Shown here in pieces: positions 1 to 64,000 of a DNA stretch of 64,000 nt. A program made the translations under genes and the position numbers. Source of the DNA: Bugula neritina. Taxonomy: Eukaryota; Animalia; Bryozoa. Within the stretch, counting starts at the first letter, position 1, and each line of letters begins with the position of its first letter. The stretch covers positions 124,001 through 188,000 of the forward strand of contig OZ037770.1 of assembly GCA_964035545.1 (NCBI GenBank), in the 5' to 3' direction. Under the pieces are notes generated by a model. That model was not told the origin of the DNA, made no database searches, and saw nothing but the letters and a program-made list of their open reading frames with translations.

Positions 1-1758
1 CTGTGGGACTCCTGAGATTTGCTGCGGCCCTGTGTCTGCTGCTGTGCCTGCAGTTGTTCCTCTGCAATAGCAAACTTATAAAAATTAACCGATTACAATA
101 AAATATGTTACAACATGACTAGCAGTGTACATCACATGACTAGCAGTGTACATCACATGACTAGTTGTGTGTATCACATGACTAGCAGTGTGTATCACAT
201 GACTAGTTGTGTGTATCACATGACTAGTTGTGTGTATCACATGACTAGCAGTGTGTATCACATGACTAGCTGTGTGTATCACATGACTAGTTGTGTGTAT
301 CACATGACTAGCTGTGTGTATCACATGACTAGCAGTGTGTATCACATGACTAGCTGTGTGTATCACATGACTAGTTGTGTGTATCACATGACTAGTTGTG
401 TATATCACATGACTAGCTGTGTGTATCACATGACTAGCTGTGTGTATCACATGACTAGCTGTGTGTATCACATGACTAGCTGTGTGTTTCACAGTCTCTT
501 ACAGAGACTCCGTGAGTCAGAAATGAAAAGTAGTGAGTTGTGAGCAGCTCAAGACGTCTGCTAGAGTAGGAAGTGTTCATGAGAAATGAATAGGTCAAGG
601 TCAATGATGTGATAGTCCTGTGTAACTCACGAGTAACTCAACTCACCAGCATTGTAATGAAACCAAGACACTAACAGTTATAATTCACAGCCAACTTAGG
701 GAAAGGAAAGCAGCAGAGGCAGGAGTAAGGTCACCTGAGTGACCTGTGCTGGACAAGCAGAAGATAATGAAAAGACAGCTACTATTCCATGCTGCATGAT
801 AATACATAAAAGTATGGCAGTTTCAAATAATAAGTATATTGAGAAAGTAACAAAGTGTGCTGAGTGCACTCACTGCAACCAGAAGCTTTAAGACATACAG
901 TGACAAACCGGAAGTGAGAGATATTCTAAAGAATTGATACCTTGGGGTTGGCGGGTTGGAGACTATCAGGGTGACTGTGTATACATATTAATACAGTGAT
1001 AAGCATCAGTACTATCACTAGTAACTGTTGTAACTACTACTAGTACTACTGTTATATAACTACTACTAGTACTACTGTTATATAACTACTACTAGTACTA
1101 CTGTTATGTAACTACTACTAGTACTACTGTTATGTAACTACTACTAGTACTACAGTTATATAACTACTACTAGTACTACTGTTATATAACTACTACTAGT
1201 ACTACTGTTATATAACTACTACTAGTACTACTGTTATATAACTACTACTAGTACTACTGTTATATAACTACTACTAGTACTACTGTTATATAACTACTAC
1301 TAGTACTACTGTTATATAACTACTACTAGTACTACTAACACCGCTGCTACTAGATTGATCTCTTCTAAAACAAGACAGACTAGAGTGACTAAAAACTATA
1401 AACTAGACAGAAAGCTACCTTCTGTTGTAAGCAGCCAACCTCACCAGTTATCTGATAGCATTTAAGTCCAGGATCAAACAGGTGGTTAAAGCTAGTAGTT
1501 TGCTAACTCAATCATAAAGTCACTGAGTCATTCAGTTATAGTCACTGAGCTATTCAGTCATAGAGTCACTTAGTTACTTACTCATTGAGTCACTGAGTTA
1601 CTCAGTCATAAAGTCACTGAGTCAGTCAGTCACTACTGTGTCGTTAGTCACTACTTAGTTAGTCACTACTGGGTTACTTTAGTTAGTGCACTCACTCGCA
1701 TACTTTTAGTCTCTTACTTTTAGCCGAGATCAATCTGAGTAGCCTCAATGATGCAGAC
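1..1758 (-). CDS. Possible further 3' exons of TTLL10 (low-complexity tail running off the window)
   Basis: The donor at 2053 (phase 2) can join candidate exons 1758-1696, 974-941 and 61-1, each flanked by plausible AG/GT and open in compatible frames; no recognisable domain. Confidence 0.35.
113..490. repeat. 21-bp minisatellite (CATGACTAGYTGTGTGTATCA)n
   Basis: About 18 tandem copies; source of ORFs 85-492 and 115-543. Confidence 0.95.
1030..1336. repeat. 26-bp minisatellite (TAACTACTACTAGTACTACTGTTATA)n
   Basis: Direct tandem copies visible. Confidence 0.95.
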
Positions 1759-2049
1759 CTAAATATAGATTAGAGTGAGTCAAATTAGAAGCGGTTAAAT
1801 GACTAACTACTATCACTGTCAGTATAATCAGTCTCTCTACTTCCCACTATCACTAACACTCTCACTATCACTATCATTACTGTGAGCACCACCAACCTCA
1901 ACTCTCACTACTACTACTACCTCCACTCTCACTATTACTTCTACCTCCACTCTCACTATTACTTATTATATCCACTATTACACTATTACTTCTATTCCGA
2001 CAGCCAGTAGTTCACTTAGTACGAGAGTTATACTGTACTGTCTCCTAGC

Positions 2050-5000
2050 CTACCTTGCCCTCGCGGAAATTTGCTGCGGACCTTGAGGAGCTGCATTCAC
2101 AAGTGGCTTGTGGTAAGATGCGGTATTCTCTTGACTCGTAGCTACCGGAGGATTGTCCACTTCTAGTGCATCAGATTCAACATCCTCTCTAACAGAGACA
2201 GAGCTGTTCGTGTTGTGACTATACGGAGCAGTTTGCAGGTCTTCAGAGGAGACAATCCCCGCATACTCCACTCTACTAACCCTGCTAGTACGCCTGCTGC
2301 GGCTAGCCAGTGTACCGAGGTTGGCTATGTTGTTCTTTATGTAGTTGGTGCCCGTGACGGCACCATTGCCTGCTTTACTCACTGCACAGTTCAATGACTT
2401 GCTCTGAGCTTCACCTGTTTCCTTAGAAGACTTTACAGGGGACCTGTTTCTATACCCCCAACCTTGCTCCTGTGAACAACAGATCTACAGCTACAGCATT
2501 ACTATAGTATCTACTATATACTTACCTTACTATAGTATCTACTATATACTTACCTTACTATAGTATCTACTATATACTTACCTTACTATAGTATCTACTA
2601 TATACTTACCTTACTATAGTATCTACTATATACTTACCTTACTATAGTATCTACTATATACTTACTTAGTCCAATGAGGTAAGTATCAACTAGGTACTCA
2701 CTCTACTACGTACTTACTCTACTAGGTACTTACTCTACTAGGGACTTACTCTACTACGTACTTACTCTACTACGTACTTATTCTACTACGTACTTACTCT
2801 ACTAGAATGCTGACCAACTCTCACATTTCGACTCCTCACAGGTGACTGACTGGTCTTGTGTGGAGGAAGGGAAGTTTGAGCTGAGCCACCAGACGGCTTG
2901 TCACCACTGGGGTTAGACTGAGTTTCTAAACTATTGCTAATAGAGGTAGGCTGGTGAGCGGAAGCACTCGCAGACTTGGGGCAGGCATTGTACAGCATAT
3001 GGAAGGTTCCCAGGTTCTGTAGAGGTAGAAGGGGCTGGTTTTTCTTTGCTTTCTCAAAGCATTCCAACGCCAGATCTAAACATTATGGTAGGAAATGCTA
3101 CACTTTTCAGTATGCAACTTGAGAGTTGCCTTACTCTACATGTTAACTTTCTGTACAGTAATTTGGAGCAGATAACAGCAATTACCACAGGCCCAACTAA
3201 GGGTCAAAGTGGGTATTTACTATACCAGACTTACCAATAGTTCCAGCTAGAATGCCGGGTAAATTCTCTTTGAGTACTTCACAGTTTACGTGCATTGCAG
3301 GGTTTACATTGATCTCTATCAGCCAAATCTTCATATCGCTGTCTATCATGAAATCAAACCCGTAGATGTCAAACAAGCCTAGACGACTCTGAAGTTTATG
3401 CTTTACGCTGTTGAAGCAGTACTTCATGATTGCCTTTATCTGTTTCTACAACACAGCAAGAAAAGGTTATTTCTTCGACTAGCTGTTTGGTGAGAGAGTT
3501 ACAAAGTGTAGTATAGACTCTGATAGAGGATACGATATCAGCACACCTCAAAGTGGTTGAGCACCCAGTCTGTCTCTATGCCTTTCTCCTCCTCAACTGT
3601 TTCATTCACATACTGATTGAACTTCTCCATTGACCACACAGTGTCTTCCTTCATGTCTTTGTAATTCTCTACTTTCTTCTGCACATACTGTGAGTAGAAG
3701 TCAAATACCATTCGATATTGAAGCATCGGTTACCTACTCTATGAGTGAGTGAGTGAGTGAGTGAGTATTCAGTGAGAGAGTGAATGAGTGAGTGAGTATT
3801 CAGTGAGTGAATGAGTATTCAGTGAGAGTGAGTGAGTAAGTAAGTATTCAGTGAGAGTGAGTGAGTTAGTGAGTGATAATTGATCAGTAAAATGGTGCAA
3901 TTCAAGCTGCCAGTACTATTACCATGCTTACTGTATACAAGCTAAACATTGAGAGATGCATACAAACCTGATTGGTTAGATGAGTAGAAAGGTCAAGGCT
4001 ATCTAGATTATATTCCTCACACGTGACCCTGACATAACCTTTGTGATACAAGACAATGAACGGTAGAGTGCTGGGAATCATCATGTAAGCTCTGATATCA
4101 AATTTCTTCCTCTCCACGAGGAGGGGCTTCTCAATGTACCTCTGAACTATGAGAGGCATGAGTGGTTTGGTCCTCCTGGCCTGCTTCCTCTGCTCTCTGT
4201 CTGCCAGCATCTTATCTATCTGCTCCTGGGACCTGATCAGAAATATTCCTTTTCCTTGATTCAGTCCTGTTGGCTTGCAGATCCATATTTCTCCATCTGA
4301 AAATACGGTATACTATGTAGTGTGTACTGTATACTATGTAGTGTGTACTGTATACTATGTAGTGTGTACTGTATACCATGTAGTGTGTACTGTATACTAT
4401 GTAGTGTGTACTGTATACCATGTAGTGTGTACTGTATACTATGTAGTGTGTACTGTATACTATGTAGTGTGTACTGTATACTATGTAGTGTGTACTGTAT
4501 ACCATGTAGTGTGTACTGTATACCATGTAGTGTGTACTGTATATCATGTAGTATGTACTGTATACTATGTAGTGTGTACTGTATACCATGTAGTGTGTAC
4601 TGTATACTATGTAGTGTGTACTGTATACTATGTAGTGTGTACTGTATACCATGTAGTGTGTACTGTATACTATGTAGTGTGTACTGTATACTATGTAGTG
4701 TATACTGTATACCATGTAGTGTGTACTGTATACTATGTAGTGTGTACTGTATACCATGTAGTGTGTACTGTATACTATGTAGTGTGTACTGTATACTATG
4801 TAGTGTATACTGTATACCATGTAGTGTGTACTGTATACTATGTAGTGTGTACTGTATACCATGTAGTGTGTACTGTATACTATGTAGTGTGTACTGTATA
4901 CTATGTAGTGTATACTGTATACTATGTAGTGTGTACTGTATACCATGTAGTGTGTACTGTATACTATGTAGTGTGTACTGTACACTATGTAATACAAACC

Positions 5001-7156
5001 CTTGTAAACATCTAAAAAAGTTTCTCTGTCTTTCAGCTGATCAATTCTGTAGGTCTCAGGGACAAAGTCACTCATCTTCAGCTTTACGCGGTCCCCTTTG
5101 AGAGCCCCGACTACTCTGCTGTATTCACTGAGGCTATTATATAGCCCGAGTTTGTTGGTGAGTAAACTGCAGTTGGGTATTCGGTTTACCAGCTGTTCGC
5201 CATCTCTACAGTATGCAGTATATTCTATAGTATAGAGATAGCATGTGTATATATTCTAGGATATACAGTATATAAATAACATAGGAGTATATTCTAGGAT
5301 ATACAGTATAGAGATAACATAGGAGTATATTCTAGGATATACAGTGTATAAATAACATAGGAGTATATTCTAGGATATACAGTATATAAATAACATAGAA
5401 GTATATTCTAGGATATACAGTATATAAATAACATAGGAGTATATTCAAGCACCTGAAAGCACCGTAGTTCACCTGGCCATTCACTTCAATCCACTTGAGC
5501 TTCCAGTTGAAGTTCTGCTTGTCTGCAATTTTCTTCCAACCCAAAGAGTTTAAGTACGCATCAACACTAAATGAGTAGTAAAGAGTTATATAATATAATT
5601 TATGTAGAGTCATGTGCTATGTAGAGACATGTGCTATATAAAGTTATGTGCTATATAGGGTTATGTGCTATGTAGAGTCATGTGCTATATAGAGTTATGT
5701 GCTATGTAGAGTAATATAATATACATCACTTCCTGATATGCTACAAACTCAATGATCTATGTATTCTCAATAGAAAGATAGTGTATTAGAGTTTTTGGTC
5801 TTACATAGGGCCACCATTTCCCCCACAGATTTGGTAAGATGCCATGTTAGTTGGGAGACTCAACAGTTTTATCCGAGCATTGTGTTCTGCTTTACGCCTT
5901 CTTTTACGTCTTTTTTTAGGAGATGAATATTCTGAGAACTCAGCAACCTCTGTAAGTATTGCTAGTACTTGTAGCTCACACTGATTTCATCAAATTAGAA
6001 TTACAGTTCAACCTCGTAAAATCATCAAACATTGCGTGAGGTTGAATTCAAGTAATTAGTTTCAAAAGATCAGCTAGGACACTAAGTCAAAGTTGAGTCA
6101 AGCTCGTAACTATTCAAGTTGATTGCTAACTAAGCTGAATCTAGTCAAGTCCAAACAATATATTATTAATGTTGAGTTTGACAAAGACTTTACTTATTTT
6201 AATTAAATTTGAATTGATTTGCAATTATGTCTTTAATCAAGTCATTCGATGTCTTGCTCATTTACACATTGACATAAATTTAATAGAGAATAGTGCATCA
6301 ATTCAGAATAAAAAATATAAATTAAATTTAACTAGTACCGCCAGCTTGAAGTACTTGAAAATTTATACTTTAAGTTTTATTAATCATAAATTAAAATATA
6401 GCAACTATGATAGAATAAAATCATTTAATTTAATAGCTACTAAATCTTAATAAGCATTTAAGAATCATAGCATTAGTTTAAATAACATAGAAAAAAAACT
6501 TTCTTTGCCAGTTAATATTTAAATTTAATCCATATATTAAAATAATTCTCAAGACTTGCAGCAATTCAAGTCCAGTCAGTGAGTTACCAGCTTAACCATT
6601 TTAGCACGCTGATTTGGGCCCAAGTTTTTAATTAATTGAAACAGCCAATTCAACATCACTAAGATATTATATTGATTGAGACCTGGCAGTAACCGGCACT
6701 AAAACTAAAAGTCAAGACGGGCTCACAAAAATGGTTAAATCAGTGAGCAAAATCAAGATCCATAAACACAAAATGAAAATATCAATTACAAGAATAGCCG
6801 ATCTACTTGAGTTGCACAAAGCAGGGTCTAAGCTAACGTCATATGTTTGGTAGCAATACCGTTCACAATGACAAATCAATAACTTTAAGTTTATTTTAGT
6901 TTGAGTTTGTCAAAATGAAAATGTCAATCTCATTCACAATGACAATCACAATGCGAGTGATCACTAGCAGAATCAATAAACATCAGTATGATTGGGCTGG
7001 CAGTAAGCCTGTCGTAGACGTAATTACTGTTAACTTACCTGAGCAATATATTGACTCAATATTAGCAGTAGACTGATCCAAAAATATCTCTGCGGGAGTT
7101 TCAGCTTGTGCTCGATCTACCTCGTCTGCGGCGCATACACTAATACTTGTAGACAT
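2050..7156 (-). CDS. TTLL10: Tubulin polyglycylase TTLL10-like (TTL/ATP-grasp), multi-exon, about 653 aa
   Basis: Exons (minus strand, GT-AG, phases consistent): 7156-7039 ([15 protein letters not shown]..), 5949-5805 (..[10 protein letters not shown]), 5566-5453 (..WKLKWIE..YGAFR), 5205-5000 ([27 protein letters not shown]), 4296-3968 ([39 protein letters not shown]), 3687-3547 ([15 protein letters not shown]), 3445-3235 ([24 protein letters not shown]), 3075-2798, 2469-2050 (to TAG if the donor at 2053 is read through). GGNG, GEQL..IPN..LLT.K.GL, NQGKG and HLTNQ.QKK..TVW are TTLL10-type motifs. Confidence 0.9.
2498..2803. repeat. 28-bp and 16-bp intronic tandem repeats in TTLL10
   Basis: (TTACTATAGTATCTACTATATACTTACC)n followed by (TACTTACTCTACTASG)n; the latter includes the exon donor at 2797. 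Confidence 0.9.
4308..4990. repeat. 21-bp intronic minisatellite (GTATACYATGTAGTGTGTACT)n
   Basis: About 32 copies filling TTLL10 intron 4999-4297. Confidence 0.95.
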
Positions 7157-7404
7157 ATAATATTAATAATTATTATATAGTTCAATCAATATATTATTTT
7201 ATATTCACCAGACCAGCTGGCGTAGGTGACTGCTCACTAGAATCAGAGCACAAAATTTATCGGATTATCCAGTCAGTCACACTGCGATTGGCATGCACAA
7301 CCTACACTCCAGGCTACCAGGCCCAGTTCAGTGGTTGGATAAAACAGTCGTTGAGTATTGCCAACAGCGTGAGTATTCAACCTTCGTTTCACGCACGAGA
7401 GTAC

Positions 7405-7417
7405 GTTACCTAGCAAC
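7405..7417. promoter_or_regulatory. RFX X-box upstream of TTLL10
   Basis: GTTACCTAGCAAC matches the RFX palindromic consensus, about 250 bp upstream of the TTLL10 ATG; typical of ciliary genes. Confidence 0.65.
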
Positions 7418-8554
7418 CATTGATGTGTCTGGTAATCACCCTTGTTATTTTAAGGCATTGAACTGTAGAGGACTTGTTTGATAAACCTGCGTGTAATTTA
7501 TTTAGTGCTCCATTATGTATCAGTGGTGCAGCTGAATGCTAGAGTAACGAAAATAATTATAAAGTAAATGTGATAAACTCGATGCAACATATTTAGTAAA
7601 AACTGAAAAAATACTTCTATGTTTTGACTTTTGAAAATAAACATGGCCCATTAAAAACTCAGCCAAATTAGTATACTAATTACTATTACTGCATCTTATT
7701 AATAAAAAGTAAAAGCATAATTCAACTGTTATTTATTTATGATTGTATCAGTCTTGTGATGTATCTTCATGTCTATGAAACTGAAATTACTCTGTTGTGC
7801 ATAGTCCATGACGTTAACAGTGGTTAAAATCATTGAAATATAAATTTCAACACATGCAGTGGTTACAATGCTATGAAACCACAACCGTGAGAGACTATAG
7901 TTAAATGGAGCCTGCAGTTGAAGGTGGGCAGTTCTTAATTTTTATAAACCTACTATGTATGCCTACAAGTTTATAAACCTTCCTAATGCAACTCTGGCGC
8001 TGTGGGCGGAGCCTCAGACCACACCTAAATTCATTATATTATTTAACATGTTTTGCTGGCTGATTGGCTATATGTTGAGCTAGAGAGGAAAAATACGCCT
8101 AGAGATATCTGGTCCGTTATGTTTTTGTACCAAGTCATGATGCAAGTAGAGATATTACATTTCATATGTATTGTATACATATAAGAATATTTAACCAAAC
8201 AACATAGGATAAAATTAAATAAAGAATTGAGAAGAGCAGAGTGATTGTCACAAACTTTTCAATTCAAAAGTTCAACTGAGCATGAAGAGTGAGTACCAGT
8301 ACAGGTAAGTCTAGGAAAAAGGAATAATTTAATAATATATAGTACAATATAACAGTAATATAAAAAGAATATAATACAATAATAATATAGAAAGAATATG
8401 ATACAATAATAAAAGTGATATAATACTAATAGTTGTATGTAATAATGTAATGTAATAGTATTTAGCCAGCTAAATATTATAATATAACATTTATTGTTCT
8501 GAAATGATAAGTTTTGCAAAATAAAAAATTTTGCTGGGGACAAATATTTGTGTT

Positions 8555-11500
8555 TCATAAAATAATCTCTCTAGTCTGAGTTCCAACAGTACTCTCTCTA
8601 GTCTGAGTTCCAACAGTACTCTCTCTAGTCTGAGTTCCAACAGTACTCTCTCTAGTCTGAGTTCCAACAGTACTCTCTCTAGTCTGAGTTCCAACAGTAC
8701 TCTCTCTAGTCTGAGTTCCAACAGTACTCTCTCTAGTCTGAGTTCCAACAGTACTCTCTCTAGTCTGAGTTCCAACAGTACTCTCTCTAGTCTGAGTTCC
8801 AACAGTATTCTCTCTAGTCTGAGTTCCAACAGTACTCTCTCTAGTCTGAGTTTCAACAGTACTCTCTCTAGTCTGAGTTCCAACAGTACTCTCTCTAGTC
8901 TGAGTTCCAACAGTACTCTCTCTAGTCTGAGTTCCAACAGTACTCTCTCTAGTCTGAGTTCCAACAGTACTCTCTCTAGTCTGAGTTCCAACAGTACTCT
9001 CTCTAGTCTGAGTTCCAACAGTACTCTCTCTAGTCTGAGTTCCAACAGTATTCTCTCTAGTCTGAGTTCCAACAGTACTCTTTCTAGTCTGAGTTCCAAC
9101 AGTATTCTCTCTAGTCTGAGTTCCAACAGTATTCTCTCTAGTCTGAGTTCCAACAGTATTCTCTCTAGTCCGAGTTCCAACAGTATTCTCTCTAGTCTGA
9201 GTTCCATCACTAAACGCATGCTGAGCGGGCAGAGGCCAACCCTCATCTAATGGAAATAACAGTTACAATATACAGCATAATGCACAGAGAAAGTATAAAC
9301 TGCAGAAATATAAAGAAGCAGAAAGAGCAAGCTGCAGGATATACCTTCACTCTCAGTACCGCTGGCGTCTTCATCTGGTGGACAGGAAGTGCTTGTGTCT
9401 GTCTGTTCGGGTTTGTGGGTGAAGAATATTGATTTCTCGGAGGGAATGAAGTGATGAGTCAGTTTCCAAGGGTGTGCGTCGCAATGACTATAAATATAGA
9501 CATATTATATTACTATATTATCATATTACTATATTATTATATTACTGTATTATTGTATTACTATATTATTATATTACTATATTATTGTATTACTATATTA
9601 TTATATTACTATATTATTGTATTACTATATTATTATATTACTATATTACTATATTATTATATTACTATATTATTGTATTACTATATTATTGTATTACTAT
9701 ATTATTATATTACTATATTATTGTATTACTATATATATTATATTACTATATTATTGTATTACTATATTACTATATTATTATATTACTATATTATTATATT
9801 ACTATATTATTGTATTACTATATTATTATATTATTATATTATTATATTACTATATTATTATATTACTGTATTATTGTATTACTATATTATTATATTACTA
9901 TATTATTGTATTACTATATTATTATATTACTATATTACTATATTATTATATTACTATATTACTATATTATTATATTACTATATTATTGTATTACTATATT
10001 ATTGTATTACTATATTATTATATTACTATATTATTGTATTACTATATATATTATATTACTATATTATTGTATTACTATATTACTATATTATTATATTACT
10101 ATATTATTATATTACTATATTATTGTATTACTATATTATTATATTATTATATTACTATATTATTATATTACTGTATTATTGTATTACTATATTATTATGT
10201 TACTATATTATTGTATTACTACATTACTATATTATTATACTATTAAACATAGCCAACCTTTTGCACTCTCCACTCAGCCATGTGTCAATGGATTTGAAGA
10301 TGTAAGTTGGGGAATGATAACTCCTAGCTTCAAACTTGTAGCTCTTGTGTATCTCCACATGGCCACGCTGCCATCTGGCTCCTATAGTCTTCTCTCCTTC
10401 ACCCAACCAAATCTCAACGTGTACAATATCGTGTTTCTGTCTTTTACCTAGTTACAGTATTATAGTATATAGTATATAACATATAGTATAGAGTATATAG
10501 TAAGTAGCGGATATAGACTCACATCTAGGGTTGTAGTAAGTAGCGGATATAGACTCACATTTAGGGTTGTAGTAAGTAGCGGATACAGACTCACATTTAG
10601 GGTTGTAGTAAGTAGCGGATATGAACACCAGATCTCCTGGCAGCATGTCAGCTTCATGCTCCACTCTGATTGGCAGAGTGTCGTACTGGTAGGCTTGGTT
10701 CCACGGCCCAAACTCGAACCCAAAATCATCCTTTAGATCTCTAACTATTTTCCTGACAAGACCGCAGCAGTCAAGGAAGAGTTGAGAGTTATATTCAGCT
10801 TCTGAAGAGAAGACAATACACTAGTAGTTGTCCTCTCAATATATTGTATAGTCGGACAACTCTCAGCACACGAGTAGTTGTCCTCTCAACATACCGTATA
10901 GTAGGACAACTCTCAGCACACGAGTAGTTGTCCTCTCCACATACCGTATAGTAGGGCAACTCCCAGCATACTAGTAGTTGTCCTCTCAACATACTGTATA
11001 GCAGGACAACTCCCAGCACACGAGTAGTTGTCCTCTCAACATACTGTATAGCAGGACAACTCCCAGCACACTAGTAGTTGTCCTCTCAATATACCGTATA
11101 GTAGGACAACTCCCAGCACATATCACACTAGACTGCTAGAGTATCTCTTACCATCTTCACTCCAGTAACGTCTGGCGTAAGGAACACCAAAGTACTTCTT
11201 AGCCTGACCTACAAACTTCTCTCTCAACTTTTGTTTGTATTCTGCTGTGTGGGTGTCTCTTATTGCTGCTTCTCTTGACACTCTTGCTGTCTCTACTGCT
11301 GCCTATGAAACCAGAAAACTACCACTAGTAGGACTACAGTACACCTCCTCCAGTATACAATAATACACAATGGTACACAGGTGTATATTACTATTTCCAA
11401 CAGTGCACGTGTAAAAACCTTATATAACCTCAGAATTTACCAGGGTAGTCCAGGTAAAATATGTCGTAATAGAATGCCTCACCAACATGGCTTCATGGAA

Positions 11501-12509
11501 TCTATTACAGTCGCCAATCACTAGACTATAACAATCACCAACACTATAGGAGCTAACTAACCCAGTGGAATACTATAATACTTATGAGTATACTTGTATT
11601 ATAATACTTATGAGTATACTTGTATTATAATACTTATGAGTATACTTGTATTATAATACTTATGAGTATACTTGTATTATAATACTTATGAGTATACTTG
11701 TATTATAATACTTATGAGTATACTTGTATTATAATACTTATGAGTATACTTGTATTATAATACTTATGAGTATACTTGTAGTATAATACTTATGAGTATA
11801 CTTGTATTATAATACTTATGAGTATACTTGTATTATAATACTTATGAGTATACTTGTATTATAATACTTATGAGTATACTTGTATTATAATACTTATGAG
11901 TATACTTGTATTATAATACTTATGAGTATACTTGTATTATAATACTTATGAGTATACTTGTATTATAATACTTATGAGTATACTTGTATTATAATACTTA
12001 TGAGTATACTTGTATTATAATACTTATGAGTATACTTGTATTATAATACTTATGAGTATACTTGTATTATAATACCGGCTCAAAACTCACACGAATAAAA
12101 TCTAGAACAAAAGGTCGTGGAATCACGGAAAGCTTAAAATTGGTTCATCAAGTTGATTAATTGGATAATAATCTCCACATCTTTCTTTAAATCAAACAAT
12201 AGTCTGGCGTAGTGCGTGGGCCTTTATAAATCCCCCTCTAATACTTCTTTACCCCCCCCCCCCATTCCTAAAGCTAAAACACAGATCAGTGTACTGAAGG
12301 CACTAGCTCTAGTATATGGTATATAAAGTAATATCATATACAACACTTACAGTGAGATTGGTGTATTATTTAGTCTAGAACATGTAATATGGCATTCAGA
12401 ACATAATGTGTGACCTATGTAGTGCAGCAAATAAAGTATGCTTCAAGGGATAGACTACCATAGGTGTACTGTACTTAGCCACTGACATCTACAGCTGATA
12501 ACACACCAT

Positions 12510-12580
<71 letters not shown>

Positions 12581-15500
12581 TATATAACAAAGTGTAGAAG
12601 TCAGGGGGCAGTGAGTACTGACTTCTATACCCTGGAAAGTCTCTCAGCCTTCATCAATGTCAAACCATCTTGCCAACCTCCTGCTAACCCTATTCTGAGG
12701 ATCATTTACCCCTTTCTTGGAATAAAATCAGCTAATAAGGGAAGTGATGTTAATCCAAAGTTTAGTACAGTTTCGTATAGCTTCACCCAATTTGGCAACC
12801 AAAAGCTAGATAATTAAAACAACTCATTATATGATTTCGAAATATTTAGTCATAAGCTGTGAAACATTTTGCGGAAACATCTCAGCATTGCTTTTTGTGG
12901 AAAATTTCCACGTGAGCTAAAAATACCTTTTACCTATGACTTTCCATCATTTACCTAGTAGTTATAGTTAATCATTACCTAGTAGTTATACTTCATCATT
13001 ACCTAGCAGTTATACTTTATCATTACCTAGTAGTTATACTTTATTATTACCTAGTAGTTATACTTTATCATTACCTAGTAGTTATACTTCATCATTACCT
13101 AGTAGTTATACTTTATCAATACCTAGTAGTTATACTTTATCATTACCTAGTAGTTATAGTTTATCATTACCTAGTAGTTATAACATGTTTTACCCTAGTG
13201 TTGTCGAGGTGAGAAACTGTTGGGAGGATTTTACCCACATCCAATATGTTCTTCGAATTGAAAACAAGTTTAACCTCAAATAATTTGTGATGTATAAGCA
13301 GCAGTAAGGGGAAGGTTATTGCTTATAGTAACCTAGCAACAGACGTCACTCCTCTGGAAATACTCACCACCAGGCAGGTTCAGTTGAAGCAGCAACATGT
13401 GTTATTAAGGGCCGACTTATCCAAAATCTTCCAGAGTTGGCAGCAAAAGTAGATTATATTTGCAGGATAACTTTACCTGACAGTATTAGAGAATGGCAAA
13501 TCTTATACAACCAGGTAAAGCTACATGCAAACTTCAGTGAACATCACCTTGAATAGAACTCCCTCCACAACACCTAGCCCATTCCTCCACAACATCCTCC
13601 CCTCCCCCCACAACATCCCACGAGACTGAGAGGGCCACAGCTAAGACTATACCTTTTTAGTCTACTACACGTTTAAAAAAAACAAAACATTTACTGTCTG
13701 CTAATGTTTGATCTAACTTTTTAGCCAATAAAACTCAGTGAGAAATACTGCTTTATAGATCAGCCTACTAAGTAAAGATAATAACTTTTCTAATCAGCAA
13801 AAGCACTGGCATTGGTAAGGAATACTAGTGCAGCGATGCATCTCTACTACTATATAACATTGTGCAAGACTGTGTAATACTGTGTAATACTGTAACATTA
13901 CAAGTACAGTAGTGATTCATTTGAATAACCGGATGAAGACTACATCAGAAAATAGACCCGTTGGAAGCCATCTAATTTCAAAGCTGTAAAGTGATGCTCT
14001 CATAACTATTAGTTTACTACGTGATAGAATATCAAGCGTTAAGAGCAGCAGCAGCCACTCGTATTAATAGATGACCTCAGTGTGACCCCTGCCAGCACTA
14101 CACAACCCTTCAATACGAAGGCAGACTGGAATCACACAGCGTATGCATGTTTAACTATTATAAGCCGAGTTAGTGGTACTGTAATACCTGTCCAAATTGC
14201 CAGGTTGCCAACCCACGCACAAGATCAAGTATAATCCACAAGGTGTAACCGACTTTAATGTAAATGTGAAAATGAGATAGAAGAAAGCCATCACCTTGGT
14301 GCAGTTCCCATAGCTGCACGGGCTGAGAGTGTCAACATAGCTTCCTGTTTTGCCATCCAGTATTGCGTGATGATGCAATCATACGGAGGCACACCCGATG
14401 ATATATCAGTTAATGTCACGCGCCAAAACTTGACGCAAATCATAACACCTGCCGGCAAGAAAATGAGGAACTACCAAACTACACAGCCAACAGCACCCCT
14501 GCTCTGCGGCACCCCTGCTCTGCGGCACCCCTGCTCTGCGGCACCCCTGCTCTGCGGCACCCCTGCTCTGCGGCACCCCTGCTCTGCGGCACCCCTGCTC
14601 TGCGGCACTCAAGATAGCCAAGCAAGACTTTTAATTAGTTTTACAGCTATTCAGCTTTAAAGAGAGATTAACACAGTAATGGGCAGCTGAAGGCTGTTAT
14701 AATTAAGTCTGACCAATAATTTATTTTGGAGGCAGTGTAGGTGGAGAGTGAGAGTAGGTGGAGGGAGTGTAGGTGGAGAGAGAGTGTAGGTGGAGAGGGA
14801 GTAGGTGGAGAGAGAGTGTAGGTGGAGAGGGAGTAGGTGGAGGCAGTGTAGATGGAGAGAGAGTAGGTGGAGGGAGTGTAGGTGGAGAGAGAGAGCAGGT
14901 GGAGAGGGAGTAGGTGGAGGCAGTGTAGATGGAGAGAGAGTAGGTGGAGGGAGAGTAGATGGAGAGAGTGTAGGTGGAGGGAGAGTAGGTAGAGAGAGAG
15001 AGAAGGTGGAAAGAGAGAAGGTGGAGAGAGAGAGTAGGTGGAGAGAGTGTAGATGGAGAGAGAGAGTAGGTGGAGAGAGTGTAGATGGAGAGAGAGAGTA
15101 GGTGGAGAGAGAGAGTAGGTGGAAAGAGAGAAGGTGGAGAGAGAGTGTAGATGAAGAGGGTGTGGGCTGAGTGGGTGTAGAGGTGTGGTCACCAGCATAA
15201 GAGGAGAGGTGTAGAGGTGTGGTCACTAGTATAATAAGGGTGAATAGCATAGACATTGTCAGTTTGTCCTACTTTAACGTTCATTCTATTTGTTCAGGTA
15301 AATGGAGAGCCAAACAAATATCCAAACTTTTTCAATTGTGAAGAGACCACTGCCTGGGGGAATAGTTTAGTATAAAGAGAAGAAGCAACGACTACCTTAA
15401 GCACTACCAAATGAAGAAAGACAGCAGCTGAGGCAGCAATTAAACAGCTAGTCCAGCAGAAATATAACTTCTAAATTATTTTAGGAGTCTTGATAGCTGA

Positions 15501-18500
15501 GAGTGAATAGCTTAGGAAATAGTTAGGAATCAATGGCTGGTTTAAGAGTACTTAATGATAGACCGCATGGAAATACTGGTCAATGATATATGATGCAATA
15601 GCTGAGGGTAACGACTCTGTAGTTATGTAATCAGCCAGACTGGCATTGCATAACTACAAATGATAGATTGTGTCTAATACCTTCAATCTAGAACCCTATT
15701 GATCTATTGAACAGTGGTATCACTATAATAGTATACTGTAATACTACACACTGCAATACTACTAACACTGCAATACTACTAACACTGTAATACTAACACT
15801 GTAATACTACTAACACTGTAATACTAACACTGTAATAGTAACACTGTAATACTGACACTGTAATACTACACACTGTAATACTAATAGTATGAGAGTGCCA
15901 TCAGTACATCAATAACTCTGCTATGTTGAAAAGTTAAACATCACTATGGTTAGAAATGCTACCTGTAGCTAGTGACAAAAGAAGAGCATACTCATACAGT
16001 TACACAGTGTACATAGTGTACATACTCATAGTGTACATACTCATAGTGATAGTGTACATACTCATAGTGTACATAGTGATAGTGTACATACTCATAGTGA
16101 TGGTATACATACTCATAGTGTACATAGTATACATACTTGTAGTGTACATAGTGTACATACTCACAGTGTACATTGTGTACATAGTGATAGTGTACATACT
16201 CATGGCATACATATACACTTACAGTCATAGCTTACATGGTACACAGGCAAAGTAACCTTGACAGCCAAGGCTAAACTAAACATTTACATACTTATTATTA
16301 TTTAGTTATTACTTAATTTAGTAATGCATAATGACTTAGTTTATGGAACAACATCTCATCATGAAAACAGAAAAGCCAAAGGCATGTAATATAATTATTA
16401 TTTTATACCTAGCAATAAAATAATAGATTTAATACTTACAATTATGCAACAACAGTAAATGTGTGCTCTATGAGTATATCTATCAGTTGTTACTATAATG
16501 AGTATCAACTTAAAGTAAAAGATGATTTAAGATCTACATTTTTACTCAATAAATGAGCAAACCTTGAGGAAGAGAAAGCTAGACAAGCTGTGATATTTTA
16601 CCAACAAAAAGTAACCAGTGACTGGACTAGTATTAGTATTAGTACTATAACCTACCAGCAATGGATTAGTAATGAATTTATACACTATCCCTCTGTGAAC
16701 ACCACTTAGAGTTTAATTAAGAAAATCTGAACAACTATTTCTATTATATGTACAAATCAGAACCAAACAAGTTTATTCAAACTTATAGTAATCAATACTG
16801 GAGGTAAAATCACTAACAATACAAGTTTAGTCATAGCACTGGAATGCCTCAAAATACAAGTAAATTGCAACACCTGGACTGTCAATAGGTTACCTGTCCG
16901 CCATTACAGCCATCACAGATGACAATGTAAGGGCATCGGCACACCCCAGCCCTTAACAATCATTGAAATGTTACTCAATTATCCTTACTAAGGTAGAAAA
17001 TTTCAAACAAAGTGAACGTATCACCGGCTAACCTACTTCTATCCTGAATGCGTCGTTGAAGCGCCTCCACAAAGAGCTACCAACATCCTTTCCAATGAAC
17101 TATATCCACTAAGGCGCCAACCAAACTACTAGCTGTAAATAAGCTGTCCAATATACGAATTCTGATTGGACAACAATAGTGAGCTGAGAGCAGAATAATT
17201 GCATCATTCATCAGGTGGAGAAAATACGTAGCTACATATCCTAACTGAAACAAAAAGGAGGGGGCGGCCTAACCCACCCACAACCGACTCACTGGTAGGT
17301 AGGTTTACAGTAACGCCACTATGATTCAGACATGTATGTCATCGTCAGTAAAAACAGTGCAACTTTAAACTGCCGGACTTCGTACCCTTTCATATTCAGC
17401 CAGTTGTGAGTCTCTCTTATACCATGTATTCTATTCCAGGTATCTAGCAGGTTTCAGTTTGGTTAGTGTGTCCCGTAGCAAGCTATAACACTTGACTGCT
17501 GATACAGCAGTCTAGTCAGTAGAAGTGCTGAAATTATCTCTTAGTAACCACACATTGTAGTGGGAGCAGGCATTGTAGTAGGAGCAGGCATTGTAGTAGG
17601 AGCAGCGTAGGTACGATTGCACCCAGCAGCCGCCATTGTTAGCTTAACCTGTTTGTGTAGAGAACAAAGAAGAAGAAAACCACCATATCAGTTAAGCATA
17701 GAGGTGAAGTAGAGTTCACGAGCCTTAACTACATTATAAGAGGAGGCAGCAAACAATGCAATCCAATATTACTGGAATGAAAGGATAAACTTAGCAAATT
17801 ACTTTACTCCAGCATCTCTGCTTTCAATGCTTTTTTCAATTATAATATTTCCATTGTAATAATTGGTCGAGGAAACAGAAAAGAATCTATAAAGAGGTGG
17901 TCAGCCGACCCTGATCTGTTACAGCCAAACCTAATCAGTTTTACAGCCACTAAACAGCTAGTGCTTATAGCTGCTAAATATTTCTTTTACAGCGAATAGC
18001 CATCGTCAGTTTGTTGGTTCTTAGAATCCAGATGATTGAGCAATGTAGACGATACAAGCAAGGGAGGGTCTAGACATGGCAACTCCGCATATTGAATACA
18101 CTGAAAACTCGGGTTACACAACCTACCTGTTGTAAAAAACAAGTCAACACAAAGCCAGATGATTTCTATTGAAGATATGAACATATATATGCACTCATTA
18201 ATCATTAGCCCACGCATTGCACTGCATCAATTAACCTGATTCACTGTTTATGAGGCTTGAAAAGAACTGGGTATTAATCCAGTGATATTGCTAGCCCCAA
18301 TATTAGACTGGGAACTGTTGGTTGCAAAGATGTAGAGGCTATAAAGTGCGGCTAGAACTAATGCTATTTGAAAATATTGCAGCCGTACCTCACACAGCAC
18401 TCTTAGGGGCTGCAATGGAGAAATTTTAATAGCCTAAATCCTTTAACTTTGTTGATAAATTTTGGTTCAGGCAAAGATTCACATTAGTGGGAAAATAACT

Positions 18501-21500
18501 TCTTTTGCTATATTTTTTATCTAGAACACAGGCTTTTCTAAATCTTTCTATTACTGCACCTATCTCACACACCAGGAATAATTTCTGTAATTTATCTTTT
18601 AGCTTTGGAATTTACTAAAATAATTTAACTTAACAGGTAGGAAAACCTAAAAACAAGGACATTGATACCCATTATAGATAGTTGGAGAGGACAGCCCAAG
18701 TGTATATTATAGAAGACTGTTAGTCCAGAGGCTAAGATGTAAATTAGATGGGAGTGGCTGATGCATAGCTGATATTACACTGTGCAGTGATACTGAGTGA
18801 TGCAGCATTTCTTTACTCTACTTGTAGGAACTGATGATGTGAGTGGGCTAATGAATACTGTAGCTATAGAATGGAAGATGGTTCAACTAGTTCAACAGTG
18901 AGTCACAGACTAAATGGAGGCGCTAAGCTGGCTGGCTACTCTCTCTGGTCATTGAAATCCGGCCAAGAGTAAACAAAGCATCTCTATGCTGATAAGCTAT
19001 TATTAGAAACAAAAAAATTGGCGGTAAGCTATGCTTTCATGAGCTGAACAACTCAAGCAATGACCTCAACACTAGTGAAACCGGTGGTTGATTGGTACAT
19101 AACTGGGCTATGATGCAATAGGATGCCACCCAATAGAGATAACTGATAAACATGTGCCCTTACATGAAGGGTATTAATAGCCCACAGAGCTACGGGCTGT
19201 TGGTTATGTGAATACTTGTGGTAAGCACACGTGGTCACATCTCTAGATGGAATTATTCCAGTATGACATCACAACAGACACTAATTTAATTAGATAATTG
19301 TAATGAGTTGGAGCTCAGCTGCATCAACAAAAACGTGCAGTACAACCACCTTTATTCCACATTGAATAACAAGTTCACAGCTAAACAACATCCCATGCTA
19401 TGAAGATGATGACAAACAAAGTCAGACAATGATTTTACATCTGGCACTGTTAGAAGAGAACTAGAGAAACAAACAGAGAAGTAGCATTACAAGCAGCAGT
19501 TTATTTAGTCTATGAATCCCATAATTAGCATGGCATGGCAGAGCATGGCACAGCAGGTTGTTGCTCAACTTCAGAGTATTGCAAAACAAGATGGCTGATG
19601 AGAACTGCTACAACAAGCTTTCGATCTAGAAAATTATAAAAAAAAGGTTGATGGGTTAATGAAACTAAGAAGAGCAAGTGAGTGAACAAAGCTGGCAGCT
19701 GAGTGTCATTTCATTGTTGCTTATCGCTGTAATTGCCAATAGATTGAGGCATATGAACCAGGATGTGTAAGGACTACTAGTGTAATGCTTGTACTAGCTT
19801 AGTGTAATATTATATGAACATATGCAGGTGGCAGCCATGTTTTATACAGGCTGCACGTGTACAGCTATAAAGACCAGCTTGTCTTGACTATATATAACAT
19901 TGCACATGATAATATGGTAGAACAAATGCTTCAGGGTTATTGCACTTTATGGTATATGCTAATATATTATTTCACTTCATGGTATATGCTAATATATTAT
20001 TTCATTATGGAAGCAGCTGCATACAATACAACAAGATAAAGTATTACTCATATACGCTACAAGCCCCACCCATTTACTGGCGCATATCATTGCTCATACA
20101 TTTATAACAAGAAACTTACCTTTCATTTAGTTGAATTAATAACTAATATTTAAAAATCAAGGAACTTGCTAGCAAAAGTAAAGAATTGAAACCATATTTA
20201 GTTTGGTTCATTGCTAGAATTTCAGTAGGTTTTTAGGTTAAATAAACAAAAATTGAATGACACCAAGGCAATGGCCATTATTTTAGTCAGGCTATTACAT
20301 CTACAATAAATTATTTTTCTTAAACTAGCTTAGAGACCAAAAAGCAGAAACTGAAGAGATAAACTTAATATTGGCCAAAATAAAGCCAATTAATCATGGC
20401 TTGACCTAGTTTTTGTAAGTTCTTTATCCTCAAAACACCTTTTTAACATTATAAACAAATAGAACTTCCAGTTGTGTCTCTAATCCACGACCTCTTGAAG
20501 GTCAACCAGACACAAGGTCGTATGAAGAGTGCTAGAGGCTAAACAGGACACTTGAAGCATCTCAACAGATGTGTGCCATTAATTCTATTGGTGAACTTGG
20601 TAACCATACAGCAAGCAAGTATAACAAGAAGATAAGTAAATACCTCGATGGAAAATAATACCATAATAAGCTCAATTTGACATTTTTTTGCTATATAAAT
20701 GCTAAGTTTGTACTAGTACAATGGCCGCAACAATGCGGATACCATTTGATTACCATTCTGACAGCAGTATAATCAGGATAATATAAAATTTGACATTTCA
20801 GGAGAAAACAAGACATTGGAGTTGTATGTTGCTACAGAATTTATTACCTAGATAACATAATATGCTAATCATATACTTTATATGCAACCATAAATATTAT
20901 ACATGCTGAGAAATAAGCAGAAACTTGGGGAGACTTCATTAGGAGAGCAATTCAGAAGAAGAGAAGACAACTTCATAGTATATCACAATATTATAGGGCA
21001 TCACAAGAATAGCAGCTCGTTCTACCATTACATGCTGTTTCCTAAACTTCTTATGACATCACCAGTCATACCTGCACTTGTTGGCACTAGAAATCATAAA
21101 TATTATGGTAATTTTACTTCATTTAGTACAGATTAGGATAAGTTTAGGAACCAAAAAGAAAGATTCAAAATTCTTGAAAATTTGCTATTTGGGATATTTT
21201 TATGTGGTGATTTTAAATATGTATGGCTTATATTTTGACTATATCAGATGAAGACATTGGTGATACAGTTTGTATCTTATTTGAAAGATTAAAAACTGTA
21301 CCAGCATTTGTAGATTATAAAATAAACTTCACAAAACTATATAGAATAGAGTGGTTTTGATTTTTCAATACAACTCACCAATAGTAATGCAAAAATCATC
21401 ACCATATCCTGTGTTTTTTGACTAAAAATTTATGAAAAACAAATGCAAAAATGTAGCAGCTTGATAAAGTCTGATAATCTAGATTGATTTGTTAAAATTT

Positions 21501-22401
21501 CATTAGTTAAAGGCAAAATGATATATATTAGCAGCTAGAGTTCAATAAAGTAGGCAACATTAATAAATTTATTGTGTGCTAAATAAATGAAGCATGTTTT
21601 ATACTACAAAAACTGCATGGCATAATAATAATAATAATAATAAATATATATTATATAACTTAACAATCTAAATTGAATATATTTTTAAACTCCGCAGTAA
21701 TAATTGTAACAAATAAATTTTACTGTGGAAAGAAAATGTTTAGTCTGTAATAAAGGACATAAACCATAAATTATGATTAATTGTAATATAATAAGTTATA
21801 ATTAATTTAAATAGAATAAATTACAATTAATTTTAATAGAATAAATTACAATTTATTAACATATGGAATAAAATACAATTTAATTATCTAATAGCTGTCA
21901 GCTGATTGTATAATTAACAAGTAACCAATCACTTACCCTTCGGAGAACTGTACACTCGGTCATCAGTGACGTGGGTAGACAATTTTCTGCTCAGCTTGTT
22001 AGACTACTCGTCTATAGCTGGTAGACTATGTTGCCTTGTGTGGGGGAGTCACCGATTAATAATACAAACATACAAACCGCGATTTTCTACGACTCTTTGA
22101 ACTCGACAAATATTTATTTTAACACACCGTAGCATTTCTACACGATATTCTAAATGGTAAAAAATATAGCGTCTGTCAACACTATATCAAGACAGGGTGT
22201 TACAATCAAACAACAAGGTGATATAAGGTGAAGTTCTGTGCCAATTATGTAACTGATAACTATAACTATAACTAAAACTTATATTACCTGTCGCCTCTTT
22301 TTGTAGTCCAAAAACGACTGCTGCAGGGAAGTTTGTTGAGGGTTGTTCGCTCTGCTCTCATCAAAAGGCACAACAAAACCAAAATCTCCAGGACTATCCA
22401 T
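8555..22401 (-). CDS. NlpC/P60 (papain-like cysteine peptidase fold) protein with C-terminal TQT repeat array, about 498 aa
   Basis: Exons: 22401-22288 (MDSPGDFGFVVPFDE..SLQQSFLDYKKRRQ, phase 0; least certain), 11302-11152 (..LREKFVGQAKKYFGVPYARRYWSED), 10801-10595 (LFLDCCGLVRKIV..NQAYQYDTLP..LPGDLVFIS), 10447-10258 (HDIVHVEIWLGEGEKTIGARW..IDTWLSGECK), 9487-9345 (SHCDAHPW..), 9246-8555 (DEGWPLP..(ESTVGTQTR)n..IIL*). The pattern G-x-PY, DC-x-GLV, PGDLVF, HV-x-I-x-x-G..I-x-A is the canonical NlpC/P60 signature with catalytic Cys and His. Confidence 0.8.
8567..9205 (-). repeat. 27-bp tandem repeat, 24 units; in the spliced frame encodes (E-S/N-T-V-G-T-Q-T-R)n
   Basis: Minus-strand unit GAGAGTACTGTTGGAACTCAGACTAGA. 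The frame is fixed by the phase-1 splice from 9345 to 9246; stop TGA at 8557-8555 and AATAAA at 8495-8490. Confidence 0.9.
9503..10240. repeat. AT-rich degenerate (TATTACTATATTAT)n intronic repeat
   Basis: Fills intron 10257-9488; source of the Y/I/L-rich ORFs. Confidence 0.95.
10820..11120. repeat. 46-bp intronic tandem repeat, about 6 copies
   Basis: Unit CACGAGTAGTTGTCCTCTCAACATACCGTATAGTAGGACAACTCYCAG-like, with an internal inverted repeat (AGTTGTCC..GGACAACT). Confidence 0.9.
11575..12075. repeat. 26-bp homogeneous minisatellite (TATAATACTTATGAGTATACTTGTAT)n
   Basis: About 19 near-identical copies. Confidence 0.95.
12631..12705 (-). CDS. Alternative 5' coding exon of the NlpC/P60 gene (MILRIGLAGGWQDGLTLMKAERLSR)
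   Basis: Open 75-nt frame ending at an AGG|gtatag donor in phase 0, compatible with the acceptor at 11302; internal AG acceptors at 12694 (phase 2) and 12680 (phase 1). Confidence 0.55.
12945..13182. repeat. 23-bp minisatellite (CATTACCTAGTAGTTATACTTTAT)-like
   Basis: About 10 copies. Confidence 0.9.
13328..13340. promoter_or_regulatory. RFX X-box at an internal promoter of the NlpC/P60 gene
   Basis: GTAACCTAGCAAC, about 90 bp upstream of candidate first exon 13240-13194; adjacent CRE-like GACGTCA. Confidence 0.55.
14494..15160. repeat. 16-bp GC-rich repeat (GCACCCCTGCTCTGCG)x7 and GA-rich (GTAGGTGGAGAGAGA)n tract
   Basis: Two arrays at 14494-14608 and 14727-15160. Confidence 0.9.
17590..19600 (+). 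mobile_element. Highly decayed non-LTR retrotransposon (LINE) reverse-transcriptase remnant
   Basis: Broken motifs resembling F.DLEKAF (about 18515-18540), R.A.V (about 18688) and YADD-like LYADKLLLE (18983-19009), in the expected order, with many stops and frameshifts. A possible APE remnant (LRVLND) at about 15540. Confidence 0.35.
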
Positions 22402-23073
22402 CTCTAGCTTACTCCTACAGCAACAGAAGATATACTTTTTATACTATAATATGCTTTATTTCTATTTTATAGAATAATTTTAGCATTATACTTATATTAA
22501 CTCAATATCAATGTGAATATCAATCCATGTCACTAAAGTTTACAATATAAATATTCATACTGACTTTGAACAAGGAATAAGATAAAAATAGGTAAGCTGA
22601 CATTAAAATTTCTAGTTTTTGATTCCGCAGAATATCATAATTGCACTAATACTAACACCTCATAATTGAGTAACAAATAAAATTGATTAATAAAACACAG
22701 TGGGCATTACCATAAATTATTATAAAATAGAAATAACAAATTTCGTGTTATCAGGTCCGCGGATAATTATAATATAAATATTTGTATTGTAGTAATCAAA
22801 CAGCCTCCGTGATAAGAGGGCTCCCCTTTGTCTTACAAGAGAAATTGGAACCATATTATCACTATGATTATATCACTATTATTATATCATATCCAGAATT
22901 GTTTCATGAGAGAGCCATAACCATAAAGAAAACAATACAACACAAATAATGATCTGACATATATAATATTAAAAAACATAATTACAAAGATATAGTACTA
23001 GTAGTAGTATAGTACTACTCTACAAGTGGTAGCTACAGTCACTAGAAACAGAGTGAATGACTTAGTCACTTAC

Positions 23074-23943
23074 CCTTATCCCGTTATAGTGTTACCAAAT
23101 TTATATAGCCATGGTCATCATCATCATCATGTGCTTGCTATGTAATGACGTTTATGTTCATGTCGAATCACTTTCGGATTTGATTTCAATGAATCCAATT
23201 CGTTAAATAATTCTAATGATAATTTATTAAATTTAATATGAATATGAATATCACATGCTCATGCTGATGCTTAAATCCTAAGGTTTTGGGATTCAATATT
23301 AATAAAACTATAACTATAAGTCTTGCATTTGCAGCTAGAAACTTAGAGTAAAAAAACTAAAAGTGACAGTGCAATAACTAGAATGCTATGAGTATTACAA
23401 CTACTACTACAAGTAGACAAGTAAAATGAGCAACCGAATACAGTTTAAGCAGCTTTTCCGGCTCCTAGTCTGCAAATAATGCATGACAACAGTTTTGACG
23501 CCAGACTATCTGAACGTTTATGACCGCCACAAAAAAGTTAAATTGGTGATGCGACTATCATGATTGCTGGACGACAGAATGCCGTGTGCTAATTGGGTTA
23601 TTTTTTTCAAGATTAAGCAAAATCCTAATAGTAATTTTAAGAATTATTTTTTTAATAAAATAATTGAAAAATAAAAAAAATTATGTTAATTAAATTCAAA
23701 AAACCCGCATTAATTATTTTGCAAACGTAAAGTACAGCTCTGAGAGTAATTGATACAACTTCCGGCTTCTAATCGCTGTCCATATCTCAGCTGCAGAAGA
23801 TCACTATTGTTAACTATCACTTTCACTTTGCGTGGTTATGGTTGAATTTTCAATTTCGCTGACCATTAGCTGAAAGTGTGTTTTTATGGTTGAATACTTT
23901 GGATTAAATCAATCACAAAATGTAGAACAATTAAAAATAGCAG
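23074..23943. promoter_or_regulatory. Probable bidirectional promoter region and 5'UTR exons (NlpC/P60 gene on minus, DENND5 on plus)
   Basis: Strong minus-strand donor (AGG|gtaagt at 23073) and plus-strand donor (CAG|gtaata at 23944) face outward; ETS-like ACTTCCGG at about 23758 and TTTCCGG at about 23455; CpG locally enriched. Confidence 0.45.
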
Positions 23944-26553
23944 GTAATACTAATTATAGTTATCTAATAGTAATAGTAATAGTAATTCTATTGGAACTCA
24001 TCATTTTGATTTTGATCATAATCATAATGATAATACTAATACTATAGAATGACACTCTTTACTATGATTCTTGCTTTAGAGTGACACTCTAGCTTATAGA
24101 GCCTGACTAGGAATAGGGAGGGTTTTCAGACGTGATCAGAGTTTATTTGAATCACCATGACCAACGTTGATCAAATAGTAATACTGACCGTAAAAACTAA
24201 AATGATAATTTAAATTACATAATGATAATGATTCAACATAAGGCATAATGATAATGATACTAATGCAAGCAAAATGTATGTAACATAATATAGTATGTAT
24301 GTAAAGGCACTAACAATGTATATAATGAATTGTAGAAAGCAGCATGAAATAACAATTCAACATAGCATGTAACTACAGCCCATATTTATATTATTGAAAC
24401 TTTATAACATAAAAATGTAATCACAATATATAATTGCAAATAAAAGCTTATTACCTCTTTTCTCTCTCTCCTAGTCTACTGTTATGTTGATGCTGTGGCT
24501 TTGCACAGTCTTTCAAATAATGCTATTCTTTGGTAGTCTTACATAACTAAAAAATGCTGTCTAAACTGACAGCATAACTCTAACGATATTGAAACTACTA
24601 GAGATGGTTTTGTCTTATATACTAATCCATTTGATAGACATTATTGTGTTGCAAAAAGTAGGATTTCACATTTTAGCTATTTTGGGGTAGGATCTTACTA
24701 TTTCAAAGAAGTGGGCTGAAGTAAACAAATATCGTGTGACATTACAGCTGATGCAAGCATAACTGCTGACCATGAATAATTCTACATGCGTAGCTAACGG
24801 TTTTAGTATAGTAATTAAACAAGCATTAGGTTGACTACTGACTTGCTAGTGGTTGGGTTAATTTTAGGCTGATGATATTGTGAATGATTTTACTATGAAT
24901 AATAATTCCTGTAAACACCATGCATCCTATTTAGTAACATTACAAATACTTGTACTAAATCCAATATTAATACATTAATAATATTATATTTGTAATTAAT
25001 ATTATTATTATAAATTATTTATTAAATTATAATAATAATATGTTAAATTTATTTATTATTATTAATATTATTAAATTTAATATTAATAATTTATTTTGAT
25101 TTCGTTTTGATTTTAATTTAATTTTTTTAATAAATTATCATTAAACTAAAACTTCAAGATTAATCATTAATGATTAATAGAAATAATGATCATAATGTCA
25201 TAGTATTAGGCCTAGTAATAGTCTAATACTAATAATACTAATAGTAACATTAATATTAATAATAGCAACTATTGATATTATTATTAAAATATTGTTCACT
25301 ACAAAAGTAAATTAATAACGTAACATAAAATTAAATACTAATAGTAATAGTAATACTTATAGTTAATGTTATACTAATAATAATAGTAATAATAATGGTA
25401 ATGCTAATAGTAACTAAATTTAATCAATACTTGTTATATACTTTTTATTGTAGTTTTTGTTGAACTTGATGTTATTGCATTTATAATGATTTAATTTTAA
25501 TAAATTTAAAATCGGTGATCATAATTATAATGATATTAACTATTAAGTATTTATCATTTATAATAACAATAATAATAGTAATGTCATCAATATAGAATAA
25601 GACTAAGAGTATGCCTTTGAAAGCATCAAACACTAATTCTGAAGGCTATAGTGATAGTCATAGAACTAGAAGTGCCTTATTTGGTTTACACTACACTTAC
25701 AGTGTCAGTGTAAAATTGTTTTGACTACAGCCATGTTTTTAATGATTATTGGTAAGAATCTACTATGATATTAGTGAGTTTCACTGTTTGCATATGCAGA
25801 TGGTGGCTCACCTCGCACAGTAGACCTATTGGTTATTAGCACATATTGAGGATGAAAATATGATAATAAATATGATTATGATCATCACAAAACAAGTCTA
25901 ACTTAGTTACTTATTAGTCTTCTTATGATTATGGTTTATAATGTTTGATTCCTAATCTTAGCTTTATGATATTATTTAATATTATTATTAAATTTAATTG
26001 GTATTTATATTAATAATATATTAATGTGTTATATTATTATAAATGTAATTATATCGCTCAGACTGAGGGAAATGGTAAACAGTGGGTAGCTTTATATAGT
26101 CTATATTATATAGTATATAATTTAAGTCCGAGATAAACTTTAAGAGCAAGCTGAAGCTTAGACTTGGAGATGTGTTTTTTATTTTAAAGACTGAAAGAAA
26201 TAATTTTTTGTCATAAAGCTTCACATTGGAATAATTTCACATGCTACTAGTATTACTCATACTTGATAATATTGATAAGAATAGTAAATAATAAATATAT
26301 TTAATAGTTTTGAGTATATAAGGATATCTTTATAATATTACTTGTAGATTCATGCTGTAGTTGACTAGCTCTACTCATTTCTTGTGCAATCTTGAAACGA
26401 ATCTGTATTAATGTATTTTTGATTAGTTAAACTTAACCATAAATTAGTAGTTTGACGGTTTAAAATATAATTTAACCAAATTTGTAGTAGCAATCGTGAA
26501 ATTCTTTTATTGTAGGCAGCAATCATATAATTGGTTTGACTTGATCACGTGAT

Positions 26554-29221
26554 ATGCCTAAAACAAAGGGATATTGTCGGCCAATCTTTGAGTTCTTTGT
26601 TGTGTCGGGACTGGAGAATGGCAAAGAGTTGGTGTGTTTTGACGTCAACTCGTCATCTGATGCCGAGACAGCAGACTCAGGTCTATACTTTATGTTGTCT
26701 TGAGTCATCAGTATTCTCTGCTTGAGTCATCAGTATTCTCTGCTTCATAAACTAGAAATCTTCTCAACATAATAGTCACTCTGGAAATAACAAATACTCT
26801 TTGATGTTTTGTTAAAGAATAAGCAAGTGTTTAGTGAGTTGATGTTGAGTGACTTAGTTAACATTACCACTGAGTCCTTCCTCTTTCAGACCTCACAAGT
26901 CTAGTCTCTCCTCTCCAGCAAACTTACCAGGCGTCACTGCTCTCCAGCTACCCCCTCAAAGACCCTCACGGCAAGCTAGATCCTCAGGCTTTGACTGCAG
27001 TAAGTCACAATTCTTCATTACTATATATATATATAGTAATAGTACTCTATTACTATATATAGTAATGATACTCTATTACTATATATAGTAATGATACTCT
27101 ATTACTATGTATATTGTATAGTAATGATACTCTATTACTATGTATAGTAATGATACTCTATTACTATATATAGTAATGATACTCTATTACTATGTATAGT
27201 AATGATACTCTATTACTGTGCATAGTAATGATACTGTAGGAGTTGTTTACTGCTGAAGATATTCTCCAGTCAAATGTTTGCTCAGCCTGCAGGCAGTTTA
27301 TTGATTGAATGTTTCAAGTCTTTAGCAAATTAGCTAAATTACCATACTACTTGGGCTTTTACTGCCAAATCTATGCTTACACTTGCAAGTGCTTACTCCG
27401 TACTACAGTTATATACTCTATATTACAGTTATATACTCTATATTACAGTTATATACTCTATATTACAGTTATATACTCTATATTACAGTTATATACTCTA
27501 TATTACAGTTATATACTCTATATTACAGTTGTATACTCTATATTACAGTTATGTACTCTATATTACAATTATATACTCTATATTACAGTTATATACTCTA
27601 TATTACAGTTACATACTCTATATTACAGTTATGTACTCTATATTACAGTTACATACTCTATATTACAGTTATGTACTCTATATTACAATTATATACTCTA
27701 TATTACAGTTATGTACTCTATATTACAGTTATATACTCTATATTACAGTTATATACTCTATATTACAGTTATGTACTCTATATTACAGTTATATACTCTA
27801 TATTACAGTTATGTACTCTATATTACAGTTATGTACTCTATATTACAGTTATATACTCTATATTACAGTTATATACTCTATACTACAGTTACACACTCTA
27901 TATTACAGTTACATACTCTATATTACAGTTATACACTCTATATTACAGTTATATACTCTATACTACAGTTATACACTCTATATTACAGTTATACACTCTA
28001 TATTACAATTATATACTCTATATTACAGTTATATACTCTATATTACAGTTATATACTCTATATTACAGTTATATACTCTATATTACAGTTATATACTCTA
28101 TATTACAGTTATATACTCTATATTACAGTTATACACTCTATATTACAGTTATGTACTCTATATTACAGTTATATACTCTATATTACAGTTATGTACTCTA
28201 TATTACAGTTATATACTCTCTATATTACTAGTATATACTCTATATTACAGTTATATACTCTATATTACAGTTATATACTCTATATTACAGTTATATACTC
28301 TATATTACAGTTATATACTCTATATTACAGTTATGTACTCTATATTACAGTTATATACTCTATATTACAGTTATGTACTCTATATTACAGTTATATACTC
28401 TATATTACAGTTATGTACTCTATATTACAGTTATATACTCTATATTACAGTTATATACTCTATATTACAGCTGTGTTTCCCTCATGGAGTATCTCTATAT
28501 GAAGAGATACCTGACCAGCCACTCACTTTCCACCCATTCATCATAACCAGAGAAGATGGTTCTAAGGTTCACGCCGCATCTCTCTCCTTCTATGAGCAGG
28601 TAACTCCTAGTATAACCTTCACCCTGTCTCTGTATAACCTACACCCTGTCTCTGTATAACCTTCACCTTGTCTCTGTATAACTTACACCTTGTCTCTGTA
28701 TAACCTACACCCTGTCTCTGTATAACCTTCACCTTGTCTCTGTATAACCTACACCTTGTCTCTGTATAACCAGGTTGCTGGCACTATCTAAACACCGAGG
28801 AAATTTATTCAAGCAATCAAAAGCTACTCTCTCCCTTTCAATAGACCATTAACTGATCAGTGAACTATGCAGGCAACACTAGCCAATATTGTTTAGTTAC
28901 TTTCCTCTTCCTACATACTTAATATAAACACGTGTTACATGTATGTATATCCAGGATATGGTGACATCACCACTACATTGCATCAACTACTCTCACCTTA
29001 AGGTCACTGCTGCCTGGGGGTCAACTCTCAAATGTCAGATTGAGTTATAAATTATTGGCATCAGAAGTGTGAGCTTACTAAATCTCCTCTCTATCACAGT
29101 ATTGTATCATGTCATCTCTCTCCCCCCTTCTCCTTCTCTCCCCTTCTCTCCCCCTCTCTCCCCCTCTCTCCCCCTCTCTCCCCCTCTCTCCCCCTCTCTC
29201 CCCCTCTCTCCCCCTCTCTCC

Positions 29222-29252
<31 letters not shown>

Positions 29253-29302
29253 CCTCTCTCCCTCTCTCCCTCTCTCTCTCTCTCTCTCTCCCTCTCTCCC
29301 CC

Positions 29303-29344
<42 letters not shown>

Positions 29345-32300
29345 TCTCCCTCTCTCTCTCTCTCTCTCTCCCTCTCTCCCCCTCTCTCTCCCTCTCTCTC
29401 TCTCCCTCTCTCTCTCTCCCCCTCTCTCCCCCTCTCTCCCCCTCTCTCCCCCTCTCTCCCCCTCTCTCCCCCTCTCTCCCCCTCTCTCCCCCTCTCCCCC
29501 TCTCCCCCTCTCCCCCTCTCCCCCTCTCCCCCTCTCCCCCTCTCCCCCTCTCCCCCTCTCCCCCTCTCCCTCTCTCCCTCTCTCCCTCTCTCTCTCAGTA
29601 TATCGCTCTATTCTACTCTCTATCGCCTCATCTGATTTGTAGGTGAGTGATGATGTCATAGAACAGATCAATGACCTCTGCAAGCAGTTTCACAGACAGC
29701 TACAGAAGACTAGTGTAGGCAGACTCTCCAACTACAGACCTCTACACTCCCTCTACGCCACTAAGTCTATCTGTGTCGTCATGTCTCACCCCTTCCACAG
29801 GGCATCAGAGTCTCTACTCAGACACATCCTCTCTGTGGCCCTCCACTCCGCCCACTCGCTGCCGGTAAGCTCCGCCCACCCGCTGCCTGTGGAGTGTCAC
29901 ATATTCAACATGTTGTACGAGATGCCACTGCCTCCCCCTGGTAGGAGTACTCGCATGTTCTCTGGGAAGAAGAGCATCATCTGCTACAGACCAGGTATTC
30001 TCTATATACTCTATATACTCTCTATATATATAAACTCTCTATATATATATACTCTCTATATACTCTCTATATACTCTATATACTCTCTATATACTCTATA
30101 TACTCTGTATACTCTATATATACTCTATATATACTCTATATATACTCTCTATATACTCTCTATATACTTTCTATATACTCTATATACTCTGTATACTCTA
30201 TATATACTCTCTATATACTCTATATATACTCTCTATACTCTCTATATACTCTATATATACTCTCTATATACTCTATATATACTCTCTATATACTCTCTAT
30301 ATACTCTCTATATACTTTCTATATACTCTCTATATACTTTCTATATACTCTCTATATACTCTATATATACTCTCTATATACTCTCTATATACGCTATATA
30401 TACTCTCTATATACTCTCTATATACTCTCTATATACTCTATATATACTCTATATATACTCTCTCTATATACTATCTATATATACTCTATATACTCTCTAT
30501 ATACTCTCTATATACTCTCTATATATACTCTCTATATACTCTCTATATATACTCTCTATATACTCTCTATATACTCTATATATACTCTCTATATACTCTA
30601 TATATACTCTATATATACTCTCTATATACTCTCTATATACTCTCTATATACTATATACTCTCTCTACTATGTTGTACTCTATCTATCTACTCTGTATATA
30701 CTCTCTATACTATATACTCTCTCTATACTATATACTCTCTCTACTGTATTATACTCTACTGTATTATATTCTACTGTATATACTCTCTATCTATCTACTC
30801 TACTGTATTTGAGGTAACGAGGAGTTGCCCCTCCTAGACTACCCTCTACACACGGTGCTACTCATGCTGGGTGCTCACGGACTAATCACTCTATTCAAGT
30901 GTGCCATGCTGGAGCAGAGAATCCTCATCAAGTGCTCTCAGTACCGCAGACTAATGCTAGTAAGTGAGTGTCTCAACTCCCTTCTTTTCCCCTTCACCTG
31001 GGCCCACGTCTACGTGCCGATACTCCCCGCCTCCATGTACCACTTCCTGGACGCGCCTGTGCCCTTCATCATGGGTCTGTATCAGAGAGAGAGCGGCGTC
31101 GAGACTGAGGAGATTTCTACTTGTGAGGTGAGCTATACAGTGGTGTACTAGAGGGGGTTATACAGTGGTGTGCTAGAGGGGGTTATGCAGTGGTGTACTA
31201 GAGGGGGTTATACAGTGGTGTACTAGAGGGGGTTATACAGTGGTGTACTAGAGGGGGTTATACAGTGGTGTGCTAGAGGGGGCTATACAGTGGTGTACTA
31301 GAGGGGTTATAAAGTGGTGTACTAAAGGGGGTTATACAGTGGTGTACTAGAGGGGGCTAAACAGTGGTGTACTAGAGGGGGTTATACAGTGGTGTACTAG
31401 AGGGGTTATACAGTGGTGTACTAGAGGGGTTATAAAGTGGTGTACTAAAGGGGTTATACACCTAGCCTTGTGTTCCTAGATGTGCCTGGTAGATTTAGAG
31501 GCTGGTACTGTGGAGCCACCTGAGGAACTGCCACAGTTTCCTCACTTCAGTGAAATGACTAGTGAACTAGAGGAGTTGTGCTCTCTGTACGGTGTTGAGC
31601 TAAGGGGAGATAATAATGAACACAACAGCGATTTAGGTATCTAGTAATATGTCTAGTAATATATCTAGTAATATACATAGTAATATATCTAGTAATGTAG
31701 TAATGTATCTAGTAATATATTAATATATATTGTGGTATATCTGGTAATATATTTAGTAACATAGTAATATATCTAGTAATATAGTAATGTATCTAGTAAT
31801 ATATTAATATATATTGTAGTATATCTGGTAATATATCTAGTAACATAGTAATATATCTAGTAACATAGTAATATATCTAGTAATATATAGTTTATATTGT
31901 AGGGTTGAGCAGCCAGGAAGGGACGTCCCCCCAGCAAGCCAATAGAATCAGTGAGATGAAGTCAGACATAGCTAAACTAGGAAGTAGTAGCAGATTGGCA
32001 GAGCTGGAAGCTATTGTCAAGGGAGTGGGAGTTATCTCTTCTATTGAGGGAGACCTCAAGGAGGTGCTCAATGAGAAGAAGCAGAAAGAAGCTGATGATT
32101 TTAAGGAGAAACAGTCCAAGAATAAAGCTCTGCAGGTAAATGTCACACTCACCTGCTACTAGATGTCACACTCACCTGCTACTAGATGTCACACTCACCT
32201 GTCACTAGATGTCACACTTACTTACCTGTCACTAGATGTCACACTCACCTGCTACTAGATGTCACACTCACCTGCTACTAGATGTCACACTTACCTGTCA

Positions 32301-34546
32301 CTAGATGTCACACTCACCTGTCACTAGATGTCACACTCACCTATCACTAGATGTCACACTCACCTATCACTAGGTGTCACCTGCTTAGCCCCCAGGCACT
32401 CTGATATACACTTAACATATTATTTTATATACTCTAAGTATTTTACCTGCTTATTTCAAAATGTGATGAATTCAAAATGTAATTTTACCAAATTATACAC
32501 TTTGATGGGCTCCACTAACTAGCGTTTGCTTTTTATTAAATATTTTAAAATATGCTCTCTATTCATTGACATGCTATCTAGGTAACCATCTATTGTCTTT
32601 AAATGTTGAAGGTGTGGTTTCATGTTCATACTAGTCAGTTGTGTCCTTCTAGTTTTACTTTAGTGCTAGTAGAGAGTAAAGTTGTAGTTTCACTTTAGTA
32701 CTAGTAGAGAGTAAAGCTGTAGTTTCACTTTAGTACTAGTGGAGAGTAAAGTTGTAGTTTCACTTTAGTGCTAGTGGAGAGTAAAGTTGTAGTTTCACTT
32801 TAGTACTAGTGGAGAGTAAAGTTGTAGTTTCACTTTAGTACTAGTGGAGAGTAAAGTTGTAGTTTCACTTTAGTGCTAGTGGAGAGTAAAGTTGTAGTTT
32901 CACTTTAGTACTAGTGGAGACTCACTCTAACACTAATAAGACTGAGTGTTGTCCTCTCTTGTACCCACAGGACCTGAAGGAGTTGAAGCTGTCAGAATGC
33001 ATACGTCAGGTGTTCTTTAGAGCTCAGCTACGTCTGTTTGCTCACTACGAGAAGTTCGTCATCTACCCTGTGCAGTGCGACATCAACTCATGGATATGGA
33101 GTCGTGAGATGATGTCCAACTTTGATAAGGAGGCTTTCCTGGGAGACCAGTCTACTCTCTACCAGCCTTTTCTATGCAGATTTCTAGGTATGAGTCTATC
33201 TATTGAGAGAGGATAACTCTGTACATACTCTGTACGCCTTACCTATACTACATACTGGTCTACCCTCTGTACTCTGTGTTATACCTGTCTACACTCTCTC
33301 ATATCAAATTATCAAACACTCCCTGCACACACTGCGTACACTACACACACTGTACACACTGTACACACTGTACACACTGCACACACTGTATACACATCTA
33401 GTAATTGAATTAAGTATTATCCTCTTGTTACTCTCCATTCTTCACACCCAGCCCTGTCTGATGATCCAATAGAATAGCCAGTGTTGTTTCTGTATACAAA
33501 CTGAGAGCTGCATTGTTCAGCCTGCACTCACTTCCCCAGCCTGCTTTAATTATCTCAGGAAATGCCCTGCCCACTCTGCCCACTCTGCCTGCTATACACA
33601 CTATACACTAGTACACACTATACACTAACACACACTATACACGTATGAGGAGCTCTTAGTAGGCAGTATACTGTAGCTATTGTACTCAGTATTACATTAT
33701 TCAGTAGTTATCTCCCTTGCTTGTTTATACCTCTGCCCATTGTGCACTCAGCTGTGTTAGTAGTGAGCTGTGTTAGTAGTGAGCTGTGTTAGTAGTGAGC
33801 TGGGAGATAGTGATGTAGTCAGCTGCTTCTACTCAACAGCCGCTGCCTACACCGATATTCTACTCTTATCATCAGCTCAGCAGGTGTTTATCTCCTCTCC
33901 TTCTCCCGCTGTCCGTCAGCACTGCTGTGTCTGCTGCCTCATTCAGAGTACTGCTGCCGCTCTCTGCAGTCTGTTGCTGCTGCCTCTTGGGACAAAACTT
34001 TCCCTCTGTCTACGAAGGAATCGTTTACTCTCTGTTGCTAAGGAATTAGTTGCTATGGTGACAGATCTCTCACAACTTGTGAGCATCTCCTCTAGACATC
34101 ATGGTGTCTGTACTTGCATCCTCCGCTCCAGGCGAGTTGAGCTCTGCTAACACTTCTCCACTGACCTCCACAGGTGACCCTAGCCAGAAATCCCCTCGCT
34201 GGGTTAGACTCAGTGTCTCCATATTCTCTCAGCATGTTGCTGTTTTAGAGACGCAGATGTTTGCCTCCTTCATAGACAACAAAATAGTGTCGCAGTGGCA
34301 GCATCCGGATAGAGGGGTCAAGGTGTTTGACATCAGCAACAAGGTGAAGGTCACTGAGGAAAATGTAGACGACCACCAGAAGGCCGTGTATGAGAAGCTG
34401 GATAATATAGAGTTGATTGGTGAGTACTACTACTACTACTAGTACTACTACTAGTACTACTACTACTAGTACTACTACTAGTAGTAATACTACTACTACT
34501 ACTAGTACTAGTACTCCTACTACTACTACTAGTACTACTACTACTA

Positions 34547-34582
<36 letters not shown>

Positions 34583-34583
34583 G

Positions 34584-34651
<68 letters not shown>

Positions 34652-37600
34652 GTACTACTACTACTACTACTACTACTACTAGTACTACTACTATTACTAC
34701 AACTACTAGTACTACTAGTACTACTACTACCACTGTCATTAATGCTATAAGTGTTGGGCCACACGGGTGTATTTTAGCAGACAAAAATTTGCACCACAAG
34801 TAGAATGCCAAATGCGAATATTTTCTGTCATCGTTACCTAATTGGCCTGTAGTTATTTAGAGAGCCCGTTTTTTTAATTTAGTGTTACATTCCAGTAAAT
34901 TGCGTTTTATTGAATGTGAGGGATATTTAAAAATGAAAATTTAATTTATCTCGCACATGTAGCCATAGAACAAGGCCAGCAGTGAAGTTAAACCCAAACA
35001 TTATTAGCTAGTAGTTTTTCACTTTTACTGACGGGCCGTTCGTGTACAGTGGACACCTTTTTTACTTGTGGTACGAATTTTCGTCTGCAAAAATACGCCC
35101 GTGTGGCGTTACTATCCCTTTTCACTGTATTTGGTGAATTGTATGACTTCTGTACTATGTATTAGTGCCCAGTAGCATATCAATTATATGTTAGACTTTT
35201 AACCACTACACTTTATCAGTCACAGCCCAAAGGTGATCATCTGCTGGGAACATTTCTTCTAGTTTCTTGTAATTTCTATATACAAGTGTCTAGCACATGT
35301 CAATGTCAGTCCCAGAGTCTCTTGTACTGAGAGTCACTACTGACTGTGTACTGAGAGTCACTACTGACTGTGTACTGAGAGTCACTACTGACTGTGTACT
35401 GAGAGTTAACCCAGACTCAGTTGTCAGGCAGATAGGAAGTGAGAATTGACATATTTGTGATAAGACAGATTTCACAGTTGCTTCAGTTCCTTAGCTGCTA
35501 CTCATAGCTGCCACTATCGAATGTGTATCTCCCCCCCCCCCCACTCAGTGGATAGTAATTATTGCTGCCTCTGCATAGCTGCCTCACATTGTTAGCTAAT
35601 TAGTTGTTGGATTAAGTAATTAACTCACCTGCTCACAACACAAGTAATCTCATTAGCATTTCCTACCTGAGTGCAGTGTAGTGAGTTACTGCTCATAGTC
35701 ATAGTTATATAGCAATATATCTACTGGCTGTGCTGAGTTGAGTGCAGTGTAGTGAGTTACTACTCATAGTCATAGTTATATAGCAATATATCCACTGGCT
35801 GTGCTCAGTTGTGTCATCATGTAAATACTAAATATTATAGTGATGAATATAATAAACATGGTGATACATATGATGATAGATATTATACTTTATTATACAT
35901 AGAATAAAACAATTCTCTTCAGTTTCCTTCAGTCAAACATTACTCAGATTCTAGGTTTATAAACCTGGTTTGTTGATACGAAGTAACTGTGATTGGCTAG
36001 TCAGTTGGCGTGAAGTAACAAGGTCTGTGAGGCAGGATCTGGTTGAAGATGTTGTAGTAGACGAAGGCGAGGTCAGAGCAGGTTATGAGAAGCAGCAGCT
36101 TCATGTCATCATCCAGTCCCTCATCTAAAAACAGGATTTTCACTGCCCGTTCTCCGTAGATCACCTTCGCCAAGCTGCAGTTCGCAGCGTCAACAGCAAT
36201 AATGTTTGCCCTTGAACCTGGGGTCACAGGGCTTGTCACAAAGTACGAGCAGTTCCCCTCTGGAGAGAAGCACGTAGTTGAAGGGTTTTGCTCAGTGAAC
36301 ATGGTGTAGACACCAACTGCGGTCCCGTCATCTCGATACACTGTCACTGTGTTGAGAGAGTCACCCCCTGGACCACTGTTGGCCGTGCAGTAGGCTTGCC
36401 GATTGCCAAACCTATCGTAGACGAGAATCTGGTGAGTGAGGGAGAGCACCTCGAGCACGTGCACCACTCTGCTGTCTCTCGTACTGTCTATCACATTGGC
36501 GTACAGTCGACCATACTTGTAGAACTCACCTTCACCTATGACTAGCTGGTCTCTGCAGGCCGGCCGTATATCCACTCTCCAGCACATCTTCACCTCACTC
36601 TCCTCACGCCTGACAGGAAGTTCTACCGGCAGCGGCTCATAGAGGAGGAAGTGGTAGTACTCCCTCATCGCTGCCAATACAATCACACCTATAACTTGCT
36701 GAGAGCAACCTTCCAGTGCCGTTATCACGATGACAGCCTCTTCTCTATGAAGTCTGGCCACGGTGTCATCACTTCGCACAAACTGTATGACATCGCTGCC
36801 GTTGGTTGGTGAGCGGCGGATTTCTAGAGTCTCCGAGACGCCATTTTGTGTCACGCTGACTGAACCCTTGCTGACTACTGCCTGGACGTCAAACGTAGAG
36901 CTGCGAAGGTGGAACTGGGAGGGCTCCAGCCATCTCTTGTCATCCAGACCCCCTCCCCCTACGTGCTGCCCCTCTCTATCCACCAACCTCACAGTCACTC
37001 GACTAGAACCCCTCACCCTGTCTGCATATATACATCCCAGAGTTCCCGGCTCCAGATCCGACCTGATGATATCAAACTGTGTGCTGAGGGAGACATTGAG
37101 GGCCGTCACCCTGTCCGCCCGCACTGCAAACTGCCCTCTCAGTAGACTAGTTAACAGGTCAGCAGGCTCGTCGCAGTCAGCGGCCATCTTGTCTCAAAGG
37201 AAGTCATGTGAAATAAACTCGTGAAGCCATTTTGAAATATGAAATAAAATGCAGCATTTCAAATAACTTGTAGTTTTCATCTCCAGTATAATAATTACAT
37301 TACATTACAGTATATAATATAGCACATTACAACATATAATATAGCACATTACAACATATAATATAGCACATTACAGCATATAATATAGCACATTACAACA
37401 TATAATATAGCACATTACAACATATAATATAGCACATTACAGCATATAATATAGCACATTACAGCATATAATATAGCATATTACAGTATATAATATAGCA
37501 CATTACAGCATATAATATAGCACATTACAACATATAATATAGCACGTATGTTATTGTAGAAGCGATGATAGAGAGACGAAGTAGTTTAACAGACTATATA

Positions 37601-40600
37601 GCCTTGGCACCACATGTCCTTGAAGGTGAATTTACAGATGGAGGTGGCGGCATGTTTCCTGTGCTAAACTCTGAGGTTTTACTTCCACCAACTAGAGAGT
37701 GAGTCACATGATACATGTATAATATAGTTTCCCGTCATCTCAGTTTTCTGTTCAACTCATTCCCTCATATGGGTATGTCTCATCACTTCCAGTGAGCTGA
37801 GTGACTCCGAGGACTCCGACAGCAGGTCTGCTGACACCACGGAGCCAACAGAGCGTCCCCGGCAGCCCTCCCTCGCCTTTGACAATCGTACTTCTAATGT
37901 CAGCGACACGTACCTCCACTTTGTTCAGAGTCTGCTTAAAGAATGTAAAGTCAGAGTGAGTCACCTTCTATATACTGTAGAATACACCTACTATATACTG
38001 TAGAATACACTCTGATATATACTGTAGAATACACCTACTATATACTGTAGAATACACCTACTATATACTGTAGAATACACCTACTATATACTGTAGAATA
38101 CACCTACTATATACTGTAGAATACACCTACTATATGCTGTAGAATACACCTACTATATACTGTAGAATACACCTACTATATACTGTAGAATACACCTACT
38201 ATATACTGTAGAATACACCTACTATATACTGTAGAATACACCTACTATATGCTGTAGAATACACCTACTATATGCTGTAGAATACACCTACTATATACTG
38301 TAGAATACACCTACTATATGCTGTAGAATACACCTACTATATACTGTAGAATACACCTTCTATATACTGTAGAATACACCTACTATATACTGTAGAATAC
38401 ACCTACTATATACTGTAGAATACACCTACTATATGCTGTAGAATACACCTACTATATACTGTAGAATACACTTACTATATACTGTAGAATACACCTACTA
38501 TATACTGTAGAATACACCTACTATATACTGTAGAATACACCTACTATATACTGTAGAATACACTTACTATATACTGTAGAATACACCTACTATATACTGT
38601 AGAATACACCTACTATATACTGTAGAATACACCTACTATATACTGTAGAATACACCTACTATATACTGTAGAATACACCTACTATATGCTGTAGAATACA
38701 CCTACTATATGCTGTAGAATACACCTACTATATACTGTAGAATACACCTACTATATACTGTAGAATACACCTACTATATACTGTGGAATACACCTACTAT
38801 ATACTGTAGAATACACCTACTATATACTGTAGAATACACCTACTATACACTGTAGAATACACCTACTATATACTGTAGAATACACCTACTATATACTGTA
38901 GAATACACCTACTATATACTGTAGAATACACCTGCTATATACTGTAGAATACACCTATATACTGTAGAATACACCTACTATATGCTGTAGAATACACCTA
39001 CTATATGCTGTAGAATACACCTACTATATACTGTAGAATACACCTACTATATGCTGTAGAATACACCTACTATATACTGTAGAATACACCTACTATATAC
39101 TGTAGAATACACCTGCTATATGCTGTAGAATACACCTGCTATATACTGTAGAATACACCTCCTATATACTGTAGAATACACCTACTATATACTGTAGAAT
39201 ACACCTACTATATGCTGTAGAATACACCTACTATATACTGTAGAATACACTTGTACTATGATTATAGACTAAGAGGATGCTGGTGGGTAAGATGGGGGAG
39301 GAGGCGGTGCAGCTAGGACATGCAGACCCCAAACTCCTCGGTCTGGAGGAGAACACAATGATAGCCAGTCTGTGTGACCTGATGGAGAGAATCTGGAGTC
39401 ACGGACTCGTCCACAAACACCACAAGTCCCCCCTCTGGTTCCACCTTCTTCAGTTCTCCCAGATCCCCCAGTTCTCCGACGTCTCCCGCAATCAGGTCAT
39501 GGACAAACTGAACTCCGTGGACGGCGGGGCTTCTACCATCGCTGGTAAGTCTACCTCCCTATTTTGGTGTGTTTTAAGCCCTAGGGCTATGATACTGTCT
39601 GCTCTCCTAGCACATAGACTAAGTTCCGGTATTCTACAACCGCTATGCCTCAGCTACATTTATATTACAGCTGAGATGTGCTACTTTAACGCTATAGAGA
39701 ATGGTAGGCTTGTCACTGTTGTACCACACTCTTCTCTTGTACTGTTGTAACGCCACACGCTATACATACTATATATACACACTATACATACTATACTGCA
39801 GTATCTCCATAATATTGTGACACGTTGTGTTTTATTTTATCCTAAAGACATGGTGATGAGCATCAACAACTGTATGTTATTATAAGTTCTAGCTTTTCTG
39901 TCTGTCTGTGTCTCCCTCTGTCTGTGTGTCTGTCTGTGTCTCTCTCTGTCTGTGTGTCTGTCTGTGTCTCTCTCTGTCTGTGTGTCTGTCTGTCTGTCTC
40001 CTCTCACTCTGTGTGTCTGTCTGTCTGTGTGTCTCCTCTCTCTGTCTGTGTGTCTCCTCTCCCTCTGTCTGTCTGTTTGTCTCCTCTCACTCTGTCTGTC
40101 TGTGTGTCTCCTCTCTGTCTGTCTGTCTCCTCTCTCTGTCTGTCTGTGTGTCTCCTCTCTCTCTGTCTGTCTGTGTGTCTCCCCTCTCACTCTGTCTGTC
40201 TGTCTGTCTGTGTGTCTCTCTGTCTGTCTGTGTGTCTCCTCTCTGTCTGTCTGTGTGTCTCCTCTCTCTCTCTCTCTCTCTGTCTGTCTGTGTGTCTCCT
40301 CTCCCTCTGTCTGTCTGTCTGTGTGTCTCCTCTCCCTCTGTCTGTCTGTCTGTCTGTGTGTCTCCTCTCCCTCTGTCTGTGTGTTTGTGTGTCTGTCTGT
40401 ATGTCTCTAATATGTACCCCTATATATCATCCATACTATATTTTATTATACTGTACTGTTTTATGTTCTACTTGTAGCTACACTTGTATCAGCTGGCATG
40501 AAGCTACTGTATGACCTTAGTGAGTTATCAACTCCTGTCTTAGCGTGTGCTTCCTAATCTATTAGCCTGTGTTCTACTCACTTTTCACATAACAACCTGA

Positions 40601-43600
40601 CTCAATGTTGACTCATACTTCCTAATGTTTCATATCTGTACTCCTCTACAAACTCGAGCTATCATTGTAGCGAGTGCATCGTCTGACGAAGATGAATCCG
40701 AGGTCTTCCAACGACCTCTACCAGCTGGCCAAGTTTCAGGTGTAGACCTCGCTCTAGTCTCTCTCCTTCTCGCTTTCAGCTAGTCTTTCACTAGCCTCAA
40801 CTTCATTGATTAGAATTATACACTTTCTTGTCCATTCTCATGGCTCGGTGGTAACCCCCCCCCCCTTCTCTACTCACTCTCTTGGGTTACTAGGTTTCTA
40901 ATCTACGTAGTCTCTGGTAGTTTCTGCTAGGTGGGCGTGTCTAACCACACTGTCTCCTGGGCACACTGTTTCCTGGGCACACTCCTGGTGAGAGTGCTAC
41001 TACAGAGTAACAATGAGCTCCTAACAAGAGTTTAGTTGCAGACGTATTGGTTGTATATTCCAGAGTATTCTGTAGATGTCAGCACTTTCTTACCTCTCGA
41101 GCCAGAGAGAACTCTCACACACAGAAGGAAGGGAAGTAACCCAGAGAGACCGAGGTCTTTAGATCCTCTACCAGACAATCTACTAGTTGATATTAGGTAC
41201 ATGTTGTGTACGTGTGTGACTACAGTGCGCATGTGTTACTACAGTGTACCTGTGTGTCTACATTGTACATGTGTTGCTACAGTGTACATGTGTTGCTACA
41301 GTGTACATGTGTGACTACAGTGTACATGTGTGACTACAGTGTACATGTGTGACTACAGTGCACATGTGTTGCTACAGTGCACATGTGTTACTACAGTGTA
41401 CATGTGTTACTACAGTGTACATGTGTTGCTACAGTGTGCATGTGTTGCTACAGTGTGCATGTGTTACTACAGTGTACATGTGTTACTACAGTGTGCATGT
41501 GTTGCTACAGTGTACATGTGTTACTACAGTGTACATGCGTGACTACAGTGTACATGTGTTACTACAATGTACATGTGTGACTACAGTGTACATGTGTTGC
41601 TACAGTGTGCTGTGTTTCTATTCAGACACATTCAGAATATGAAGGAAATCAAAACAGAAATTGGCAGAGCCAGAGCCTTCATCAGACTCTCTCTGGAGAA
41701 GAAACTCCTAGCAGCTCATCTCAAGGAACTTCTGGCCAATCAGGAACTTCTCCGGTAACTTATCACCCAATCAGCTCTCTCTGTGCAGTCGTATACATTC
41801 TACTCAGCCAATCACGGTGCATGCCTTATTCTGCCCAGCCAATCACATGCCTTGTATTATGCAGGAGTCTGTACAGGAAGTTTGCCTTCCTCCGATGTGA
41901 GGAGGAAAGTCAGCAGTCTCTGTACCACCTTCTCTCTCTCAACACTGCTGACTTCCGCTGTTTCACCAACTCCTTCACCAGTGCAGGTTCGTTTCTCTTC
42001 ATCTTATAGTATATAGTATATAACGCTTCTTGTTTATACAATTATATTATATTATGTGTTATGTATTATATTATATTATGTATATTACATTACTTGCACA
42101 GACATGTCGTACAGAGTGCTAGTATTCCCGGGGAAGAGGTTTGCCGGGGGAATCTCCACCACCACGGCTAACGTCTGGGTGTCTGTGGCTGGAAAACTTC
42201 GGGATTCAGAAAGGAAGTGGCTGCCTCGGAACTGTCATGACTTCACCTTTGAGGTGAGTTTCCCCTCATCTTAGTCCTTCTCTCTCTTAGTAGACCTTGT
42301 ATTCTCTCCACTGTGTCTCTCCACTGTGTGAGGGGGCGTCAGTAATCCCGTATCTCTGTGTTGTTGTAGTCTAAGAACCTGGGTGAGCTGAGCACAGTGA
42401 GGATTGGACATGACAACAGTGGGATGGCTCCCAAGTGGCTGGTAGACAGCGTAGTCGTACGCAATGAGACCACAGGCCAAGTGGCTAAGTTAGTGCATTA
42501 CTTTCTTCCTCTATCTAGGTCACACGTACAACTATCTAGGTCACACGTACAACTATCTAGGTCACACGTCCGACTTTCTAGGTCACACGTACAACTATTT
42601 AGGTCACACGTACAACTATCTAGGTCACACATACGACTATCTAGGTCACACATACAACTATTTAGGTCACACATATCTAGATCATGTATTTAGGTTCCCG
42701 TGTGGCCGATGGTTGGGCAGAGGTGTTGACGATGACAGCACTGAGAGAATATTAGTTGGGGAGATAATTCCTTATTCTCAGAATATAGACTCAGATCTTA
42801 CACAGGGATCTCCGAGACGTCAAAAGGACTCCCCCAAACCGACACGAAGACTTGGCGGAGTCAGTAAGTTGTAGAACTAGATGAGTTGTCTGTCCATGAT
42901 ATGTAGAGTTGTCTGTCCATGATATGTAGAGTTGTCTGTCCATCATATGTAGAGTTGTCTGTCCATCATATGTAGAGTTGTCTGTCCATCATATGTAGAG
43001 TTGTCTGTCCATCATATGTAGAGTTGTCTGTCCATCATATGTAGAGTTGTCTGTCCATCATATGTAGAGTTGTCTGTCCATCATATGTAGAGTTGTCATC
43101 TCTGCTGTTTATAGAGAAATGTAAGAGTCACATGCAGCAGTTGCTCACTGACTCAGTGAATAATCTCATCAAGTACTTCCACAAGTCAGAGAAAGAAAAA
43201 GAGAGCATAACTCTGCTGCTGTGCGGAGACAATGGACTGGTAACCAGTCTGGAGATGATGTTGTCTCTCGGCTTCAAGAGCTCTAGAATCTTCCGCAATA
43301 ACCTCTACATCTGGGACTACCTCGGTACGTATGTTACTACCTCGGTACGTGTGTTTCTACCTCGGTACGTGTGTTACTACCTCGGTACGTGTGTTACTAC
43401 CTCGGTACGTGTGTTACTACCTCGGTACGTGTGTTACTACCTCGGTACGTGTGTTACTACCTCGGTACGTGTGTTACTACCTCGGTACGTGTGTTACTAC
43501 CTCGGTACGTGTGTTACTACCTCGGTACGTGTGTTACTACCTCGGTACGTGTGTTACTACCTCGGTACGTGTGTTACTACCTCGGTACGTGTGTTACTAC

Positions 43601-44283
43601 CTCGGTACGTGTGTTACTACCTCGGTACGTGTGTTACTACCTCGGTACGTGTGTTATACAGTATGTTACTACAACATATTATATACTATATACTCTATAC
43701 TATATACTATACACTATATACTATATACTATACACTATACACTATATACTATACACTATACACTATGTACTATACAATAGAGAACGTACAGAAGCACCTG
43801 CTCTCACATGACACTATACACTATATACTATACTATAGAGAACGTACAGAAGCACCTGCTCTCACATGACACAGACCTCTGTCGCTCTCTCGTAGCTAAT
43901 CTCACAATCATAAACAACTCACTCCAAGATGTCGGCAAAGATGGCAAGTTACAGCTCCTCTTGTGTATAGCTGTACGGTGAGTGTCAACTCTAATCTTAT
44001 TGGCTGTTTGCCTGTCAACTGTGTTCTCATTGGCTGTTCACCTGTCAACTCTAATCTTATTGGCTGTCAACCTGTCAACTCTAATCTTATTGGTTGTAGT
44101 GATCACCTGCTAACTGAATGGCTGACCTACTTATCTGTCTGTCCAATCACGAAGCAGATGTACGAAGACACTGCTTTCCTATTGGACGAGCCTCAGATTC
44201 AGTTCCTAGTCAACTTAGTCAGCATGTTACGCTCCTACCATGTCACTCTCGAGCCTTCCATCACAAAGGGCCTTGACATTTAG
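26554..44283 (+). CDS. DENND5: DENN domain-containing protein 5 (Rab6-interacting protein 1): uDENN-DENN-dDENN-RUN-PLAT-RUN, about 1267 aa
   Basis: Exons 26554-26680 (FEFFVVSGL), 26890-26999, 28471-28599 ([17 protein letters not shown]), 29643-29994 ([16 protein letters not shown]), 30814-31127 ([33 protein letters not shown]), 31480-31636, 31903-32135, 32971-33187, 34249-34419 ([12 protein letters not shown]), 37560-37698, 37793-37955, 39268-39544 ([26 protein letters not shown]), optional 40671-40739, 41076-41196, 41626-41754 ([16 protein letters not shown]), 41865-41986, 42102-42253, 42370-42488 (RIGHDNSG), 42694-42863 (FPCGRWLG), 43115-43324, 43839-43977 (GKDGKLQ), 44100-44283. Summed length 3804 nt, in frame. 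AATAAA at 44680 and 44711. Confidence 0.95.
27402..28470 (+). repeat. 20-bp minisatellite (TTATATACTCTATATTACAG)n ending at a DENND5 splice acceptor
   Basis: About 53 copies; the last unit supplies the AG before exon 28471. Confidence 0.95.
29115..29597. repeat. Pure polypyrimidine (CT/CCCCT)n tract
   Basis: About 480 bp of only C/T on the plus strand. Confidence 0.95.
29998..30805. repeat. (CTCTATATA)n degenerate intronic repeat
   Basis: Fills DENND5 intron 29995-30813. Confidence 0.9.
31132..32920. repeat. Series of intronic minisatellites in DENND5 (26-bp 31132-31460; about 31640-31890; 24-bp 32140-32375; 37-bp 32650-32920)
   Basis: Tandem units directly visible between exons. Confidence 0.85.
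34049..34062. promoter_or_regulatory. Intronic RFX X-box in DENND5
   Basis: GTTGCTATGGTGAC, with a second half-site GTTGCTAAGG at 34034, about 40 bp upstream of an ATG (34101) in frame with exon 34249. Confidence 0.5.
34425..34735. repeat. (ACT)n trinucleotide microsatellite
   Basis: Source of the poly-T/S/V ORFs. Confidence 0.95.
34756..35108. mobile_element. MITE (non-autonomous DNA transposon) with about 45-bp terminal inverted repeats
   Basis: Left end GCCACACGGGTGTATTTTAGCAGACAAAAATTTGCACCACAAGTA matches the reverse complement of the right end, GCCACACGGGCGTATTTTTGCAGACGAAAATTCGTACCACAAGTA; non-coding interior; target-site duplication not evident. Confidence 0.75.
35997..37187 (-). CDS. 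Intronless nested antisense gene, 396 aa, probably two tandem scramblase/Tubby-C/LURP-one-like beta-barrel domains
   Basis: Non-repetitive, GC-richer 1191-nt ORF with good start context (aagATGG) and AATAAA on minus at 35894-35889. Two beta-rich halves each end in a hydrophobic helix ([13 protein letters not shown]; [13 protein letters not shown]). Lies in DENND5 intron 34420-37559. The fold call is pattern-based. Confidence 0.75.
   Translation of the reverse strand: MAADCDEPADLLTSLLRGQFAVRADRVTALNVSLSTQFDIIRSDLEPGTLGCIYADRVRGSSRVTVRLVDREGQHVGGGGLDDKRWLEPSQFHLRSSTFDVQAVVSKGSVSVTQNGVSETLEIRRSPTNGSDVIQFVRSDDTVARLHREEAVIVITALEGCSQQVIGVIVLAAMREYYHFLLYEPLPVELPVRREESEVKMCWRVDIRPACRDQLVIGEGEFYKYGRLYANVIDSTRDSRVVHVLEVLSLTHQILVYDRFGNRQAYCTANSGPGGDSLNTVTVYRDDGTAVGVYTMFTEQNPSTTCFSPEGNCSYFVTSPVTPGSRANIIAVDAANCSLAKVIYGERAVKILFLDEGLDDDMKLLLLITCSDLAFVYYNIFNQILPHRPCYFTPTD
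37965..39250. repeat. 23-bp minisatellite (CACCTACTATATACTGTAGAATA)n
   Basis: About 56 copies filling intron 37956-39267. Confidence 0.95.
39895..40400. repeat. (TCTG/TGTC/CT)n compound microsatellite
   Basis: Directly visible. Confidence 0.9.
41200..41607. repeat. 19-bp minisatellite (CTACAGTGTACATGTGTTR)n
   Basis: Fills intron 41197-41625. Confidence 0.9.
42510..43655. repeat. Intronic minisatellites: 21-bp (42510-42680), 23-bp (42883-43097), 20-bp donor-containing (43316-43655)
   Basis: Units CTAGGTCACACGTACAACTAT; GAGTTGTCTGTCCATCATATGTA; ACTACCTCGGTACGTGTGTT. Confidence 0.9.
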
Positions 44284-47200
44284 CCTCAGTTCTCTAACAA
44301 TCACACAGTACGACTACTTAATTAACGCTACTCTGTATATATTGAGCATGTACTATTGTTCATTGCCAAAGACAACTTTTATATTGTATAATTTTGTATT
44401 TTCTAACTCGTGCAATATTCTATGTGACCAGCTTAATCAAAATACTGAGAATAGTTGAGCTGATAGAGTGTTGCCTAAGTTCCCTGGTGCTTTTAGACTG
44501 TGCTGCAGTATACACGCCCCTTCTTTCTGTTGGCATGCTGTAGTAGCATTACCTTACCTCACAGTCTCTCATCTTATTGTTTCTACCATTTCATTCTAAT
44601 ATTGTATGCTATTTCAATCTATCATATATTTCACTATATACTGTGCCTTCTATTATGATCCGTGTTATGAAGTTTAGTCAATAAAACACCTACACATATA
44701 TTTCTTCATCAATAAAGTTCTTTAAATTTAGATTTGTCTTCTACTGACTTATCTGTCCTTCCACCATCACATACTTTTTCTCAATGTTATACACACGCAC
44801 GATTTGCAGTGTTTCTAGTTGAGACAACTCTCACTAACCTGTACCAGCAGTGTTTCAACTGGCAAGTAGATGGGCGAGTTATTATAATATTCTCTCTCGT
44901 AGCTGATGGCTTTCAGTATACAGGAGAGTTGTGTTCTCCTGTATTACACTAAGTACACAGTTGTCCTGTTTCCAGGTGTAGTGTGGAATAATTCCAGTAC
45001 ACTTATAGCACTCTATTGTCTGTGTATTCCCTTCCCTATTGTCCTCCCTCACACTGTAGACTGTAACATAATAACCAGCACACGACCAGCCTATTCAACA
45101 CAGTCGGTCTCTCTCAACTATTGTCTATCATCCCCCTGTGACCTCACCACTCACGCTAACTCGTAAACTCAACTCACACGAAATTTGAGATCAACTCGTA
45201 ACCTTCAATACTACTAACGCAGCTGAGGGGACCTCTGGGACCAGGCTTCCAGTACAGGAAAACAGTGCTTTCTTCAGCTCATATGTTGTGTGTATCTGTT
45301 TACATGCAGTATTTGTGTTGAACTAGTGTTTATATATACTATTAGCCAGTTTCTTTGCATTTTCATATTTTTATTTTATATATAGACAATTTCTATTAAT
45401 ACTAAAAGTTATTAGAATATCTTGAGGAAATTATACTGTTATAAATCACATCTCCCTCTTCAACAACAATGAAGTACTCTGTTATTACTATTCCCTTCTT
45501 GCAGTCAATGCTTTGAAAACACTTGAAAGATATGCAAGTGATTAGATTCTGCACTGGCCACACTTGCAGTGAGATTTTAGTGTACACAAAGACTAGCATT
45601 AAGTAAAGTGTAAACATAATCTATCTATTTAGAATAATAATGTCTAGCTCAAGCACCATTAGCTTGTCTTCAATATCTCTCATGTCTTGGGCACATCATC
45701 ACTTTGATCTCCTATCTACATCACCATTTCTCTGAAGATGTCATTGTATATAGTATACACACTTCACTTCATTACTGCATACAATATTCTAATAATACTC
45801 TCATAGCACTAGCTGGTCACAAATAACAGCTGACCCTTACTCTACTACGTATAGCTGTGACATGGACTGTCTTACAACTAAACTGCAGGACACCAAAACT
45901 GCTGGGAAACACTTAATACTAACAATATCAGAGGAATACATACTACTTCTGCACTAGTAAGCTAAACCCTGACCAGAAAACTCTGTTTTAATAAAGCTCT
46001 TAGAAAAAGTAGTGAGGCACAAAAGTAGGTGTAGTTTATGGACATTTAGCTCTGCATTGCAGTGAAGCGAGTGAAGGGAATCTAAAGACTGGAAGGAGCA
46101 TGTTATGGGAGTTGTGTTCTATTATTCATCATACAAAGTTACCGATAGCCATTTTACCGTTTAAGTTTGCATTTCTCCTCCTATGTAAAGTTTTATAGAT
46201 AAGGCAACTGCAGAAACAGATGCTCTTATTACGCTGTATCCACGCTGGGGCACTGCTCAGACACCTGTTGAGTGCTGCCACTTACTTATCTCCTCTATAC
46301 TGCCTCTACTCAAGTGTCCACCTCACCTCAATCACTCTACATGACAGCTCAGCAAACTCACTCCATCTGTAAGCTCCTGCAATCACCTGCTAACCAAACA
46401 TTACAGGAGATAATCCCCATGTACCAACAACTCCTCATTACAGTATTGCCCATTAATTAATGTATGTAAATATTGTTATAAGAACAATAATGCTCAGCAT
46501 TTGTTTGGGAAAGCTACTGGATATATTCTTAGTTTTTCTGCTCATGCATACAGATTTTTCATAACTATACTACGTTTACTGCAAGTACCTGCAGCTGCAT
46601 GCCTACTACCTTTTCATAGCATTTCATAGCTACCTTAAAGCTATTTATTTGACAATAGTTATCATTTTTGGCAGATAATAAACAGTTTGTTGTTATTACT
46701 AATATTATATTTTAGTGAATATACTTTCAAAATATAATTGCTATATATTATAATCACATTTTTAACATTTCATTCATGAATTTAATTGTTCAGATTGATA
46801 AAATTTTTATTAGCTCATGAAATAGCTATATTTTCATTTGATCAGCGTTATATCTGCACATCAGTTGATGTTATCAGTGTTTAGAAAGTGATTAGTTTAC
46901 ACATTGTCTCTATAGCTCATGTCCCTCTGTATCTTCAAAGTAACTCCTTTCACTAATTGTCCACAAGTGAAAGTCACTTTAATACTTTGGTTTTATTTAT
47001 GAACTTTATTGTCTGCAACACTCGCCTCTGATCTTCATAGTTTGGTGAACCGCTGAGATTATGTGTGCAGATAAAATACGCATTAAAATAGCATTAAAAT
47101 CATTCCAATATTTGAAGTTTTCTCTGTATTTTCGCTGTTTACAAGAATATTCTACTGTACGGTATATAGTTACGTATAATAGGCTATATTATTTACTGTA

Positions 47201-48202
47201 CAGCATATTTCTATTACAGCATGCAAAGCATGTAAAACGTTATAGTTTCTTACATAGTTAAAGTTACTTTTCCAGTTAACTGAACAGGTGGTAGTTTAGT
47301 TGTATTTTATGTACCACCTTATTCCTAATCATTCTTTTATATTATATCTAGTATTACATCTTGATCCTTTACATCCACAGGATGCAAACTTCATAATAAA
47401 ATTATTAATATCTAAGTCCATCATTACAACTTATCTTTGTTAATCAACAACTGTATCAGCATTAACATTTCAATTTAGTCACAAATATTAATTAATTTAT
47501 TAAACAGTATGTGGCACTTTGTAGTAATATAACAATTACTCAACCATTAGTAACAATGTAAACATAAAGTGACATAAATCATGAGCCAGTCACCTAAAGG
47601 GAACACACACCCTACCACGACACACTGGCGCCCCTCTTCTCTATTAATCTCCAACTTATCGCTTCACTGAATCTCCCCTCTTCAATTCTATTTGATTTTA
47701 TCTCCATTTAAAATGAGACTCGGTAATTATGTTTTATTGATGTGTGACATGGATAGTTTAACTGACAAAGTGAAAGTTATGGATATAACGTTTACTTATT
47801 CTACTTTCACAATTATCGTATCAAATAATGATTAATAAATAATAAAATATATTAATTGAATGCATTAATCATTCTTTAGAATCAACTACTGTAACTTGAA
47901 CCATTTAATTCGCTGGCATTTACTGGGGAAGGGTTTTGTCTAGTGTATTGCATTATCATCACCAGCACTACGGGACATTGTAGATCACTTATAATGTTCT
48001 CTCACTTACTCTCACTTAGGCCTACTCTTCCTTGTTATATCGATTTTATTTCCTGTTTAAATTTTCAGCTAAGCTTCATCTTTTAACTTTTAACCAAAAT
48101 ACAATATAAACTGGAAATATTCAAAAATCTAAGACAGACGACTTTTCAGCTACAATGTCTTGTTGAAACTTTGGTTTATTCCAAAGCTTGTTTGTTTACA
48201 AG

Positions 48203-48503
48203 CAGCAGTTGACTGAGATGTAATTGGTCCAGCAGCAGTTAGCTGAGCTATGATTGGCTGAGGAGCAGTTAGCTGAGCTATGATTGGCTGAGGAGCAGTT
48301 GACTGAGATGTAATTGGTCCAGCAGCAGTTAGCTGAGCTATGATTGGCTGAGGAGCAGTTAGCTGAGCTATGATTGGCTGAGGAGCAGTTAGCTGAGCTA
48401 TGATTGGCTGAGGAGCAGTTAGCTGAGCTATGATTGGCTGAGGAGCAGTTAGCTGAGCTATGATTGGCCGAGGAGCAGTTAGCTGAACTATGATTGGCCG
48501 AGC
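48203..48503. repeat. 30-bp tandem repeat x10 carrying CCAAT boxes
   Basis: Unit GAGGAGCAGTTAGCTGAGCTATGATTGGCT. Confidence 0.9.
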
Positions 48504-49599
48504 TGCAATGTGATAAGCAAAGCAGGATGCACACTGTACTAGACTATAAACTCTTGAAATTCAAACGATGCTTTGAAAAATTCCCCAACAGCTGAAAAAT
48601 TATTTATGCTGTTTGTAGAATTATTTCCTTTGAACTAAAAACCAATTTTAGGCTTAAAATCAACTTGAGTTTTACAATTCGAAATAAACAACGAAACTGT
48701 TAATTTGTTTACAGTATAAAATTAGGTCTACTGCTTATGTTACAGTCTACACACTACACACTCTAACAATACTCTTCGTAGCTGCAATGTCATCCATTTT
48801 CACTAAATTTGTAGAAAGGAAGTGTTTTGGTGGAGCCACAGGTGAGGTAATGAGGGCCCCAGGTGAGGTAATGAGGTAACACAGCTGTTATACTGGGTTT
48901 CACCACAGGATGCTTCTTCTGTGGCCACCCCTAGACACCTTCTATACAGATTCACTGATTAAATTCCAAACGGAATACAAATAGCTTCGACATAGCCTGA
49001 GCTATCATTAAAGAATATATCACATTCTGTAGTCTGAGAACAATAGCTGGAAGCACTTCAATCAAACACCGACAATAGTTGCAATTATCAGGGGCAAACA
49101 CATGGTAATTAAGTAACACACTAAACCTGTGTTCTGCGTGGTATATCTTACAGTGCCATCTCTCAGGGCATATCAACAACAATATGCGCAGGTATTTAAG
49201 TTATTTATATAAACAGTAATATCACTTAATACATCTCTTTGCTAACCCCCTAAAGATAACAGGAATGCAATGTTCAGAATCATATTGTTACAGTTCCTCC
49301 CTATCAGATGTGATGGAATACGCACAACTGTTGACTCTGCAACAACTTGCTATACAGTTAGTTGACTGTAGCGTAGTGATACTATAATACAATGTTATGA
49401 TATATAATACTCTAATATATAACACTATGATATGATCATGTGATATGATACTATAATTATTATAATAGGCTGGGATATAACAATATAATACAATATATTA
49501 CTATAATATAGTGATATAATACATATACTATATTACATTACGATGTAATACATAAGGCTAGGGTCTAATAACATAATATACTATAATACAATATGCAGG

Positions 49600-49815
49600 G
49601 AGTAGCCGTGGTCTAGGGGTTAGAGCGTTTGCTTAGTTTACAGGAAGTCATGGGTTCGAACCCCATTAAAAGCCTTTGGTGATGTTAGGAAGAGCATCCA
49701 GTCATAATTGCTTCTGTGCCCCCTTCTGATTAAGTCCTTAGCCCGATTTAAAAAACCCCTTTTCATCAGGGGTTTCTCACGCAGGGATAGTGACTATAAA
49801 ATCGTGTGCGTTTTT
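49600..49815 (+). mobile_element. tRNA-derived SINE
   Basis: Pol III A box (TGGTCTAGGGG at about 49609) and B box (GGTTCGAACCC at about 49653) without a complete cloverleaf, followed by a body containing GTTAGGAAGAGCATCCAGTC, which resembles the RTE-related/Ceph-type SINE segment; inserted in AT-rich simple sequence. Confidence 0.7.
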
Positions 49816-51445
49816 ATATAATACAATATGAATTATAGTATAGTATATTATACTACTTTGTTCTATCAGCTAGCAGGGAGTTCAGGATGAAATCTTTCTT
49901 AAGCAATTTTCTTCACTTTAATTCAATGATTTAATGAGTTTTATAATAAATAAACAATCACATAAACAGCAGGTTTTACCTAAGGGGTGCTGTATATAAC
50001 TGCAGTGAGTTAAATATTTTATTTAGATGTCACAGAATATGAAAACGATCAGAATATAGAGTGAAAAGTGAGAAGATTATGAAAACAAGCAGCAACTTGC
50101 TGAACATGGGAAAATTATTTTAAAACAATTACAAAACATATCATGTGCTGAATTGAGTCCCGGAGTTAAACCCTTGTCACTAAATGCTGTAACACAGCTG
50201 TGGACTTCCTTTCAACTGGGACCTGCAGGGCAGAGCAGTGCTTGTAGCAGTGATGTCAACTTACAGCCTTAGGCTATAGCGGATAGCAGGGCACTTGAGT
50301 AATGACAGAGTCACACTTGAGTATTGATAGAGTCAGCTAAAGCAAAATGGCTGTCACAAAAACAATTTCAGTTTAGTTTTTTTATAATTTGCCAGTGTTT
50401 AGAATTTGAGTTTCTCATCACAGAGTTATTAGAAGCCATTAAAATTTGAATTTTTGAATTCAGTGCTCATTTTATTCAGCCCTTCTAGGAGCTTAAGACA
50501 GTGTCAGTAGAAGTAGACACGGGGATTCGCTACATGTTAGAGAGACATTTCAGTGTGTTCTATTTATAGTGCTTTGAGCATACAATAACTGAATGACAAA
50601 ACTATAATATTGTTATTATAACTTTATTTCAAGCATGAAACAATATAATGATTATAAATATAAATATAAAGTTGATTTCCAACACGTAGCACCAGGGAGT
50701 CATATTCAGAATATATTACAGAATAATTTACTAACTTTACAGCCACAGTAAGAATAAGTTATATACATATACATTCAAGTATTTCAATTATTAGGATTTA
50801 TTGTTACTTGTTAAATAGATTTTATAAATATTTGCCAACAGTATAGTATATCATCACAGTAAAGGTGTCAGCTGGTATGTTGAGAGAAGTAGTATAGAGG
50901 TGTCAGCTGGTATGTTGAGAGAAGTAGTAGAGGTGTCAGCTGGTATGTTGAGGGAAGAAGTAGAAGTGTCAGCTGGTATGTTGAGAGAAGAAGTAGAAGT
51001 GTCAGCTGGTATGTTGATACCTCTGTAGGCAGTTGACCCTCTTGTACCCCTGAAACATATGAAATAATTTATTTAGTCAACTAACATCTACTCTAGTTTC
51101 TGCATAACATTAAAATATGCACAATAAATAAATATGCACAATAAATAAATTAAATATTTAGCATTTAACACGATTTACCTGTTAGTATAAAGCTGATACA
51201 CCAAAGAGCATAAAGGAGTTGCCTTGTGTTGTTAAACTTCTCTCAATGAAGGATAGAACTTCTTTTATTGTTACATCTTTTAGATCTGAAACACACAGCT
51301 AGTGGGTATATAAAACCTCAATGCTTGTTAATACATAGAAACTATTATACATTTCTTATTATATGTGGACAAAGTAGTCATTAGCTATAACTTGGAGTTA
51401 TCTTGTCTTCATAGTAAACATTAAATAGCAACTTACTGTTATTTC

Positions 51446-52420
51446 TCAGAAGAAAGCCGACACCATTTCTAACAGTTGACTCTCTTCCAGGTCTAATTGG
51501 CTCTGGTATGTATCTGCGTTGTCATGGTAACCACCATGATCTGGAGAGGTCAGCGTGGCCTGAGGTCGATATTGTTGGCAAGGGTAGTTGTAGTCGGTAC
51601 TTTGAAAGTTCCACGAGTTGGAATCACATCTGTTGTGATTGCTGATTGGCTGAAGAGGAGTGCTGTAAGAGTTTCCGTAGCTCGAGCTTTGAATCTGATT
51701 ATTTTCAGCGTAGAGGGTGGGTGTGCAGGCGTTCCAATGTTCTCCTGCAGATGAGAAGCTTCCAGGTGATGAAACGGAGTCGGAGTAACTGTTGGTGCCT
51801 TCACTACTGCCAGGGGACATGCAGCTTCCGTCTGTGGAGTTGTCTGCCTCGTCTAGAGCTTTCTGCAGCTCTCGGATGTAGGAGATAGCAGCTTGTAGCG
51901 TGTCCACTTTGCTCATCTTCTTAGCTCTGAACTCTGGCGGTACGTGATTGGCCAGGGTGACAAAACCTGTCAACAGGAAATGTTAATACTCCGTCAAGGT
52001 TACTGAATACAGAAACTAATATCTAACATCACAGAGTTAAGCCAATGAAACTCAACCACATTGATTGTCACGTCAAGTTAACCACTGAAAGTATAGCCAG
52101 TGTTCTACGTGTAGCTCAGCTTCTTAGTAGATAGAAGTTGTCTTACCTTGATTCACAACTCTCACTCTATTTCGCTCTCTGGTGTTTCTCTTGGTCACAG
52201 TGTGGGGTCGGGGGTGCGTCAGGGCCTTCTTACTGAAGTGAATTCTGCGCTTGACCTCGGGGCTAGACATTGAGTTCTCCTTCTCCATTCCCTCACTCTT
52301 CGGTAGAATAGGCTGCACGGCTGTCCGCTGCCGCTGTTGAGGTGACAGGACAATGACCTTCGCTGCCGGATAAGTGGTGCCGTGTATTGTCACGGGTCCA
52401 TTGAGCTCTAGAGTAGCCAT
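51446..52420 (-). CDS. ASCL: Achaete-scute family proneural bHLH transcription factor, two exons, 264 aa
   Basis: Exon 1 52420-52147 (..TVTKRNTRERNRVRVVNQ) plus exon 2 51966-51446 (GFVTLANHVP..KKMSKVDTLQAAISYIRELQ..EESQLLEMVSAFF*). Phase-1 GT-AG intron of 180 bp. ASC-type basic region and acidic C-terminal motif. Confidence 0.93.
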
Positions 52421-52479
52421 GTTGTTAGTGTCTGTACCGTGCTGTATGCTAGCTGTTATGAGATGGATATTAAATTTCC

Positions 52480-52600
52480 TCCATTTATACTCTTTATAAA
52501 GTGAAGGCTCCGCCTTAACAGGTGCTGGCAGGTGTCTGCTCGAATCTGATTGGCTGCCTCAAACAAAAGTGTGCTCAGATAGCACTGGCACGCTTATAAA
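52480..52600 (-). promoter_or_regulatory. ASCL proximal promoter
   Basis: TATAAA on minus at 52489-52484 and 52498-52493, two CAGGTG E-boxes (52519, 52529), CCAAT box (about 52549), partial class C site GGCACGC (about 52587). Confidence 0.55.
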
Positions 52601-54194
52601 CCAGTTTTATTGAAAGATAAAAACTCTTATCTGAATTTAAAAAAGAGTTGAGAGTATAACAGGCAGTTACAAAGTGACTTCCATTAGTTTTCATGTTTTT
52701 CTTGTGACTGTAAAAAGAACAATTACTCCTTTCTGTTAAATTAATTATTTGTTATTTGCCAGTTGTAAGCATGAAAAGTGTTAATGTAAAGCTGTCCATC
52801 TGATAAGTGTGACATGCTAATTACATTCTCTAAGTCTTTCCTCTCTCCACTAATTGGTGGTTGACCTCAGAGAGAACTAATATACATTATATATTAACTA
52901 GACTGACTGAGGTGTATATATAGTAATACATTATATATTAAATTAGATTGATTTGAATTCTCGTGTTACCTCTGATTGGATGAAAGTTGCAGTATCATTA
53001 TATAATCAGTCACAAAACTCATTACGGATTCCCACCATTTGCATTACAATAAAGTTATAATAATCTACTGCATACCATTATGCATGGCTTTGCCCAACAC
53101 TGTGTATAAAATACTCCTCATGCACTTACTACAAGGAAATGCTCAACAATAACTAGACAATTTAATTACACTGCAATTACACCGAGTTCTATAATTAATT
53201 CAGCATTACGTTTAGTTCTAATGTTTAAAATATCTTTTATATATTAATGACTTCTCAACACTACAATGAGCTCTAGTATTAAAATATTCTTGATAATATA
53301 GTAATATAGTATCATACATGATGCTATATACTTTAATATATAATATAGTATTAAGGTATGATATAATATCATAATATGTAAACATAACATAGTATATATG
53401 CTCCTATATTATAATATTTTATAAGAATATTGTAAGCTAAATAGGGTGGTAGTTCTCTATTGAAAACTTTTGTAACTAAACTAAGAAGGTTTATTCTTTC
53501 AGACAACAAAACAAGAGATGAAATCTGCACGGAACAGATCTGCAGGTGACTTGTGTTTACACAAAGACCGGGTTTACTGCGGCATGTAATGGCCCTTGCA
53601 CTAAGACCAGTCTTATAGTAATCTCTACATATAAATTCTATCTCACTGCTAACTTTGTGTTTGAAGTTTCATAAATTTAATGGCCCTGTTAGTGATAGCT
53701 CATTAATAAATACTACTAATTACTCAAAGTCTAAAACCAACCCTGACTTGTAATGGATGCGGTATATTAACCCCCCCCCCCCTTCAGCTGTGTGCAGAGC
53801 CAGTGGGAAATTGGGTTAAACTGATTTTACACATTATATTAAAGGGGTAGATGAATCTGGTCACATGATGAGATGCTAGCCGGATAGGCATAAAAACTAC
53901 CATCACATCACAAGTCATTCAGCATCTATTGAGAATTAGGCTATAACACTTGTTCTTAGCAGTTTGGTGTGCATATTGACTAGTTATTTATGACTACTTT
54001 AGCTCTGAAATATTTCCCTGAAAAGTTTAGCTTCACAACTCGCCACATTTAGGTTAGTAGTTTGTTAGGCTGATATTGGGCTGATTTGTTCTATTGCCCC
54101 GTTCGTTGTTATAAAGTAGTACCGCATCTAGCAAGCTATACGTTTATTAGAAGAAATATATGAGGTTATAATTTCATGTCAGTCTGAGAGGCAG

Positions 54195-55050
54195 AGCACA
54201 TGCTGGATGTGTCGTCTCAGAGCACATACTGAATGTGTCGTCTCAGAGCACATGCTGAATGTGTCATCCCAGAGCACATACTGGATGTGTCATCCCAGAG
54301 CACATGCTGAATGTGTCATCTCAAAGCACATACTGGATGTGTCATCCCAGAGCACATGCTGAATGTGTCATCCCAGAGCACATGCTGAATGTGTCATCTA
54401 CTACTACATCACAGAGCACATGCTCATTTAGACCCGACCATATATTATGAGATGCACACTTGAAACTTAATTATTTATTTATTTATTTTACTTGAATTCT
54501 CAGACATTTGGTCTCTGAGATTTAAATTAAGCATTGTTGACATTATTACATTTTCATTCCACTCACTCTCACACTTGCTACTTGGCACGTAAATAGGAAA
54601 TAGAAATTCAGAATTACACAATTAAATGTTAATATTCGCACGATTAACTACTCAAAGAAATCTGCTCATTAAACTAGGCAGATTTCAGGGAAATACTAAT
54701 TTATCTGTCAGCAATAATATTTGTAGTTGAATGATCAGTTGGTTGATAAATAAACAACAAAAATGAAAGAGTCTAAGCACAACTATGGTAAGCTTAAGCA
54801 AAGAGAGTATATATATTACTGTAACACTTGTATACCAAAGAGTATATATTACTGTAACACTTGTATATAACAAAGAGTATATATTACTGTAACACTTGTA
54901 TATAACAAAGAGTATATATTACTGTAACACTTGTATAACAAAGAGTATATATTACTGTAACACTTGTATAACAAAGAGTATATATTACTGTAACACTTGT
55001 ATAACAAAGAGTATATATATTACTGTAACACTTGTATACCAAAGAGTATA
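54195..55050. repeat. 29-bp (54195-54422) and about 32-bp (54802-55050) minisatellites upstream of ASCL
   Basis: Units CAGAGCACATGCTGAATGTGTCATCC-like and AAAGAGTATATATTACTGTAACACTTGTATAAC. Confidence 0.9.
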
Positions 55051-55269
55051 CATCTACATGACCCTAGATCTATTTCTATTGTGGAGATATAAAATTGATT
55101 CATTCAAATGTGTGAAAACAACACAAGAATTATGTATGCAAAGTTCTTCTTTATCTGTTTTCATATCAAAGGAGATTTTATTCATATCAGTTGGTGCCGA
55201 GTGCACATCAAATTCTATTCAATTCAAACATAAAAACCTGCATGTATATTCTTCTTGTTTCATCATATA

Positions 55270-58200
55270 AATACTAAGTTTATCCACTCTACACTCTACC
55301 AATATAACAAACACATTATATACTATAGCATCCCTTTTACCAATTGTCTTTCAGAATTCCAGTCTAAAACAAATACTTTTGAAGTTTTCAAGTCTTTAGC
55401 ACCTCCATTATGGCTAATTTACATTTAACAAAAGAGCAATGAAGTAAAGCAAACAAATTCAGTTCATCTCTTTTATTCACTCACTGATTTATGTTGACTC
55501 AAAATGGCTACTCTAACTCTTCCTTTCATACAAACTAATTTTATTAGGAATTCACTGAACATGAACAATATGAGCTGAAGAGAGACTCGTGTCAAGGTCA
55601 CTATTGTATGTTTATTATACTCTATGTAATGGTACAAAGTTGCCTGCAGTCTAGAAATTGGTTAAGATTTTATATCTTATTTTAAACAATACTTCAAGTT
55701 TTATCTATAGATAGATTTTTATGTCACATATAACCAGATTAAGGATTAGGATCCAACATTATTATTTATTTTATGTTTACAGCCCTTTTCTTAATTAATT
55801 AGAGAATTTCAGAGAGTCTGGGTATGATAAAAACTACTTTCAATAACTCCACTTACTTGGCCAAAGAAGTGGAAAACAAAAATTAACGAAATATTTCTAT
55901 TTTCAGTTTTAATTAATCAAAAAAATACCTTTAATAAATTGCCTTTGCTTTTTCAACTGAAATTAATCTTTTTAATATTTTGTTCGCAGTATGTATACAC
56001 AACATAAATATACAGTATTCTATGTACAGTATTTCATGTTTAGTATGAGTTACGTGCAGTATATGTTAAGTAGAGTAATCATGTTACCTACAGCATGGTG
56101 ATATTGAGACATACACTAACCTGCACATACCTGTGGCTATAAATAGATCTACTACCTGCAGCAGGTGTGCAGACATAATAACAGTGCTAAGTGGTAAATA
56201 CTAGAAACTGATACATAATTAGTTAGTGTTTGGTGGATCATTCACTCTGGTGACAAGAAACTGAGATTGTCTCTACTTCAACCCATCTCAATACCATCTT
56301 CAACTTTCTCATATCATAATATTACAACTCCTCCATTCTCTCTCTTTATCTCAATATTATTTACTTCCTGTCAATATTTACTCCTCATTCTTTTCATCTT
56401 CTAATATATTTTCCTTTCAACAAATAAGTTTCAAATTGCTTAAAACTATCTAATTCTATGTTTAACTTATACTATTAGCATCCATTACCAAGTAGCTTTG
56501 TGCTGATTATACTACATAATCCACACAGCAAGTCTACCTGCTCACAATCAGTATTATTATACAGTAAAGTAATGTTAGATGTGCTGAGGATATGATGAGA
56601 GTTACTGTTTGTATTCACATGTGTTTATACTAACTACACTCTCACTATAATAACATTCCATTGAAATAAATTGATAGGAAAAACACACCAACCTCAATCT
56701 GTATCAGCTACCTTTTTATAACAGTAATTATCTTGTATTTGTTTAATATTGTTTTCTTACATTTAAATCATTACATTATGCATTGAGAGTATTCTAGGTT
56801 GCATGAAGAACATAGAAATATACATCAACACTATTTGTTGTGATTTTAAAATAATATTATCTTTACAACATAACAATAGCCATTAATATATCATAGTACC
56901 TGCACACACCTGTATTGGCAGAGTGTGTAGCTTTGATGTTCAGTGGGTATACAATACCATCTCTACTAAACAAATAAACTATTTAACACTAAGTATGATG
57001 GACATTAGCCTACAGCTATATTTCTATTCAATCACATATACTGTGATATATGCATTATCTGTATTTTAATATTATATAATATTCCTACATTTATATAATG
57101 ACAAGCTAATGGTATTGTATGAACACAATAATTGTAACTTAAGTTTGTTGTTGTGAAGTTCTATGAGTTCAACAAATGAAAGTCTAAACATGCTGAAAAC
57201 AATTAGAGTTTGATTTGGTAGACATTCAGGAAACCTTACAAAGTCAACTTAATAAACACATTCAATGTGTTATTATTTAACAAATATATTACATATTAGT
57301 AAATAAACACAAATATATTACATACTTAGTATAGAGTTAGAAACCATACAGTGTATAGATTGAATAGGAAATATTATGATAAGTTGTGATAATCAGTGAG
57401 TGACAGTGATTGGATTAAACACTCACTAGTCTTGCTTTACTCATTCCTATTATTGCGAAATATGAATTATTTTTATGTAGTTATAAGCATATTAATTATT
57501 ATTTTAGTTATTTACAAATTTTTCATATTCTATGAAATCATTATAAACAATTTAACTCCCTCCAAGTTGAAAAACACCCAAAGCACTTATTTAAACAAAC
57601 TTAAAGAAGAACACAATGCAAGCAGAATATATCTAGAATGTTTGAAGTCAACAACTGGTTGTTTGATCAGAGATGAAATATAAACATTGACTTGAGGTTG
57701 GTGCGTCTCTTTCTGTGTATCTTCTCCCAGCTCCATGTTTATCCTGTCTACTGTATACTATTACATGAGCTTTCCACTGCACACTCTACAATGTCTACTC
57801 CACTTTCTATCTTGAATAATATGCTTCAAATTTTATAAAGAAAACAAATAATGGAGGAGAATATAGAGTGAGGGAGAGTAAACACTCTAGCTGACTTAGT
57901 GACGGTTTTGGTGAGCAAAGTGGTGCTACTCTGCACACTCAAGTCTTCTTCAAGTCCTACTTGATTCCCAGCTGAGTGAGTAACAGTAGCTAACAGAACC
58001 AACAGTAAACAATCCACTCTAACATCATTGTATATTTTCGAAGCATCATGAACTGGCTTGTAATATAATTCAATATATTTTCAGATGAAACTATATTTGC
58101 TGTAAAACATTTCGTTATCTATCAAAGTTACAATAAGATTTTTCCCAATTGAATTGATACTTCACTCTTTCTACTACTATGGCATTATGATGTTTCTTTG

Positions 58201-58500
58201 GTGAATGTATATACACATCCCTCTAAGATGCTCCTGAGAGTGTATTAGCAAGTGCTCTAAGGTGTGAGCAAGTGTTCTAAGGTGTGAGCAAGTGTCATCA
58301 CTGTCTCCTTGACAACCACAACCAGTGCTCTCCTCTACTCTCTATTATATCAGTAAACTATCACTACCATGCAATATAATTATCTACCAGTAAGTAAGTC
58401 AACATAAATAAGAGTTGTGAGTATTTAGAGCACTTCAATTAGTGATAAGAAAGTATTAAGATGTCTACTCCTCACTCTAGCCCTTGCCCTCATAACTTAT
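55270..58500. repeat. Left arm of large inverted duplication
   Basis: Reverse complement of about 60740-64000 throughout: the window end matches 55270, and ORF pairs 57396-57683/61557-61844 and 57826-58017/61223-61414 mirror each other. High but imperfect identity. Confidence 0.95.
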
Positions 58501-59619
58501 TAACTACAGAGAGAAATATACAGCTAATTATACGGCACTTGTGCCGTTGTACAGATATAATAGTCATCCTACTTAACTTACTCTCTCAACATAATCAGAT
58601 AAGTGAGCATCAAATCTTAAACAATGAATTCTATCAAGTAAAACTGTTGTGTAAATCAGTAAATCTGATAAAACCTCAGATAAAATATGGGTTGGAGTCG
58701 AATTCATAGAATCTTATTAATCTCTATGAAGCTAGGCTTACAAAGTTTAATTATGTTTCAATAATTAATAATTAGCAGATTTTTCTTAGAGGATGTTGGC
58801 GACACTTGCACAGCCTTCAGGCAGTTATATTTGTATTGACAGTGTTGATGCTTTTAGTCTTGAGAATAGCGCCAAGAGCAGTTACATTTCCTCTCTCTAC
58901 TTGAGTAGATTATAGAGTATAGAGTATATACTATAGAGTATATACTATAGAGTATATAGTAGATTATAGAGTGTAGAGTATATTATAGAGTATATAGTAT
59001 AGAGTATATAGTATAGAGTATAGAGTACATGTATATAGTATATTATAGAATATAGAGTATATTATAGAGTATATTACAGAGTATATAGTATATAGCTACG
59101 TAGATCAATTATGTGACGACTGAGAGAGTAAGAATGAGTAGGAAATCTTATTTATAGAATTCTGAGTTGTGTAAACATCAGCAAGTAAATAGAATAGTGA
59201 GGGACCTTTTAAAGCACCGGACTCTAAGTTTGAATTTTACGTTTAGGATGCTAAGGGAACAAAGCGTGTAATTATATTCAGTTTCAACTCTTTGCTTGAA
59301 AAAATCAATGAAAATTGTTGTGATATTTGATTAGCTAGGACTCCTGTATGCTGTATTGTATGAGAGTCTTTAATCCCCCCCCCCCCCTTCTTTCACAGCT
59401 TACAGCATGAGTGTGTTAATATTGATCATTGTGCAATTAACTATGAAATACTATCCCAGCAGAAAAAACTTAACTAAGTAACAGTCACAATTGTTCATCC
59501 TTTACATCAGAAAACAGAGAAATTCTGCAACTTATGAAACATCCCACCACTTTATTAAATCATAAAATTTCTGTACTTAATGCTAAAAGTTATCTAACAC
59601 TAGATCACCTTGCCTACCC

Positions 59620-59710
59620 TGTCACTTGACATGGAGCACTTGCATGCAGGTGCTTGCTCTCTTCTAATTGGTTGGTTCTGATAATGAGAGACGCGTGCCT
59701 TCAAGTGCAT
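59620..59710. promoter_or_regulatory. Candidate proneural/Notch-pathway enhancer
   Basis: CACTTG at 59623, near-palindrome AGCACTTGCATGCAGGTGCT (59635-59654), GGCACGCGTC on minus (59699-59690; Hairy/E(spl) class C site), CAAGTG at 59702. Confidence 0.5.
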
Positions 59711-60739
59711 AAGTAAGTCTAGCTGTAGCCTCAATTCTTGAAAAACTTTGATAATAACATTTATAGTCTACAGAAATAACGCTATTGTTTTGAAGCCTTT
59801 CTAGTTTGTGAATTGAGGCTTTTGTTTTGGTTTTTTTAGCAGAGAAAAAAGTTTAATTTTGCAACACAATCACTTCAATTTAAGCCAACAGCTAAAGATT
59901 AGATGACCTACTCCCACTCTGTGATGGCGAAACTGGGATCTTATATTAATTATATTCTATTACTGAACTTCAAGCTTTCCAAAACTTACAAATCAGGAAA
60001 TTCTGAGGTTCATTTAAAAGCTAGCCTCTTTTACTTATGCAGAAGCAGTACGGAGAGCGGTATGAATCCCCAAACCCCAAACCCAATATTGTTTATTTGT
60101 GGAGTACGCAGCTTGCTATGCATACAGCAAACATTTTAATTAATATCGAGTGCTTGCACTATACTAATGTGAACTTAATTTGAGAAGCAGCATGACAAAC
60201 TGACCCTTTCGTTGCACAAACGGCTAATTAGTAGATATTCATGTTGTTACCAACAAAGCCTTAGGTGTATAGAACTGTTTCTCCTTAACCCAACGGCTAC
60301 AGTGAAATATGCCAGTTGTTTTAATATTCAAACTCCTTTTTGTTCTTAGAATAGAAAAATATATGCGTATGAAACTAAAAAGAAGCATGCAGTTGTGTTT
60401 TCTTTTGATTTGAGACTTCAACTCAGCTTATTTCTGTTTACTTGTATTTTCTTAGAATAAAAAGGCTGAAATGCACTGCAGAGACCTAAGTGGTCATATC
60501 TGAGGTTTTAATGAATTAATTAAAGTAATATTGAGGACAGCATGAGCTGACCACAAACATTACAAACAGATTTTACTAATTGGTGTGTAAGTAGTGAAGC
60601 TATTAGCAAGAGTAATTAGTAACAGTAGTAAGTAGAGTGAGTGGACCCTACAGTGGTGGATAGAGAGCTCTACAGTGGTGGATAGAGAGAGTAGTAACAA
60701 ATTATATTAACTATAATGTCATTCAGAATATGGAATAAT

Positions 60740-63700
60740 AAGTTATGATAAGAAGTTACAAGTGCTAAAGTAAGAAGTAGACATCTTAATACTTTCTTAT
60801 CACTAATTGAAGTGCTCTAAATACTCACAACTCTTATTTATGTTGACTTCTTACTGGTAGATAATTGTATTGCATGGTTGTGATAGTTTACTGATATAAT
60901 AAAGAGTAGAGGAGAGCACTGGTTGTGGTTGTCAAGGAGACAGTGATGACACTTGCTCACACCTTAGAGCACTTGCTCACACCTTAGAGCACTTGCTAAT
61001 ACACTCTCAGGAGCACCTTGAGGGACTGTCTACATCCACCAAAGAATCATCATAATGCTATAATATAGTAGAAAAATGGAAGCAGTTGGTAAAAATATTA
61101 ATACAACTTTGATAGATAACGAAATGTTTTACAGCAAATATAAACTTTTTATTTGAAAATAATATATTGAATTATATTACAAGCCAGTTCGTGATGCTTC
61201 GAAAATATACAATGATGTTAGAGTGGATTGTTTACTGTTGGTTCTGTTAGCTACTGTTACTCACTCAGCTGGGAATCAAGTAGAACTTGAAGAAGACTTG
61301 AGTGTGCAGAGTAGCACCACTTTACTCACCAAAACCGTCACTAAGTCAGCTAGAGTGTTTACTCTCCCTCACTCTATATTCTCCTCCATTATTTGTTTTC
61401 TTTATAAAATTTGAAGCATATTATTTAAGATAAAAAGTGGAGTAGACATTGTAGAGTGTGCAGTGGAAAGCTCATGTAATAGTATACAGTAGACAGGATA
61501 AACATGGAGCTGGGAGAAGATACACAGAAAGAGACGCACCAACCTCAAGTCAATGTTTATATTCCATCTCTGATCAAACAACCAGTTGTTGACTTCAAAC
61601 ATTCTAGATATATTCTGCTTGCATTGTGTTCTTCTTTAAGTTTGTTTGAATAAGTGCTTTGGGTGTTTTTCAAATTGGAGAGAGTTAAATTGTTTATAAT
61701 GATTTCACAGAACATCAAAAATTTGTCAATAACTAAAATAATAATTAATATGCTTATAAATACATAAAAATAATTCATATTTCGAAATAATAGGAATGAG
61801 TAAAGCAAGACTAGTGAGTGTTTAATCCAATCACTGTCACTCACTGATTATCACAACTTACCATAATATTTCCTATTCAATCTATACACTGTATGGTTTC
61901 TAACTCTATACTAAATATGTAATATATTTGTGTATATTTACTAATATGTAATATATTTGTGTTTATTTACTAAATATGTAATATATTTGTGTTTATTTAC
62001 TAAATAATAACACATTGAATGTGTTTATTAAGTTGACTCTGTAAGGTTTCCTGAATGTCTACCAAATCAAACTCTAATTGTTTTCAGCATGTTTAGACTT
62101 TCATTTGTTGAGCTCATGGAACTTCACAACAACAAACTTAAGTTATAATTATTGTGTTCATACAGTACCATTAGCTTGTCATTATATAAATGTAAGAATA
62201 TTATATAATATTAAAGTACAGATAATGCATACATCACAGTATATGTGATTGAATAGAGATATAGCTGTAGGCTAATGTCCATCATACTTAGTGTTACAGT
62301 TTATTTGTTAAGTAGAGATGGTATTGTATACCCACAGAACATCAAAGCTACACACACTGCCAATACAGGTGTGTGCAGGTACTATGATATATTAATGGCT
62401 ATTGTTATGTTGTAAAGATAATATTATTTTAAAATCACAACAAATAGTGTTGATGTATATTTCTATGTTCTTCATGCAACATAGAATACTCTCAATGCAT
62501 AATGTAATGATTTAAATGTAAGAAAACAATATTAAACAAATACAAGATAATTACTGTTATAAAAAGGTAGCTGATACAGATTGAAGTTGGTGTGTTTTTC
62601 CTATCAATTTATTTCAATGGAATGTTATTATAGTGAGAGTGTAGTTAGTATAAACACATGTGAATACAAACAGTAACTCCTATCATATCCTCAGCACATC
62701 TAACATTACTTTACTGTATAATAATACTGATTGTGAGGAGCTAGACTTGCTGTGTGGATTATGTAGTATAATTAGCACAAAGCTCCTTGGTAATGGATGC
62801 TAATAGTATAAGTTAAACATAGAATTGGATAGTTTAAGCAATTTGAAACTTATTTGTTGAAAGGAAAATATATTAGAAGATGAAAAGAATGAGGAGTAAA
62901 TATTGACAGGAAGTAAATAATATTGAGATAAAGAGAGAGAATGGAAGAGTTGTAATATTATGATATGAGAAAGTTGAAGATGGTATTGAGATGGGTTGAA
63001 GTAGAGACAATCTCAGTTTCTTGTCACCAGAGTGAATGATCCACCAAACACTAACTAATTATGTATCAGTTTCTAGTATTTACCACTTAGCATTGTTATT
63101 ATGTCTGCACACCTGCTGCAGGTAGTAAATCTATTTATAGCCACAGGTATGTGCAGGTTAGTGTATGTCTCAATAGCAACATGCTGTAGGTAACATGATT
63201 ACTCTACGTAACATATACTGCACGTAACTCATACTAAACATGAAATACTGTACATAGAATACTGTATATTTATGCTGTACATACATACTGTGAACTAAAT
63301 AATGAAGAAATTTAGATAAACCAACAAAAACAATTTATTTAGAACATGTTTTGGTTAATTTAAACTGAAAATAGAACTATTTCGTTAATTTATGATCTTT
63401 TACTTCTTTGGCCAAGTAAGTGGAGTTATTGAAAGTAATTTTTATCACCCAGATTCTCTGAAATTCTCTAATTAATTAAGAAAAGGGCTGTGAACATAAA
63501 ATAAATAATAATATTGGATCCTAATCTTTAATCTGATTGTTTGTGACATAAAAACCCATCTATAGATGAAACTTGAAATATTGTTTAAAATAAGATATAA
63601 AATCTTAACCAATTTCTAGACTGCAGGCAACTTTGTACCATTACATAGAGTATAATAAACACACAATAGTGCCCTCGACACGGGTCTTTCTTCCGCTCAT

Positions 63701-64000
63701 ATTATTCATGTTCAGCGAATTCCTAATAAAATTAGTTTGTATGAAAGGAAAAGTTAGAGTAGCCATTTTGAGTCAACATAAATCAGTGAGTGAATAAAAG
63801 AGATGAACTGAGTTTGTTTGCTTTTCTTCATTGCTCTTTTGTTAAATGTAAATTAGCCATAATGGAGGTGCTAAAGACTTGAAAACTTCAAAAGTATTTG
63901 TTTTAGACTGGAATTCTGAAAGACAATTGGTAAAAGGGATGCTATAGTATATAATGTGTTTGTTATATTGGTAGAGTGTAGAGTGGATAAACTTAGTATT
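60740..64000. repeat. Right arm of large inverted duplication (continues beyond the window)
   Basis: Reverse complement of 55270-58500; the match is still unbroken at base 64000. Confidence 0.95.

What the first reader, a model, noticed from the sequence alone, without database searches (positions are those of the whole stretch)
2050..22401. NlpC/P60 cysteine-peptidase gene tandem to, and splice-compatible with, tubulin polyglycylase TTLL10: candidate glycylation writer/eraser module
Seen: an intact NlpC/P60 domain (GVPY, DCCGLV, PGDLVF, HVEIWLG..IGA) lies immediately upstream of TTLL10 on the same strand. Its exon ending at 9345 (phase 1) can splice in frame to TTLL10 exon 2 at 5949 (phase 1). 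The locus could therefore make three products: peptidase plus TQT tail, stand-alone TTLL10 from ATG 7156, and a peptidase-TTLL10 fusion. Both units have RFX X-boxes. Established: NlpC/P60 enzymes often cleave gamma-glutamyl (isopeptide-like) or amide bonds; tubulin glycylation is built on glutamate gamma-carboxyls; vasohibins show that Cys-His proteases edit tubulin tails; an animal tubulin deglycylase is not well established. Inference: this may be a ciliary deglycylase or chain-editing enzyme coupled to the elongating glycylase.
Basis: partly seen in the sequence, partly recalled or inferred. Interest (0 to 1): 0.9.

Follow-up and report, generated by a model that had tools for sequence, protein, structure and literature searches.

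The report
Peptidase anciently fused to tubulin polyglycylase
A cysteine-peptidase gene next to the enzyme that adds glycine chains to ciliary tubulin (TTLL10) turns out to be one half of an ancient two-enzyme fusion found from ciliates to reptiles but not found in mammals or birds, which makes it a concrete, testable candidate for the still-unidentified enzyme that removes those glycine chains.

Summary
The NlpC/P60 (papain-like) domain is real by fold (Z 12.8), single-copy, and its Cys/His/Glu are invariant in 293/293 homologs. In 128 of those 293 it is fused N-terminally to a TTL ligase. All fused ligases sampled form one clade with vertebrate TTLL10 (SH-aLRT 100). Fusions occur in sponges, cnidarians, spiralians, echinoderms, sharks to reptiles, a choanoflagellate, an ichthyosporean, ciliates (Tetrahymena thermophila XP_001014103) and a jakobid, including single ORFs on run contigs, so fusion is probably ancestral. 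None of 29 bird or 36 mammal TTLL10 proteins has it. In this genome the pair looks split: spliced RNA contigs start TTLL10 at about 7562 and join 7039>5949; no 9345>5949 fusion was seen. The TQT tail is species-specific. Best reading (about 45%): a writer-eraser pair in which the peptidase trims or removes tubulin glycine chains; glutathionylspermidine synthetase/amidase is the architectural precedent. Substrate is unproven. 2025-2026 papers still call the deglycylase unidentified; no paper on this fusion was found, but Iyer 2009 could not be read.

The parts
22288..22401 (-). Peptidase exon 1 (ATG 22401); encodes start of the conserved basic N-terminal helix (LQxxFxxF/Y motif)
   Evidence: Motif and 38-aa spacing to LRxKF match homologs; no RNA test
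11152..11302 (-). Peptidase exon with LRxKF and GVPY
   Evidence: E 7.6e-11
10595..10801 (-). Peptidase exon with DCC (predicted catalytic Cys codon 10769-10767), WNQAYQYD, PGDLVF
   Evidence: (PF00877 E 0.009)
10258..10447 (-). Peptidase exon with HVE (His codon 10421-10419, Glu 10415-10413), GARW, SIDTWL
   Evidence: E 9e-34
9345..9487 (-). Peptidase exon with C-x3-C-x2-H-x-W (possible metal site), KSIF and acidic tail; ends phase 1
8555..9246 (-). Probable terminal exon: 27-bp minisatellite read as 23 TQT motifs, stop 8557-8555; species-specific
   Evidence: contig 8337-8560 in run X2
13328..13340 (.). RFX X-box-like motif in peptidase intron 1, 2 kb upstream of exon 11302; possible alternative promoter for exon ending 12631
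   Evidence: same 13-mer 408 nt upstream of the Adineta vaga stand-alone gene
7039..7562 (-). TTLL10 first exon (5' UTR with X-box-like motif 7405-7417, ATG 7156)
   Evidence: RNA contigs X2 and X3, joint 7039>5949
2050..5949 (-). TTLL10 exons 5949-5805, 5566-5453, 5205-5000, 4296-3968, 3687-3547, 3445-3235, 3075-2798, 2469-2050 (653 aa with exon 1)
   Evidence: PF03133 E 7e-27; first three joints; TTLL10 clade

Best explanation
TTLL10 was ancestrally a two-enzyme protein: an N-terminal NlpC/P60 cysteine hydrolase joined by an acidic flexible linker to the ATP-grasp glycine elongase. The hydrolase most likely acts on the product of the glycylation pathway, either trimming Gly-Gly bonds or cutting the gamma-Glu-Gly branch, through a Cys acyl-enzyme with His as general base. 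A basic N-terminal helix could hold it on acidic tubulin tails. In this animal the two halves have become separate tandem transcription units, so writer and eraser can be regulated apart. Shown: fold, invariant catalytic residues, fusion distribution, TTLL10 clade, separate TTLL10 mRNA here. Inferred: catalytic activity, substrate, tubulin binding, ciliary location.
For: Fusion in 128/293 homologs, always peptidase first. 57 TTL domains (fused forms plus vertebrate TTLL10) form one clade against 32 other TTLs, SH-aLRT 100, quick tree. Fusions in Stygiella, Tetrahymena, Protocruzia, Salpingoeca kvevrii, Chromosphaera and most animal phyla sampled, also as single ORFs on run contigs and intronless DNA, with linkers as short as 11-15 aa. 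Cys/His/Glu intact in 127/127 fused and 166/166 unfused. NlpC/P60 fold, Z 12.8, including gamma-D-glutamyl endopeptidases. Gsp and trypanothione synthetase/amidase (N-terminal CHAP amidase that hydrolyses the product of its C-terminal synthetase; PMC6272389) appear at Z 5.1-5.5. No signal-peptide-like start in 153/155; N-terminal helix net charge +5. Deglycylase unidentified (PMC12340829; PMC13425397).
Against: No activity data. Mammals and birds lack the domain in all 65 TTLL10 proteins checked, yet mammals polyglycylate (bull sperm, PMC11244163), and TTLL10 self-limits without an eraser (PMC12340829). The position where canonical NlpC/P60 enzymes carry the third triad residue appears to be Gly here (motif-based inference); Glu two residues after His may replace it but geometry was not checked. 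Unlinked stand-alone copies exist (Ciona, Adineta, S. rosetta, Oopsacas, Dimorphilus). The fused model shows no clear interdomain packing (pTM 0.68, low-confidence linker). Z of 5 to Gsp amidase is only a shared fold.
Confidence: 0.45

Rival explanations
1. The domain is an active tubulin-tail editor but acts on glutamate side chains or clips the tail (deglutamylase or debranching enzyme), freeing or tuning sites for glycylation.
For: NlpC/P60 enzymes prefer gamma-Glu at the cleaved bond (established; fold neighbours); glutamylation recruits TTLL10 (PMC12340829); basic helix and invariant Arg near the site suit acidic substrates.
Against: CCP and TMCP deglutamylases already exist (PMC11244163, PMC4230590); the domain was found fused only to TTLL10-clade ligases, never to a glutamylase.
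Confidence: 0.2
2. The domain is an active hydrolase or transacylase tied to TTLL10 but with another target: non-tubulin glycylated proteins (such as NAP1), TTLL10 itself (self-processing or removal of autoglycylation), or mis-ligated residues (proofreading).
For: TTLL10 modifies NAP1 (title of ref. 111 in PMC5666887); long variable acidic linker (median 10 D/E in 30 aa after the domain) could itself be a modification or cleavage site; repeated fission.
Against: Retention with perfect catalytic conservation after unlinking from TTLL10 argues against a purely cis role.
Confidence: 0.22
3. The domain is a non-catalytic reader that binds glycylated or glutamylated tails and targets or restrains the ligase.
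For: Canonical third triad residue seems absent; catalytically dead NlpC/P60 binders exist (RipD).
Against: Cys, His and Glu invariant in 293/293 sequences over the breadth of eukaryotes.
Confidence: 0.08
4. It is a bacteria-derived peptidoglycan hydrolase (as in Trichomonas NlpC/P60) whose position beside TTLL10 is accidental or an annotation merge.
For: Closest solved folds are cell-wall DL-endopeptidases.
Against: Fusion on single ORFs in run contigs and intronless genomes across supergroups; no secretion signal; no close prokaryotic relative found; tree broadly follows species.
Confidence: 0.05

Closest known systems
TTLL10 polyglycylase (TTL family, PF03133)
   Same: C-terminal gene is a TTLL10 ortholog: one clade with vertebrate TTLL10, 45% identical to a rodent TTLL10 over the TTL domain, ATP-grasp motifs present.
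   Different: Studied mammalian forms lack the N-terminal peptidase; most other eukaryotic TTLL10s sampled carry it.
NlpC/P60 (MEROPS C40, PF00877) DL-endopeptidases such as MepS/Spr, RipA/B, YkfC, Trichomonas NlpC
   Same: Same fold (Z 12.8), G-x-PY, DC and His motifs.
   Different: Only 14-26% identical; below Pfam cut-off in most members; DCC instead of DCS, invariant HVE, extra basic N-terminal helix, C-terminal Cys/His cluster; no signal peptide; eukaryote-wide and fused to a TTL ligase.
Glutathionylspermidine and trypanothione synthetase/amidase
   Same: N-terminal Cys-His papain-like amidase plus C-terminal ATP-dependent amide ligase with opposing activities in one chain (PMC6272389; PMC2784880).
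   Different: CHAP rather than P60-type domain (Z about 5), small-molecule substrate, separate origin.
Vasohibins and predicted ciliary transglutaminase-like peptidases (PMC3495828)
   Same: Cys-His papain-like enzymes that edit, or were proposed to edit, tubulin tails; pairing of ATP-grasp ligase with a reversing peptidase was proposed there for bacterial systems.
   Different: Different family (transglutaminase-like), not fused to a TTL ligase; that paper does not mention this domain.
Giardia 14-3-3 deglycylases (metallopeptidases, Lalle 2011 as cited in PMC4230590 and PMC3962474)
   Same: The only described deglycylases.
   Different: Metallo-enzymes of an unrelated family acting on 14-3-3.

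Membership tests
NlpC/P60 superfamily | Papain-like NlpC/P60 fold | tested here: met
   Model of Acanthaster ortholog pLDDT 88.8; Foldseek and VIA top hits all NlpC/P60, Z up to 12.8
NlpC/P60 superfamily | Catalytic Cys and His, with conserved Tyr (GxPY) and Asp before Cys | tested here: met
NlpC/P60 superfamily | Pfam PF00877 gathering score (23 bits) | tested here: inconclusive
   Window exon 16.4 bits; full homologs 15.9-23.6 bits
C40 peptidoglycan DL-endopeptidases | Third polar triad residue on the strand after the catalytic His | tested here: inconclusive
   Motif position holds Gly/Ala in 294/294; invariant Glu at His+2 may substitute; coordinates of the model not available
C40 peptidoglycan DL-endopeptidases | Export signal or cell-wall targeting domain | tested here: not met
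   Hydrophobic N-terminus in 2/155; no SH3b or LysM found by Pfam in the homologs scanned
C40 peptidoglycan DL-endopeptidases | Hydrolysis of gamma-D-Glu-diaminoacid bonds | not testable with these tools
   needs assay
TTLL10 | TTL domain grouping with vertebrate TTLL10 apart from other TTLLs | tested here: met
   SH-aLRT 100, quick tree, 32 unlabelled outgroup TTLs including TTLL3-like motif sequences
TTLL10 | Glycine-chain elongase activity | not testable with these tools
   ATP-grasp motifs present; activity not assayed
Synthetase/amidase bifunctional enzymes (Gsp type) | Papain-like amidase N-terminal to an ATP-dependent ligase in one chain | tested here: met
   128/128 fused homologs; in this genome the two appear separately transcribed
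Synthetase/amidase bifunctional enzymes (Gsp type) | Amidase hydrolyses the bond made by the ligase | not testable with these tools
   needs assay

The most novel reading that the evidence does not exclude
This domain is the long-sought tubulin deglycylase, present as a writer-eraser fusion with TTLL10 since early eukaryotes and missed because mammals and birds lost it.
Probability: 0.4. Interest if true: 0.92.

Novelty: new variant of a known kind. Interest (0 to 1): 0.78.

Why it matters
Glycylation is the tubulin-code mark whose removing enzyme is still described as unidentified in 2025-2026 papers. This gives a specific candidate, specific residues to mutate, and a fused gene in a genetically tractable model (Tetrahymena thermophila XP_001014103). 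If true it supplies a reagent to strip glycine chains, changes the picture of TTLL10 from elongase to bifunctional editor in most ciliated eukaryotes, and suggests mammals and birds lost reversibility of the mark. Even if the substrate is different, a near-invariant uncharacterised cysteine hydrolase bound to TTLL10 across eukaryotes is a gap in cilia biology.

Tried and rejected
Database searches used single exons by reference or proteins returned by tools; the joined spliced model was not sent to any search tool and was used only in local scripts built from window.fa (comparison with fetched proteins, trees), as were joined exon hits of other TTL genes used as outgroups. PDB sequence search with the family profile gave no peptidase hit, only TTL chains. 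Prokaryote genome scan found no relative (finds close relatives only). Literature searches for TTLL10 + NlpC, NlpC P60 + tubulin tyrosine ligase, and the Tetrahymena accessions gave nothing. Iyer et al. 2009 (PMC3268129) and Anantharaman and Aravind 2003 (PMC151301) were not held; the former covers ATP-grasp/peptidase pairs and may mention this architecture. Rejected: annotation merge as the source of fusions; a conserved TQT tail (no array in 369 homologs); the 7-exon peptidase model as main form (wrong motif spacing); recent bacterial transfer.
Full report
Locus. The window is from a 216-Mb, 321-contig animal assembly with minisatellite-filled introns. The TTLL10 tree places it among spiralians; a bryozoan is my guess from memory, not tested. 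Two minus-strand genes lie in tandem. The upstream gene encodes an NlpC/P60-like domain in exons 11302-11152, 10801-10595, 10447-10258 and 9487-9345, single-copy in the genome. Exon 22401-22288 carries a motif conserved in homologs (LQxxFxxF/Y); spliced straight to 11302 it gives the 38-residue spacing found in 101 of 173 homologs, while adding two candidate exons (22003-21937, 12683-12631) gives 78. The downstream gene is a 653-aa TTL-family protein.

Transcripts. The 9345 donor and 5949 acceptor are both phase 1 and give an open fusion frame, but that is a one-in-three coincidence by itself. Two runs of one study hold spliced contigs of 2799 and 3069 nt that begin at 7562 and 7542 and join 7039>5949, 5805>5566 and 5453>5205 at GT-AG sites, with no loose end at 5949. 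TTLL10 therefore has its own first exon here. One contig at 8337-8560 lies just after the stop of the TQT-repeat exon (stop 8557-8555, AATAAA-type signals at 8495 and 8333), consistent with the peptidase ending there. X-box-like motifs are at 7405-7417 (inside the TTLL10 5' UTR) and 13328-13340 (peptidase intron 1); enrichment is modest.

Family. One 68-aa exon finds 427 cluster representatives at up to 78% identity. Of 293 fetched homologs with most of the domain, 128 also carry a TTL domain, always C-terminal. Named fusions: sponges (Oscarella, Dysidea, Sycon), cnidarians (Nematostella, Stylophora, Hydractinia), echinoderms, Ptychodera, Lingula, Owenia, Capitella, nemerteans, molluscs, lamprey, sharks, sturgeon, Polypterus, Megalops, coelacanth, axolotl, caecilian, turtles, crocodile, lizards; Salpingoeca kvevrii, Chromosphaera, Tetrahymena thermophila (XP_001014103), Protocruzia and the jakobid Stygiella. 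Fusions also occur as single ORFs on run contigs and on intronless genomic DNA, with linkers down to 11-15 aa, so they are not annotation merges. The nearest relative of both window proteins in both trees is such a fused ORF (P0212). All 57 TTL domains sampled from fused proteins and vertebrate TTLL10 form one clade against 32 other TTL sequences taken from this assembly (SH-aLRT 100, quick tree, outgroups not individually named). Unfused copies are scattered over the peptidase tree: some are split annotations or short isoforms, others are genes with no TTL within 10 kb (Ciona, Adineta, S. rosetta, Oopsacas, Dimorphilus). The Adineta gene has the same X-box 13-mer 408 nt upstream. The simplest history is an ancestral fusion with repeated fission, this locus being a recent one. 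None of 29 bird and 36 mammal TTLL10 proteins has the domain and no stand-alone bird or mammal copy appeared in any list, but the lists are truncated, so loss is likely, not proven.

Enzyme. A model of the sea-star domain (pLDDT 88.8) matches NlpC/P60 peptidases (Foldseek E 3e-5; VIA Z 12.8), and Atlas clusters of this family are 100% eukaryotic. The first Cys of DCC, the His and the Glu of HVE are present in 127/127 fused and 166/166 unfused sequences that cover them. By motif, the usual third triad position is Gly; the invariant Glu may replace it (inference). A His plus C-x3-C-x2-H cluster is about 90% conserved and may bind metal (inference). There is no signal peptide, the N-terminal helix is basic and the segment after the domain acidic. 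A fused protist protein folds as two confident domains with a low-confidence linker (pTM 0.68).

Mechanism. TTLL3/8 attach the first Gly to a Glu gamma-carboxyl and TTLL10 extends the chain (PMC5666887). A papain-like amidase fused N-terminally to an ATP-dependent amide ligase has a known precedent: glutathionylspermidine synthetase/amidase hydrolyses what it makes (PMC6272389), and these amidases appear among the weaker fold neighbours (Z 5.1-5.5). I therefore favour hydrolysis of Gly-Gly or gamma-Glu-Gly bonds on tubulin tails (0.45). Rivals are a Glu-directed editor (0.2), another TTLL10-related target or self-processing (0.22), a catalytically silent reader (0.08), and an unrelated cell-wall hydrolase (0.05). 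Against the favoured reading: no activity data, mammals polyglycylate without it (PMC11244163), and TTLL10 is self-limiting in vitro (PMC12340829).

Prior knowledge. Papers of 2014, 2017, 2024, 2025 and 2026 state that no tubulin deglycylase is known. Searches for this architecture found no paper, though automatic database names already label some TTLL10s as NlpC/P60 domain-containing. Zhang and Aravind 2012 proposed other (transglutaminase-like) ciliary peptidases for this role and the general ligase-plus-peptidase logic (PMC3495828). Iyer et al. 2009 could not be read and may mention the fusion.

Verdict. Real, conserved and apparently uncharacterised: a new variant of the ligase/amidase pairing and a strong, directly testable deglycylase candidate. 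The splice compatibility noticed here is best seen as a relic of the ancestral fused gene. Interest 0.78.

Noticed in passing
window 8555-9246 (-): 27-bp minisatellite read as 23 TQT motifs resembling LC8/DYNLL-binding sites; no such array in 369 homologs, so a lineage-specific tail.
   Followed up: partly
G000 small contigs (e.g. C41, C66, C111, C260, C273, C310): About 30 intronless TTL genes with in-frame TAA/TAG: the assembly contains a ciliate co-biont or contaminant.
   Followed up: partly
window 55270-58486 and 60759-64000: Inverted duplicate of at least 3.2 kb, 93.7% identical; each copy holds a similar 95-aa ORF without a Pfam match.
   Followed up: no
window 35997-37187 (-): Intronless 396-aa ORF nested antisense in an intron of the DENN-domain gene; no Pfam match; an X-box-like motif lies at 34049-34062.
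   Followed up: partly
window about 27300-44300 (+): Multi-exon DENN-domain gene (PF02141 E 1.5e-30), resembling DENND5 by eye.
   Followed up: partly
window 51446-52420 (-): Two-exon gene with a bHLH-like segment resembling achaete-scute by eye; not confirmed by Pfam on the first exon alone.
   Followed up: no
window 21937-22003 and 12631-12683 (-): Two splice-compatible candidate exons in peptidase intron 1 with no homolog support; the second could be an alternative first exon downstream of the 13340 X-box.
   Followed up: partly
Atlas rank 1: A family cluster whose commonest recorded taxon is Fornicata (4 records), the group that includes the heavily polyglycylating Giardia; not examined.
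   Followed up: no

What the first reader, a model, noticed from the sequence alone, without database searches (positions are those of the whole stretch)
8555..9246. Hidden reading frame: minisatellite encodes 23 tandem TQT motifs (multivalent LC8/DYNLL-binding array)
Seen: the ORF track reads this repeat as LLELRLERV, but the phase-1 splice from 9345 sets a different frame, DEGWPLPAQHAFSDGTQTRE(N/S)TVGTQTRE..IIL*. This gives 24 units of 9 aa (23 TQT, 1 TRT), a stop at 8557-8555 and AATAAA about 60 nt downstream. Established: [x]-G/E-T-Q-T is the classical anchor motif for the LC8 dynein light chain, multivalent TQT arrays occur in ASCIZ/ATMIN and Nup159, and LC8 is abundant in axonemes. Inference: a disordered LC8-polymer tail could dimerise, rigidify or tether the peptidase in cilia. 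It could have arisen by recent repeat expansion, since the units are nearly identical at DNA level.
Basis: partly seen in the sequence, partly recalled or inferred. Interest (0 to 1): 0.85.

Follow-up and report, generated by a model that had tools for sequence, protein, structure and literature searches.

The report
Repeat-encoded TQT tail on a peptidase
A 27-base tandem repeat in a moss-animal (bryozoan) genome is spliced into the last coding exon of a peptidase gene and would give the enzyme a tail of 23 near-identical TQT motifs, the docking signal of the dynein light chain LC8; binding itself is untested.

Summary
A 27-bp minisatellite lies at 8566-9206 (23.7 copies, 98% alike). On the minus strand it reads as 24 nonapeptides (23 TQT, 1 TRT), with a stop at 8557-8555 and AATAAA at 8495-8490.

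RNA-seq contigs from a roughly 7%-diverged relative join 9345 to 9246 (GT..AG, 98 nt removed). One 411-nt contig runs exon C, exon D, exon E and into the first repeat unit. All exon phases fit one open frame of about 498 aa.

The host protein is an NlpC/P60-fold cysteine peptidase from an uncharacterised animal family with long, unconserved tails. None of 150 homologues carries a TQT array, so the array is lineage-specific.

The unit (S/N)TVGTQTR meets most published LC8 rules. It differs at one position from the predicted CFAP91 site STVGTQTD. The genome's LC8 is about 96% identical to mammalian DYNLL2.

Two features argue for caution. Arg at +2 is disfavoured. The 9-residue period leaves a 1-residue linker, shorter than any described (3-5).

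LC8 binding, translation of the whole array and a ciliary location are all inferred. Verdict: a real coding repeat and a plausible but unproven multivalent LC8 client. Other first-reader notes in this scan flag further TQT arrays elsewhere in this genome.

The parts
22288..22401 (-). Probable first coding exon of the peptidase gene (38 codons, starts MDSPGDF, ends KKRRQ; GT donor at 22287; phase 0). It has no signal-peptide-like start.
   Evidence: Sequence. Weak tblastn match to homologues' N-termini. The phase fits exon A. Not confirmed by RNA.
11152..11302 (-). Exon A: helical N-terminal part of the peptidase domain (contains KKYFGVPYARRYW).
   Evidence: tblastn to homologues; AG/GT sites and phases.
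10595..10801 (-). Exon B: NlpC/P60 core with the invariant catalytic-type Cys (FLDCCGLV).
   Evidence: Pfam NLPC_P60 below cut-off. 70-78% identity to many animal proteins. Invariant columns.
10258..10447 (-). Exon C: NlpC/P60 core with the invariant His (HVEIW).
   Evidence: tblastn. An RNA contig joins its 3' end to exon D (loose end at 9489).
9345..9487 (-). Exon D: conserved CxxHxW / KSIF segment and the start of the tail. Ends in phase 1.
   Evidence: RNA contigs at 93% identity. 5 of the 7 listed differences are synonymous in this frame.
9247..9344 (-). 98-nt GT..AG intron between exons D and E. If retained, the frame stops at TAG 9249-9247.
   Evidence: Joint 9345->9246 in runs X2 and X3. 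An unspliced contig is also present in X2. Read-through translation.
8555..9246 (-). Terminal coding exon E: 13 unique residues, then 24 nonapeptides (23 TQT), then the stop.
8566..9206 (-). 27-bp minisatellite, 23.7 copies, 98% alike.
   Evidence: Single locus in the genome.
8490..8495 (-). AATAAA poly(A) signal 60 nt after the stop.
   Evidence: Sequence. The 3' end was not mapped.
2915..5598 (-). Neighbouring gene on the same strand: TTL-domain exons closest to the TTLL10 / TTLL3 glycylase type. Context only, not part of the tail.
   Evidence: tblastn with the TTL half of the Tubulanus fusion protein P0026. The best PDB match is TTLL3, entry 5vlq. Atlas neighbours are TTLL10-like.

Best explanation
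The minisatellite is the coding body of the last exon of a cytosolic NlpC/P60-fold cysteine peptidase gene (about 498 aa; exons at 22401-22288, 11302-11152, 10801-10595, 10447-10258, 9487-9345 and 9246-8555, minus strand). In other animals this family ends in a long, acidic, unconserved disordered tail. Here that tail is built from 24 copies of a nonapeptide created by recent expansion of a 27-bp unit. Each copy presents (S/N)TVGTQTR, a TQT-anchored 8-mer of the kind that inserts as a beta-strand into the groove of the LC8 (DYNLL) dimer. The most likely consequence is that LC8 dimers bridge two tails in parallel. Probably not every site is used, because the sites are only 9 residues apart; about every second site, roughly 12 dimers, is the safe estimate. 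This would turn a floppy tail into a dimeric, stiffened ladder that dimerises the peptidase or docks it onto LC8-rich structures. Because all sites are identical, out-of-register pairing and heterogeneous assemblies are expected. Shown: the repeat, the frame, the splice, the fold of the host domain, and the presence of conserved LC8. Inferred: translation of the whole array, LC8 binding, stoichiometry, and any role at microtubules or cilia.
For: Repeat and frame. All five junctions are AG/GT and in phase, and the only stop is at the end. RNA: a 411-nt contig in X3 joins exon C to D to E and runs about one unit into the repeat. X2 has a spliced contig (depth 222) and an unspliced one (depth 111). 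The relative's differences look like coding constraint. In exon D, 5 of the 7 listed changes are synonymous. In exon E there is a 6-nt insertion exactly between codons (adding Q-P). Host: the AF2 model of the family domain (pLDDT 80) matches only NlpC/P60 hydrolases (RipB, MepS, SagA, LytE; Foldseek prob 1.0), and Cys and His are invariant. Family architecture with unconserved tails. Motif: TQT anchor; -2 G/E allowed; -3 V is the minimum favoured size; -4 T is polar. Nearest listed sequences are STVGTQTD in human CFAP91 (LC8Pred 22.7 and 4.4 against thresholds 12.9 and 0.1), the verified binder SEVGTQTS (FAM83D), the phage-display optimum VSRGTQTE, and the verified QSTCTQTR with Arg at +2. LC8: a full-length gene in this genome, 81 of 84 aligned residues identical to DYNLL2. 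Precedents for LC8 ladders: RSP3 in axonemes, ASCIZ, KANK1 and Nup159. Context: the next gene on the same strand is TTLL10-like, and homologues in other phyla are fused to such a TTL domain.
Against: No binding, proteomic or localisation data exist. Arg at +2 is disfavoured: Pro, Asp and Glu are preferred, none of 374 LC8Pred human sites has Arg or Lys at +2, and a Lys-+2 peptide is a listed non-binder. The linker between 8-mers is 1 residue, while the known minimum is 3. No TQT array occurs in 150 homologues, so the feature is not conserved. All four kinds of difference between units are non-synonymous, and there are too few to show selection. The contigs stop inside the first unit, so the full array and the 3' end were not seen in RNA. 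An unspliced form that would end the protein before the array also exists. This genome makes minisatellites everywhere, and the DNA word ACTCAGAC recurs in non-coding arrays.
Confidence: 0.5

Rival explanations
1. Neutral coding minisatellite. The repeat is transcribed and translated as a disordered tail, but TQT is an accident of the unit's sequence. The tail has no selected LC8 role, and any LC8 binding is absent or incidental. The family tolerates almost any tail.
For: Homologues' tails are unconserved in length and sequence and lack TQT. The units are 98% identical, so the expansion is recent and little tested by selection. Arg at +2 and the 1-residue linker are atypical for LC8 sites. The genome is saturated with minisatellites. 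ACTCAGAC-containing non-coding arrays exist at several other loci. The scan looked at very many repeats, so a look-elsewhere effect applies.
Against: Seven of eight positions equal a top-scoring predicted LC8 site. With 23 copies even weak sites gain avidity, as the KANK1 precedent shows. The splice and an in-frame indel are kept in a 7%-diverged relative.
Confidence: 0.3
2. Exon E is a minor or non-productive 3' end. The main product ends before the array, either by intron retention (stop at 9249-9247 after a hydrophobic 33-residue extension) or by continuing into the downstream TTLL10-like exons as a peptidase-ligase fusion, as in nemertean homologues.
For: An unspliced contig across 9227-9374 has about half the depth of the spliced one in X2. 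Fusion proteins exist in other phyla, and the TTL exons lie 3 kb downstream on the same strand.
Against: No contig leaves the exon D donor for any other acceptor; the only joint is to 9246. The unspliced contig may be pre-mRNA or DNA carried over into a 'metagenomic RNA-Seq' library. Exon E has its own stop and AATAAA.
Confidence: 0.12
3. The tail works through something other than LC8. It could be a self-folding beta-rich repeat with a TxT surface, or an extreme S/TQ cluster phosphorylated by ATM/ATR-type kinases.
For: The best AF2 single-sequence model is all-beta with pLDDT 69. There are 23 TQ dipeptides within 207 residues.
Against: The five AF2 models range from pLDDT 24 to 69, which is typical of unreliable predictions on perfect repeats. 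Nine residues is too short for a solenoid turn. Mean hydropathy is below the Uversky disorder boundary at zero net charge (hand calculation on the unit). Nothing links this cytosolic peptidase to DNA-damage signalling.
Confidence: 0.05

Closest known systems
ASCIZ/ATMIN LC8-binding domain
   Same: A disordered region with many TQT-anchored 8-mers that bind LC8 dimers to form parallel duplex ladders. It includes a verified site with Arg at +2 (dASCIZ QSTCTQTR).
   Different: ASCIZ has 7 sites in fly and 11 verified (16 predicted) in human. Its motifs are heterogeneous and its linkers are 3-41 residues. It is a transcription factor that senses LC8 level. Here there are 23 near-identical motifs with 1-residue linkers, made by a minisatellite, on a peptidase.
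KANK1 L2 and Nup159 DID LC8 rods
   Same: Short, uniform linkers and many sites turn a disordered chain into a stiff LC8-studded rod. KANK1 carries at least 15 dimers and Nup159 about 5.
   Different: Their linkers are 3-5 residues. KANK1's motifs are weak and non-canonical. Here the anchors are canonical but the spacing is tighter than anything described.
RSP3 N-terminus (radial spoke) and CFAP91
   Same: These are axonemal proteins with TQT-type sites. The RSP3 LC8 stack forms the spoke base and helps dock it to doublets. The predicted CFAP91 site STVGTQTD equals the bryozoan unit at 7 of 8 positions.
   Different: RSP3 has 5 sites at intervals of 17-31 residues, and they are conserved across phyla. 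The bryozoan array is lineage-specific, and its ciliary location is only a guess.
Repeat-built tyrosine-motif tail of bryozoan receptors (scan note s1-441686)
   Same: Same genome. The last exon is an in-frame minisatellite, and each copy adds one short linear motif to a cytoplasmic tail.
   Different: A different motif (YxxM/ITIM-like), a 39-bp unit and a different gene family. I did not check that note.

Membership tests
Multivalent LC8 (DYNLL) client | TQT-type anchor at positions -1, 0 and +1 | tested here: met
   23 TQT and 1 TRT in 24 units. A charged residue in the anchor abolishes binding, so the TRT unit is expected to be dead.
Multivalent LC8 (DYNLL) client | Flanks obey the Jespersen 2019 rules (-4 polar, -3 at least Val-sized, -2 not a bulky aromatic, +2 Pro/Asp/Glu preferred and not hydrophobic) | tested here: inconclusive
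   Positions -4 T, -3 V and -2 G (or E) pass. Position +2 is Arg: not hydrophobic, but absent from all 374 LC8Pred predictions and present in only one training binder. LC8Pred itself could not be run.
Multivalent LC8 (DYNLL) client | Motifs lie in an intrinsically disordered, accessible, cytosolic region | tested here: inconclusive
   The composition is 31% Thr with no aromatics. The AF2 models disagree, with pLDDT from 24 to 69. There is no signal peptide in the probable first exon. Homologues' tails are low-complexity.
Multivalent LC8 (DYNLL) client | Spacing allows neighbouring LC8 dimers | tested here: inconclusive
   The period is 9 residues, an 8-mer plus a 1-residue linker. The shortest described linkers are 3 residues (dASCIZ QT2-3, KANK1) and 4-5 (Nup159).
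Multivalent LC8 (DYNLL) client | The organism has LC8 with a conserved groove | tested here: met
   PF01221 hit at 147 bits. 81 of 84 aligned residues are identical to DYNLL2.
Multivalent LC8 (DYNLL) client | Direct binding to LC8 | not testable with these tools
   Needs ITC, pull-down or a multimer prediction. Only single chains can be folded here.
NlpC/P60 (papain-like) peptidase, host domain | Sequence match to the family model | tested here: inconclusive
   Pfam PF00877 scores 16-20 bits against a cut-off of 23. The profile against PDB gives E=0.0097 to a dipeptidyl-peptidase VI.
NlpC/P60 (papain-like) peptidase, host domain | NlpC/P60 fold with conserved Cys and His | tested here: met
   The AF2 model of the family domain was built on the Mya arenaria homologue, not the bryozoan protein. 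All of its top Foldseek matches are NlpC/P60 hydrolases. Cys55/56 and His118/122 are invariant in 18 sequences, and the bryozoan exons carry them.
Protein-coding terminal exon | Spliced in frame in RNA, with a stop and a poly(A) signal | tested here: met
   The joint 9345->9246 appears in two runs of one sample. Neither the 3' end nor the whole array was seen in RNA.

The most novel reading that the evidence does not exclude
A copy-number-variable minisatellite has recently created the most highly valent canonical LC8 array known (23 TQT sites). It sits on an NlpC/P60 peptidase that is genomically paired with, and in other phyla fused to, a TTLL10-type tubulin polyglycylase. LC8 zips two tails into a ladder whose length is set by repeat number. 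The ladder dimerises the enzyme and docks it on axonemal or other microtubule structures. This would be a live example of a motif array being born by repeat expansion and tuning the reach of a tubulin-code enzyme.
Probability: 0.2. Interest if true: 0.75.

Novelty: new variant of a known kind. Interest (0 to 1): 0.55.

Why it matters
If the tail binds LC8, it is a natural, perfectly uniform multivalent client with identical motifs and identical minimal linkers. LC8 biophysicists build this kind of test case artificially to study cooperativity, register and rod formation. It would also show how a short linear motif array can arise in one step from a minisatellite, and then vary between individuals. 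It would tie an uncharacterised animal NlpC/P60 peptidase, already linked by gene order and fusion to a tubulin glycylase, to an LC8-rich compartment. If it does not bind, it is a clean example of how permissive disordered tails are to coding repeat expansion in this repeat-rich genome.

Tried and rejected
As the tool advised, I laid 8960-9500, which has fewer copies. 

2. Runs X1 and X14 (metatranscriptomes) gave no contigs on the stretch.

3. The search for homologous proteins with exon E (229 aa) found nothing at E<=0.01. The length window of 126-400 aa and the low complexity limit what this blank means.

4. A genome-wide DNA pattern for three periodic TQT codon triplets gave 2145 matches against 1160 for the reversed control. 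The listed matches are almost all non-coding CA-rich or ACTCAGAC minisatellites, so the count says nothing about coding arrays.

5. The TRF null sample (264 kb) held only 10 arrays with a period divisible by 3. That is too few for a rate of TQT arrays.

6. AF2 on the tail alone gave an unstable beta-rich model, which I did not use for fold search.

7. Pfam and NCBIfam on single exons gave only sub-threshold NlpC/P60 hits.

8. A literature search for NlpC together with tubulin or TTLL returned no paper holding both.

LC8Pred-style scoring was not rebuilt, because it would need a long typed list of peptides.

Full report
**What is there**

TRF reports a 27-bp array at 8566-9206 with 23.7 copies, 98% matches and no indels. 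It is one of roughly seventy arrays in this 64-kb window. The scan's earlier notes describe the genome as a Bugula-type bryozoan crowded with intronic minisatellites.

- On the minus strand, one frame is full of stops.
- A second frame reads LLELRLERV and starts with an ATG at 9246.
- The third frame, starting at 9244, reads EGWPLPAQHAFSD followed by 24 nonapeptides and TGA at 8557-8555.
- The units are 15 GTQTRESTV, 5 GTQTRENTV, and one each of GTRTRENTV, GTQTRKSTV, ETQTRESTV and GTQTREIIL. That gives 23 TQT and one TRT.
- AATAAA lies at 8495-8490.
- The array occurs once in the 216-Mb assembly.

**Is the frame real?**

An open frame is not evidence by itself. In 264 kb of this genome, 10 of 43 arrays (period at least 9, at least 5 copies) have a period divisible by three, and 22 of their 60 frames are open. 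The gene model and the RNA data decide the matter.

- Upstream on the minus strand lie exons at 11302-11151, 10801-10595, 10447-10258 and 9487-9345. All have AG/GT borders.
- Their phases chain into exon E at 9246 in exactly the TQT frame, and the only stop is at the end.
- A probable first exon at 22401-22288 (38 codons, GT donor, phase 0) completes a protein of about 498 aa.

I laid public RNA-seq contigs on 8960-9500.

- In two runs from one sample (X2 and X3, a symbiont RNA-Seq study), contigs join 9345 to 9246. The 98 nt removed have GT..AG ends on the minus strand.
- One 411-nt contig carries the end of exon C, all of exon D, the junction, and exon E into the first repeat unit. It stops there, as a short-read assembly would at a repeat.
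- Two intron-less joints in a single contig show the material is cDNA.

The contigs are about 93% identical to the window, so they come from a sibling lineage.

- In exon D, five of the seven listed differences are synonymous third-position changes in my frame.
- In exon E there is one F-to-L change and a 6-nt insertion exactly between two codons.

Three limits remain.

- The body of the array and the 3' end were not seen in RNA.
- Both runs come from one sample.
- An unspliced contig across the intron exists at about half the depth of the spliced one. If translated, it would end at TAG 9249-9247 after a hydrophobic extension.

**The host protein**

- Exon B alone finds 427 proteins in the 1.8-billion library at up to 78% identity.
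- They form an uncharacterised animal family (clam, paddlefish, nemertean; all named 'uncharacterized').
- The family layout is a basic N-terminus, a domain of about 170 residues, a CxxHxW segment, and a long acidic low-complexity tail that is not conserved.
- Pfam sees NlpC/P60 only below its threshold. A profile hits a PDB dipeptidyl-peptidase VI at E=0.0097.
- An AF2 model of the domain (pLDDT 80) matches only NlpC/P60 hydrolases such as RipB, MepS, SagA and LytE. The model was built from an 18-sequence alignment whose first row is the Mya arenaria homologue, not the bryozoan protein.
- A Cys and a His are invariant.

The peptidase label is therefore sound at the level of fold.

- None of the 150 best homologues has more than one TQT, and none has one at a conserved place in its tail. 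The array is a lineage-specific replacement of the usual tail.
- Some homologues (Tubulanus, 1066 aa) are fused to a C-terminal TTL domain.
- That TTL part aligns to 5598-2915 on the minus strand, directly downstream of the TQT exon.
- Its best solved relative is the glycylase TTLL3. Its nearest Atlas clusters are TTLL10-like.
- A separate first-reader note (s1-451016) describes this same pairing, and my independent check agrees with it.

This gives the only support, and it is indirect, for placing the enzyme near microtubules or cilia.

**Does the unit look like an LC8 site?**

The bryozoan has a full-length LC8 gene. It is identical to mammalian DYNLL2 at 81 of 84 aligned residues, so motif rules derived from mammalian and fly LC8 should transfer. 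The rules below are from Jespersen et al. 2019 (PMC6607443).

| Position | Rule | Residue here | Result |
|---|---|---|---|
| -1, 0, +1 | TQT anchor; a charged residue kills binding | TQT in 23 units, TRT in 1 | ideal; the TRT unit should be dead |
| -2 | anything except a bulky aromatic | G (E in one unit) | passes |
| -3 | side chain at least as large as Val | V | just passes |
| -4 | polar | T | passes |
| +2 | prefers Pro/Asp/Glu, dislikes hydrophobics | R | atypical |

- In that paper's tables, human CFAP91 carries STVGTQTD. This is identical to the bryozoan unit at seven of eight positions and scores 22.7 and 4.4 against thresholds of 12.9 and 0.1.
- SEVGTQTS (FAM83D) is a verified binder, and VSRGTQTE is the phage-display optimum.
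- The weak point is +2. None of the 374 predicted human sites has Arg or Lys there. Only one training binder does (dASCIZ QSTCTQTR), and NAQVTQTK appears among the non-binders.

I could not run LC8Pred. I judge single-site binding plausible but probably not strong. With 23 copies, avidity could compensate, as it does for the individually non-binding KANK1 motifs.

**Geometry**

- The 8-mer plus one residue makes the period 9.
- The shortest linkers described are 3 residues (dASCIZ QT2-3, where neighbouring LC8 dimers already touch and off-register species form), 3-4 residues (KANK1) and 4-5 residues (Nup159).
- KANK1's 15-dimer rod spans just over 50 nm, about 3.3 nm per dimer. Nine fully extended residues give about 3.1 nm.
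- I therefore infer that adjacent sites cannot all be filled. Roughly every second site, about 12 dimers per duplex, is the safe estimate.
- Because every site is identical, nothing fixes the register, so heterogeneous or networked assemblies are likely.

This last part is inference, not a result.

**Rivals**

- Neutral coding minisatellite with an accidental TQT (0.3). It is favoured by the lack of conservation, the recent expansion, the atypical +2 and spacing, and the sheer number of repeats in this genome and in the scan. ACTCAGAC-bearing non-coding arrays occur at several loci, though by my rough count not far above expectation.
- Exon E as a minor 3' end (0.12). This rests on the unspliced contig and the fusion precedent. 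However, no contig leaves the exon D donor for another acceptor.
- Self-folding beta repeat or an S/TQ kinase-target cluster (0.05). The AF2 model of the tail is all-beta, but its five models range from pLDDT 24 to 69.

**Comparison and verdict**

The array works like the LC8-binding domains of ASCIZ, Nup159, KANK1 and RSP3. It meets the anchor criterion and most of the flank criteria for that class. Binding is untested, and two features fall outside known limits.

I file it as a new variant of a known kind: a minisatellite-encoded, perfectly uniform, potentially 23-valent TQT array on a new kind of client. Other first-reader notes flag three more TQT arrays, one of them minisatellite-encoded, elsewhere in this genome. 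I did not test them.

Steps left out: the joined spliced protein was never searched or folded, and all work was exon by exon by reference.

Noticed in passing
window 2915-5598 (-), and proteins P0026 and P0030: A TTL-domain gene lies directly downstream of the peptidase gene on the same strand. Its best PDB match is the glycylase TTLL3, and its Atlas neighbours are TTLL10-like. In a nemertean and other animals the two are one fused protein (NlpC/P60 plus TTL, about 1040-1070 aa). This suggests the peptidase acts in the tubulin glycylation or glutamylation cycle.
   Followed up: partly
window 10498-10622 (-): A 36-bp repeat (3.5 copies) in the intron after exon B duplicates the last 18 nt of the exon together with its GT donor. 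This creates in-frame decoy donors. Use of a later copy would insert 12 residues (CESxSATYYNPK) per copy.
   Followed up: no
window 9247-9344 (-): If the last intron is retained, the frame reads a 33-residue, largely hydrophobic extension and stops at the TAG that forms the acceptor. An unspliced contig exists in run X2 at about half the depth of the spliced one.
   Followed up: partly
G000 contigs C258:19120-19371, C194:15625-15864, C15:29499-29741, C83:1790-2049 (loci L004, L005, L007-L009): LC8-like matches on small contigs contain in-frame TAA/TAG but no TGA. This is the pattern of a ciliate-type genetic code, so these may be contaminant or commensal ciliate contigs in the assembly.
   Followed up: no
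G000:C1:239592-239768, 425415-425803, 2674347-2674441, 4877085-4877176: The DNA word ACTCAGAC(T), which encodes TQT in the array, also recurs in unrelated non-coding minisatellites with periods of 13, 23 and about 30 bp.
   Followed up: partly
window 9503-10245 and 10818-11120: Every intron of this gene carries its own private minisatellite (16 bp x 46 copies, 50 bp x 6, 36 bp x 3.5). Only the one in the terminal exon is coding.
   Followed up: no
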